A DNA stretch of 64,000 nucleotides, taken from Takakia lepidozioides (Eukaryota > Plantae > Bryophyta). Under the pieces are notes generated by a model, which was given only the letters and a program-made list of their open reading frames with translations, was not told the DNA's origin and made no database searches. The stretch is from the NCBI GenBank assembly GCA_030704615.1, contig CM060734.1, forward strand, positions 47,926,001-47,990,000. The letters run 5' to 3'. A program made the translations under genes and the position numbers. Positions 1 through 64,000 of this stretch are shown in pieces. The stretch's first letter is position 1. Every line of letters starts with the position of its first letter.

Positions 1-1867
1 ATCTATAGAACTGTGGCTTTCTCTCTCAAGGTTGATGCTATACCGCTTTGCTAGGAAGTTAGGTGCAAAGTGCAATGTAACAGTATGTTATATTCCTCTA
101 CTTCACCTGCATTTCCAAACAAGGTGTCACTGTTAAACCTTATGGCTATCTTTCTTGCTTGTCTACTGTGTGTAAGTCGGCATATTTTTGGCTACCCAAA
201 GACTGGATCTCACAACTGGCTTGTTTTGCAACTGCCCTTGGCAAATGACCATCCTAATTGCAAAATGCAGTTCTAACATTATGTAGATATAGTCTACTCT
301 GCCCACCACAGTCCAGTTTTCTTAATAGTAGACACCAGAGTCATAGAGCGATCATTTGAGAGACAGCGGAACGAGCTGCTAAAAGAGGGTGAGCAAGTGA
401 CAGAGACAGAGGATTTGCAGATAAGAGGATATGGACCACAGCTGGAGAGAGAGCAAGTAAGTGAGGCGGTATCTTATAACTAGCAAAGCAATATTGGTGC
501 AGGCTGGAGGCTGGTCAAATCAGGACCACACATGGCATGGTGGAGAAGAGAAAGTAAGGAAAGGAGAGCAGGGAAAGAAACAGAAAGGTAAGCAGGGTGC
601 AAGACACATCAATCTAATGCAAGATTGAACCAGGAGACAAAGACATGAGTGACATCAGCCATGCAAATCTAACTGTTGACAACCAACTCAAACTACTATT
701 TTCTCACAGTTTCTACCATTTTACTTGTGAAGGTATGAGCACTTTGAATGAAGCCAGTGTCAATTGTGACAGGCTGTGTACAAAAAACAACTTGGTGAAC
801 ATATCATGAAAAGATTAAAATCCCGTGCAACGACAAATGAACTGAACACTGTACTCTCTACCCACAAATATACGAACTCCAGAGATTGGAAGCACCCCTC
901 CTCCAGGATCTGTCAAATTCATTAGAGAGAGACTTGGAGAGGACAGAAACAACAACCACTTCCAAAACCATGTCCTACACATTTCACCAACAGTGTCTGC
1001 ACTGACACCAATTGAATAATTAATCGGTTAAATTAACAAAGTGATAGAGAGCCTCCCAATTGTCACCTTCTCAGGGTGGGCTCCCACAATCTACAGATAG
1101 AGACTGGCAAATGGGGAAACCTACGACGGAGAACCGCCTATGCCCAGCTTGCATAGGCGAGTTATCCTACGGACAGGCAACCAGCAGCAGGCCTTGAGAA
1201 GACCAGGGAGTGTGCTAGAAGGTAGTCTACACCAGTGGCTTCCATCCTGCAGCACTCCACTTTCGTGCTTCACTTCTATGCAACTGATACAAAAGCTGCT
1301 TGCAAAAGAAGGTGCGAAGCAGAGGGGAAGCATTTGCAGCTGACATGTCAGCTCCAGATCATAGGGAGGACAACAGTGCAATAGCATTATCAGCAGGATC
1401 TAGGTTGGACCATAAACAAAGGACGTAGGGAAATTGACAAATGCATAGAAGCCCTGGCTTATCTTCATTCGGGAGACGATTAGACAAGAGCTGAAGGAGC
1501 GGTTGCAATACTGAAGAACTTTGACTGAAAAACATATCTAGGTTATATCTGTCCCATATTATCAAACGCTGAGCCTATTTTATTCTTCTCTTAACGACTG
1601 CGACCAAGTCATTTTTGGCTGACTGGTTCAAAAATGCAAATAGCAAAATGCACATAGCAATGAAGCTCTACCTAGAGCTTGCATGACTTGGTTCGATCAA
1701 ACAAGAGGAACTCAGTTCTTCTGGTATCAAACACAACCCCGTGTGTTATGCCTTATGGCAGCCTTCGGGCCCCCAAGGGTTTTAATTTTTTTCCCTTCCA
1801 ATAATTATAAATAAAGCTCCAAAGGGCTTCCACCCCTTTCCCCTAAAATAAAATTTAAAAATATATA

Positions 1868-3584
1868 TATAGTTCAATTACATATTAAGTTAAAACTCTT
1901 AAGATCATACTGATTAATGAGTTACTGATGGGCTTTGGCAAGACAAGAGTTGGTAAACAAAAGCCCAACTTATAGAGTTTTAAGGTTGGTTAGTGGCACA
2001 AAAATTTCGAGAATTCCATTGCTTAGCTGATTGTGACTTAGATTCTTGCATTCATGCAAGAGGCTTGGTGTCAATCCAACAGCCCAGAGAGAACCATTTT
2101 GATATACGTCGTTGCTAGACTTGCAATGCCTCAATTTCCTTGCAAATATATGGAGGCATAGAAAAGTCTCATTAGGAGAAGACCCCCATAGTTCCATCTC
2201 AACAGAAAGACTTCAAAGTTAATTTCATCGTAGAGCAAGCTTCCCACCTATGAGATGGGGAATGCACGAGATGGCAACACGTATGAAGAAATGTTGTAAA
2301 GCAACATGAAAACCTACTGTATGTCACCTTGATAGACAATTGCTGCGATGGTATGATGGAGAACACGACGTCCTAAAAAAAGAGCAGATTTTGGTTATTG
2401 TCAAACATGTACATACTAGCAGGAACAAAGAAACAAAGAATTCAACATTTCAACTGAATAAGGGTATCATTGGCTTATAGCTCCCGAACGAATGGAGACA
2501 ATTGGTAAGACAAATTTCCTTGAATATTGTTATTGCTCACATCACTGCATCACAAACGTGCACAATATTGTAAGCTGGGACACAAATAGGTGAAAATGGA
2601 TGTACAACATATCAGGTTGCCAAAAGGGCCTAGCGAACAAGTCCAGTCCGCCGAAGGCCTTGTGAGGCACCAAGCTTTGGTACTGGAGGGTAGCATAACG
2701 GTATCTGACATGGAGACATGCTGGCATTTGAAGTGTAAGCCAGGCACATGCGAGCACTGAAAGTTGCAATAGGATCTAGTCCGTTTGAATGATGGCAATG
2801 GGCTTGCAAGGGTCGGCCCCTTGTAAGTGGTCACTACGCACACCTTACCAGTTCTGAAAATGAAAAGTTGGAGAGACTTGTCCAAATGGCAGGTGTACAA
2901 GGAAGACACATACAGAGAAAGCTTTTCTTGATGTAAGATATATGCTGCATTCACAACTCCTCTGCTGTACATATGATGGTGTTTTTCCTCTTCACTATAT
3001 TTTCATCCTCTACTCTTTTATTTGTAAATACTGCACACCATTATCAATCCTCCCTTTGCTTTCTGATACTCAGTCGGAGTTTCTAGAGGAAGTAGAGGCA
3101 GTTCCAACTTGAAAGTCCCAAGCCAGACAGACTGGAGCACAAAAGGTGACAGACTAAGTAGTGCTTGTGAGCAAGCTCATCAAAGTATCACAGATTGTCT
3201 GCCAAGGCAAACAACTCATTGCTCTTCCCATACCCCCAATGAACCCCACAGCTAGCAACCCCAAGCTGACCACTGTTCCAAAACTTACAATCATCAAAGT
3301 AAGGGTCCACATGTTTGTCACTTTGCCTTTCAAAAATATATCGAATTAGTGTACAACCCTCCCCCAATAACTGCCACTAACTAATATCTGCTTTGACATG
3401 GGAGATACACTGATCTTGAGACAAAGAGTTCAATCAAATTTCATTATGGCAGACCATCCCCTTACACCTACCATCAGCCTACTCTAATATTTCCAGTATG
3501 CCTACCGAGACCAAGTGAGAGACAATGACAATTTATAGTTCAATTACATATTAAGTTAAAACTCTTAAGATACTGATTAATGAG
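1868..3584 (+). repeat. ~50 bp direct repeat (1868-1921 and 3534-3584)
   Basis: TAGTTCAATTACATATTAAGTTAAAACTCTTAAGAT(CAT)ACTGATTAATGAG is present twice. Confidence 0.8.
1974..2544 (-). pseudogene. Two dead LRR exons resembling STRUBBELIG-receptor family (LRR-V) kinase exons
   Basis: 2479-2544 (66 nt) reads DVSNNNIQGNLSYQLSPFVRE(L), resembling the short SRF GxIPYQLPP exon. 1974-2045 (72 nt) reads NLSHNQLSNGILEIFVPLTNLKT(L). Both donors are mutated GTAAG>ATAAG and one acceptor CAG>CAA. Confidence 0.6.
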
Positions 3585-3722
3585 CATTCATATCACTCAC
3601 AAAAAACAAAATCTAACGAGTACCAAAAAAAACACTAGGGCCAGAAGGGAGACCTAATGTTCTCCATGCGATAATAATGAAGTTGCTTTTCTCTGGCTTC
3701 TTTCCGTTCACAGCTGCTGCCA

Positions 3723-5420
3723 CATAACGGTGGTCCTGGTGCAATACCCGCACTCTCCTCCTCTCCTGATGGTACAAAAGCCTCTACCCAGGCTTGTTGC
3801 ACCCGTCGATAAGCAACCTGCTGCAAATCCTTGCTCGTACCCCACAATGGAGTGTGAGCAACCATGGCAGGCAACTCCGCCATACCATGCATGTCATCCT
3901 GCTCTGCTGGAGGTGACACATCCTCTGCATGGGCATTGTCTTCCAGCAACTCTCCAGGCCAACTAACTGCAACTGTAAAAGCGGCTAGTGTTGGCATCTT
4001 GCCCCGTTGGGCAGCCGCAATACCCCCAATGAATGTCACAGGGAGCTGTGCACGACGACCATCCCCTGACTGCCATCCAGGCCTGTAGGATGCTGACTCC
4101 TCCCAAAAGTCCAGGGTGAAACCCATGGGATATAACACTGCCCCACCAACGAGGACATCGTAAGAGACCGCGTCTGTCACAATGGCCTTGACCCGCATCA
4201 CTGAGCCATCTACAGGATGATCCCGATGCACACCTTAGTAGTTCCTCCGCAACTCCTGGAAGAACTCCACCACCGGGTTGAATCTAGGCACATGTGTTGT
4301 AGTCGTGGCAGGAGGAGTAGTAGCACCTTTTGAACTGGTACCACCTGCAGAAGTACCGGCACTACTTGTTCCACTACTAGTGCTGGTAGTGGGAGATATT
4401 GGTACTGATGCAGCTACTGGTCGCGTCATGCCTCGAGTAATGGAGACGTAGTCAGGTGATCAATACATCCTCCACTCCTCAATCTCTGCTTCATGTCCTC
4501 GCCTGAACTCGTGGTAATCGTCCATAGGCGGGCCTTCCAAATGCTGGAACAGTCACTTCCACGCCATGAATGGGGTGAATAGCTGTGGATTGCGCATCTG
4601 CTGCAAATCACACCAGCTGTCGAACTCCTGGATAAAGTCATCCAACTCGATTGTGCCCACAGTTCCAGAGTACCTACGAGGCCCCTTGGTAGCTCCATAC
4701 ATCTCCTCCATGTCGTCCCACAACAATGGCGAATGAAACTGCACACCTTTTGATGAAGCCTCCGAGTCTTTGTCTGACTCTGCACTAGTTGAGGGTGGAG
4801 GTGAGGGTGGTCTGAAACGAACACTTCGTCTGGTGAACCCACTCTCACTGCTACTGCCTGTAGCCGTACTCCCCTTAGAACCCCTGGGTAACTCCGTGAT
4901 GACACTCACAATGTGTCCCCCACGTGACACTATAAGGCTCTATTACTAATTCTAATAATGACACGGATAGACACCTGTTGCAGTTTAAGGGTCATATCCC
5001 AGTGGCTCAGGGCACCTGCACCTGCATCCACCGCAAGAACTCCTATGGTTGGCTGGTCATCAACCCAGTCTCACCATAGAAGAAACACTGGTGGTCTTGC
5101 TGGTCATCACTCCAGCCTCACCACCGACAACATACTCTAGGATTGACTGGTGATCAAATCCGGCCTAATCCCTATGAAAGCAAGCGCCCACACAAAACCA
5201 ACATGACGCACAGTCAAGCATGCAGGTGTTGGGGGGGATCCAAACACAAGAAATCAAAACATCAACACCCCCACACCAAAATCCATCTGCAGTGCTGACC
5301 TGCAGAATATCCCAGCCCAAAACCCCGGACTGACTGGCCTCCACCAAGAGAGGCTTTGGCAACTACAAGTAGAAGGTAATAAAACTAGTACAGAGATGGA
5401 GGGGAAGAATAGAAGCCCGA
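3723..5420 (-). mobile_element. Ty3/gypsy LTR-retrotransposon remnant, copy 1 (gag N-terminus joined to a protease C-terminal half)
   Basis: The gag-like MEEMYGATKGPRRYSGTVGTIELDDFIQEFDSWCDLQQMRNPQLF is near-identical to copies at 59861-61033 and 63203-63886. It has a premature stop. 3723-4231 reads VKAIVTDAVSYDVLVGGAVLYPMGFTLDF, like a retropepsin C-terminal motif. The leader at ~5000-5370 resembles ~61155-61510. Confidence 0.8.
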
Positions 5421-5604
5421 CCAAGCAAGATCTAATCCTGATCTATGCTATCAACTGCCAGACTTCTCTCAAAGTGCCTCGCTCTGCATGATGGTAAGGT
5501 GTAGGAGGTATATCTATGTCCAGAAACCTGCCACTAACCTTGTCCCAAGCTACAGTAGCTTGCTCTAACCAACCCTCCTCCTCTTTCTGCCAAGTAGAGA
5601 CAAA

Positions 5605-6192
5605 TCAATATCCCCCTATCTCCCGCTCACCGAACATTAAAGAAAACAAAGGTAGGGTCTGATAGTCTCTCAACTCAAAAGCTTTGAGACGGTTGCGGGT
5701 GTCCTCATTGCGAATGACTGCATCTCCTTCCCGCAGAACAAACTTGTCATTGCTAATGAACCCCCGCTCGTGATTGCCTTGTGCAGAGCGTGTCTGGCTG
5801 CAACCGTGTCTGATTGCACAAACTTGTGTAGCTCCTGCTCCTCTGCTCCAGTACACCACAGCCTTGTGGCTGAACACCTTGGTCCCCGGGGCTGTCTTTG
5901 GCTGTGTTCCAAGCCTAGCTTTCACCCACTTTGGTATTTCACTTACAGCTGCAGAACTGCTGGCTCCAACAGAGTTCTGACTGTCCAAAGCAATATTGAG
6001 GCCCTCAACGCCAACTACAGCAGTCTGTTGTCTACTGCTAATGCCTGACTCCCAGTATGCAATCAACTCGTCCAACTGTTCTCCACTCAAATCAGTCTGA
6101 GTTCCTTGGGAAACATAAATCCTGTCCCCTTGTGTGCACATGCTAAGAGAAGAGACCTGCCCTTCAATTACGTCCTCATTTCCCCCAGCCAT
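5605..6192 (-). CDS. 195-aa ORF of unknown function upstream of gypsy gag
   Basis: Open ATG-to-stop frame on the same strand as, and just 5' of, the gag leader. No domain recognised. Confidence 0.35.
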   Translation of the reverse strand: MAGGNEDVIEGQVSSLSMCTQGDRIYVSQGTQTDLSGEQLDELIAYWESGISSRQQTAVVGVEGLNIALDSQNSVGASSSAAVSEIPKWVKARLGTQPKTAPGTKVFSHKAVVYWSRGAGATQVCAIRHGCSQTRSAQGNHERGFISNDKFVLREGDAVIRNEDTRNRLKAFELRDYQTLPLFSLMFGEREIGGY

Positions 6193-7396
6193 ACAAGGAA
6201 TACATCCCCAGATTTATCTCTCATGTAGACCAGAACAGGTTCTAGAAACATGATTGTGGATCTTTCATGGCACACTCATTCTCTAAAAATTCCATAGATT
6301 TTTAGCAGAGTCCCAAAAACAAAAACCAGGTCTAGCTAGGTAGATATCCCCTTTCTGCAGCTATCCCCTCAAAAACTGGGTCAAACGGAGCTCATTTGAC
6401 AAAGATATGACCAACCAGGCTCTTTAAACATAACACATGTTTTTTTTTTTTTAACAAGACAAAACAAATACAAGGAAAACTCTTTTTTTTTTTTTTTTTT
6501 TTCAATACTTGGCTTGGTTCCCTGTTCCCTGGTTCCCTAAGAATTCCTTAGATTCTTAACTCAATCTCTCCACAGTGGAATTACCATGATAAAGGTAATG
6601 TCCTCATTGGTATGCCAGATTTTCAGAACGAGAACACCTTGTTGAAGCTGCTGCTATCAATGCCATCTTATCGTTGTTGTATGAGAGCCCATGTCTACTG
6701 CCCTGTCAGTGTGACCACAACCAGGATGGCTTTCCGCAACCATTCATGTACTGGGCAAATACATATTAACCACAGCAATAAGACCATCACGTTCAATTTG
6801 TGATTTCCAAGGTGGTGCTAATACCTTCATCGACCATTGGCATATACCCCAAGAGCAGCCTGAAGATCGCCATAGCAGAGAGGGTTACAGTATACGCTGG
6901 TGCTGTAAACGCTCAAGCTCTCCAGGACCTCAAACACCATTCTAAACTGGCTTAGGGTGGTTATTACATCCCCATGACCAGGGACATGCACAGAACCAAG
7001 GCGATGGGATGAAGCTGCCCCATCTTGAGAACTGATAGCCCCGCCCATCTTTGCATGGTCGCAAAATTAGTCTTCTTGCTTGGACACAAGCTGATCTGGA
7101 AAATCTAAGTAGGAAAAAGGAACTTGAGGTGATTACATAAGTAATCAATAACTAGGATGCCCAAGTTCACTGATAAATCGACTTATCATGAACTCATGAA
7201 GGAAACATGTTCATGGCACCCCCATAATACACTAGGTTCGGGTTATGTTTGATTGTTCTGAACAACATGAATACTTAGAGTATTCCTACACCTCCTCCCT
7301 TGAGTATCCACCTTGGATAGCTAAAGGATGGGTGTATAAAATTCTTTCAGCGATATGGGATTGCCGATGCGGCAATCATGAGTCTTCTATACTCTT

Positions 7397-8086
7397 CTAG
7401 TCTCCGACCTACAATTGGTGCCATCGCTTCGCTGCTTTCGGGAGCATAGCTCATCGATTGCAAGGGTCCATTTACAGATTAAGGTGCCACTACCTTTTAG
7501 ATGCCACTGCCTTAGTCCTTCCATCAATTTTCTTTCCTGCATCTGTTTATGGTTCAGAGTTCTTCGTTCTGTCTTAAGTTTTCTCTCTTCTGGATCATGT
7601 TTGGCGGTGAAGGATGGGACTTCTAGTGATGACTGAAGCCTGTCGGAGACTAGAGGTCGCGGGAAGGTCGGTCGCTCTAGACTAATCTCCGACCTACAAT
7701 TGCAGTGCCATCGCCTCGCTGCTTTCGGGAGCATAGCTCATCGTTCCAAGGGTCCATTTGCAGATTAAGGTACCGCTACCTTTTAGATGTCAATGCCTTA
7801 GTCCTTCCATCAATTTTCTTTCCTGCATCTGTTTATGGTTCAGAGTTTTATCCTGAGTTTTCTCTCTTCTACTGTCTGGCGGTGAAGGAGGGGACTTCTT
7901 CTGATGACTGAAGCCTATCGGAGACTAGAGGTCGGAAGGTCGGTCGCTCTAGACTAGTCTCCGACCTACAATTGTAGTGCCATCGCGGCCTCGCTGCTTT
8001 CGAGAGCATAGCTCATCGTTCCCAAGGGTCTATTTGCAGGTTAAGGCGCCACTACCTTTCAACTGCCACTACCTTAGTCCTTCCAT
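7397..8086 (+). repeat. Tandem repeat, ~270-285 bp unit x2.5
   Basis: Units begin CTA(G/A)TCTCCGACCTACAATTG at 7397, 7682 and 7954 with colinear internal sequence. Confidence 0.9.
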
Positions 8087-8179
8087 TTTCATACTTCACA
8101 CAACAATATTCATCGACAACCATCAACTTTAAATCCCCTCTAAGACGGTAGAAATTTGGCCTTGATACTCATACATAGG

Positions 8180-9955
8180 TCTTGGGTGTGAAGTGCAGGA
8201 AAGGGAACTAGGTCCAAAGCACTCACTGTGGATGTCTCACTGGTCAAGTTGAGAAATTACACCAGTGAGAACCTGAAAACCTTGCTAGAAGTCAGACATC
8301 AAACAACACTCTTTTCCTGCACATTTCTGGAGAGCCCATGTTACTACGCACACAGGGCTACCAACACCAGCAATACTTAAATGCTATGTGGAAGAGATCA
8401 GTGTTCACTAGTAGGTGTGTCCACAGACACAAGCCTGAATGAAGTAAGGTAGACATATATGTTATATTCAAAGCACTTCAGCAAAATGCATCTAGAGGGA
8501 GCAAACCCTTGGATGCCCAATAGCAAACAAACTTAGGTGGATTAGACACTTGTAGAAGAATGTGGGATGACTGAGCCTACCTGAACAACCAGAGTGCACT
8601 GTGGATCCGCCAGCAGACTTCTTGTGTGGATTGCTAATGGTGATAACGAAAAAAGAGGATCTACACACATGCCAAGGAGCCCAGCAGTTTTCAATGTGAT
8701 GTATGCAAACTTCATCATATAAGAGTACTAACAAGCTGAAATCAATACTCTAGGTGTTCTCTGAATAATGCCAGATCTCTTGTTTATTTGGAAAGTGTCT
8801 GACTCTCAAGACATTAAGACATAGAAATTGGTCCTCTCTGATTACTACTAGTGTTCTTGTTTATTGGAAAAGAGTCGGACTCTCAAGAACGAATACATCC
8901 TCTCACACACTGCCTGTCTTAGTTCCGGTCACTACATGTAGCTGACTGTGCGATGACAGGCAATTGTATCACATCCGTACTATCAAGAGATCTAAATTCT
9001 GCCACATTCTCTTTACCATGTGAACCACAGCCATAGTCAAATTCATGCCAGATAGAGCCTGTATTCACAGTGTTGAATCCCAGCCCTTAAAACACACATT
9101 TCTGTCCTCGAGCAAATGGCATACATTAGCAATTTTGGGATTTGCTTCAGAACTCGAAGACTGTGTTTAATATCCAATCAGTACATTCCTCTGCACAAAG
9201 AATTGACTATCACTTTTCATCACTGTCTCCGCGCTGCCCTATACTCTCTAAACATATCCAGGTCGTGGACTTCTATACAATGAGGATTGGAACAACCTGC
9301 CCTAAAGTTTGGGGAGAAAAGTCCACCCCATTCTTCTCACTACTAGTCTTTGGAGGTGCCACACAGTCGTCAGCTCCTGACCCAGCTCCTTCTTCCTTCA
9401 ATGCTGCCATTGGGAATTGAATGGTGCCTTTAGTGTTATCCCACCCATGTCTGCTCTTCAGCACATCTCTCACACTGCAAGTATGATTGTTACGTCAGTC
9501 TGATTGATCGTAACATGACAGAACGGTAATGCAGACAAACCTACAACCACTGGCGATGAAAATTGAAAGCCCTGTTTCATGTAGGAATTCTAGGAAATTC
9601 ATTTGGAAATTACCAAACCAGCGGGCACCACAAACCCCTCGTGAAGGAATGAACGCAATCACACCTAAACCCCCATTCCAGTGAAAACTGAGACCCTACT
9701 TTGTCGTAGCGTATCTCGTTTATCTACAAGCGAAAACATGACCGAATTCATGCGGCCCACCTGCAAAAGCTGATTGTCTTCAAATCCTCGACATGAAAAC
9801 CCCCGAACGTGATGTGGTTGGGCTTCACTCCAGGGTCTTGAGATTCATGCAAAGCTCTTGGGTGTGAAGTGCAGGAAAGGGAACTAGGCCCAAAGTACTC
9901 ATTGTATGGATGTCTCACTGGTCAAGCTGAGAAATTACACCAGTGAAAACTTGAA
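8180..9955 (+). repeat. ~100 bp dispersed duplicate (8180-8277 and 9857-9955)
   Basis: TCTTGGGTGTGAAGTGCAGGAAAGGGAACTAGG...GAGAAATTACACCAGTGA occurs at both sites. Confidence 0.8.
8581..8660 (-). pseudogene. Orphan exon of an FMN-binding split-barrel / pyridoxamine 5'-phosphate oxidase family gene
   Basis: The tag|...|gtagg exon encodes PLFSLSPLAIHTRSLLADPQCTLVVQ, matching the recalled plant motif PIFSFSPLAIHTRNLLADPRCTLVVQ. No neighbouring exons were found. Confidence 0.65.
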
Positions 9956-10620
9956 CTCCTTCACAAGCTATTCCACAGTGTTTATTGCACCATAGTAAAT
10001 AGGTTCATGCGATCAACCACAAACAATTGCAAATTTCCCAGACTTGCACACGCATTGCAAACACAAACGAACGTGATGTGCATCATTTGCTCATAGGTCT
10101 CCAAAGCAATCCTACTACACCCATGCTTGTGATCGATGGTCGAGGCACTCGGTTCAACACTTGGCGAGCATCCATGATGCTCCCGCACTTAACAGACATG
10201 TTGACAAGGGTGTTGAGGAGAAAAACACTTGGCGTGAATCCACTTTGGATAATGTGAGTTTGCACCTCCTTTCCAGCTTCCAGACCTTTCTTCTTGATGC
10301 ACTTAAGCAAGAGACAGACAAACGTATCTGAATCTGCTGAAATACCTCCTACATTTGGCATACATGTCCACGAGGGTATTGTTCAGAATGACATTTGGTA
10401 CAATTCCAGCTTTCGCGATGCAACCATGCACCTCTTAGCCCTTTTCCAGGGCTGCCAGGCTTGCACATGCATTGCAAATGCACACAAACGAGATGGGGTT
10501 GGGCTTCACCCCTTCCCCCATCATTTGATCATAGGTCTCCAAAGTCACCATCCCACGTCCCTGCTGTGCATACCCTGCAAGCATCGCGTGCCACGATACC
10601 ACATCTCATTCAGCCATAGT
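9790..10620 (-). pseudogene. PLS-class PPR gene fragments
   Basis: Reads GVKPNPISFVCICNACASLAALEK, GLEAGKEVQTHIIQSGFTPSVFLLNTLVNMSVKCGSIMDARQV and GVKPNHITF, broken by frameshifts. Confidence 0.8.
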
Positions 10621-10831
10621 GTTGAAAACTCCCTTCGTATGCAGGTTCGAGCTGCACTAGGGGGGGAAAAGGCACAACTTTCGACTGAATTGGTAAGCTC
10701 CCAAATCACTCACTGGTCTTTGTGTGTGTGTCATCCAGTGCATCAATGGCAAGGTCAACAAAGCACAAAGAATGCAACACACAAACTGGAGGAGTTTTGG
10801 TCCCTGGATCTGAATAGCAACAGCACACGGG

Positions 10832-11290
10832 GGAGTAATGCTGGCTGATGAGATGGGGTTGGGAAAGACAATTTCAGCGTTTGCATTTCTCTCATCTCTC
10901 TATTGTGAGTTGAAGGCAAGGGCTCCTTGTCTGGTACTTGTTCCTCTCTCCACCATGCCCAACTGGCTGGCAGAGTTACATGGGCCCCTTTTCTGAATGC
11001 AATTGAGTACCATGGAAGCACCAGGCCAAGAGCTATGATTCATGAGTTTGAATCGCATGTCACACCCCCTGCTGGCTCTGGTCACCATGGCAAACAAGTA
11101 AGCCCCCGCACCTACAAATTCAATAATGCTGACCACTTATGAGATGGTCGTTGCAGATTCTAGCCAGCTTCGAGCAGTGCCCTGGGAAGTCCTGATAGTG
11201 GATGAGGGACACCGGCTTAAAAACTCACAGAGCAAATTGTTCACTTTCCTCAACACGTATTCATTTGGACATCGGGTGCTTCTTATGGGT
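10832..11290 (+). pseudogene. CHD3/CHR4-type SNF2 helicase fragment (motifs I-II)
   Basis: Reads MLADEMGLGKTIS...PCLVLVPLSTMPNW, WAPFLNAIEYHGS and TTYEMVVADSSQLRAVPWEVLIVDEGHRLKN, with frameshifts and no rest of gene. Confidence 0.85.
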
Positions 11291-12314
11291 GCTTCTTAGA
11301 GCTGAAATATATAGACTGATTGTTAAGACATTTGGCTCCACTTCAAGGTCTGGATCTGCCAAGAACACCTGTCTCGAGATGCTCGACAAGGACCTCATTT
11401 TCAGATCGTATACTGAAGGGTAAGGAAGCTCAAGCAAATGCTGCTGAGAATGATGCAGTCATGGGGGAGACAATGATACAGACATAGCTTTAACTACACA
11501 TATTGGGACAACCGATCATTGGCCACTTGCAGGTGAAGGGGACAATCAAAGGACCTGTAAATTCTCACAAACATATATCTACCTCGAATTAGGTGCTATT
11601 GGTTGAAGAGCCTTCCAACTTACAGACAGAACACACACACACTATATGTTTGCTGCTGGGAGGCGGGTCTGAAGATCTGACATCAGCGTAAAACATTGCT
11701 GTACCTTGTAAAATTCGGTGGGACTGATGCGTGAGAGAAAACTGCCATGAACCACCATGAATCGTATTTCAAATGCATCAAAAACCTGCCAACCTCCGTT
11801 GCTAATGAATTAATTCAAGAGTAAACGAGTACTAAGATCTTTAATTATATATCAGGAAAGCTGCCATCAAGGATCATATCTCTAGCCAATGACTCAACAG
11901 GTGATTGCACGCCAATGGTCACCAGACCTGTTCAGTAATGATGGCATTTCAATAGAAACGATGTAAACAAAAGTAGTTGCATCTCAACATTCTCCATTAC
12001 CTGTGCCAAGGTGGTGGCCTGAAGCCTATGCGAAGACAGACCCAGGAAAAGAGATGTTCCGGAATCAAAGTGATAGAATAGATTGAATGTCAAAAGAATG
12101 TGAGAAGATTCGCCTGCAGTCTCTGTCCCTAGATCATAACGAAACTTCAGGGACTGTACGAAACTATACACGACTCGCGTGAGCTGTGTCTTTCAGGTTC
12201 TTGTGCTTGAAATGTAGTTTGTTAAGGGGATGACACACATACCCACGCCCCAAGTGCTCCGACAGGTACGCCCTAGGGAATTACTTGGGGCAATATGGGC
12301 ACCTCAAAGTAAAA

Positions 12315-12385
12315 TGACGACGATGATGTGGCGTGACGACGATGATGTGGCGTGACGACGATGACGTGTTGACAATGACGTGGCA
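12315..12385 (+). repeat. 19-bp tandem repeat ending in a TGACGTGGC bZIP-type motif upstream of the PPTase gene
   Basis: TGACGACGATGATGTGGCG x2 plus a partial copy, with TGACGTGGCA at 12376-12385. Function is not shown. Confidence 0.5.
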
Positions 12386-12750
12386 CTATGGCACCCTATT
12401 CACGCTCCACGCTAAACTAGCTCTCGACCTTCGAAGATGAGGGTTGGAGAGGGGGGGGAATCCTGATCACTAGCGCTTCGTGTAAGGCAGACTGCATCGT
12501 GCTCGTATTACATTGTTGTAGATAAGAGCTTGGCACGAATTTGAAGACCAGTCCAGCTCTTTTGGTATTCCATATACGTGTGTCTGGAGCATATTCAAGG
12601 GTGGTAGAGACTAGAAACAGTAGAAGTGAGGAATCTTCTGTCCTGTGCTTTTGGGTATTAGGAATCGGAGAGGCACACAGACCGTTGAGATGCAGGGGGT
12701 GTTGTGATCTTTGCATAGGGCAGGAAGTGAGGGCCAGGATGTGGGTGGCC

Positions 12751-14018
12751 ATGGACAGGGGTGTCCAGAGGTGGGCTGTGAATGCCTCTGCATGGGCGCC
12801 GTCCCGGCGCCAGTTTGATTTCTGTGTTGGTCTCTTGCCCCCGTCGGAAAGGTCCTCCGTGTTGAGGTCCGTGCTTTCGCATCTTCGCTTTTCTTTCTAC
12901 TAAAGAGCTGCAGTGAAGAGACATATAGATTCTTGGGGGTTTAGGGTATAATCTCGACGACAAACGATCGACTGTAGACGTTGGAAGTATGGAGTGTCTG
13001 CACTGGAAAACCAATGAAATGCAAATTTTATGAATGCCTTATGCAGTGGTGCCTGTCAATTGTTTGACGGGCTGCGGAAGCAGGTTAATAAATCTCGAAG
13101 ATCAGAAAAAGGCTCTGATTAGTAGGTTGCTGCAGCGGAAGCTGGTGCAATCTCTTCTCGGTATTGATTATGACAGTATAATTATTGAACGCACCAGAGA
13201 AGGCAAGCCTTACTTGGTCTCTCTCTCACTCTCTCCTCCCCATCACTCATAACGGCAGAGTTCCACCAGGCCTTGTCATTTCCAACTTTACTGTCCTCAT
13301 CGAGTCAGCTAATTGCTGTTGATTCTACTGTTTACAATATGAAGTACCTTCCTACGTGTAGCCGGTATTGGTAATTTCCCCCAAAAATATATGATCTCTG
13401 CTCAACTACATGCCCGAAAAGTACCTTATCAATTTTCACTGATAATCTCCTTACAGCACTGATCTAGTGCGGACTGTATGTGCCTTATGTATTGGAAAGT
13501 CTCAAGATCATCTCATGGGTTCATTTGGAAACAGACCCGTTGTGCACAGGTGAACAAAGTGGAGGATAGTAGCTTTCCAAACTTCAACTTCAACGTGAGC
13601 CACCATGGTGATTATGTAGTTTTAGTGTCGGAACCTCTTTGTCTGGTGGGTGTGGATGTCATGACCCATGACCCCCGCTACAAGGAGCCCCCGGCTGAAT
13701 TCTTTCAAACATTTTCATCCTGCTACACTCAATTACCACCTAAAGCGCTTTTGTCATCAAGCATTTTCTATTGATTGCTGTTCATCTACCATGATGTGAT
13801 CAAGTATGCGCATTCTTGACACATTTTTAAACAGGTTCTGGTGTATGAAGGAAGCTTACATCAAGGCAGTGGGAATTGGGCTTGGGTTTGAGCTGCAAAG
13901 GGCTGAGTTCTACTACCAGGGTGGAAACATAGGGGGTAATCTGGCTCATTTGTGTATCGATGGGAAGGAGAAACCAGATTGGCAGTTTTATCTGCACAGA
14001 TTGGGCACTCATCATTGG
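12751..14018 (+). pseudogene. Sfp/AASDHPPT-type 4'-phosphopantetheinyl transferase, probably disrupted
   Basis: Exons 12751-12866, 13084-13216, 13550-~13735 and 13835-14018 carry RTREGKPYL, FNFNVSHHGDY, VGVDVM and FWCMKEAYIKAVGIGL. Exon 3 loses similarity after CYTQL and reads to a TGA at 13772-13774 with no obvious donor. No terminal exon was found. Confidence 0.8.
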
Positions 14019-14129
14019 GTAAGTTTCAGACTGTAAGTCATGGGTTATGGTGGGTGTGGAGACAAATAACAGATATTTCAGGCAATCATGTTATTGGCTA
14101 GGGATGATGAGTTACCCCACTAGTTCTGT

Positions 14130-16510
14130 CATGTTGAACTGGGTGTGTAGTATACCCTGACAAGAAATAGAAAATAGTGACTAAGTAGCTATTTTCTAAG
14201 TTTCAGAAAGGTGTATCATTCATCATGATAGTCAAGTTCTTAATGGACAGGATTATCAAGCCAGATTACTTTTCCAGCAAATGCCAAAGGAACTTGCTGT
14301 CCATACCTTAGAAGAAAGCATGACAAGCCATCAACCTACTGATAGTTTTTGAATTCCAAACACTTATGCTCAGAAGTCAACCCTCATTTAGAAGGTGTGG
14401 AAGAAGAAAGTCATCAGACATCGACCACTCATAGCTATCAAGGCAAAGGTGATGCCTTCCCTGGATCCATCACAGCCAACCAACAAACCAACAGGTTAGT
14501 GATCCCTGTGGAACCCCAGGTATATGGCCTCACCTAGTTGTTAGCCATGTCCACCATGAGAGACAAAGGAGATGGTCCTATGTCTAGATGACAAGCATAG
14601 CATTGCATCCTTATAACAACAAGATTACTGCAAAAGACATAGTGAGGAAAACCTGTTTGTTCAGCACTCACCTGGCTGGTTCTTGAGGAAGAGGCCATTG
14701 TCATCAATCTTCTTTGTCCCCCTTGAGGCTTCCCTCCTTGAGATAAGCAGACTGAGCTGCTTCTCTCCTTATGTACACTCTTGGAGTGTGGAAGGTGCAG
14801 GGGAAAAGAGGTCATGCTCATTTAAGGGCCACCACCGAGGACCTTACAGAACTAGATAGGAGGTAGTGATATTTTCCCGAGAGCCCCCAAAATTAAAGGA
14901 GGTCTCTAGCTGGCCATGACAGGTGTCACACCCATTCTTACTGTCAAGAATCCTAATTCCAAAGGATCTGCATCATTGGCGTTGTGGACATTTTGGGCAG
15001 AACAAGAGGAACAGACACTACCTTTGTGAGGGGACAGAGAGAATGTACTCACAAGACGCATGTTGTAGCCTTGTGGCCTTGAAGGTTTGGGTGGAACAAG
15101 AGGGAACAGCGATATTAGCGATTTGATATAAGCGATTTGTTCGGGCTTTCCAGATTTCCTCTAGAAAGCCCATCACGCAAGCATAAATCTGCTGTGTGTG
15201 AGCTGCTGAGAAATCAGGGCCAGGGCTGGACATATTCTATCTTGACATCTTCCCTCCGGATTTTTCTATGCACCACTTTCAAATTGAACCTTTCGCAGAT
15301 CACTTGGTATTAGGAATACCTTTTGATCTCAGCAGTCCAGGCAAGAAAGTGGTCAGAAGTACCAATATTGGTTCTATCACCAACACTTTGGCACACTGAA
15401 TACAGGAGTGGTCAGCTTCTTTGTGTGCAGGCTATGTTCCCTTGTGTAAACTTTGGGGATTGGCATGCCATTGAGCCTGCATATCCTTCAATTGCTTGAT
15501 TGGTCACTGCATGCAAAGTCAGGTCTGAATGACATGATCTTCTTGCATAGGCCTTTGTGACAATCAGACCTAGGCCAAATTCCTCATCAGATCAAGTACA
15601 TAAATGTGAAACAACATAGATCTGAGACTTAGGGTTTTACCCTGGATGATCCAAACACATCTTGATCTCCAAATAGCCCAAAAGGTATGAGCTCTCAGAC
15701 ATCCCCACACTGGGCACCTGATTATAGGGCTGCCATGTCTAATGTTAAGCAGCAAGAGGGAGGGGGGACTAGAAAACAGGAAGAGTTTCCTAGTTGGAGT
15801 AAAAAGTAGTAACTAGGAACCAATCTGTTTTTTCCTTGGGGCCTGTCACCAGGCAGTGTTCCAAAGATTCATGGTTTCCTGAACACATAGCACAATCCAA
15901 ATCATCAGCTCTCATGAATACATTCACAGGGAGAATCTGGTGAGCAATCTTCCATAGGAAGGCGGTGAGCTTATAAGAAGCCCGATCTTTGCGCCAAATT
16001 TCTTTTCAAATTATCTGAGTCCAATTGACTTCACTCTGCAGAAGTGAGCCCCATTTGTTCACCCATTTACTGAAGAAGGATTGGGGTGGTGAGAGAAGAG
16101 AGTATCCAAGCTTGACTAGTATGCTACAAAAAAGGGGGAGCGAGCCCTATCCATCTAGTACCATTCCCCCGGATTGAACTGCAACCCTGCAAGTGGTATT
16201 GACAAAAACCAATTGAAGTGCGAGTGCTAGGCCCAATGACTGGCTTGCCCAGTGGTGGCATTGGATGAGGCTTCCCATAAACACAATCAATGACTCTAAT
16301 CAAGAAGAGACCCGCTTTGGCTAAGCTTCTTTCCCCTGGGAGAGCCATACCCCCCGCTCTAAGAACCTTGAAACCAAGGCCCGTGGCACTGTCTTCATTA
16401 TTTGACCGTCTTCATTATTTGACCAGGACAAGGCCAAGAGATCAACCATGTTTGGAGATCTCTAGTCTTGTTACCAAACCAAGCTGGCAGGGCCCATTCC
16501 CTATGTAGTA
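14130..16510 (-). mobile_element. Highly degenerate non-LTR (L1-like) remnants
   Basis: Fragments such as WGCLRAHTFWAIWRSRC resemble the L1 ORF2 C-terminal region. There are many stops, and the boundaries are approximate. Confidence 0.4.
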
Positions 16511-17064
16511 ATGTCCGAATGTAGAGCCGGATCTGAGAAATAGTGCATGCACTACAACAGAAAGTGGGTCTTTTGACTCTCTGTTTGACTCGTTTTTGAG
16601 TTGTTTGTGACACTTTTATTGTCACCCTCTATAGTTAAACTGGTCTCTGACACGTAGTGACAATGGTCAAGTCGTTTCAGTCAAGCAGTCAAAGTGGTCT
16701 GACAGGTTCTGACAATGAAATGTGACAGTAAAACAGTGGGATGTATGACGTGGAATAAAGTTGTTTGACTACAGTAAAATAAAGTAAACTGATTTTGGAA
16801 TATATAATGAAATTATCCACTGTTCTTGTTGAAAAATTACGATATGTAGTAAAGTGAAATACTACATACTTCACTGGATGGTGCTTTACAATAGTATGGT
16901 TTACAGGTTCTACTATATTATGACTGTATTTAGTTGATAATAATTGACTGTATGCAATGAAGTTTAGTATAGGGATTTACTATGAATTAAATTGGGACTG
17001 TTGATACATTGACTGTGTATAGTGCAAGGTAATAGGAAAATCGATAATAGGAAAATCGCCAACC

Positions 17065-17990
17065 TGTCGGATCAGCTCTGGCCCTCAGACGCTGCCTTAT
17101 GGGAACCCTCATACGAAGGTTCGAAGGGGGGCACGGCAATACTTCTCTCTCCATCTCTCAAACCCCTCCTTTTAGCTGAAGAATCGTGGATGCCAGGCAT
17201 GATCCAATTTTGCTCTCTCAAGCTCCCAAACGCCCCTGAAGCCATAGGGTTCATTAACATCTACGCTCCTAACATAGTAGCAGAACGCTCATCCTTCTGG
17301 CAACTACTAAAAAGATTGCAACCCATCCTACTACTCTTTTTTGGGTGATGGCAGGGGATTTCAATATGGTTGAGAACGAAACTGATAGAATAGGATCAGG
17401 TTCCAGCCAGCTCACCCAAGAAGAACAAGGACATTGGGAGGAATTGCTTCAAACACACAATTTCACCGAGATCGATCATCCACCAGCCCACCATGGGGGG
17501 CTTAACCCTGCCTTCACGTGGACGAACAACCGCTCCCTCCAAGACATCGGCATGGCTAGGCTAGATCGCATTTATGTCACCCTGGATATCTCAAACGGGA
17601 CCTCCATTAATCCCCAAGAACCAATAGCGCAAGGTTTTGATCATTCCTATGTTTCTGGCATAGTCTTTATGCCAAACGTAAGAAAGAAATATAGGGGCAT
17701 TTACAAGCTCAACTCCAGCCACCTTTAACTTCAGTCCTTCAAGCAGGGGCTAAAGAATGCATGGTCTCAAAACGGAAACTGGATTCAATGCCCAATCCGA
17801 AGATTTCAAGCTAAGCTGCTGGCAGCTAGCAAAGAAAACCAGATCATGAGTAGACAAATTTCGAACAAGCACAAAATGAATTCGAATGATGATTCAAATG
17901 ATCGCATTCTTGAAAGAGAATGTGATGCTCTCACAACGTCAGCTATCACAATTGAAAGGGAATTTGCAGCTCTCACAACTTCAGCTAGAT
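17065..17990 (+). mobile_element. L1 LINE ORF2 APE-endonuclease fragment
   Basis: Motifs GSKGGTAILL, INIYAPN, GDFNMV, FTWTN, ARLDRIY, DHS and YKLNSSHL; frameshifted. Confidence 0.85.
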
Positions 17991-18419
17991 CACATTAACC
18001 GCAAGTGTTTTTTGTCTTTCTTCGTCACCCCCTCGAACCTGGTTCCAACTTTCCGTTGCTTCGCCCAACGAGCACTCGCCTTTCTTTCTTTCCTCTTCCA
18101 CACCCTTTCTAGGTTGATTGACGCTGATGCGAGATGCCTCATGACCAATTTCCGTATCCTCACTAATCATGTCACCCACTTCTGTATTCATATTCATCTC
18201 CTGCACATCCTCTCTCTCCCTCCTCTCCTCCCTCCCACGACGCATCGTTGGCAATTGCCGCTCAATGTACTTTCTCAAAGAAACCATCTTTTGGCGCCGA
18301 TACTTAGGAAAACTCTTGAACAAATACTGAATTGCTCCATCTATGTCGCGAAGTTGGTGCTTCTGTCCATACTCTTCCAACCTATTCTGAAGATGGGGTT
18401 CAAGGGCCTCGCGCCTCAT
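17985..18419 (-). pseudogene. Fragment resembling an NVL/CDC48C N-terminal domain
   Basis: LQNRLEEYGQKHQLRDIDGAIQYLFKSFPKYRRQKMVSLRKYIERQL resembles the recalled nucleolin-binding N-domain pattern. No AAA domain follows. Confidence 0.3.
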
Positions 18420-21400
18420 TCCGCTTTCTCAAGATCCCGCTCGACATATCTTCTCCCACTCTGCTCATATCAGTGTTTTGTTTGCTGCTTCTCCCTCACC
18501 ATCTCCCTCAGCGACGACAGCCCCAAATTCAGCAAACCCTCAAGGAACATATTGCCACGTGTGATAGTTCTGACGGAGGTAAGGAACCTCCCGACCTTAG
18601 GTAATATTTGTCGGAAATCAACTCCTTACCAAGTTATTATTACTCAGAGTTACTGTGATGACAAGTTAGACTACAATAATATATAGTAGTGCTGACAAGT
18701 CACAGTTGACCTTACTTATAATTCTGTATTTAAAATTGATAGTATGTTTATAATGTTCTCGATGTGCAGTTCTGCAAATATGAATGGAAGCTTGATGGCA
18801 TAGGCTTAAATGATGAAAATCATATATACTTGTGGAAGTTGGGCATATATTTGCATGTCATGCGTGCATTTTGTCAAGCAATACTGCACAAACAAACAAG
18901 TGTAGTATCTTCATGACAAAGACTCGATGCAATGGCCACGATGTAAGTTCAACTTCTACCCGAATCAGGTAATTCCTTACTGTTTATTGAGTGACTGCAT
19001 GGACTACATGTTGTATGAATTTGATACACCTAGGATGTCAAATGTCGAATGTAGGCCGCTAATGTGGAATGAGTTTGTAAAACAATATTGATTTGACATA
19101 CAATTATCGTTTGAGCAACAATATCCATTCAACATGTGTATCCCATCATGTTCAATCGACAATCAGGCTGGTCAAATAAACCCTCTTTTTGGTGTTGTGG
19201 ACAAGGATTTCCTAGCTGCCATCATGATAAAACATGAAGTAGTTGAGGGTAGATTACAATATATATACCTCTTGTGGATATAAGCCACCCAAAGGATTCT
19301 TTCAAAAGACAACATAAGTGAATCATGTGGCCATTCCAAATAGTAGATGTCACCCCTTAGTCTACGAGTGACATACATTCTTTTCCCACAATGATTTGTA
19401 GCAAAGAATTGTACACACAGTCATTCATCCAAACTTGAAAACTGAGTCCATGGATGTTGTTTTAAATGAAAACTCAGCCGCTGCCATAGATGAAAATTGA
19501 CAACTGAGTCCATGGATGACGTTTTAAATGGATATTATTTTTGGATATTATTTTCTGTTTTATATTTTATTTTCTAATTTAAAATCAAGTTTTTGTACCC
19601 ATAGGCACTTCTATAGAGATTTCTGAAAATTAGGCACTTTTGAAGAATTGTTTTAAAAATTAGGCACTCTTGTCAAAAATATATATTTTTGATTAGACAC
19701 TTTTTTTTCGAATTAATTTCTGCCTAACCGGCTATCCCACTACGGTATATTGTTGCTTTAGCCAGCTGGTGTTAGAGTATATGTATATATGTACATATAC
19801 ACAGCCAGACTCCAGAGCTAGCCTAAATAAGAGCCTCTTTGGACAAGACGGCCTCAGTTCTCTTATGGTAGTATCAGCTGACTGTAGATTCCAGGGCCTC
19901 GGTGCCTTGGTACCTCAGCTTCTTTGGACTTTCTAGGCTGGCTCTTGGATCTTTGTTTGGTTTAGATGTAGCCTCTCGCTACATTTATTCTTCTGGCTTA
20001 GTTTGCTCATCTTGGGCTAGCTTCTTTCTTTCTCTTCTTCCCTGTCTCGAAGCTGTGACTTCCTGAATCAGCCTCTATGGCACTTTCATAGAGGTTATTT
20101 TTCCTCTTTGTATCTCAGGGACATTTGAGATTTCTGCAAATCATTCAATTGGGACTCCGACCAGACTTGAATCTTTTCATTTGGGCATTGTTAGAATCTA
20201 GGAATGCAAGAGAGATCTTGCCATGGGCAAAGGTGGGTAGAGCCGCATGGTCTCCGTTACTGCAGCGTGTAAGTAAGTCAGCGTCGCCACATTCTCGAAT
20301 GTTAGGAACTCAGCAAATGAACGGAAGGATTCTTCCGGTGTCTGATTGCCCTCCTTCCCTGCCAACCATGCGTAACAACTGTGAGACGATATCTGGAGTG
20401 ATTAGACCTGTGGAGTCTCACACATGTATGTGTTGCAACACACGAGTTTGACCACCTCTGGACATAAACGCTTTCGAAGAGCGTCTTCTCTGTTCTAGTA
20501 GCAAAGCTCTTCGGAGTCACAGACATCCACCTGGGAGTATTCTTTCAAGAGCATATCAGCTTCAATTCGTGTCCACGGACAGCTTCGTGAGAACCTTCAA
20601 ATTGCAAAATCTGGGACCTGAACACACATTCACCTGGCTTTGAGCAACGTTTCTCCAATGCGGAGAGCTCTTCACGAATCTTTGCAGTCACCTCTGGGTG
20701 ACGATACAACATGAATAACCAGCTCAGAGCGCCGGCAGTTAAGGACGAAGTTGATCATGATATCGCGAAGAGTTCTGTTGTCGAACCGACTGTCCCCCTC
20801 TGTGCTCAGCTTCAGAAATCATTGACAGCAGATCATCTTTCTCCTGCGACGAGCAACAAACATTGCAGAAGTACTGGGTCAGTGCGTCGTCTTGCATATT
20901 TCACGTCTATGCTTAGATATCCCTAGACACGATATTAGTGGTAATCTCTTGACAACTCATCTGGATTCAGTTGCAGTTATCTTACATGTGCTCAACGGTG
21001 TGATCCATAACTCCTAGCCGTCGGTGATGAACAACTACACTGAGAACGCTGGCCTACTTCATTGACGTGTTCCATTCCCTTTCCCTCCGGTAGTTCTGCC
21101 CTCACTGTTTGGATGATATCGTAGGCAAATTTGTCGAGCGTTTCGACAGCCTTTTCATCTTTTTCTCTCGTCCAACTTGGAGGAACCGCTTCAAATTCCA
21201 GAATGGATCACAAACCGAAGAAAGGAACAGACACTAGCAATTTCGAAGCTCTTGGCAACGGGAAGGTCCGGCAGTGACGGCGACAGACAACCCAGGTCAA
21301 CACCAAAACCCACTTTCACGGTTGTGTCCATTGTCATCCGCTCCATTACATCCTGTTTCCCAATTGAGAGGCCGCACCTGCTTGTGAGAATTCCATTCCA

Positions 21401-23724
21401 CTTCGGACAGCCCACTGCAAAGATTATAGAAACACAAACATTCCGAACCAGAAACCATCATCATAAACTCTAACTATGGGCCTTCAGCGAATGTACCTGC
21501 AGATTGATCTGAGATTTGGGTGAGCGGGCTTTCTCGAGCAGTATCGAAGCCACTCTCACCGCATACTCTCTGAAGACGGTGGTACTGAAATCGCGCAACT
21601 GGAGGACGCAAACTCAATGGCTGCCAACCTCCGCTGTTGCCGCCAAAACTCTCCATCTACGTTGAAGATGCCTTGTCCAAAAAAGTCGTAGTTGACGGCA
21701 CCGACTAGTGGTCCCTTCAGTTCATGACATGCATCCAGATGAGGAGAATCTCGTCAGCTGCATCCCTGATGCAGTGCTGAACGAGGTACGAGGCTTCTAG
21801 TATGGGTGAACCTCCCTCACACAGCATATTATACTGCGAGCCAAAACTAGACTAATCATAAACCCCATACTTCGACATTACCACATACATTGCAAGTACT
21901 CTCAAGAGCTGCACACGGAACCCACAGATTCTGTCATTGGTACGATTGTGTGCACCTAATGTATACATTGCACAGACAATGTCACTCCCACAGGTCTCGT
22001 ATTCCTTGGCGCGGTCGTCCTTCAGGGCGTCCAAGCTCCAGCTGCACCGCGCAGATCATCGCACATCACTAGTACTGCTTCGGCATCAGTACCGGTACGT
22101 TCTTGAAAGCCTCTCTTTCAATGACGATCTAGCCAAACGTATCCACCCTCACAAGCACGATCATATTCCTTCGCCATATCTTCTCCCAATCCTCGTCTCG
22201 TGTCGCTGTTTGTGTGACCCAAGTGCGAGTAGCGTTTACTACAGTAAGCAAACTCCCTCCACAGATTAGCTGACTGGCTCTGCGGCAGATCATGTTGGAG
22301 TTCCCGTTGTCTGACCCTGACAGGGCCAGAATTTCGAGCCAAAGCAAATTAGGATTTGAGGCCTGCACATGTCAGATCCTAGTATCTGGTGCAAATAAAG
22401 TCGACCCCCCTGTGCCTTCAGCATGGCCCCAACTCATTTGCTTACTTTTTCCCGCACTGACATCTGAAAAAAGGCTTTGGCACGATCATGCTCCGTTTCA
22501 TCACACCTCCATATACAGCAATGCACCCCCTAATTAGCCCTCGAACTAGATCGCTCTACATATAACTCTCAGTGTTCCAATGAAACCAAGACTAGAAAAG
22601 CTCAGCTGGCAATAAAACTTGCAAATAGCTAGTTGTCCTTGGAAGTTCACATGTGTTTATGACGAACTTACTCACAACGAACATGATATGAGTTGAGCTG
22701 CAGCGATCACCGACCTGTAACATCGACTGAATTGAACTGATTTAAACGTTCTTCTTGGCTTGCAGCAACCCTTCGAATAACAGCAGCAACCTGGATTCAA
22801 TGTGCTTGCAGAGTACGTAATAAGCTCCTTGCTACCAGGGCGAACCTTTTCAAGACATATGGCAGGATCAGCATGACTGTACACTCAATTGCATTCTTGT
22901 CAGATCTTAAGCTGGGTCATAACATGAAGATTCCCCCCCCCTATATATGGGGTATACATCTGTGACATACCGTAGACCTCCTCCCGAATGGAAGTCCCTG
23001 GACCTGCCCCAACGATAGGGCTGCATTTGATGCCTCCGTGTGATGGGGCCAGTTGGGCCCCAGCGAGTATTTGGTCCTTTGGGGTCCGTCAAAGCCTTGA
23101 CATGCTTCCTGGGCGTTGGCGCACTGCTGCCAGTATATGACAGAGAATTGACTCAGTTTCACCCAAATGTGGCGTGGTTGGCAAAGATTAACATTCCATT
23201 GCTGCTCAATGCTGTCGCCAGCATGCCCCTAGCGACATTTGCAAATATATCCTCATGGATCGTTGTTGGCGCTGTCAACTACATGGTGTTTCGATTTCAG
23301 AAGCTATGGTGATAGTAGAGATACAACTATGTTTGTTGCTCTACATTTGTTTTGGAAGTAAGCCAAGATTTGATTGGTGGGGGACACAAATTGATCAATG
23401 CCCGCTGCCGTCATGCCCAATCTCCCCTGGAGTTGTTGTCAAAGGCTGTCCGGTGTTGTGAATTACGCTATGTAGGTAGCTGTATCATGGCTGACTGGGC
23501 TTTTCTGTGATAAGCACAAATGAATAGGTGAGTTTTGAAGAGCACGTCAGAGGATACACACGTTACACATACGGATAAAGTAATCAGAAATTTACACTAG
23601 CGTTTTCACAGCAGTACATCTTCTAGGAATTCACGACACTTTAACATCACCGAGCACCCAAACTTTCTAGATAGTCTCAAATTCTCACTCTACCCTCGGA
23701 CTAGTAGTGCAAGTTAGGATTACT

Positions 23725-23885
23725 GGGAGGGGGCCGCGCGAACGCGAGCCCCCACTGCCACAAATTACGACGTGCATGCCCCCCGTAGGGAGATGCTAGA
23801 GTCACCTGTCCCGGAGTGCTATGGGACAAGCTCTTCTAGGCCATCGACCTTATTGATAATCGATAGACCCCGCCCAGGTAAGTAT
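23725..23885 (-). ncRNA. U1: U1 snRNA (variant loops)
   Basis: 5' ATACTTACCTGG, base-paired stems I-III, Sm site AATTTGTGG and terminal hairpin GGGGGCTCGCG-TTCG-CGCGGCCCCC; ~161 nt. Confidence 0.95.
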
Positions 23886-23907
23886 GAGACTTAGTGCAGC
23901 GAGCCGG

Positions 23908-23953
23908 TTTATATACCACAACTCTAGCCAGTTTTGGGCAATCGATATGGGAT
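23908..23953 (-). promoter_or_regulatory. snRNA promoter: USE + TATA
   Basis: USE-like ATCCCATATCG at 23943-23953 (consensus RTCCCACATCG) and TATATAAA at 23908-23915 (-30 to -23). Confidence 0.8.
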
Positions 23954-24077
23954 AATTGGGCACCGCAAATAATGTACACTCCTATGGTTAAAAGCGTTTT
24001 ATGTGGACACCGTCGCTTTTTGCTAACCTGATCGGGACGGGGAGGTCGTCTCTCTCGCTCGCAGGGTGTGGGTGGCG

Positions 24078-27000
24078 ATGGCGCATGCCCTCCGCAGCTC
24101 TCCGCTGCTCTGCTGCGCTGCACCGGAGGCAGCAGGCTGGCGCGCACACGAAGGGCAGGCGGGCAGGGTGCGATGGTGTAGGCTGCAGCGGATGGTGTCG
24201 CTGAGGCGAGCTGCGTGCCCTGCCCCTGCATTGCCGGTTCAGGCTGCCAGTGCTGATAGTAGCGCTTATGCGGGAGTGTCCGTCTACAAACCTTCGTCCT
24301 ACGATGTGCTCGTATCCGGTATGTCCCATTTTGGGTAACCTGCAGGCATTTCTGGTTTTAATTTTATCTTGAATTTCGAGCGACCACAGTGGTCGGATGA
24401 GAAGTGACTAGAGAGGACTCATAGCTGCGTGGAAGGTTTTTTTAACGGTAGTATGTCTTGCGTGCTTTGGAGATGCCTGGAATTCAATATGCACCTATAC
24501 TTCAACTAGCTTTGAGTAGATAGAGACCGCATGTTGAGGTTTGTTTATGGAGCCCTGGGCTCTGAGCTAGTAAGCTTCATGACAATTGTGCTGACAGTAC
24601 ATAGTGGGCTTGGGTACTTCGCTGTGGTGGAGTTGGAGTGACTCATTGGGTGGCTGTCGTATTTTTCTTCCCGCCTGGTAACGAGTACAACAGCAGCAAT
24701 TTAAATTGTGCTGATGGTCATTACTGGAAAACCGAGGGTTTGCAGATGCAGCAAAGGCACTCAGTTATGCTCTGGATGACGTCAAGAAGCGAATTGAAAT
24801 TGATTTCCCGTACGCTTCTGATCTTCCTGCTTGCCATCATAGGTGTTATTTGCAAGGACAAGAGAGGACTTTGTCAAGTGGGATAGATAATGCAAGTAGT
24901 TTTGTCTTCACGCCCTCCTCTCCTTTCAGTTTCCTCTTTGGTGGGCATCTATTTTCCATTTGCCTAATATAATCAATACTGACATGAATTCTTCATCCTG
25001 TTTCTTCATGATATCTCTGGCTCCTCTCTTGCTTGGCTGGGGTGCTAGTTATCTGTGATAAAGCATGATACTTTTCCTTTTTTTGGATGATGGCAGGCCA
25101 TTGCCAAGCAGCATATCTGGGTACCAGGTGCACTTTGTCATTCCCAGGTTTCCTTCTGTGATAGTTTCCCTTGTGTTTATGTGACTTGCTCAAGAAATCA
25201 CGTTAGCTTTAATTTAAGAGTTGCCTTGATTGGTCTCTTCATGTGATTCAAATGTTGAGCTTGCTTTTTCATTCTTATAAATTTACTTCAATCTCCCTGA
25301 CTAGATGTTTCTTCTTTGTTTTTGTTCTCAGTGTCAGTCAAGTATATACTTGATTTGGAAGGTAGATTACAACTTTTTCTGATGACTATTGCACAATGTG
25401 ATCGGCAGGGAGCATCAGATGAGTTTATTGATGCCAACATCCAACTGGCTTTAGCTCTAGCACGCAAGCTTCAGGAAGCGGAAGGCATCACGTCATGTCT
25501 TGTAGGTCCCTTGTGTTGCCTATGAGATCTTATATTCACAAGCTCGTGTTTTCCTGAAATAGATGTAGTGGCCCCATAAAGACCCTTGGAAGTTGTGGGA
25601 GGCATCCCAGAGATTGAAGGGAGACATGAGAATGTTTTGTGTGTTCAGTCCAGTTATCTTTTATTGTACGATTGTTGATGGTAGTTTTGCAGTCTGTTTT
25701 TCACCTGCTAAACTGAGACCTGTGAGACAAGCTGTCAGGGGTGACGCAACGTTTTTGATGATGACAGGTTTTCCCTGATAAACCCGAGAAGCGACGGGCT
25801 TCGAGAATGTTTCGGTCAGCATTTGATCTTGTAAGCATGGTTATTACGGCACAAGATCTAATGTATTTGGTAGTGTCAGTCTTCAAAGCATTATACTCCA
25901 TGTTTTGAGGAGTCATATCTAAGTCTTGCATAGATGATTGTTGATGTGATTCAATGACATCTCGGGAGAAAATATCTTGCACTGCAGGTTTGATATTTTG
26001 GTGGGGTGAAGGGTGTTTTGTGTGAGGTTTAGGAGCAGGGCCAGGATAGATTTGAGGAGTCAGAGTCATATCGAAGTCTTGCATAGATGACTGTCGATGT
26101 GACTCAAAGGCAACTCAGGGGAGATAAAATATCTTGTAGTGCTGTTTTGAATTCTTGGTGGGGTTAAGGGTTTGTTGTGTGGGGTTTAGGAGCGGGGCCA
26201 GGATAGGTGGGAGGGTGAGTGTTGATGCCATATCATGTGGGTTGTCATGCAGACAGATGGGATCACTGTGGGCTGTTTGGATGATGTTCCTGGTGGAGCA
26301 GCAAAAAGTTTTTGGGGAATGTTACGGAATGCCCTTGATTTTGACTTTGAAGAAGATGTGGAAGGCATTGTCCTCTGCCAGACTCTCAAATGACCTCTGT
26401 AGCAATGATAGAATGCAGTGCAAAGAGACTTTTTTGTGATTTTTGTCCTCTGATGGTGAGCAAGTAGTTCTATGAAGAGCTGATTTGTAGTTTCAAAACA
26501 AGGCATCAAACTTCTGTCTAGGACAACACTTTGACTGGTCAGGCCTGTGGGCGTATTAGTGTTTGTGATGGTGATTGTGTTGACATTCCATTTTGGTGTG
26601 GGGGGAACACAGGCAAGTGGCAAACGAATGCAGCAGCAGGGTTGTACATTATACTAAATTGCAGCACAGCGGAGCTACCAGCAGTGGAGCAATATGTGGT
26701 ATGCTGGCATTGCCTGCATGATGTGACTAGGACCTCAGACCCCTACACAGTGCAGGGAGGTTTGCCAGGTCGATGAGCTTGTCAGTGGATTAGGGGCATG
26801 TGCTGTTGCTTATTAGTGACTTAGCAACAGCAGGGCTAAAATAAATCATAACTTTCTTGGTTCCTACTTCAGTAGTTAGCCTTTATGCATGTATCCATGT
26901 TTGATAGTCGTGTTCCTTGTATGCAGTCCTTCCACATCTGCTCAAGAAGCCTAAGAGGTCACCAGATAGCCTTTCTGCCTCGGCTGTTTTCTTGACCTGC

Positions 27001-28767
27001 ACTTTTTGTTAAATATATCAGAATCCAGGAAGGGGGCCTGACTGTGGTAGAGAGTATGGCCATGCTTTGCAACTTGACCAGCAATTCTGTTGTCCTAATT
27101 TATATTTTAGAGTGCATTTGGAGGATTAACGGTGTGAAAGAGGAGATTGAGGACATGGAGTGCTGGTTTAGTGCTGACTCATAGTTGTGTGCATAGTCAC
27201 TGATGGTTATGGTGTGTAAATATTGTCGACTATGATTACATGGTACTACTGTTTCCTGCTGCAGAGCACTCTTGCAGCAGATTGCCCAGTTGTTCTCTTC
27301 AACTTGGAAACAGACACTTTGAGGTATATTTATTCCATCATAGCCAGCTATGCAAAGACTGAAGTTTGGAGCTACCTTAAGATGCATCTTAAAGAAAGTT
27401 GAGGTGCCAGCAATCACGCTACTGACACTAGCGGGCAACAAAGGCTGGGTTTGAACTGAGGGGAAGCTGATAGATTGTAACAGAATCCAGACTACATCTT
27501 GGAATGAAGGGCTGATGTTGCACTAAATGATTCTGTGCAGAGCTGACCTTGGCTTACTCGGTTTTCCCACCAAAGAGATACACTATCGATTTCTTTCCCA
27601 GTTTTTACCTGTCTTTTACATACGAACTCGGGATTACTCTAAGGTAAGATAGCCATTGCGTAGGCATTATCCTCATATGTCAAGACACTCAGCTGGTATC
27701 GGAGCTAGTACTTTGCTACATGTTGTTCATTGCTATTGATCGTAAAGAGGAAATCACCCCTTTTCTTTCCTCGATCTATCTTGTCTTCCCCCTCCTTTGC
27801 GGTTTCTTGGCACCTGTGTATGCACAAGAGGTTGCATTGTCACACCAAGAGCTGCTATGCTGGCACTTGTAGTATTTCACTTGTAGAATGATAGGGGGAC
27901 GTGGAAAAGCTGCATAGTTCAGTGCTCAAAAGCAACCTGTATGGCTAGTGTCAGACTTCTGACTTTGGCTATTGTATATTCCATACCAGAGCGTTCCTGT
28001 GGCACCATTCATTCTTAATTACAGTGGGGCGTTGTTTCGCCAATATCCAGGTACTTGTCCATGCTCACGATCTGTATGTAGCACCCTAATCTTCCTCTGC
28101 CTTGTGTCTATGACTTGAAGGTGAACTTGTTCCTATGACAATTTGTCTTGCTGTGAGTAGAGTGGGCTTCGGAAGGGAAGGCACAACTTTTCTACAAGTG
28201 TTGGTGGGGTTGTTGTCTTAGGGCCATGGCAGGTGATGCTGAAGCAGACAGATGGGTCATATGCATGTGTTGCTGAAGCCCTAGAGCGCTTCACATTGGG
28301 CCAGGTCCGTGTTGCTGGTTGACTTATGCCTCTGTTTGTTGATTCATCAGAGGCTCAATTGGCGGGACTGTCATGTGATGAATGGTTGGCCTAACACTGC
28401 TGTATCCTGGATATTTCTTAGCAAAAGTGTGTCAGAAGTTCAGTGAGTATGTTGGTGGAAATGTGCAGACAAAGGAGGAACTGCTGACTTCACTAGGGCT
28501 CCAGGAGGAAGAAGGCAGTACCATGGCGTTCCTTCGCAGCGGTTACAAGGTTTGTATCACCCTGTCACTTGGTTTCATAAGCTCTTAGCTTTTATGTCTA
28601 TTCGTCAGTTGTCGCAGTGAGCACTATTGAACGGCAGCTAGTTTCCTGGGCATTTTTTAAAGAGGTTGGGTAATAGCCTACTTGTAATCACTTTGGGGGC
28701 ATGCCAGACAGCGACATGGTGGGAGGAGGATAAAGAATTGGAGCAGTCATCAGCATGGAGGACGTAA
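24078..28767 (+). CDS. LPA3: LOW PSII ACCUMULATION 3-like chloroplast protein (DUF1995), 13 exons
   Basis: Phase-consistent exons 24078-24318, 24746-24809, 25097-25127, 25409-25501, 25768-25830, 26253-26364, 26613-26698, 27265-27323, 27541-27643, 27990-28050, 28222-28304, 28469-28549 and 28708-28767. Motifs [62 protein letters not shown] and ATWWEED. Transit-peptide-like N-terminus. Confidence 0.92.
25905..26205 (+). repeat. ~150 bp imperfect tandem duplication in LPA3 intron 5
   Basis: GAGGAGTCA...AAGTCTTGCATAGATGA...ATATCTTG...GGTTTAGGAGC occurs twice. Confidence 0.7.
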
Positions 28768-30218
28768 GAACCTTCACCTGGCTGTCTTTTCACCAAACCA
28801 GGCACTGCCTTATGCAGGTATTTTCACTGAGCACTTTTTATTTTGACTCCAGAGCATATCTGTTTTGTTATACATATGGCACATGGATTGGAGGGTAATT
28901 GGTTATTAGTCCCATTTTCAGGGGGATTGAATATAGTCTACTAATTTTCTGCAAAAATCTTGGAAATGGAGAAGACGCTGACACTTCTACTGCAAATGTT
29001 ATTGGATGCTCTGTAGCATTCCTGGCATGGATTGATATTCAACATTGCTGCCTACATACTGTGTGCGAGGTGGCTGAGTGGCACGATTCGTCCATGTATC
29101 ATATGATCGATTTATTAGATGATTGGCCAATTTGGGTGTTATTTGCAGCTACACCATGGTGCTGCACTGTCCCCCAAATAATGAAAACCTCACTAGTATC
29201 TGCTCTGCTGAAGGATTTCAGAAGATATTTTGTATCAGCTTGAGGGAGACTGAAGACTGAATGTGTTTCAAAAATATCCAACGCCACATGCTTTTACCTT
29301 GCAGGAACAATCGCAGTGTCATCCAGCGAATGCCCCCGTTGAGTGGTGACATTCAGAGTATACCGAATTCTTGTCGTGTCTTAAGTAGCAGGATGCCTTT
29401 TCAAGTACTTTGTCATAATGTTGCTCAAAAGGAAGTTGCAATCCTCAAATTCAGGTTTCACTTATTTCATGAGGACATGGTTACTACAAGCCCATGTAGC
29501 AAGTTGCTAACGGCCATTGCCATCAAATGGATGGAGGACTGTGGTACCTAATGCCAAGTCCAATGGATCAAAGAATGAATCAAATTTTTGAACTTGCCAT
29601 TCATGTATACTCTGCGAAACCAGCCAAATGTACAGACAGACTGCCAGCGTATAGTAGCATTTGTTAGGATTTCAATCCCAATTTTTGCACAGATTGCTTG
29701 ACTATAGAAGTAGGCCTTTCTTGCCAGGGCCCCATAAATGACAATCTCTTGATGAGCTATTGGTGGTACTGACACAGAGAAGTGGGCTGCAGTCCACAAT
29801 GAGCATTTTCAATGTGCCTAAAATCCCTGCTCATGTCAATAATAGTTCTTTAAGTTTCTGAGATACGCAATGTCTTACTGGATGTCATGTCACATTTGCA
29901 ATCAGGAATGCCCTCAAACTTACACAGGCAGCAAAATGGCCTATTAAGCTTCACTTCAGAGCTCCGACAAGATAACCACAGAAATGCAAGCAAAACTGAC
30001 AGGTGTTGGAGATCAGCAGTGTCAAAGGAACAAGATACTGAACATCTGTTATGATCCTGAAGGGAGTGCATTTATGGTCACACAAAACCTGCTGCCCAGT
30101 ATAAATGTAAAATACAGATACATAATGTTGCTCTGGTGTTGAAAACTGGAGACAAACACACAGGGCTCGTCCCACCATATCCTTCCCTTATCATCATTCC
30201 CTTCTATGTGGGGTACTA

Positions 30219-33200
30219 TTACTGAAGTTTTTTGGTCTGCTGATCCACTGGAGGCTGGGTCTGGCGAGCTCTTGGCCTAAACAAGGCATCATCCTTAATA
30301 AAGCTCCACCAGAAGTAGGTTAGTGGAAGGGTTGTAGCATGCCATATGGCATGTGCATCAAAGACTCCCCACAGGGGTGGGAAATCGTAGATCTCCAGAA
30401 ACATTGTGAGAACTGTCCCATAGATAACTGTCAGTAGCTTGTGACGGGCTGGGTGGCGGACCGCGACACTCCACACTCCCCATAGCAGGAGCTGGGCCAC
30501 ACCCATTGCAACACACACCTTCATGTTCCAACCTGTCACATCACCCCGTCAAACATACGCAATTGTAGTTACTTCTGAACACAAATCCTCCTTTCTGACC
30601 TGACAGAAACCTGTCTAGTCTTCTCTTAAAGATTTGAGGACTCAATAACATTTCCAAACTTAGCCAATTTCGGAATGACTGCGATTGGCTCAAACTTCTC
30701 CAAACTGTACGAGATGAGTTGCAGGGACAGTTGTTGGGATGCTTTCAAAGAGGGCCGCTTGTTTTGAAGAGTACAAATATTTGCTACCCTCAACCATGCT
30801 GAAATGCGACATATGGAACTTAGAAGAGTACAAATATTTGACACCCTCAACCATGCCGAAATGCGACATTGGAACTTAGTATACAGAGGAAAATGACCTA
30901 CTCTAAAGAGACCCACTTGCTCATCAAAGCCTGTGCAGAATAGGTCTGTGCCCAGTGTCTCCATTTTGAGCAATACTTTCTGTACCCTTGGTGCAAATCT
31001 TGTCTACTGACTTCTTGAGATTACCGAACCCTTTCACGTATTCATAACTAAATGCCTCTGCCCAAGATGAGTCCCTGAAAACACAAACGTGTCTCCAGCG
31101 AGACAAAATGTAATACTAAGACATTGTTTGCCGTAGCCTTGTGGCCACACCGCGCCCATTTTGTGCGGAACAAGAATGAACAGACACTACCAGTGTGAGG
31201 GCTCACTCTAGTAGTGGGACTTAACCTCAATATAACAATTTGTTTGGGCTTTCCCGATTTCCTTTAGAAGCCCTAGAAACGAAGCATCGATGCCCATCCC
31301 CAAGAGGGCCAGGGTATTAGGCTCAGCCTCGAGATTTTGGAAGTGGGTGAACAGCAGGGACTATGCTATTGATGGTCCTGATGAGGGTCGCTCTCTGATG
31401 ACATTGTATCAGAAAATGGATAGTCTTCAGGTCGCCTGCACATTGGGCATTGACAATCTCCCTTTCCTCTCTAGCATCTATTTATTGTTCAGAAGTAGAC
31501 TCCCCGACCTTAGTTTAAATTTCAGTCTAGTGCCAAGGGTAGGTGAGCCCTTCAGGTCATCCTTGAGGTCCTCACCCATGTCACAGACTGGAAACAGGTT
31601 CAGGGAGAGTTCGGACATTCTTCATGCTTCCAACATGACCTTAGACACTTCAGCCTCCAAATCTAGCAGGGTCAGTTCTTTCCTGCCTATTTAGATAGAG
31701 GAAGTGATAGCTGCAGATTCATCCCTGCGGTGAGGAGCTGTTAGTGACCGGGTATTTGAGAATGGTTTATTATTTAAGGGTATCTGGTATTAAGCATGCA
31801 ATTCAATTGACCCCACCATCTGACCTTGAACTCATCACATCAAGAGCTCAAGGGCGGTATGCCATACTCGCCCCAAACAGCCACGTTAGCTGTTCTAGAG
31901 CATGCTGACATGCTTTCTTTGAGCACCAAACGCTGAATGGGTTCTCAAGTATTAGCATGGTTGGTAGCATACTCTCCCAATGAGACAGAGAGAGAATGAA
32001 CTATCTCTGTCACACTGGGAGACTAGAATGCGAACTGTGGAGAGAAGAGTCAGTTTACTTACCATAGTCAAATTTGTACAGATTCAAGTACAAGATGTGA
32101 GTGGACACAAACGCAATAGTAGGGGCCGCTACCATCACCCTCTGTGCCTCAATCCTGAAATTGAATGTTCGAATGATTGCGAGCATCAAAGAATATCCCA
32201 TCAACACAATGGCGGATGAATAGTCCATCTTCTCTGTGAAACCTATGTCTCTGCACACACACCCAATTCCAAGAGATTACCACCCAATTCTCAATGTGGG
32301 TATACCTCTTCTTCAAAGTGAGAGCCTCGAAGCAACAAAGAGTCTAAACACAAAATCATATTCTCACATGCTTCACAAGACCTTTTCTGAAGGGGAAGAC
32401 AAAACCTCAGAAGGAGAATGTAGTTCATCAATCGAGTACAGGCAGCAAGACGGACTAGTAGCTTCTCACCGAGAATGGAATACAGCGCTCCAAATCCATG
32501 AATTGATTGACAAAAGGCCGTAGATGGTCCAGAGGCCTGCATATTCATAGTACTGAACCTTAGTGCCTTGGGCTGGCACTGGAAGCTTCAGTAGCATCAA
32601 AAAGGACCATAGGCCTTGAAAGTGAACGAGTAGATTCAGCATGGAAAACGCCACTGATGCTGGCTCCTGCATAGATTGAGCACAACTTATATTGGATTCA
32701 GTCAAAGTGAGGACTGTTTTTCCAAGAGAGACGTTTTCTGGATCCATGAGCAACGTAGGAAAGAGAATCATGAGTATTCGCGTGCTGCAATATAGGCCAT
32801 TCGGTGACAACACTCCAGGGAGGCTCACATGTAACAAACATGCAAGTGTTAATAACAACTTGGATATTGTAACATGTCACAGTTTAATTCGGGGTCCACC
32901 AGCAAAAAACCACCGCGATTGAATTTATCCTAGTTGACTACACCCTCTCCAGCTGCAACTACCGTCTGGCTAGTGACCAGAAAAATCGGCTCCATTGGCA
33001 GCTACCACGTGGCTTAGGACGACCACCAGGACTGATCTACACTTTGCAATGCTTGCTAGACATGAAATCAAGGTTCATTTTTTCAACCACAACCTGCTGG
33101 GATAAATAGCAACCTTCTCCCTCCAAAAAAGAACATCTCATTTCCGTCTCCTGGCACAGCCACATTGAAGCATTTGGCGATCTCTAAGTGCCACGACAGG

Positions 33201-33748
33201 ATCAACACAATGCAAGCAGTCGTACGCTGGCGGCCTAAAACCTCGCCTTTATCCGCCGGCAAAGAAAGACGACTCCTTATTGCCCAGAATTCATCACGCC
33301 CTTGTGGCATTCAAAACAGAGATAGAGACAAAAAAGCAGGGACATCGTGCCAGACCTGGAGACTGAATAGACGGACAAAAGGCCATCGGCCATGGTACTT
33401 GACTGGCGGCAGCTCCTCCGCCTGTCTCTCCACCTCCCGCTTGAGCATACATTGGTACCGGCATTCGCTCAGGCAATCCCACTCTCTCCACCGCAAATAA
33501 AAGGGCTCCTTCGGAGTAAACCCATCTCCCTGCCGATCAATCCCGTCGACAGGAAAGTTGCAACCACTGATCAAGCAGGCGCCATCTACACACCCACTCT
33601 CTCCACAGCTCTCCACGCAGGAGCTGTAAAGCGGATGGGCATCTCCAGCACTCGCTTCACAAACCGTGAGAAGGCAATGGAGAAGGAGGGGCAGCAGTAG
33701 TACTGGCTGCCCCAGCTGCCTCCTTACGGAGGGCACCGAAGCTCGCAT
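30219..33748 (-). CDS. PGAP3: Post-GPI attachment to proteins factor 3 (Per1-like), 4 exons
   Basis: Exons 33356-33748, 32470-32666, 32063-32250 and 30219-30532, all GT-AG and phase-consistent. Signal peptide, ASAGD, WDCLSECRYQCM, KYHGRWPF, QEPASVAFS, WSAVFHSRD, TEKMDYSSA and DFPPLWGVFDAHAIWH. Confidence 0.95.
30766..30879 (+). repeat. ~58 bp tandem duplication in PGAP3 intron 3
   Basis: GAAGAGTACAAATATTTG..ACCCTCAACCATGC.GAAATGCGACAT..GGAACTTAG x2. Confidence 0.85.
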
Positions 33749-34698
33749 CTTTCTCCCTACAACCCCCCTCCGACCTTCTCTACAAAACCCACATATGCTT
33801 CCCTCCTTGAAATGCCCAACCGAGACTTGGGTATTACCGTCATAATGGTAAGTCACTTAACTAGAAACTATCATGAATTCATGCTTGAAATGATGCACTT
33901 AAGCAATGTATAGTGTTCTGCCCACTTTACAATACCTCCGTAAAGGTAATGTCATAAATCTCTAAGGGCAGAGCCGGTTGGTCGGTGCTATCAGGGTCTG
34001 GAGGAGAATTGGAAGGAAGGAGATGGGTGTATCAGGTTTTCATATGTTGGGTATGGAGCTCTCAGAGCAAATGAGAAGAATGATTGGTATCCTCTTACTC
34101 AGTAGCAGGAGCCATACTATTTTTGAACTTGAATTTCTATTGGGTCTTGATGTAATTGCTACTTGGATTGAAGCCATGTAAGTGTGGAGAGACAATCTGA
34201 TCAGGATCTTCACGTTGAGCTGAACGCATTATTAATTTTCAATGGAGTGCGTCTGTTAAGAAGATATGACATGGAGAATCTTCTAAGAAAAGTGTTTGCG
34301 TTGTTTGAAAAATGTTTACTCACTAAGCATTCAACTTGTCTCATGATGTCTGCATGAATTTCTGTTTTGCAACATAGAGAACATGAGGTCCATCAGAAAA
34401 CCCCTCCAACTAAGGACTATATGCAGCTCCTCTATTCATCCTCCAACCCCCGCAATCTTGCTTTGTGCCTGGAGCTCAGTGTCCTGCGCACATGGAATTG
34501 AGTACTGGATAAGTCTCTCTTTGTAAAAATTCTCGTCTCTTCCTTGGATTAAGGGTCAGAGATGTGTGAGAAGAGGAGTTTCCCTTGTTTCCCTTTTCTC
34601 TGGTACAAAATGAAAAAATATATAGAGAGTATGCCAACCCAAATTGATGAGCCATTTGGAGGTTGGTGCCAGCGCATGAGAGGGATAGAGCATTTAGT

Positions 34699-37600
34699 CT
34701 ATAGAGACGTACCACACTTGCAAGAGACACTTGGAGTCGGCAAGCAATTTGGTGCATACGAGAATCTGCAGCAGAATGTAACCTAATGAGCTGCTGGCTA
34801 AGTTGCAAACCTCCTTGGTAGGCCAAAACATTTCTATGAATGGCAGGATAATATGTTTACAGGTACCACAACCTGCCCTCTCTTAAATCCGAGGAGATTC
34901 CCACACAGACAGTTAATACGAGTTCCTCAAACTTCACAAAGACGAATTTGATTCCACATGAAAGAGACAAATGAATGGTTGATCCATGATTTTGCGTACA
35001 CAATCCACATGAATGTCACAATGCACATTCTCTGTATCGGCTTCATGAAATGGTAGTCAAAGAGGGAACGTGCTGAGCTTGGACTTACTTTCTTCTAGAC
35101 TTGTCCACCTTTGGAATGATACCAGTAAGGCAGTTATTGCTGACATCCCTGCGAAACACACATCGGGACACATTATTTTAATGGATGGTGATTGAGACTG
35201 GACAATATTATTCTGAGGGGTGCCCTCTAAATGGTTTAGTGATGGCAATTCGTAATCAGAGAAGGTTTCTATACCCCCAGTATAACATTTATTGCCTCAC
35301 CTTGGACTTGAGGGGCCTCCACTGTATCAGCAACCAACACAGTTCTGTCCAGATCACAGGAATACCAACAAACTAGGAAACAATTCTGTATTGGAGTTCC
35401 ATTTCACAAAAAATGCTAAAGTTTGGTAAGAAACTCACAGGAGGTCAAAATGTGAGATGTTGGTTGTTGCCGGTAATCTCCCACTCAAGTAGTTGTTTGA
35501 TAAATTTCTGGATCGATCAAATCAGGTTGGGTGAGAAATGGATGACCATTGTTAAAATCACTCTGTCCAGCTCTTCCTAAGGTCAGATTTTAGCAATGAC
35601 CTCACAAAGACATTTGCACCTAATGTTAATTAGAGAGAGAGATGACTCCGGCCAAGGCCGCCGTAACTAAAGAGCCACTTCACCTTAAGGCTACTGCCCC
35701 CTTTCGGGGTTGGGCTCTATATAATGTTAATTATATTGAAGTCAAGAGCAGCTCCAGCTAGGAAGATAATGACCAAGCAAAATGGTGATGTGATCAGAAG
35801 TAGAGTACTCACATGGATGTGACATTGAGGCTTTCAAGAAGAGCTGCTGGGATCTCCCCAAATAATATGTTGTTGCTCAAATCCCTAATCACAGATGCAA
35901 GAGGCCCAGAATAATAATGCCTGATGTATGATCTTCACTACCAGCATCATTGGCATTCTAAAAGGGATTAAGACAGAATCGCATCTGATGTTTTTAGAGG
36001 TGTTTCAAGCACAAAACTGCATTCATTATCATTTAACACCTCTGGATCATGAGAGATTAAAGCAATCGCCTTGTTTCATCTTATAATGGTGGTTACTCAC
36101 ACGCTCTTTAGATTGGGTAGGTTCTGAAGGTCTTCTGGAAGTCCTCCCAAAAATGCATTGTGTGACAAATCCCTGCCATCCATATGATCACTCTTCAGAT
36201 CATCGAGAGTAGAAGGACTCAGTAATTGATGGCAACAACTGTACAATCCATAAGAAGACATGCCTGCACAATTGGATAATTTGTACTCACTAAGGGAAAC
36301 TCCACCTAGCAGATACTCTACTGCCCCAAGATTGACCATGACATCCCTTAAAACCAAGAGAGTGGTCAAGTCCCTCACTGACCGAATCAAAATTGCGGAA
36401 AATGAACGTCTGGCGTAGTGTGTGCACTGAAAGACTCTAAACACACCTTGCAATGGGCAAAAATATGGGTGCACCGAATTTGGAAATTACTCGTTAGAGA
36501 GGGACCAGTGACTCACAATTTTTGTAGGTTGGGAAGACGCTGGAAGCCTGGTACCCTGCAAGTTTTATTGGTCTCGTTAGGAATGGGTTGCACGGAATGA
36601 GTGGGGAAAAGATGATCGTGCTGTTTATGCATATTAGGTTGCAAATCTACATGCAGGTAGAGAGAATTGTTGGTGGGGAGGTGGGGAGACTTGCCTCAGT
36701 GCTCAAGGTTTTTTGTTTTGGAGTCAGTGATGAGGTTTTAAACCCCCTTACCTCCAGAAGAATGCAAAGCAACGCGAGAGAAAGAGCATTGACACTGTAT
36801 TGAAAAGATGATATGATCCCAAACAAAGTTATTTCTACCCTTTACTCCTGTCAATTTTCACACCCCAATTGAAGATCAATTGGCAGAATGTCATCCTCTG
36901 GGGGTATAGAAGGGAGAGAGGAAATGAAATGAAACGAAATGGTACTGTATAGAGTCCGCGGAAAGCTCAAAGAGCTTATGGGACAAAAGGGAAAAACAAG
37001 AAAGAAGAGACAAAGCCACAGCCAAAAGCAGCCCAGAAGCAAACAGATCAAGAAATGAAATGAAATGAAATGGTGCTTTATAACGTCCGTCAAGAAAGAA
37101 AGGAACTTCATAGTGTCCCTGGGAGAAAGAAAGAGAAATCAGATCAGAAAAGTTGGGGCCCCAACAACTGGCTGGAAAGCATGTCAAATTCAACACATGC
37201 TACATTTAGACAAGTATATCAACTTACTGGGGTGGTAGTGGTGGAAACGTGGGCAGAGTCGGCATGGGTACAGGTCGTGTATAGTTCCTGCATGCAATTG
37301 ACAATAAAAACCTGAGCCAATATTGTAATGGAATGCATACAAGAAGGCACTAGTATGGCCCTACTGGTCACCTTTAATGGCCCATGAACTCAGCTTCATT
37401 GCTTCAGGCTACTCTCCAGGTGGCATGTACACATGCACCGAACACTATCTAGACGATATAGAAAATGCTTACAAAACTGAAACCTTGAACCTTAAGCCTT
37501 GAGCCAAGCCAAATTAAAGAGAAATGAAATGAAATGGTGCTTTATAGAGAGAAAGGAGGGCCTAGTTGGAAGAATCTTATAGGAGGTTGAGATACGTTGT

Positions 37601-40600
37601 GAAGTAAGAAAAGCTCTAGAGGAATGCACAGAAATGCCAACTGCTAGTATACATCTGCTCACCATGGAGGCAGGTGTGGTAGAGTTGGGAGAGGCTGTGT
37701 GGCATTCCTGTGTCACCGCAGCCAATCATCGCAAATCAGTTTTCGTTAAAATTCCACCTAGATTCAGTCCATTGAAAATGTGAGCATGGTTTGATCCATA
37801 CGATACATTTGCAATTTGTATATAATTATTTAAAAAGATGTTGAGTGAGGGGCATAGTGTAAGGTCCTTGAGCTGATGACCAACTGAACCTTCTTGCAGT
37901 CAAAGTTTTGAGGATTGATTTAATTGACACTGTCGACTTGGGGAGAGGTGGTGGGCAGGGATGCTTACATAGTAGTTGGAGGAGGGAACGCAGTCACATT
38001 CGGAAGACTGAAGTTACTGGCAATTGGATCACAAGCACACATTGTATTAGCAACAGTGCTATAAGTGACGAGTTGTTTGTGGAAAGTTGTATTAAGCATA
38101 ACATTTGTGAAACTTATTGGGAAAGTTTAAATAGATCTGAAATGGTACCATCAGGGGACATAAATTGGAGGAGTTGCTTACAGTGGTGGAAGAGGCGGGA
38201 AGGCGGTTGCATTGGGAAAACTGAAGTTCCTGGCAATGGATCATAAGCACACATTGTATTAGCACACAGTGTTATAAGTGAGGATATTTGCTGCAGTACT
38301 GGGGTGAGAGGAAGCAGTGTCACAAACGACCAGCAAAAGAACCAACGGCATGTGACAGCCATGATGGGAGGTGGGATTGGATGCGTACAATTGTGAAAAA
38401 CCCTTGAAACAAATCTGAAATGGTACCATCAGGAGACATAAATTGGAGGAGGTGCTTACAATGGTGGAAGAGGCGGGAAGGCAGTTGCATTTGGAAAACT
38501 GAAGTTCCTGGCAGTTGATCGCAAGCACACATTGTATTAGCACAAAGTGCTATAAGTGACAGGAAATTTGCTGGAGTAATGGGGTGAGAGGAAGCCATGA
38601 TGAGAGGCGGGATTGAATGCTTAAGGTTGTGGAAAACGTGGGAATGTCCATGGTGGAAATGCTATGTTTTTTGGAAAGATGCACAAGCAGATGTATTATT
38701 AGGCAAACAGACCTTGAAACAGATTTGAAATGGTAACATCAGACAGTGAATATTGATGAGTTGCTTGCAAAGGTGGAAGAAACGGGAAGGTTCAGTTGCT
38801 GGAAAATCAGCAGAAGCACATTGTGTATTACAGCGCGCACCAGGCAATGTCTTTCAAACCCCAGCACAAAAGATCAAGAGACAACACTATATTACAGCGA
38901 TTAAATAGAGACTCTTACAGTTGTGGAAGAGGTGGTAGAGCTGGAAATGTCCAATTCCTGGAAATCCATCACAAGTAGTATATCACCAGCACTGTTGGCA
39001 CCATTTTGAAGCCAGAACTGCTGTAGTAATAGTGCACGACAACAGCGATTGTTGCAATTGATCTTAAGAAACAACTATGTGGGCTTTGGACCATAAAGAG
39101 AAGTGGGAATGGGTACTTACAATGGTGGCAAGGGAGGGAAGGTGGTGGCATTTGGGAATGTCCAGTTTCTGGCAAATGACCACAAGTAAACATTATATCA
39201 ATACAAATGTTCCAAGGGTTTTAAAGCAGGTACTCACCAGTACTAGCTTTCTCTTGTCCCATAAGCTTCATTTCAGGTCATTTAATTTGTTTGTTTGTTT
39301 CTCACCCACACACTACGTTAGACATTTCTTGGTTGGTCTGCTTGTCTCAGTCTGTTCTCTTTTCAGGTTCAATGAGTTCAGCAACTTGGTGATTGGAGAA
39401 TGGATAGAGCTGCAGACGCAAGATTCTATCGCCGGACGACCAGGAATGTCTCCTGATAGAACTGCAACAAATAACCTCACAGAAAGCTCAAAGAGCTTAT
39501 GTCACAAAAGAAAGCAGGAAGAGGACAAGCACATAGTGTTTGACATCAAGTAGAGTAAGGACTTAAAACCCCAGCGTCTAAGAGATCACAAGTACAGTCA
39601 TGAAGTAAGAACTGGGAACTAGATTCTTACGGTTGTGGAAGATGTGGCAGAGGTGGAAATGTACAATTCCTGGAAATCCATCACGATCAATGTCACAGGG
39701 ACTACTGTGATGATTTTGAAGCCAGAACTGGTGTAATACTAGTGGATGACAACAGTGCCTGTTGCAATCAACCTAAAGAAGCACTTGTTGGTGCTCTCGG
39801 AACAAAAATAGAAGGGGGGATGGATGCTCAAAATAGTGGAAGGGGAGGGAAGGCGGTGACATTTGGAAATGTCTAGTTTCTGGCCATTGACCACGAGCAA
39901 ACGTTGTATCAACAAAAGTATTGCAAGGGTTTGCAAAGAGTTGCTTGTGTATAATGATTGAGTGCGGTTTTTCCCTTCACAAATAGTATGAAGAGAGACC
40001 ACCTCACGCATCTGACCATGGACGTGCGGTGAAATGAGATGTTTGCAGAGGTGGAATACTTCAAATACAATCTCCAATTGCTGCAAATCGTTGAAAAGAG
40101 AGCAGACTGAGAAAATACAGAAACCAAGAAAGGGGCACTCTGAACCCTAATTGGCAATAACCCAAAAAATGGAGGTGGGACTGGATACTTACGGTTGTGG
40201 AAAAGGTGGGAAGGTCGGGAGATGGGGGAACGTCCAGTTTCTGCCGAGCAATCAGAAATACAATGTCAGTACCAACATTCGTGCCGGTGTGTTGAGTGGG
40301 TCTAAGACTTGTTGCAATCAACTTGAGAACAGTCACTGCATTAACAAACCGCTTACAATTGAACTTGACGTTCGCACAGATATATTGAGAGAAGTGGCAT
40401 ATAATACTTACGGTTGTGGAAAATGTGGCAGAGGTGGAAAGGTCCAGTTCCTGGAAAAAAGGTCACAAGACAACAGCTTGCTACATCAAAGCAGAGGGAA
40501 TCAACCCCACAACTGGGATAATGAGTGGGGGGAATTTCCTCAATGTTGCAATGGACCTGCAAATAAAACAGACGGCTACAACAGAAAATGCAGAACTGGA

Positions 40601-43600
40601 TATCAAATGCTTACAGTGGAGGGAGAGGCGGGAAAGCGGTCGCATTTGGAAATGTCCAGTTGCTGGAAAATAATGACAGCACGCAAATTAGCAGATCAGT
40701 CACAGATTGCAAGGGATATCTTTTAACTGATGTCGTAAGGAAGTGAAAGATTTCGATGATGAATCAACCGGAGGAATTGAACTGATTGATACCAGACTAT
40801 GAAGTGGAAACGGGATGCTTACGGTTGTGGGAGAGGTGGCAGAGGAGGAAACGTCCAGTTCCTGGAAAATGATCACAGTGACGTGTATCAAGAGTGCTCA
40901 TTATCGTAAGGTTATAGAACCAAGGCAGTTGCCAGCCTTGTTGCACAATCAGCCTGTTAAGAACTCAATATTGGATGGTTATGTAAGACAGAGAGTCCTA
41001 GTATATGCTTTTACTGTCGACAGAAGCAGGAACATCGTCCTGGGCAGACGTTCCAGAACAGATTGACGTATATCACTGTCACTCTCTAGAGTAATGGTGT
41101 TGTTGCTGCAGGGTTGTTGCACGTAACAAATTCAGCCTAACTGAGCAATCAATATGGAAACGAGAAATGCGAGTTTACAGAATGCATACAGTGGTGGAAC
41201 AGGCGGAAACATGGTGGCATTTGGAAATGTCCAGTTGCTGAAATGGATGACAAGCACATCTTTTATCAGAAAGGAACATTACAGGTGCAAACCCAGTTCT
41301 AGTGTACTGTACACATGGTTTTCTTTTCAAGAGAATATAATGCTTGCAACAGGTAACAGTCACGGGCCCTCATTCAGGAATTGACCAAACACCAATCAGA
41401 AAGCCTACTGAAGAAGCCTGTACTCAATACTTACGGTTGTGGAAGAGGTGGAAACGTCCAGTTCCTGGAAAAAGGTCACAAGCACAACAGTTTGGACATC
41501 ACATAATTATGTTAAGGGAATCACCCCCACAACTGGGATAGTGAGTAGGAGGAATTTCCTCACAGTTGCAATCGACCTGCATATAAAACAGATGGCTACA
41601 TTAGATAAAGCGGAGCTGGATCAAATGCTTACAGTGGAGGAAGAGGCGGGAAAGCGGTCGCATTTGGAAATGTCCAGTTGCTGGAAAATAATGACAGCAC
41701 GCAAATTAGCAGACCAGTCACAGATTGCAACCTGGGCTATCTTTTAACCAGGCTGTATTGACGTGATAAGGAAGTGAAAGAATTCAACATGATGAATCAA
41801 CCTGAGGAATTGGACAGGCTGATGATCAGACCATGAAGTGGGAATTGGATGCTTACAACGGTGGAAGAGGCGGGAATGCTGTTGCATTTGGAAACGTCCA
41901 GTTTCTGGAGAATGATCACCAACAGTCAAATGTTGTGCATAATTAATTAACAGAAGGATTGCAGTTGATCTTGAAAGTACCCGTCCAGACCTGTATACTG
42001 TGAAGTCGCATAGGATACTTACGGTTGTGGAAAAGGTGGAAACGTCCAGTTCCTGCACACACCAGCACATGAGGTTTAAGTTGTGAAGCCAAACGCAATA
42101 TTGTAACAGATTCCAACTACGGGAACGAAGAACTTGCAAGCACATGTAGCTCCAAGTGTTTGAACCTCAATAGTACTGCCAAAGCCTATGGCATTTGGAA
42201 AGACCCAGAAACTTTCCAGGGACATGATGAATATCACAAGGCTCGGTCGCATTAAAAGGATCACATTGGTGAACATGACATCAGAATTTGATCTTGACAG
42301 TCCCCACAGACAATATAGTACTACGAAGTGCATCGAATTCTTACAGTTGTGGAAGAGGTGGCAGACCTGGAAACGTCCAGTTCCTGCAATTTAAAAAGTT
42401 CACAACCACCAGTCCTGATGAGAATCATTTCCCCATCGTTGCAGTAATGGATTCCAGATGACAAGCTGTAAAATGGTAATGTGCAAGCACATATCGTACT
42501 GGTATAACTGGAAGGTTTTGTCCAGAACACTACTAGTCTCAAGAATGTCATTTCTGAATTCAATCTTGTAGTATATTAGATCGTGAGTTGCTTCGGAGCA
42601 AATGTACATGTACATAGATGGGAATGGGACTGGAGGTGGAAGATCATAAACGACCTTTAAGTACACTTCCTGGAAAATGATTGTACACTTGAGCACATGC
42701 TTTAAGATCTCGAGCTAACCATACGTGCAAGGTTTTCCGATCCCGTTGTACAGTGTCAGTCAGCTGACAGACAAAATGCCTGGTGCAGCATTTATATTTG
42801 TGCTTCTTATGCAGCTTAAACCTCAGGGACAAGAATTGCTTCAATTCACTTACCAGGGGGCCAAAGGAGGCAAACTTGGGAACGTGAAGTTGGGAAATGG
42901 GAAGTTCGGGAACCTGCAGGAAGTCACCAAAACGAGCCAAAAACGTACGTGTACGTAAGATGCAGGCAGTGCGCTGAGGCCTGAAGTTGCAGTGCGAGGG
43001 AAGGTAGAGTTTAAAGACAGTGACTTTTGTATCGATTGCGCTTTATTATTGCAGAACTTTGACATGTTACAAGGAAGTCCTGTTGAACAAACAGAGGCCA
43101 ACTTACGGGAGTAAAGGAATGATTGGTGGCCATGGGCCTCCAGGTAGTAGCCCCGTCATATTGTTCCCTGACAAAATTCTGTGCAGAGCAATCGGACAGA
43201 AAATCAGTTACTTACATACGTTCGATTAGATGCCACAAAAAAACGCATGAGATTTATGATGAAATTGTTACTACTTGGGTTACAGTATATTTTGGCCTGT
43301 GATCTAGAGCTCGGTAGTGGAGGAAGATCAATCGGAGAAGAAGGACAACATTCACGCACTCAGACACACAAGCTGTGAACAATAGAGCACAGTACAGATA
43401 AACCTAATTACAGCCTCGATTACAGCTCTAAAGTGAAAAATTGCATGTCTGAACTCGTAGAGGCTAGACAGGTAAATAAAGCTAAGCACATCATGTTCAC
43501 GACTATATATCTGTACATTTTCTGTGACGTTACAACTGAAGAGCCAAGCTCTAGACTAGCTCGAGGGAGGAGGGACTTCTTACAGGTTGATGAGGTCTGT

Positions 43601-45573
43601 GAGGTCGAAGATGCCTGATGGGAAAATGCCTGCCAGCAATGGGTTGCTGGCAATTACCCTGAAAAAGAATCATAATAGCCCAAACCAGGTTATCCTTCAT
43701 GAACTACAGAGGGCTACGCTGTGATTTTAAGAAAACAATTAGTATTCTGGTGCCCACGACCCAGAAAGACAAGTACTTAGGCCTGCAGCAGTCCACAAGG
43801 GTCTTTTTCCATGCACGTCATTCAGATAGGTCATATGTAATGCACGACTCACAAGGTTCTAAGGTTTCTGAGATCGGCAATGGCTTGTGGAATGCCTGCA
43901 CTGAGGGAAGTTCTGTTGATGACAAGACTTTCCAAGAATCCGAGGCTCCCGATCTCATTCTGTTGGTCAAAGTCACCACATCTCCTCCAATCAGCAACGG
44001 GAGGGCACAGCCTCGGCACAGTTCTCAACACATGTAGATAATGGCAGTCTAAAGCATGTCTGTTTAAATTGTCCGGGTCAGACCTTCCATAAATATTTAA
44101 ACTTTAAACTAGTTCACGATTTCAAATATCTAAGACGCATCTGATGTGTGGTTCTTATTCTTATTGATCTCGAGCCAAACAAAATGTCCTAAATTTGTTA
44201 CAAACTTGTACAGGTCTGTAACTAGTCTCTTCATGATCCTGAAAGGGGACGATCTGCTTAGGAGAGTAGACGTGCGGGACCTTTTCCTTCGGACTGTACT
44301 TGCTTTAGAATTAATGTGTGGTCCAGGTTTGAAAATATGTACACTACTGGGTGACAAGGGTGTTAAGTGCTCACAGGAAGAGGACCTTTGAAATCACTTC
44401 CATGCAGTGTCCTACAAGCGCAAACATGGTAAATTTTTTGTTAAGCTTTCACCTTTGAGCTAATGGAAAGGAGGCATGGAACATTCTTCCCCTTTCAATA
44501 CAGGCCTAGCCTCTTCTCTTCTTGGTTGGAAGAAGAACTCCAAAGGGAGGTGGCACCATGACTTATATTGACACATCTTGCACATGAATCGTGATAAGTA
44601 TAACTGAGACTCGGTGGTTAGTGAGAATTGCACATGTATTCGCAACTGAGAATTGCAAAACTTCGCGTAGACTGGACATCCAGACCTCATCCAGAATATA
44701 TATTACAGTGCTCAGATGATCTATCAGCTCGCCGATCAGACGGGTATCATGTCTGAACAAAGGCAAGTGCTATTATAACAGTACTTAAGACATCTGATTC
44801 TACAATAGCCATCGAGCACATTAATCTGTCATTAAGTATATTAAATAAACTGACGACCTTACTTCGTTGTACATATGTATTCAGGCATGCACCGTGAAAG
44901 CACCCGGAAATAAATATTAGAGTCGATTCTCGAGTGCTATCCATGTACTTTCTAAGACGTCAAGATTGGCCTCGGAACTTGAGCAAACTTACAGGCCGGT
45001 CACAGAGGTGTGCTCTTTGTTGCAAGTCACCCCACGCCAGTGCCCAGAGCATGGTTTTGCGTGATGTCCCCATGATTTCAGGGCATCGGGACAGGCCAAA
45101 GCATTTTTGAATTTTATAAGCGCATGCGCTGTATCAACAGCCAACAGAATATGGAGTAAGTACTAGATCAGGTCAGAACTTACTGACATTCAGATCGAGA
45201 AATCTTAATCTTTCATTTTATATATATATTCTAGACACTAGTCTGACAGTCTGTGCGGAACTCAGCTGGCTTCTTCCTGGAGCCACAAGCAGCTCAATTA
45301 ATGTACACCGGGTTTTCATTATTCTGCAAGTACTCAGTTTTAGGCATATATACATTAAGGATATTGGTAAGAGGGTGCACGCAGATCATGAATACACTAG
45401 GTGCATCATCTTTTCAAGAGCTGGCCTAGTCTCTATCAACAGCTTGAGAAGCGCTTACCTTGATCGATTACAAGCTTGTTGTCGGATGCTGTGGAACAGG
45501 GTAGAAGCAATGCCAACAGCAGGGGTAACAAGATCATCATGACCATCTCTCTTGGTGGTACCTTGGATCGCAT
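34699..45573 (-). CDS. Secreted extracellular LRR protein with a micro-exon-encoded Pro-rich/N-glycosylated island; up to 31 coding exons (590 aa with all modules, 306 aa with none)
   Basis: Exons: 45459-45573 signal peptide (MVMMILLPLLLALLLPCSTA); 44993-45128 LRRNT cap (ALIKFKNAL..LKSWG..PCSGHWRGVTC); LRR exons 44375-44411, 43853-43959, 43584-43658 and 43107-43178; 19 micro-exons between 42913 and 37228; half-LRR 36517-36555; LRR exons 36101-36172, 35813-35884, 35439-35507 and 35089-35148; terminal exon 34699-34765 (FSYAPNCLPTPSVSCKCGTSL*). All are GT-AG, phases match and there are no internal stops. No TM or kinase domain is seen. Confidence 0.88.
37228..42913 (-). repeat. Array of 19 intact symmetric micro-exons plus decayed copies
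   Basis: Intact exons (nt): 42854-42913(60), 42345-42383(39), 42023-42052(30), 41857-41904(48), 41633-41680(48), 41435-41464(30), 41190-41237(48), 40823-40861(39), 40615-40662(48), 40412-40450(39), 40193-40240(48), 39631-39669(39), 39121-39168(48), 38919-38957(39), 38460-38507(48), 38182-38229(48), 37969-38016(48), 37663-37707(45), 37228-37287(60). Each is CAG|...|GT(AAG/ATG/GAG) with length 3n. Confidence 0.92.
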
Positions 45574-47858
45574 TTCTAGATCTGATTTCTGATTTCTGAA
45601 TCCAAGCCATGATGTACATACAATTTGTCCGCTTAAATCACTAAATTCCTCTCCCTTTCCTTTCCTTCAATTATGGATTCATGTTTGTAGCTTATCTCTG
45701 AACAGTTCTGAGCCCTCCCTTCACAATGTTACACTGCTTAAACTGATCCAGCACAGAGCCAGCACAGCTGATCTTTTAGTAGAGTTTTAGTACTTTGATC
45801 AAATCAATGCTTATGCAAATGCAGAAAGATTAATTTCAAGATCCAAATACAAATACATGTCTCCCAGGTGGGTTCAAAACTTCATGTATCAGCTACGTCG
45901 ATCACAAGCTGTTCTTGCAATTATCATGGAAGTTACATGAATGCAAAGGTCACAGATGCTAAGGTTGCAAATTCATGGAATCGAGTCTCCTTCATGTGTT
46001 CATCTGTCAATTATGTTCAAAAACTAAGGCCGCTCATACTATCTGAACATGTGAAATATATATCTTGTTCTTACTTTTAGTTATGTTGATTGGTTTGTGA
46101 ACATAACTTCAAGTGAAGTTTACTTATCAATATTCAATTTTCTATGGTCTACCTTGAAAGAGACCACCTGAAGAACTCTCACGATTATCGACCTACAGTT
46201 ATCCAGTGTTCCAGGAGATATTACAGTAACTGATGGAACGACAGACAGAAGACGTGCGGGTTACCGCTGTGTGGACTTAGTACTACGTACAGGAGAGATC
46301 GCCCGGGGAAAGATCCACGTACCCTGCAAGACAGTGCTCAAAGAGACAGAAAATCCGCCTTAAGTGAGCACTACCACACAGTTGAAGATCAGAGGTGGGT
46401 GCCTTCTCTAAGATGGGTCTCGCCCGATTTTGACGCGAAGAGCTGCTCAAGACTCGGCAGAAGACTATCTATCACTACAGACTCTAACTTACAGAGAAAA
46501 ACGAAAAAGATGGAGCTTTCAAAAAGACCCTCATGTCATCGAAACTGAGGGTGAGAGAGGGAGAAAGGGATCTCGAAGTGGAAGAGCAAGTGAGGAGTGA
46601 CACGAGAATGCAAAGAGAGTCTGAAGGCGCGGTGGTTACTCGGGACAAGAACATCCGCTTGCTGTTCCAACGGTTTACAAAATATACGCCAGATTTCGTA
46701 CATACGGTCATAAAATACCTATGCATGTATATGCCCAACTTCAACTGCAGTCTATATCCATCTATTGTATCTTGTCAGTAACGGTTAGGGCATATCACCA
46801 GTTTATTCAGTGGTTGTGGGTTCAAAACCACATGTGTGTGTTGGATGTCATGAAGGTCCACCTTCCCTCTTGCTTCAGCAAGAGTCCACATTTCCTTTTC
46901 CCAAATAGAGAAAGGAAGAGTGGAGAGTGAGTGTTCACGAGTTTATATATACATATACGTATACATTGTATCGAGAATCAAAAGTTGAGTTTCTAGAGTG
47001 CTGACTTTAGCTGGAAGGACGACCAGGTTTACAAGTGCCCAGTTTCGTTACCGACTCTTCAAACTTTACAGGTACGTTTTCTCAGTCTGCGTAAGTCATA
47101 TTTCTCAGTCATATTTCTCAGTCTGGAACATGGTCAACATATAAGTGACCACGCAGCTGCAGCCACGCTGCTCACTTGCGTTGTAACTGCAGGGATTAGT
47201 ACAGAACTTTGAATTGTGTACATGGCTATCTGCACTCACTGGATGCTCATGATGATGAATCAGTAATATATATATGTGTACTATTGTATAGAGTCCACCC
47301 CGACAAGGGGCCAGTGCTCTTAGTTAAGCCCGCAGTCCTCTGATCTCTCTAGATCTACTAGGTAGTACTGAGAACTACACTCTCAGACTACACTCGATCT
47401 AGAATATCTAGATGATCGGCGGCTACTGGATAACTTGAACGAGATATTCAATTGATTCAGGTGTCTACTCTTTGGCCAGTCCAGAATCGAGTACCTAGAC
47501 AATGTATAGATCTCCAATTATGGTCTAAATTACGGTGGAAGAGATACATGTCCAGATGCAGGTTTTCTTATTGAAGGTGGCATATGATCCATACTGCGTG
47601 CCAGAGAAAAGTATATATAAAATCTTGGGGAGGCAGGGTCCACCCGTAGTGCTCACGCGCAACGTACTTCACCCTGACTTCGGCCTCGAGTCTTTTTTTT
47701 GTCTCATTTGGAAGGCACGTTCAGAGGGAAATTGGCTATGTCAAGACTGGTCTTCAGAGACAAGTAACGCTGGCCAATCTCAAGAACTTGGTGAGTTCGT
47801 CCGAATGTATAGTTTAAATCGTTTACGTTGCACCATCATCCTGGCCAAGAACAATTCA

Positions 47859-50800
47859 TCAACTTGGACCCAGAAATTGGACCACAGATTGAGCAGTACA
47901 GTAAGCAATAGACTGTACAGTGACCATTGGATTCACCCCTGATGCGGTCGGGAAAACACTTGCATCCCCTACGAAAAGCCCTTCAACCTCCCACGTTTCA
48001 CCCTGAGGGTCTACTACGGAGACCATAGGATCAGGGCCCATTCGGCAACTTCCCATTTGATGTGCTGAAGCAAGCTGAACACTTCCCTTAACGAGCCCCT
48101 TTGTCCTAAGACGGTGTAGAAATTCCTCAATCTCTGAGTGTGAAGCTCCCAGAACTTGGAGACTCGACTGCCCTACTTGGTGCTGGGTGCCAACCTCAAC
48201 AGCTCCAGCAGCAATGAGAATTCGTAAAGCTTTCTCCGTTCCTTCAACCAAAGTATCTGCATCATGTTTACTGATATCATAATCGATTTTAGGTTGTCCA
48301 TCCTTCTCTATCTGAACTGTCCCGCTGCCTTCATCACGAGTCAATACAATAATATGGGCGGTCCTTGGGTACCGCCGCAATCTGTCCTTGAAGGTGGCCC
48401 CTGAGCGCCAGGGTGTTAGAGCTCCAAAGAATGCGGGCAGCATAAACGGAACTTCCAGCAATGCGCCATAACCCGTGGTCTCCCACTTAGCAGCTTCATA
48501 TGAGACACACGTCATAATTCCACCTTCATAGACAGTTCCCTTAGGTCCTGTGCCTTCAGGAAAATAACCCCACGCCATCTGGACAGGGTGAAGATGCAAA
48601 TTCTTCCCTATGTTTGGATTTGTAAGACCGCTTCTAAGCAAAAGGGGAGGGGTCATTAACGATCCGCAAGCCACCACTGTCGCTCGGGCAGAGATGAACA
48701 GGCGAGCCGGCCCACTACCAACAGTGGCAACCACACCCTCGGCCTGCCGGGCCTTCCTAGATTTCTTGTGGTTAGGGGAGTGGAGAACCGCATCAGCAGT
48801 ACACCCGACCAGAATCACAGCGTTATGAGTGGTTGCATCCACAAGCCATGTCTCGGAGGTTGCTTGCTTCATACCAGTCCGGCACCCAAGAGCACAGTGC
48901 CCACAGTTGTGCTCGGTTCCGGCATTTCTGGGAATGTTACCCACCTGCACAGATATCAACAGATCAATGTGAGTCCATCATGCAAGGAGGTCAAACTTGC
49001 CAGGTGCGAGAATTGGAGTTCACAAGCTTTAGCCCGCATAAAGTTCAATCTAAACACATGTGTACATAGTTGAAATCAAGACGTACATAACTAAATTATA
49101 TGTACAGTTAGAATCCAGAAATCTTACCAAATAGCCCAGTTTCTCGCAACCTTCCCTAAGAACCTTATTCTGGAAACTTTCCTGACGAAATTCCGACTGC
49201 ACACCGAGACGTGAGCACACCGCGTCCATGGCCTGCTGATAATCCTCGCTTCCAAACAGAGAGAGCTCGTGGACCTCCGACCATTCGCGAAGCACATGGG
49301 CAGGAGTCTTGAACGACGCGGCCCAATTGATTGCTGTACCCCCTCCGACAGTGGTTCCTGCCAATATACCGATACTTCCATCCTCCGTTGACAACAGACC
49401 TCCCCTCTCGTACATCTCCCTGTAAGTGGGTCCTTCTAGCAATGACAAGTCTTGTCTTGCAAAGTACCGTCCTTTTTCTAGAATTACAACTCTGAAACCC
49501 GCTTCCGCCAGCACTGCAGCGACTACCCCTCCTCCTGCGCCAGACCCGATAACCACCACATCACATTCGATTGCCACATCCCTCTCTGATGGTTTCCTAT
49601 CTTTGCTGGCCAGCTCAACCTTGGAGGCATCATCCAACACTGTGCATCCAGCCTTGGAGAGTAGAGACCGCAGAGAAGAAGTGTCGCCTGCCGAAGCTCC
49701 CAAATCGACCACTTTATTTTCAAGAGGCCTGGGAGACAACTGATGAGGGGCTCTGAAATTAGAAATGGGGTTTGCCAAGTCGACACCAGAGTAGCCAATG
49801 GCGTTATGTACAGGGTTGCGCCCATTAGCATCAACCTGCATCCAAAAGAAACTCTCAAGTGCAGATTTAAATTACTTTCAAATTGCAAACTTGCACAGAC
49901 TGATTGATCGATATATATATATATATCACTGAGATGGCTTCCTAAGTAGGCAGACAAGTTTACTTCTTCAAGTCTCTCTCTTTCTTTCTTCACATGATAC
50001 TAATTACTCCTGAGGCCCTAACTTCCTGCCACAGGTCTCACAAAATAAGAAACAAACAGTAACTCAAGGTACAAACTCGAACCTTGCTGTAAAAGAGAAA
50101 TTGACTGTAGCTCTTGAATATCTTGAAAATTGATCGAAAGAGAGCTATAGAACTGTCCGCCCAGCTGATCATGATCTGTTCCCTCCTCATAGGAGTCACT
50201 TCTGAAAACTTTTGAAAGAATGGAAAGTCGGTCGTCAAACCCTTCCAACCAGCCAAACAAAACGTGCCAAACCGAGTAGAGAGAAGCCAAAGCACTATAC
50301 TAATTAAGCTCAAGACTGGAGACTTCAGTCGTTCTGTCATCGCACCTGCAACCTGCAGCATATTATCGAACCAATAGGGGAGGTGAGATCTAGTGTCTTT
50401 GGGTCTTGAATCAGAATGGGCTGCAGGTAAGACGAGCTGCGAATGTACGTACCATGTTCAGGTACAAAGGCTATTCGATTATTTATCGAGCACTTGCACC
50501 ATATTGCACACATCTACATGTTCCCTCTATAATCGCTGGCCACAAGAATAAACTTACACTCCCCAGAAGTGGTCCAAGCAAGAAGGATAATGTAGACAAG
50601 TTTGATCTACATAGAAATTTCCCCTTCTACTTCCCTAAGTAGTTCCCATTAGATCACGAATGTACCAATCATGAACGACTTACCTCGACAGGGAGTCCAG
50701 CGGCAGACGCAGACAAGCGGTAGAAAGCATCAACGTCGTCATGCAATTTTTTGGCGACATATTCAGGATCTTCGTCGAGAGACGTCCTGAATTGGTTCGT

Positions 50801-51058
50801 TTCTCCAGCCGCCTTGTGGGGGATAGATGGTATCAAGGTATCACACACTGTACTGAGGGCTTCCATCTGATTGACTGAGAATGTGTGTGTGTGGGGTGCT
50901 CGACCACCCCTCAGTAAAGCGTGGGTGCGAGACATCAAGGTGCCTGTCCCTTGGTCACCCGAATTCGGGGAATCCATCTCTTGTAAATCCTTCGTTCTGG
51001 GAGCGGTGGCGCCCTGCGCTGTCTCGTCTTCAGAGGAAAACCCATCAGCAGGAGCCAT
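47859..51058 (-). CDS. FAO: Long-chain (fatty) alcohol oxidase, GMC oxidoreductase family, 4 exons, 812 aa
   Basis: Exons 50684-51058, 50083-50352, 49128-49835 and 47859-48944, all phase 0 and GT-AG. Motifs DVVVIGSGAGGG, ILAGTTVGGGTAINW, CGHC, GKNLHLHP, SAHQMGSCRMG and DASVFPTASGVNPMVT. Confidence 0.96.
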
Positions 51059-53479
51059 TGTAGAAGTGCACCAGCATAAGAGGAGGAATTCTACTCCGAG
51101 AGATGGTGTGTGTGTGTGATGGAGGGAAGATGGGCAGTCTTCTATCCTAACGGGAAAGAGCCAGCTTTACTGAATCGTTACCACGACCACTCCTCAATAT
51201 CAAATTGATCAGTCTTTTTAAGTAGCCCAGCGGTCAAGAGCGGACTCTAGATAATATAACTACCATGATCGTATCCTGATCGTACATGCTGGCTTCGGGC
51301 CAATAGCCACCACGGTTGAACTCTAGGGATGATCACGACGGCCTGCATTTGGTGGGCCCGCTTGTGAAAGTTTTCCTGACAAGCTGATGAGAGTGACACG
51401 ACCTGCAAACGTGTGCACCTCGAGTCAGCGCGCACCGTCTCAAGTTTCCTCATGATCACCCCGTCGACGCCGCTGTCTCTTGACTTCCAAAGAAAACGAA
51501 CGTGAAAGAAACCGTAGTAACCTCCCTACTCCATACCTGTAATTCTCGGCATCTTCTTCGCTGAAATTCCCACTCCTAATCCTGCGCAATTGACAGAAGC
51601 TCGACTTCCCAATCAAATGCTCCCAGAGGATGAAACGACACCATGTTTAATCAAACCAGTATAATTTCCGAATCTATTGCTGTTTTGCTCTTCCAAAGTT
51701 TATTCTTCACACTGTAGGGCCCACTGCGTCCGATACCTGACCTCATGCATGCCGAATCTGTTGCGTTTTTGTTCCCAGTATGACGTTCAAAAGTCGCCCT
51801 CATGCAGGTGCCTGGGCTAATATAGTAATAGCAACTCTGTTCAGATGATTGAGTTGGGTCATTGAACAAGTTTAGAGAAAGATGTAGCTATGTATCACAA
51901 TAACTCATCATAATGCTGGATCTCAATTTGGTAACTTTGATTCAGTGGCATGTGGGACCTTGAAGCCCTTTGAACAAGCCGGAGTTTTTTCCCATAGAGA
52001 AAAGTACTCAATGTCATTGCATGCATTCCAAGGTCTCACAGGGTTATATTGGGATGCAAACGACCGATTCAGCATCATCTGTGGGAATCCGCCAGGCAGG
52101 ATAAAGTCAATTCGGTGTGTCCACAGAGTTCCATGGCACTTTATGTCAGAAGCAAGCATCCCGTCCTCTCTGCGACTTTGGATCTTCGGGAAGGATCACG
52201 TGTTGACAAGAGTATCACAAGCTACACACTATGCATTGTGGCCTTGCTCGCTCACAACGCATCAACAACATGTGGCAGATTTCATCACCACATCCGATCT
52301 TCTTCTTTTTTTACTTTTTTTATTATTTTAATTATTTTTCTTTATTTATTTATTCTTCTTATTTTAGACTGCAATTGTTTACTTTGTAAGGCTTTGGGAA
52401 AAACAAAGTCTGGGCCAGTGCCCTTTGGGGAGAAAAAAAAAACAAAAGAACAAACAAAACAAAAAAAAGGCTTCATAAAACACCCAAAGGGCCTTGGATG
52501 TCCTAGGCTGTTTCATTTATTATATAAAATTTATTTATTTATAGAAGAAAACAAACCACCCCAAAGGAGGACCGAGGTCCAAGTGGCAAGTACTCTTCAT
52601 GGCGCAGGAAAATGGGTAAATGTAATAACTTTTTGTGCTTTTAACCTATGAGATCATGTAATACCTTGACAGAAAGCTCTTAAGATAACACAAATTTTCT
52701 TAGTTGAAAGTTAAACGAGATTCTGACTTTATCTGCTATTAAAAGTGGATAGAAGTCTAGGATGTCAATGTCAGCCTATGGCGCACCTTGTTCCTATCAG
52801 GACTCATCCATATCTTTTCTACCTGAGATGGTAACCGAAAACAAAATCAAAAATACATTGGAAAGCGTTTAATGTGGCCCATCTTTTTGTAGTTGGAGCA
52901 ATTTTCATTAGAGGACATCTACCTATAGCAATTTAAGGATAAAACAAGTGGGCCCATCATGGCAGAAGATATATTGTTCATTTGGTACCTTGGACTTTAA
53001 CCATTTTAACTATTTTAGGAAATTAAGATACCATTGGAAAGCTCTTGATGAGCCCCAGCGTTTTGTAGTTGGAACAATTTCAGTAAAGTTCATCTACCTA
53101 GGGTAATTTGAGTGTAAAGTGATTTTCATGAAAGGTGTATTGTAGTTCATTCCTCTTAGGGTAAGCTTGTTGGCCTATCATGGCGCACCCCACCTTAACA
53201 CGTTCCAAAACTGGGCATATTTTCTTGCACCATGGGCGCACTTTGAGCGCCACTATTGGGCCCAAGATCAGTGCTTCTACCCTAGGGTTGAAGATACTTA
53301 AGGCAAAGTATGCGGGCATTGTCAGAAAGAACAACAAAAAATGCAGCAAGACCTCAAAAAAGCACCCTAAACCCTAAACCCTAAACTGGTGCCAAAATTA
53401 ACTTGGAATTTGGAAACAATCCTTTGATAGCCTGTTGTCGGGATGGATGATGAATGAAATATTGACTCGGTGCACATCT

Positions 53480-53921
53480 AGTTGAGGCTATAAAAATAAA
53501 ATATGCAATGTACAAATACCTACCTGTTAATCTGTCACTTGCCTAGTAAGTTCAGCATATGTTGTTGTATGTATATTTACCGTGGACAAAAATTATTCTA
53601 GAACAGAGCATGTATACAATTTGAATCTGTCGGTGAATATGAGTACTCTTACCTGGCAGTGATTGTAAGTACACCTTTATTCGACATTTCTATTCATCCA
53701 GTTGAGGCTATAAAAATATGCAATGTGCAAATACCTATTTGTTAATCTGTCACTTGCCTAGTAAGTTCAACATATGTTGTTGTATGTATAGTTGTTGTGG
53801 ACAAAAATTATTCTAGAACAGAGCATGTATACAATTTGAATCTGTCGGTGAATATGAGTACTCTTACCTGCCAGTTATTGTCACTAATAGACAATCACCC
53901 TTATTTGACATTTCTATTCAT
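53480..53921 (+). repeat. ~220 bp tandem duplication
   Basis: Units start AGTTGAGGCTATAAAAATA at 53480 and 53700 and end GACATTTCTATTCAT. Confidence 0.9.
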
Positions 53922-54809
53922 TTGAAGATGGTTTAGGTTCTAAATTTACATTCTGCTTGCACATCCCACCAAGGTGAGGTGGAGCTCTTTATGTCCTAGG
54001 TATGTCATCCTGGGAAAGCTCTTTTTTTTTCTTTCTTTTTTGTTGGAGCTTTTGGAAAGCTCTAGAAGTACTAACTAGGAGGACCCACCCTCCTACTTAT
54101 ATGCAAGCCTCTACACGTGGCCTCACTTTTCACCCATTTCAACATAGGTGCCCACTGCCCTCCCTCCCCATTGGCCGCTCCAATCCACTCCATTTTTCTT
54201 ACTTCAGAAATAGTCCCTCCAGAATTTGGGACCCTTATTATTAGCCTGCTCTTTGTTATCTCTGTCGGTAGCATCTCCAGTTGTTTCTTCCGAGTCCTCC
54301 GCTCGGATTCCCGGAACTCTTCGATGGTCTGTGGTTTGATTCATCCTTGTCGACGTCAGAATTTTCGGCAGTGTACCTTGTCTCCGGCGTAAAATCAGGA
54401 TTCATGTCAAGCCCTCCTTGATACTCGTTATTCTCCGCATGAACTTCGCCAACATTTCACACCACCGGGGTCCCAATGGCCTCCTTTAAGGTGTCAGCAT
54501 CCATAAGTCCATAAGGAAGATGATGTCAAGGACGAGAACATGACTGAACACAAACAAGAGATCGGACTAGAGGTACAAGACTAAACACAGTCAAGGTCGG
54601 CGTGGCCGAATGCATGGTGGGTAAACATGAATCAAAATGATCTTTATAACAATGGACAAAAGTACAAGATACTGGAACTCGACTCGAATACTTTAATGCT
54701 GGAAACTGGACTGGGTACCAGATACTGGAAACTGGTGGAAGCTGGACTGGAGTACTGGGACTGGGAACAAGAGTAGCTTGAACTTGTGGTGGCGAGATTG
54801 TTGTCCATC

Positions 54810-57800
54810 AATCTATGAAGCGAGACGTTTGTTTTGTTTTGTTTTGTAGCGTTGAGATGTCCCAAACCGCGAGACCCCAACACTGGTGCTTGGTGCCGTT
54901 GGAAAGCCCTCGACGAGGAGGGGTGCACGGGCTTGGTCTCACGATTTTTGGACCTGTGGTGTGGGAGATACGGAATTCCAAGTACTTTTGATCGTTGAAA
55001 ATTCACGAAAAGTAGCAAAAATGGCAAAGTGAGCATTCTTGAGACAATGGTTGGAGCCTCGACGAGAGAGATATCAAGGGAAAGGTCTCTGGTTCAAATC
55101 TAGTAGTAGGCTATGTGCAAAAAAAATGCATTTGGACTTAGATGACATTGGACACTTGGGCCAATGGCACAGGCTACCCTAGATTGATGGGAGATATATC
55201 AATAATGAATTGGATATTACTACTCAATAAATTCATGAAAAAAATAAATGGGGCCTTGACATGGGAGACGTACTTGGATACATAGGAGATTGCACATTGA
55301 GCTTAGATGGGTCTCAACATGGGAGACGCACATGGGAGACGCCCTTGGTACATAGGGTATGGCACTTGGGCTTAGATAGACAACGACATATGAGATGCAC
55401 AGGGATACGTAGGAAATTGCACTTGATCTTAGATTTCAATTTTTCACACATGCAGTCAACAGCAGAGGCTACCCTAGAGGTCGCACTTGGGCCTCTACAT
55501 GGGAGACGTACTTGGATACATAGGAGATTGCACTTGGGCCAATGGCATAGGCTACCCTAGAGGTCGCATTTGGGCCTCGACATAGGAGACGCAATACATG
55601 AATAGAAGATTGCACTGGGGTTTAGATGGGCCTCGACATAGGAGACACATTTGGATATATAGAAAATTACACTTGGTCTTAGATTTCAATTATTGACACA
55701 TGGGCCTCGACATAGGAGAAAAAAATGATCAGACTTAAATGACTTAGATGACATTTGACACTTTGGCCAACGGCACAGGCTACCCTAGTATATATAGGAA
55801 GACAAGTAATCTATGAAGGAAGCGAGACGTACGTTTGTTTGTTTTGTTTTGTTTTGTTTTGTTTTTTCGTTGAGATGTCCCAAACCGCGGGGCCCAGCCT
55901 TGGTGCTTGGTACCTTTTGAAAGCCTTCGACGAGGAGGGTGCACGGGCTTGGTCTCATGATTTTTGGACCAGCGGTGTGGGAGATGTCGAATTTCAAGTC
56001 CTTTTGGTCGCCGGAAATTCGCAAAAAATAGGAAAGTGGGCTTTCCTGGCACAATGATCGGAGCCTCGACGGGAGAGATATCAAGGAAAATGTCTCCAGT
56101 TCAAATCTGGTCATAGGCTCTATGGAAAAAATGATTATATATGGCTTGTTTTATATATTAATCACTACAACAGATCGCGGTAGTTATGACTGCCAAACCG
56201 TGGTAGTCATGGTTTTCATGACTTTGACCATGACTGCACCATGTTTTTATTTGAAATTGACCTCCCGCAGTCGTTCATACGACTGTAGTCATATGAACGA
56301 CTATCTAAATAGTCGTCTGTATGACTACATGACTCCGGAATGGGCGGAAGGCTGGTCAACGACAATTGACCAGATTTAGCTCACCATTCATAGTCATTTC
56401 CATGACTACAGTGTACATGGATGAGGTTACGTAGTCATGATGACTAATGGGGATTTTGTAATTTGGTGTGTATAATACAATTAAAACACCATATGATCAT
56501 ATGAATGACGAATGGGTGTATTGGTTAACAGGTAGTGAACTATAACTCTTATAGTAAAGAGGTTGTAGGTTCAAACTCCTCTAAGTACAATCAAATAGAT
56601 AAGATGGCCCTAGGGTTAGTAGGCAAGCTAGAGATAACACGTGGTATCCTAGATGGACTGTCACGTGGTTTTTTCATTATTATAAAATGCATTATGACAT
56701 GTGGCACAATGCGGTGCGACGTGGCGTTTAACATATGTTTTTATTTTTTTTATTTTTTTTATTTAATTTAATTTTTTAAATCAATTGCGCCTCGCCACGT
56801 GGCGCGGCAGCGGCGGCTGTAGTATGGTATATATGACTGCAATGAGAGATATCACTTGGTTCATATGACTGTAGTCATCCGGACCGTACCATCCTGTACT
56901 CATTGTATTGACTTGGTTTGCACGACTTACAGTCATAGAAGTCATATGTACCGTTTATGACTGTAGAATAGTCATATATACAGTCATAAATACCGCGATC
57001 TGTTGTAGTGAATGCACTTGGACTTAGATGACATTAGACACTTGGGCCAACGGCACAGACTACTCTAGTCAATATATGAATCGAGACGTTTGTTTGTTTT
57101 GTTTTGTTTTGTTTTGTTTTGTAGCATTAAAATGTCCCAAACCGCAAGGCTCCGGCGTTGGTGTTTGGTACCGTTGAAAAGCCCTCGACGAGGAGGGGTG
57201 CACCGGCTTGGTCTCATGACTTTTGGAGGTCTGCAGTGTGGGAGATGTGGAATTCCAAGTACTTTTGGTCGCTGGAAATTCACAAAAAATACCCAAAATG
57301 GCAAAGTAGGCATTCCTGGGACAATGGTTGAAGCTTCGAAGGGAGAGATATCAAGGAAAAGGTCTCCAGTTCAAATCTAGTCGTAGGCTCTGTGGAAAAA
57401 AACTTACTTAGATCACATTGGACACTTGGGCCAATGACACAGGCTATCCTAGGGCCTAGAGGTTGCACTTGGGCCTCGACATAGGAGACGCACTTGGATA
57501 CATAGGAAATTGCATTGGATACATAGGAGATTGGACTTGGGCTTAGATGACAATGGACAATTGGGGCTCAATATGGGAGATGCACTTGGATACATGAATA
57601 GAAGATTGCACTTGGATACATAGAAAATTACATTTGGTCTTAGATTTCAATTCTTCATATGTGGGCCAAACGGCATAGGCTCTGTGGAAAAAAACATGCA
57701 TTTGGACTTAGCTGACATTGGACCCTTAGGCCAACGGCAGAGGCTACCCTAGAGGTCGTACTTGGGCCTCGACATAGGAGACGCACTTGCATACATAGGA

Positions 57801-58170
57801 GATTGCACTTGGGCTTAGATGACACTTGACACTTGGGCCAACGGTACAGGCTACCCTGGAGTCATACTTGGGCCTAGACATAGGAGACGCACTTGAATAC
57901 ATAAGAGATTGCACTTGGGTATACACATGATCTTGGACACTTGGGCCAACGGCACAGGCTACCCAAAAATTTGGGAAAATAGCAAAGTGGGCTTTTCTGG
58001 ACAATGATTGGAGCCTTGACATGACATATATCAATAATAATTGGATATATAGTAACTCAATAAATTCATGAAAAAATTGAATTGGACCTTAACATAGAAG
58101 ACGAACTTGGATACATAGGAGATTGCACTTGGGCTTAGATGACACTAGACATTTGGGCCTCTACATAGAG
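54810..58170 (+). repeat. Complex satellite / TE-subterminal repeat block
   Basis: Three ~320-370 bp units (~54810, ~55810, ~57075; GTTTT runs followed by ATGTCCCAAACCGC) are interleaved with many short CACTTGG(G/A) and CATAGGAGA repeats. Confidence 0.85.
56163..57010. mobile_element. Complete non-autonomous CACTA (En/Spm) element, 848 bp
   Basis: ~30-bp TIRs CACTACAACAGATCGCGGTAGTTATGACTG / CAGTCATAAATACCGCGATCTGTTGTAGTG (1 mismatch). 3-bp TSD AAT at 56160-56162 and 57011-57013. Many ATGAC/GTCAT subterminal repeats. Confidence 0.95.
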
Positions 58171-58171
58171 A

Positions 58172-58363
58172 TGTTGTCGTGCACATACATATCGCTACAC
58201 AACTACATCGCTGTCCAAAACCACACAACTGTACATGTGCACACCAAACACTAGTCTATCACTAGTCCACCACTAGGCAACCACTAGTCACCACTAGTGC
58301 AGCTACTAGTCCAACCACAAGGCTGCCACTAGCCACCACTAGTGCAGCCACTAGTCCATCACA
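58172..58363 (-). mobile_element. Candidate 3' LTR (192 bp, TG...CA) preceded by a polypurine tract
   Basis: On the minus strand TAGGGGGGCGAT is followed by TGTGATGG...GACAACA, downstream of the integrase. No matching 5' LTR is in the window. Confidence 0.55.
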
Positions 58364-61300
58364 ATCGCCCCCCTAGCTAGTGCTTAGGTCCCTCTAAGTC
58401 CAGGTAGTCACAAGATGTAATAGTGGCATAGCCTCATTAAGTCCTCCACCACTGTCCCTACTACACACAAATTTGATAGATCAAGAAGCCGGGTACAAGA
58501 GTTGCCCCATTGTTAGTTGTCGTCTTGCAACCTGTGAACTTGAGCCTGAGATCTCGGGTATTGACTCCTATGAGCTTGGCCTCCCATGTCTTGTTAGCTG
58601 CCACTAGTCATATCCACGGCCACTATCCCAAGCAGTGTAGACACAACCAATCTCCATCAAGAACCCTCTCAAGAGGTGGTGTCAAGCATCTTATGTGCCA
58701 ATCTCTTGAGCATCGATCAAACACCAGCATAGTGGCGGCACCACGAGCATGCAACGCAACCCTACAAATACCACTGCAAAATTGGGATATATCTTCCCAT
58801 CCACATATGGAAGGTGACATGGCGCACAATTGCGCACATGGTCCTTCCATACCATGTCATCTCGACCATCCAGAATCAACACTCCTGAAGGCAATACCTC
58901 CCTAACCCTTAGAATCACACGTCCTGCTGTGACATCCAAGGTCGTAGGTGTTGTCTGCTGCAGATACACATAGTCCCCAAGGTGGAAACGCCAAACATCA
59001 AGCCGATATCCCCCCTCCACGTATAGTGACATACCTCAATGTGTCTCGGTGTTGGGCAATAACAAGGTTCTCAAAAGCCATAGACATGACTCTCTTGAAT
59101 AACTCTGCCCGCTGGGCCAGATCATCAAGGTTGAGGACTAGTACTGTAGCCTCTCTGCGAATAGATGCAGGCAAATCCGGCTCTCGGCCAAAGAGAATGA
59201 AATATGGTGAGAAGGAGGCAAGTGATGCTTGCTTGCTAAACCTGTAGCCCATGGCTAACCAAGGTACCTAAAGATCCCAATCTCCTAGATGTCCCTTTTG
59301 CAAACCATACTTGCGCAAACCCTTCTTCACTGTCTGCACCACTCTCTCTGCCAAGCCATCGGCCTCAGGATGATCCCGAGAAGTGGTACGGTGGTCTATC
59401 AAGGCTCTATCACAAAAAACCTAAAACGCCCCCAAGAACTCTTTCCCTTGGTCCGTGAATACCTCAGCTAGGGCATCGAATCGGCTAAGCACACGATCCA
59501 AGAATGCATATGCACCCTTCTCACTAGCCTTGTCAGGCCATGGAACCAACTCAATCCACTTGGAGAAGTGCTCCACCATCACCAACGCATATCTGTGGTG
59601 GCGTATTGTCAGTGGCAACGGCCCTGCAAAGTCAAGACTCCACCTATAACCCAATCCCATAATGGGTAAAAGATGCAACTGTGGTGTAGGGGCGTTGAAT
59701 GAAGCACGCACCCTGTCACACACCATGCACCTAGCCACGAACTGTTGCACCTCTATGTGCATACCATGCCACCAATACTGCCCCTGTAGTAGACTATGAG
59801 TACGTCGTACTCCAAAATGCCCCAACTCCTCATGGGCATGTCGCACTGTGCAGGCTGCGCCTAGATCAACCCATTGCCTCCCTCTGGGCAATCCTTCTTA
59901 ACATGGGGTCCTCCACATGTCCAACACACCACATCCGCCTGTTGTTGGCCTGCAAATGAAGGAAGAGATCCCTGCACCTGAGATCCTTTTTTACCTTCCC
60001 TGGGCTTCATCTGAGCCCCCTTGTTGCCTTGAGCACATTGGGGTAGTGGCTGGCTAGGAGCACCACTACCCCGTGGTGTCTCCTTAGCAAATCCCACCAT
60101 GACCATTTTTTCCTCCACCATGTTGAGCTCTATCCACTCTGCCAGCAAAAACACATTTGCTAAGGTGGGTTGGGCCGCTTGTAGGAGAGTTGCATCCCGC
60201 ACCCTTCTCCTCAGCTCTTTGTCTAATATCCCATACCAGAATTGGGCTGCCTGAGCATCCGTAACCCCTTGGGTTATATTTATCAAGCACCTCATGCGAG
60301 TGAAAGCCTCCCTTAAGCTCTCAATAGGCTTCCTCTGGAACTCTTGCAAGCTCCTCAACTTCTCTGTCCTCACCCCTTGGTAGTTTTTTCTCAACTCTTC
60401 GAAGAACTCCACAACAGGGTTGAAGGCAGGCACGAGCACTGGTGCTGGTGCAACAGTGGCTTGGGTGGACGTCTCAGTCCCTGTACCACTAGTCCCACTG
60501 CTGCTTGTAAAAGCTGCTGGTGCAGCTGCCGATGTGGCTGCTGCCCTTGCCACTCTAGTGCCTCTAGTGATGGAGACATAGTCGGGTGACCAGTACATCC
60601 TCCACTCCTCGATCTCATTGACATCATGCCCCCGCCTAAACTCATGGTAATCATACATGGGCGGCCCCTCAAGGTGCTGAAATAACCCCTTCCTTGCCAT
60701 AAAAGGCGTAAACAGTTGTGGATTGCGCATTTGCTGCAAGTCACACCAACTATCAAACTCTTGGATAAAATCATCCAACTCAATGGTGCCCACAGCCCTA
60801 GAGTACCGTCGTGGCCCCTTGGTAGCTCCATACATCTCCTCCACTGTGTCCCACAACAATGGCAAGGAAGTAACTTGCACCGTTGGCGTGAACCCTCCTG
60901 ATTCAGAATCGGAATCAGAACCTTCATTGGAAGACACAGGAGGTGAAGGTGGCCTAAACCACACACCTCGTCTCGTGTACCCGCTAGTATCGCTAGTGTT
61001 TGTACCGGCACTCTCCCCAGCAATTAGTGGCATCTCCGTGTTGACAAATTGACACTCAACCGGTCATGAACATGTCCCTAACCCCCTTTCCACAAGGTAA
61101 CCGGGTAGAGAACCTGATGCAGCTTATGGTTTGGAATACTAGGTTCCTAACATAGCCTGCACCTGCACCTATATCCACCGCATGCACTCCCATGGTTGGC
61201 TGGTCATCACCTCCAACCTCACCACATGAGAAACAAATATGGTCTAACTGGTCATCAACTCAGCCTCATCATCGACATCATGCTTTAGGGTCGGATCAGC

Positions 61301-61560
61301 GATCAAGCCCGAGTCAACCACCTATAAAAACAAGTGCCCACACAAAACTAGCATGGCGCACAATCAAGCATGCAAGTGTGGAGGGGATCCAAACACAAGA
61401 ATGAAAACAACAACTCCCCCACACCCAAAACACCTCCACAATGTCGCTTCTACAACCCAAGCCAAACCCGGACTGACTCTTGCCTCTACCTACGGAAAGG
61501 TCTTGGCCTACGGAGAAGGTGGAAAGCTATGAGGAAGAGAAGCTACAGCAACGCCTAACC
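58364..61560 (-). mobile_element. Ty3/gypsy copy 2: gag (CCHC knuckle) joined directly to an integrase remnant with a PHD finger
   Basis: The 390-aa gag (59861-61033) ends CWTCGGPHVKKDC. The integrase shows AHEELGHFG..YWW..CMVC, WSLDFAGPLP, EHFSKWIE, TDQGKEF and SPYFILFGREP. PR, RT and RH are absent. Confidence 0.9.
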
Positions 61561-62727
61561 TTAGCATGCCCACATCCCAACACTATATTTTTCCTCTCTT
61601 TTCTCACTTGCATGACCATGAGAGCATCATGTAGACACTGCTCAAACCGCCCTCCACGAGCTTATGAAACATGGCCTCCAAAGCCCCATGCAAGTCTCCA
61701 CAGGGTCCGCCAGTGCCTCCTTATGTCCACCAGCCATTCCTTAGAATGGAACCACCTCAAGAAACCACGCCATTTGCTGAAGGTTAAAAAATGGAGCAAA
61801 TAGAGGTATATATAGGCCCCAACAACATTCTGTCCAAAGGAATTACTTGCAGGCTGGTCTCCCCATAGTTAAAACTTGGGCTGAAAACCCCAAAAGATTA
61901 CCTGCAGGGAGGTAATCTCCTTTGTTAAAACGGCAATTCCGACTTTTCTGCCGGATCAGCTAGCTCAAAACCGTTGTTTTTCATAGCCTAGCCTCCCATC
62001 AAGGTCCCACAAAGCGAGTGTCCGTTTTTTTTGTTTTTTTTTCGCACTCTGCATGTTCGCGGCCTTCCGTGGCTCTAACCGCCACGTATTCCCACGCTTC
62101 CCGGCCACGGCCTGCCATAGGAACGAACCGGCCCCAAACGCCTTCCGTGATACCCTCGTGGTATCATGACCACGACCCCTCAACAACCACTACCACAGCC
62201 TGGGTTCGTGGCATCCCATGGCACCACGACCACGACACGGCCATTGTTCACCTGCATTCCCAGGAACTCGCCACGAGTTCCTATATATTCCCAAGGCGTT
62301 CCCGGGCGTTCCCACATGTTCTCGAGCTCTCCCCGAGCTGGGGTTTGCTCCTGCACCTGCTGCCGACGAGCTATGGCTTCTGCAAAGCCACCAGACCTGC
62401 TGCCATGCTTTCTTGGGCTCTCGCGGCCCACCAGAGACACCCCCAACTCACCAAACAAGCTCTTGGCTCTCCAACAAACTCTCTTGCTCCATGAAACTCA
62501 TAAAATGAAGCTGAAAAATACACACATTTGCCACGTTGGTGCACTTGCATCTCTCACGCATATTCCAGGCTGGCTCTAGGGCGCCTCGTTGCTGCCCTTC
62601 CAGCCCCATTTTTGCCACTTCAAGAGCCCTAGTGCTAGAGTTTCAGTTTGGAACTTCCAACTCAAGCACATGCTTCACAAGTGCACTGATTTGCATAAAA
62701 TAAGAACCAGCCCTCTCGCTTGGTCTT

Positions 62728-64000
62728 CTACTCTTCCACACCATGATCATACCTGCAGTTCGTGGGCCCTAAAGCAAATGCTTTCGGGTCAGCAACCAAT
62801 GACAAGCTATCCACCATGCCTTGGTCATGACCTTGACCTTGATCTTGTGATCCTTGGTTTTGGTTACGACCTCCACCACGACCTCTGCCTCCTCTACCTC
62901 TCTCGACTACATTGCCTCGTCCTCGGCCACCGTTGTTCCCTTGGAACTGGCCTGGACGTAGCTCAGGATGCAAGTCATAACAATGAGCCTCTTCATGCCC
63001 ATACTTGCCACAATGCCCACACTGTAGTTGTGTAGGTTGTGCTTGTGCCGACTCTTTGCCTCTCTCCGGGCAATCTCTCTTAAGATGGGGTCCTCCACAA
63101 TCCCAACATGTCACACCCGACTGTTGTTGGCCTGAGAATAAAGGAAGTGACCTCTGCATCTGAGATCCTTTCTGTCCTTTCCTGGGCTTCGCATGAGCGC
63201 CCTTATTGCCTTGAGCACGTTGGGGTAGTGGTTGTTGTTGCTTGCAAACTTCGCAGCTTCTCTGTCCGTATGCCTTGATAGTTCTTCCGCAACTCCTGGA
63301 AGAACTCCACCACCGGGTTGAATCTAGGCACATGTGTTGTAGTCGTGGCAGCAAGAGTGGTAGCACCTTTAGAACTGGTACAACCTGCAGAAATACCGGC
63401 ACTACTTGTTCTACTACTAGTGCTGGCAGTGAGAGATATTGGTGCTGATGCAACTACTGGTCGCGTCGTGCCTCGAGTAATGGAGACGTAGTCAGGTAAC
63501 CAATACATCCTCCACTCCTCAATCTCTACTTCATGTCCTCGCCTGAACTCGTGGTAATCGTCCATAGGCGGGCCTTCCAAATGCTGGAACAGTCCCTTCC
63601 ATGCCATGAATGGGGTGAACAGTTGTGGATTGCGCATCTGCTGCAAATCACACCAGCTATCGAACTCCTGGATAAAGTCATTCAGCTCGATTGTGCCCAC
63701 AGCTCCAGAGTACCTACGAGGCCCCTTGGTAGCTCCATACATCTCCTCCATGTCGTCCCACAACAATGACGAAGGAAACTGCACACCTGTTGATGAAGCC
63801 TCCGAGTCTGTGTCAGACTCTGCACTAATTGGGTGGAGGTGAAGGTGGTCTGAAACGAACACCTCGTCTGGTGAACCCACTCTCACGTACTCCCCTCAAA
63901 ACCCTTGGGTAACTCCGTGATGACACTCACAACCCGCACCTCCCCCACATGACACTATAAGGCTCTAGTACTAATTCTAATAGTGACACGGGTGAGCACC
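62728..64000 (-). mobile_element. Ty3/gypsy copy 3: gag with an internal deletion and two zinc knuckles; runs off the window end
   Basis: Near-identical to 4235-4970. Contains CWDCGGPHLKRDC and CGHCGKYGHEEAHC plus an RG-rich tail. Confidence 0.85.

Follow-up and report, generated by a model that had tools for sequence, protein, structure and literature searches.

A proline-rich, N-sequon-dense insert encoded by an array of symmetric micro-exons in a secreted LRR gene of Takakia lepidozioides

A minus-strand gene in a 64,000-nt stretch of the Takakia lepidozioides genome (GCA_030704615.1, contig CM060734.1, positions 47,926,001 to 47,990,000; hereafter the window) carries a long series of very short exons between two sets of leucine-rich repeat (LRR) exons. 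This raises the question of whether such an array generates many isoforms of one protein by combinatorial splicing, as an earlier note on this DNA had proposed by analogy with arthropod Dscam and the schistosome micro-exon genes (MEGs). The evidence discussed below points to a different answer, which we consider probable: a proline-rich island or spacer that is N-glycosylated and mostly constitutive and that grew by duplication of exons together with their introns, its length changing through exon birth and death.

The gene, present as one copy within the window, encodes a secreted plant LRR protein of 568-581 aa, in which a signal peptide and an LRRNT cap are followed by four LRRs, an insert of ~280-300 residues, another four LRRs and a C-cap; the insert splits LRR4, the fourth of the eight (Table 1). 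The signal peptide, LRRNT_2 cap and plant-type 24-aa LRRs are features of the plant extracellular LRR superfamily and bear out the earlier description of a secreted LRR gene, while a frame check agreed on phase 2 for the LRR exons flanking the array. Four LRR exons lie downstream of the insert. Neither a membrane anchor nor a kinase was found, as the stop codon follows the C-cap and no convincing transmembrane exon precedes the next gene. A hydrophobic stretch near 34120 was rejected as an anchor exon, having a weak acceptor and being interrupted by charged residues, and an exon at 43853-44048 was also discarded, its 5' part being intron (that query matched only generic LRR proteins, at 34-50% identity). 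The neighbouring gene is an alcohol oxidase whose best matches are land-plant proteins, 56-58% identical.

Table 1. Features of the LRR gene and its micro-exon array (positions within the window).
Feature	Position	Strand	Basis or remark
Exon 1: translation start and hydrophobic signal peptide; donor of phase 1	45459-45546	-	Sequence inspection
Exon 2: LRR N-terminal cap (LRRNT_2)	44993-45128	-	Pfam PF08263, E=1.6e-9; Atlas score 0.95
Exon 3 (37 nt): start of first LRR, phase 2 to 0	44375-44411	-	Frame and LRR register
Exon 4 (107 nt): end of LRR1 and LRR2	43853-43959	-	PDB plant LRR-receptor chains, to E=1e-12
Exon 5 (75 nt): LRR3	43584-43658	-	
Exon 6 (72 nt): the initial half of LRR4 and the 12 proline-rich residues with which the insert opens	43107-43178	-	
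Seven 5' modules	42854-42913, 42345-42383, 42023-42052, 41857-41904, 41633-41680, 41435-41464, 41190-41237	-	Splice signals and purifying selection
Four modules with observed splicing	40823-40861, 40615-40662, 40412-40450, 40193-40240	-	Contig X1/1
Inverted repeat, upstream arm, intronic	40092-40131	-	
Dead module copy, skipped	39832-39879	-	Internal stop, no GT donor
Intact-looking module, skipped in contig	39631-39669	-	1 synonymous and 3 non-synonymous differences from its duplicate 38919-38957
Inverted repeat, downstream arm	39325-39365	-	In an intronic insertion also holding dispersed-repeat pieces
Seven 3' modules seen spliced	39121-39168, 38919-38957, 38460-38507, 38182-38229, 37969-38016, 37663-37707, 37228-37287	-	Contig X1/1
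Dead module copy, within skipped 411-nt joint	38769-38798	-	Stop codon, GC donor
Further decayed remnant, within skipped 411-nt joint	about 38620-38655	-	
39-nt exon: second half of LRR4 after the insert	36517-36555	-	Register of hydrophobic residues
LRR5 exon (72 nt)	36101-36172	-	Pfam LRR_1, E=0.011
LRR6 exon (72 nt)	35813-35884	-	
LRR7 exon (69 nt)	35439-35507	-	
LRR8 exon (60 nt)	35089-35148	-	
Last coding exon: cysteine-containing C-cap and stop	34699-34765	-	No transmembrane segment

The array comprises exactly 19 stop-free micro-exons on the minus strand, from 42913 to 37228, amounting to 852 nt or 284 codons. All are multiples of three (30, 39, 45, 48 or 60 nt), preceded by AG and followed by GT, and start one base into a codon (phase 2-2), with introns of 118-523 nt between them; the earlier count, lengths, phases, canonical splice sites and approximate intron range (~120-520 nt) were thus all reproduced. 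That exon list counted 39631-39669, which the transcript contig skips and which looks decayed, and lacked three dead copies as well as the exon that encodes the second half of LRR4. A satellite or chance origin was rejected in view of the module pattern including both splice signals (10 matches in the window and none in 100 shuffles), the selection on the modules, and a spliced contig. The live array consists of about 18 tiny duplicated exons, and these exons are real.

The modules are under purifying selection. Over six disjoint pairs of paralogous modules, pN/pS is 0.16 (P=3.7e-6), and the pair 41857-41904 / 41633-41680, on which the earlier claim of coding selection was built, differs at 6 synonymous and 0 non-synonymous positions (P=2.6e-4 against site proportions). 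The accompanying claim of diverged flanking introns holds for that pair, whose flanks are 55-61% alike against a random baseline of 51%, and fails for recent duplicates, whose introns are 79-83% alike. Duplicated blocks of exon plus intron (507, 314 and 192 nt) are recognizable at 78-90%. The array probably grew by tandem duplication of a unit made up of one symmetric micro-exon and its intron. The symmetric phase of the micro-exons allows copies to be gained or lost without a frameshift, and the length of the insert would shift over evolutionary time via birth and death of exons.

Transcript data come from contig X1/1, at a depth of 16.8, in one run whose RNA nature is a tool's guess; another run, X2, covers only a dispersed repeat. 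The contig splices 11 modules at their predicted ends, with 10 listed joints at predicted AG/GT sites, so that the exon call, for which a lack of transcripts had been named as the refuting result, stands. It joins the modules in genomic order, skips the intact-looking exon and the three decayed copies, and on its own gives an exact match to the depth in all module-bearing bins. The presence of 11 modules in one contig means that inclusion is not mutually exclusive, and a model of mutually exclusive exons was rejected. These data suggest that live copies are spliced mostly constitutively and in order. They lend no support to combinatorial diversity of the Dscam or MEG type, as the sole contig accounts for all of the depth and the single intact-looking skip is a neutrally decaying duplicate. 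We regard it as improbable that the array serves immunity or self-recognition by producing many variants that act in recognition or as decoys. A symmetric micro-exon array within a secreted protein would suit such a role, as would its location where the island lies, a position that undergoes diversification in immune RLPs (PMC10834447); however, eleven modules are co-included, no duplicated alternatives exist for the LRR exons themselves, and the modules are near-identical and under purifying selection, unlike MEGs (PMC4350168) or the LRR exons of brown-algal ROCO genes (PMC11378527).

A milder form of variation, in which regulated or stochastic skipping of modules gives a graded series of stalks that differ in length and glycan load between tissues or conditions, is possible but unlikely. 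All modules are 3n and of phase 2, 207 of 210 forward joins are stop-free, the polypyrimidine tracts of the array are modest, and an exon with normal AG and GT sites is skipped; the contig, moreover, is broken at a point where an assembly could fall apart through isoform variety. However, duplication too presupposes symmetry, which can thus be explained without any role in splicing, and the skipped exon lacks purifying selection. No second exon combination was seen among the contigs of the array, although contig assembly drops minor isoforms. The earlier suggestion that skipping varies the insert is compatible with the frame-safe joins and finds no counterpart among the contigs; length variation of this kind may still occur, since contigs hide minor isoforms.

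The contig begins at 40925, 64 nt inside an intron, and neither exon 6 nor any of the seven 5' modules is covered by a contig, with depth zero over 41000-43190. This could be due to a shorter transcript that starts from the intron near 40925 in the sampled tissue, the 5' half being silent or separately used, and the word share (0.04) is indeed nearer to that of the 3' contig alone (0.069) than to that of the full transcript (0.095). We find this explanation improbable: in-frame stops interrupt the intronic lead, which also lacks a signal peptide, the 5' modules are under strong purifying selection, a 31-mer common to modules 41680 and 40662 tangles the assembly at this very point, and low depth with 3' bias is enough to explain the gap. 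We infer that the 5' modules are spliced as well.

The skipped exon belongs to a two-exon duplicated block, which compared with its duplicate evolves about neutrally (pN/pS 0.91), on only 11 changes. This block alone is bracketed by the strongest inverted repeat of the 6.9-kb array, which in the skipping model above would be one of the switches. In two tests, 1 of 200 local shuffles gave a stronger repeat than this one, and pairing probabilities are near 1 over about 35 bp of the stem. In a ranking by duplex energy, the stem came first of 12,720 window pairs, yet was no outlier, and a stronger inverted repeat lies in one other 6.9-kb tile. Human data show lower inclusion of looped-out exons (PMC10691357). 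The stem is predicted to loop the block out of the pre-mRNA, and the block, under retirement, would then have decayed, making this a candidate case of a duplicate exon silenced by an intronic RNA stem.

The insert is 34% proline and rich in Phe and Trp. The modules are near-identical, with 16 distinct peptides built on one motif, and the insert holds 27 N-glycosylation sequons, which take up 27 of its 28 Asn; a sequon stands at each module start, its middle residue varying (W/A/F/Y/C/V) while N and S/T are constant. The absence of SP3+ motifs in the insert and its internal position led us to reject an extensin or AGP model. As the secreted protein contains separate repeated modules of 10-20 aa, it could also be taken for a polyprotein of proline-rich peptides freed by proteases. 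This is very improbable, as the 265 residues examined hold no acidic or dibasic sites (D, E and K are absent and R occurs once), the sequons at module starts argue for an intact glycosylated chain, and the LRR register resumes beyond the insert. From these sequons we infer N-glycosylation, and the insert would form an uncharged, proline-rich, densely glycosylated loop interrupting LRR4, most likely a stalk or spacer, extended and coated with sugars, by which the LRR halves are held, shielded or positioned within the cell wall.

PGIPs have about ten uninterrupted LRRs and no large insert, and inhibit polygalacturonase. The present protein resembles such soluble LRR proteins in its signal peptide, LRRNT, short solenoid, Cys C-cap and lack of an anchor, and differs from PGIP in having eight LRRs and a large insert; exon-level matches to PGIP are weak (E 0.03-0.4), no better than to other plant LRRs. 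With LRR-RLPs as well as LRR-RLK-Xb proteins (Cf-type RLPs, BRI1, PSKR1) it shares plant-type LRRs and a single large insert ahead of the final four repeats. However, only four LRRs precede the insert, there is no transmembrane segment or kinase, and the insert is about 290 aa long, compared with 40-75 aa for the LRR-RLP island domain (PMC10834447), and contains no lysine and hence no Kx5Y or Yx8KG motif. Like LRX/PEX, it is a secreted LRR protein with a proline-rich region and is probably wall-associated. LRX proteins carry a C-terminal Ser-Pro3-5 domain (PMC4769139), whereas here Ser-Pro3-5 is absent and the region is internal, Phe/Trp- and N-sequon-rich, and encoded as one repeat per exon.

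In schistosome MEGs, which encode secreted products, the central part of the gene consists of 10-20 short exons, mostly 3n (bioRxiv 2023.06.21.545858), and the present gene likewise encodes a secreted protein and has a series of short, symmetric 3n exons. Yet our modules repeat a single motif as tandem duplicates within a folded LRR protein, show no homology to MEGs, and are conserved between paralogues, whereas MEGs have high dN/dS (PMC4350168). MEGs also have verified splice variants, as opposed to one contig with one intact-looking skip and no isoform series among contigs here. Arthropod Dscam1 offers a parallel in tandem exon duplication and in intronic RNA pairing that may steer exon choice, but one Dscam exon is picked per cluster (PMC1397879) and encodes a variant binding surface, while here at least 11 exons are co-included and encode a low-complexity stalk. 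The Dscam1 docking site with one selector per exon has no counterpart here, the array showing a single strong inverted pair and no series of per-exon selectors. In brown-algal ROCO genes, LRRs are shuffled units with diversifying selection and alternative splicing (PMC11378527); one repeat per symmetric exon and exon turnover are common to both, though the units duplicated here are a non-LRR insert under purifying selection.

Homology searches of the gene were run exon by exon and found no orthologue. The LRRNT and LRR5 exons gave no homologue candidates, short queries limiting both searches, and two module patterns had no matches in metagenome contigs. As the earlier note had supposed, the literature searches turned up no description of such a plant LRR island with one glyco-module per exon. 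It is doubtful that the gene represents a full plant analogue of the micro-exon genes, that is, an undescribed LRR-stalk-LRR family of soluble island-plus-4-LRR proteins whose glycosylated island is resized by combinatorial skipping, gated partly by intronic RNA stems, into many apoplastic isoforms. If combinatorial skipping were true, this would be the first MEG-like system in plants. Even with constitutive splicing, the island of this plant cell-surface LRR protein reaches about four times the usual upper limit and is assembled from one glyco-module in each exon. Gene finders miss such an arrangement, and the array shows exon birth and death under way.

The proline-rich micro-exons interrupt the fourth of eight leucine-rich repeats (LRRs) in a gene whose open frame, by exon-by-exon phase arithmetic, runs from 45546 to 34699. 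The host protein opens with a signal peptide, an LRRNT_2 cap (E=1.6e-9), three full LRRs and half of LRR4, followed by the insert; a 39-nt exon then completes LRR4 in register and leads into four more LRRs, a short cysteine C-cap and the stop. Its predicted length is 297 aa without modules, 568 aa with 18 and 581 aa with 19. No transmembrane or kinase exon was found to fit between this gene and the next downstream (~30220-33700, same minus strand), which, from its translated exons, we take to be a PGAP3/Per1-like gene. The last exon also holds a good internal donor at 34713, and a splice from there to acceptors further down (34600 or 34120) could yield other short C-termini, one hydrophobic. 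The alcohol oxidase directly upstream has land-plant proteins as its best database relatives, at just 56-58% identity, which indicates a plant without close kin in databases.

The earlier note had claimed 19 micro-exons encoding 284 aa, and sequence analysis recovers the same set: stop-free exons on the minus strand between 42913 and 37228, of 30-60 nt, each divisible by three, AG/GT-bounded and in phase 2-2, summing to 852 nt (284 codons) and separated by introns of 118-523 nt. Searching the window for acceptor, module start and donor combined in one pattern gives 10 matches, and 100 shuffles give none. Duplicated blocks within the array include introns: copies arose as units of an exon together with its intron. 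Symmetric phase makes such duplication tolerable and, being already needed for that, is no proof of alternative splicing. Three introns (36915-37110, 37507-37555 and 39215-39560) carry pieces of a dispersed repeat, a CATTT-rich tract and a short conserved motif; two pieces occur joined in dozens of unrelated contigs from both runs (summed depth up to 300), which marks a common transcribed repeat of the genome.

Duplicated blocks, non-functional module copies and upstream gene
Feature	Position	Strand	Detail
Duplicated block	40403-40876 with 41426-41919		80%, self-comparison
Duplicated block	38909-39221 with 39621-39932		78%, self-comparison
Duplicated block	38126-38315 with 38404-38595		90%, self-comparison
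Dead module copy	39832-39879	minus	stop codon, donor lost
Dead module copy	38769-38798	minus	stop codon, GC donor
Decayed module remnant	~38620-38655	minus	third dead copy interspersed in array
Long-chain alcohol oxidase, FAO4-like, GMC oxidoreductase	47860-51058	minus	gene directly upstream of LRR gene

Transcript data came from two runs, both in the form of contigs and presumed to be RNA. One minus-strand contig of the first run (1175 nt, depth 16.8) aligns in eleven pieces that match eleven modules, and its joints excise introns at the predicted exon ends; the 3' part of the gene, at least, is thus transcribed and spliced. The remaining 600 nt probably comprise 379 nt of downstream coding exons and ~220 nt of UTR. 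Coverage of this single contig is enough to account for the depth in all bins that carry modules, so that no second exon combination appears among the contig pieces and joints listed, where minor isoforms may be missed since contigs drop rare variants. The contig opens at 40925, 64 nt inside an intron, and neither run covers 41000-43190, which leaves seven modules and exon 6 (43107-43178, the first half of LRR4 and 12 proline-rich residues) without RNA support. An internal transcript start near 40925 would fit this pattern, but a 31-mer common to modules 41680 and 40662, low depth or 3' bias could break the contig there, and we consider such a start improbable.

Regulated tuning of insert length by module skipping would suit the frame-safe design, in which 207/210 forward joins among modules are free of stops, but seems to us rather unlikely. 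All three unsafe joins come from the first module (42854-42913), which ends TG and creates a stop codon when joined to any of the three A-starting modules.

Some of the array is missing from the contig: it lacks the dead copies around 38800 and 38640 and joins 40193 straight to 39168, omitting the dead copy at 39879 and an intact-looking exon (39631-39669), a pair that is exactly one duplicate block (39621-39932, sister 38909-39221). Skipped block and sister differ at 3 synonymous and 8 non-synonymous positions (pN/pS 0.91), as would be expected of a block no longer translated. The introns flanking the skipped block carry the strongest inverted repeat of the 6.9-kb array (arms 40092-40131 and 39325-39365; 42 nt, 86%, E=6e-6), which encloses no other exon and whose downstream arm lies within an intronic insertion missing from the sister block. 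The stem is present in minimum-energy and centroid folds, with pairing probabilities near 1 across ~35 bp; it ranks first among duplexes by a narrow margin only, and in each of two tests a single one of 200 local shuffles scored at least as high. In human data, exons that intronic structure loops out are included less often (PMC10691357). The inverted repeat is a candidate cause of the skipping, its match to the skip having been noticed post hoc. Elsewhere in the window, tile 55209-62109 holds a stronger inverted repeat (52.7 bits) and several tandem arrays (57479-58362), and longer-period tandem repeats lie at 7397-8086 (286 nt x 2.5) and 25910-26206 (157 nt x 1.9).

On recount, the 6 synonymous and 0 non-synonymous differences claimed between 41857-41904 and 41633-41680 are exact, and their flanks are indeed diverged, close to the random baseline. 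Across six disjoint module pairs, 18 synonymous and 9 non-synonymous differences give pN/pS 0.16 (P=3.7e-6). The modules are 34% Pro, 14% Phe, 12% Thr and 11% Asn, with Asp, Glu and Lys absent, and 27 of their 28 Asn lie in N-x-S/T sequons. The middle residue of these sequons varies while N and S/T are kept, which points to selection for N-glycans. The 16 distinct module peptides are all variants of a single motif, and skipping would affect the sequence less than the length and the number of glycans. The insert as a peptide precursor is the least probable of the readings considered. Recognition diversity of the Dscam or schistosome micro-exon gene (MEG) type, a reading akin to the combinatorial splicing that the earlier note suggested, would build on exons that are real and an architecture that is unusual; however, the modules are co-included in one contig, near-identical and under purifying selection, which partly contradicts a diversity generator, and we regard that unproven role as improbable too.

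MEGs share the exon layout but show high dN/dS. In brown-algal ROCO genes it is the LRR exons that are shuffled and spliced, with diversifying selection acting on them. Leucine-rich repeat extensins (LRX) require a C-terminal Ser-Pro3-5 domain, whereas the modules lack Ser-Pro3+ motifs altogether and have hardly any AGP dipeptides. Island domains of receptor-like proteins (RLPs) precede the last four LRRs, as the insert does, but are 40-75 aa long and sit in membrane receptors. By the tests run, the gene belongs to none of these families. Homology searches, run exon by exon rather than with the joined protein, returned blanks or generic matches, weak results given such short queries, and no plant description of such a design was found in the literature searched, which covered subscription papers in part. 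The gene is unusual and apparently undescribed, and the closest description of how it may work is an LRR-glycostalk chimera whose island is oversized. We favor a secreted LRR protein in which the insert would form a long loop or spacer, stiff and coated in sugars, that separates two halves of four repeats each, its modules probably spliced in one main form and its length altered over evolutionary time.
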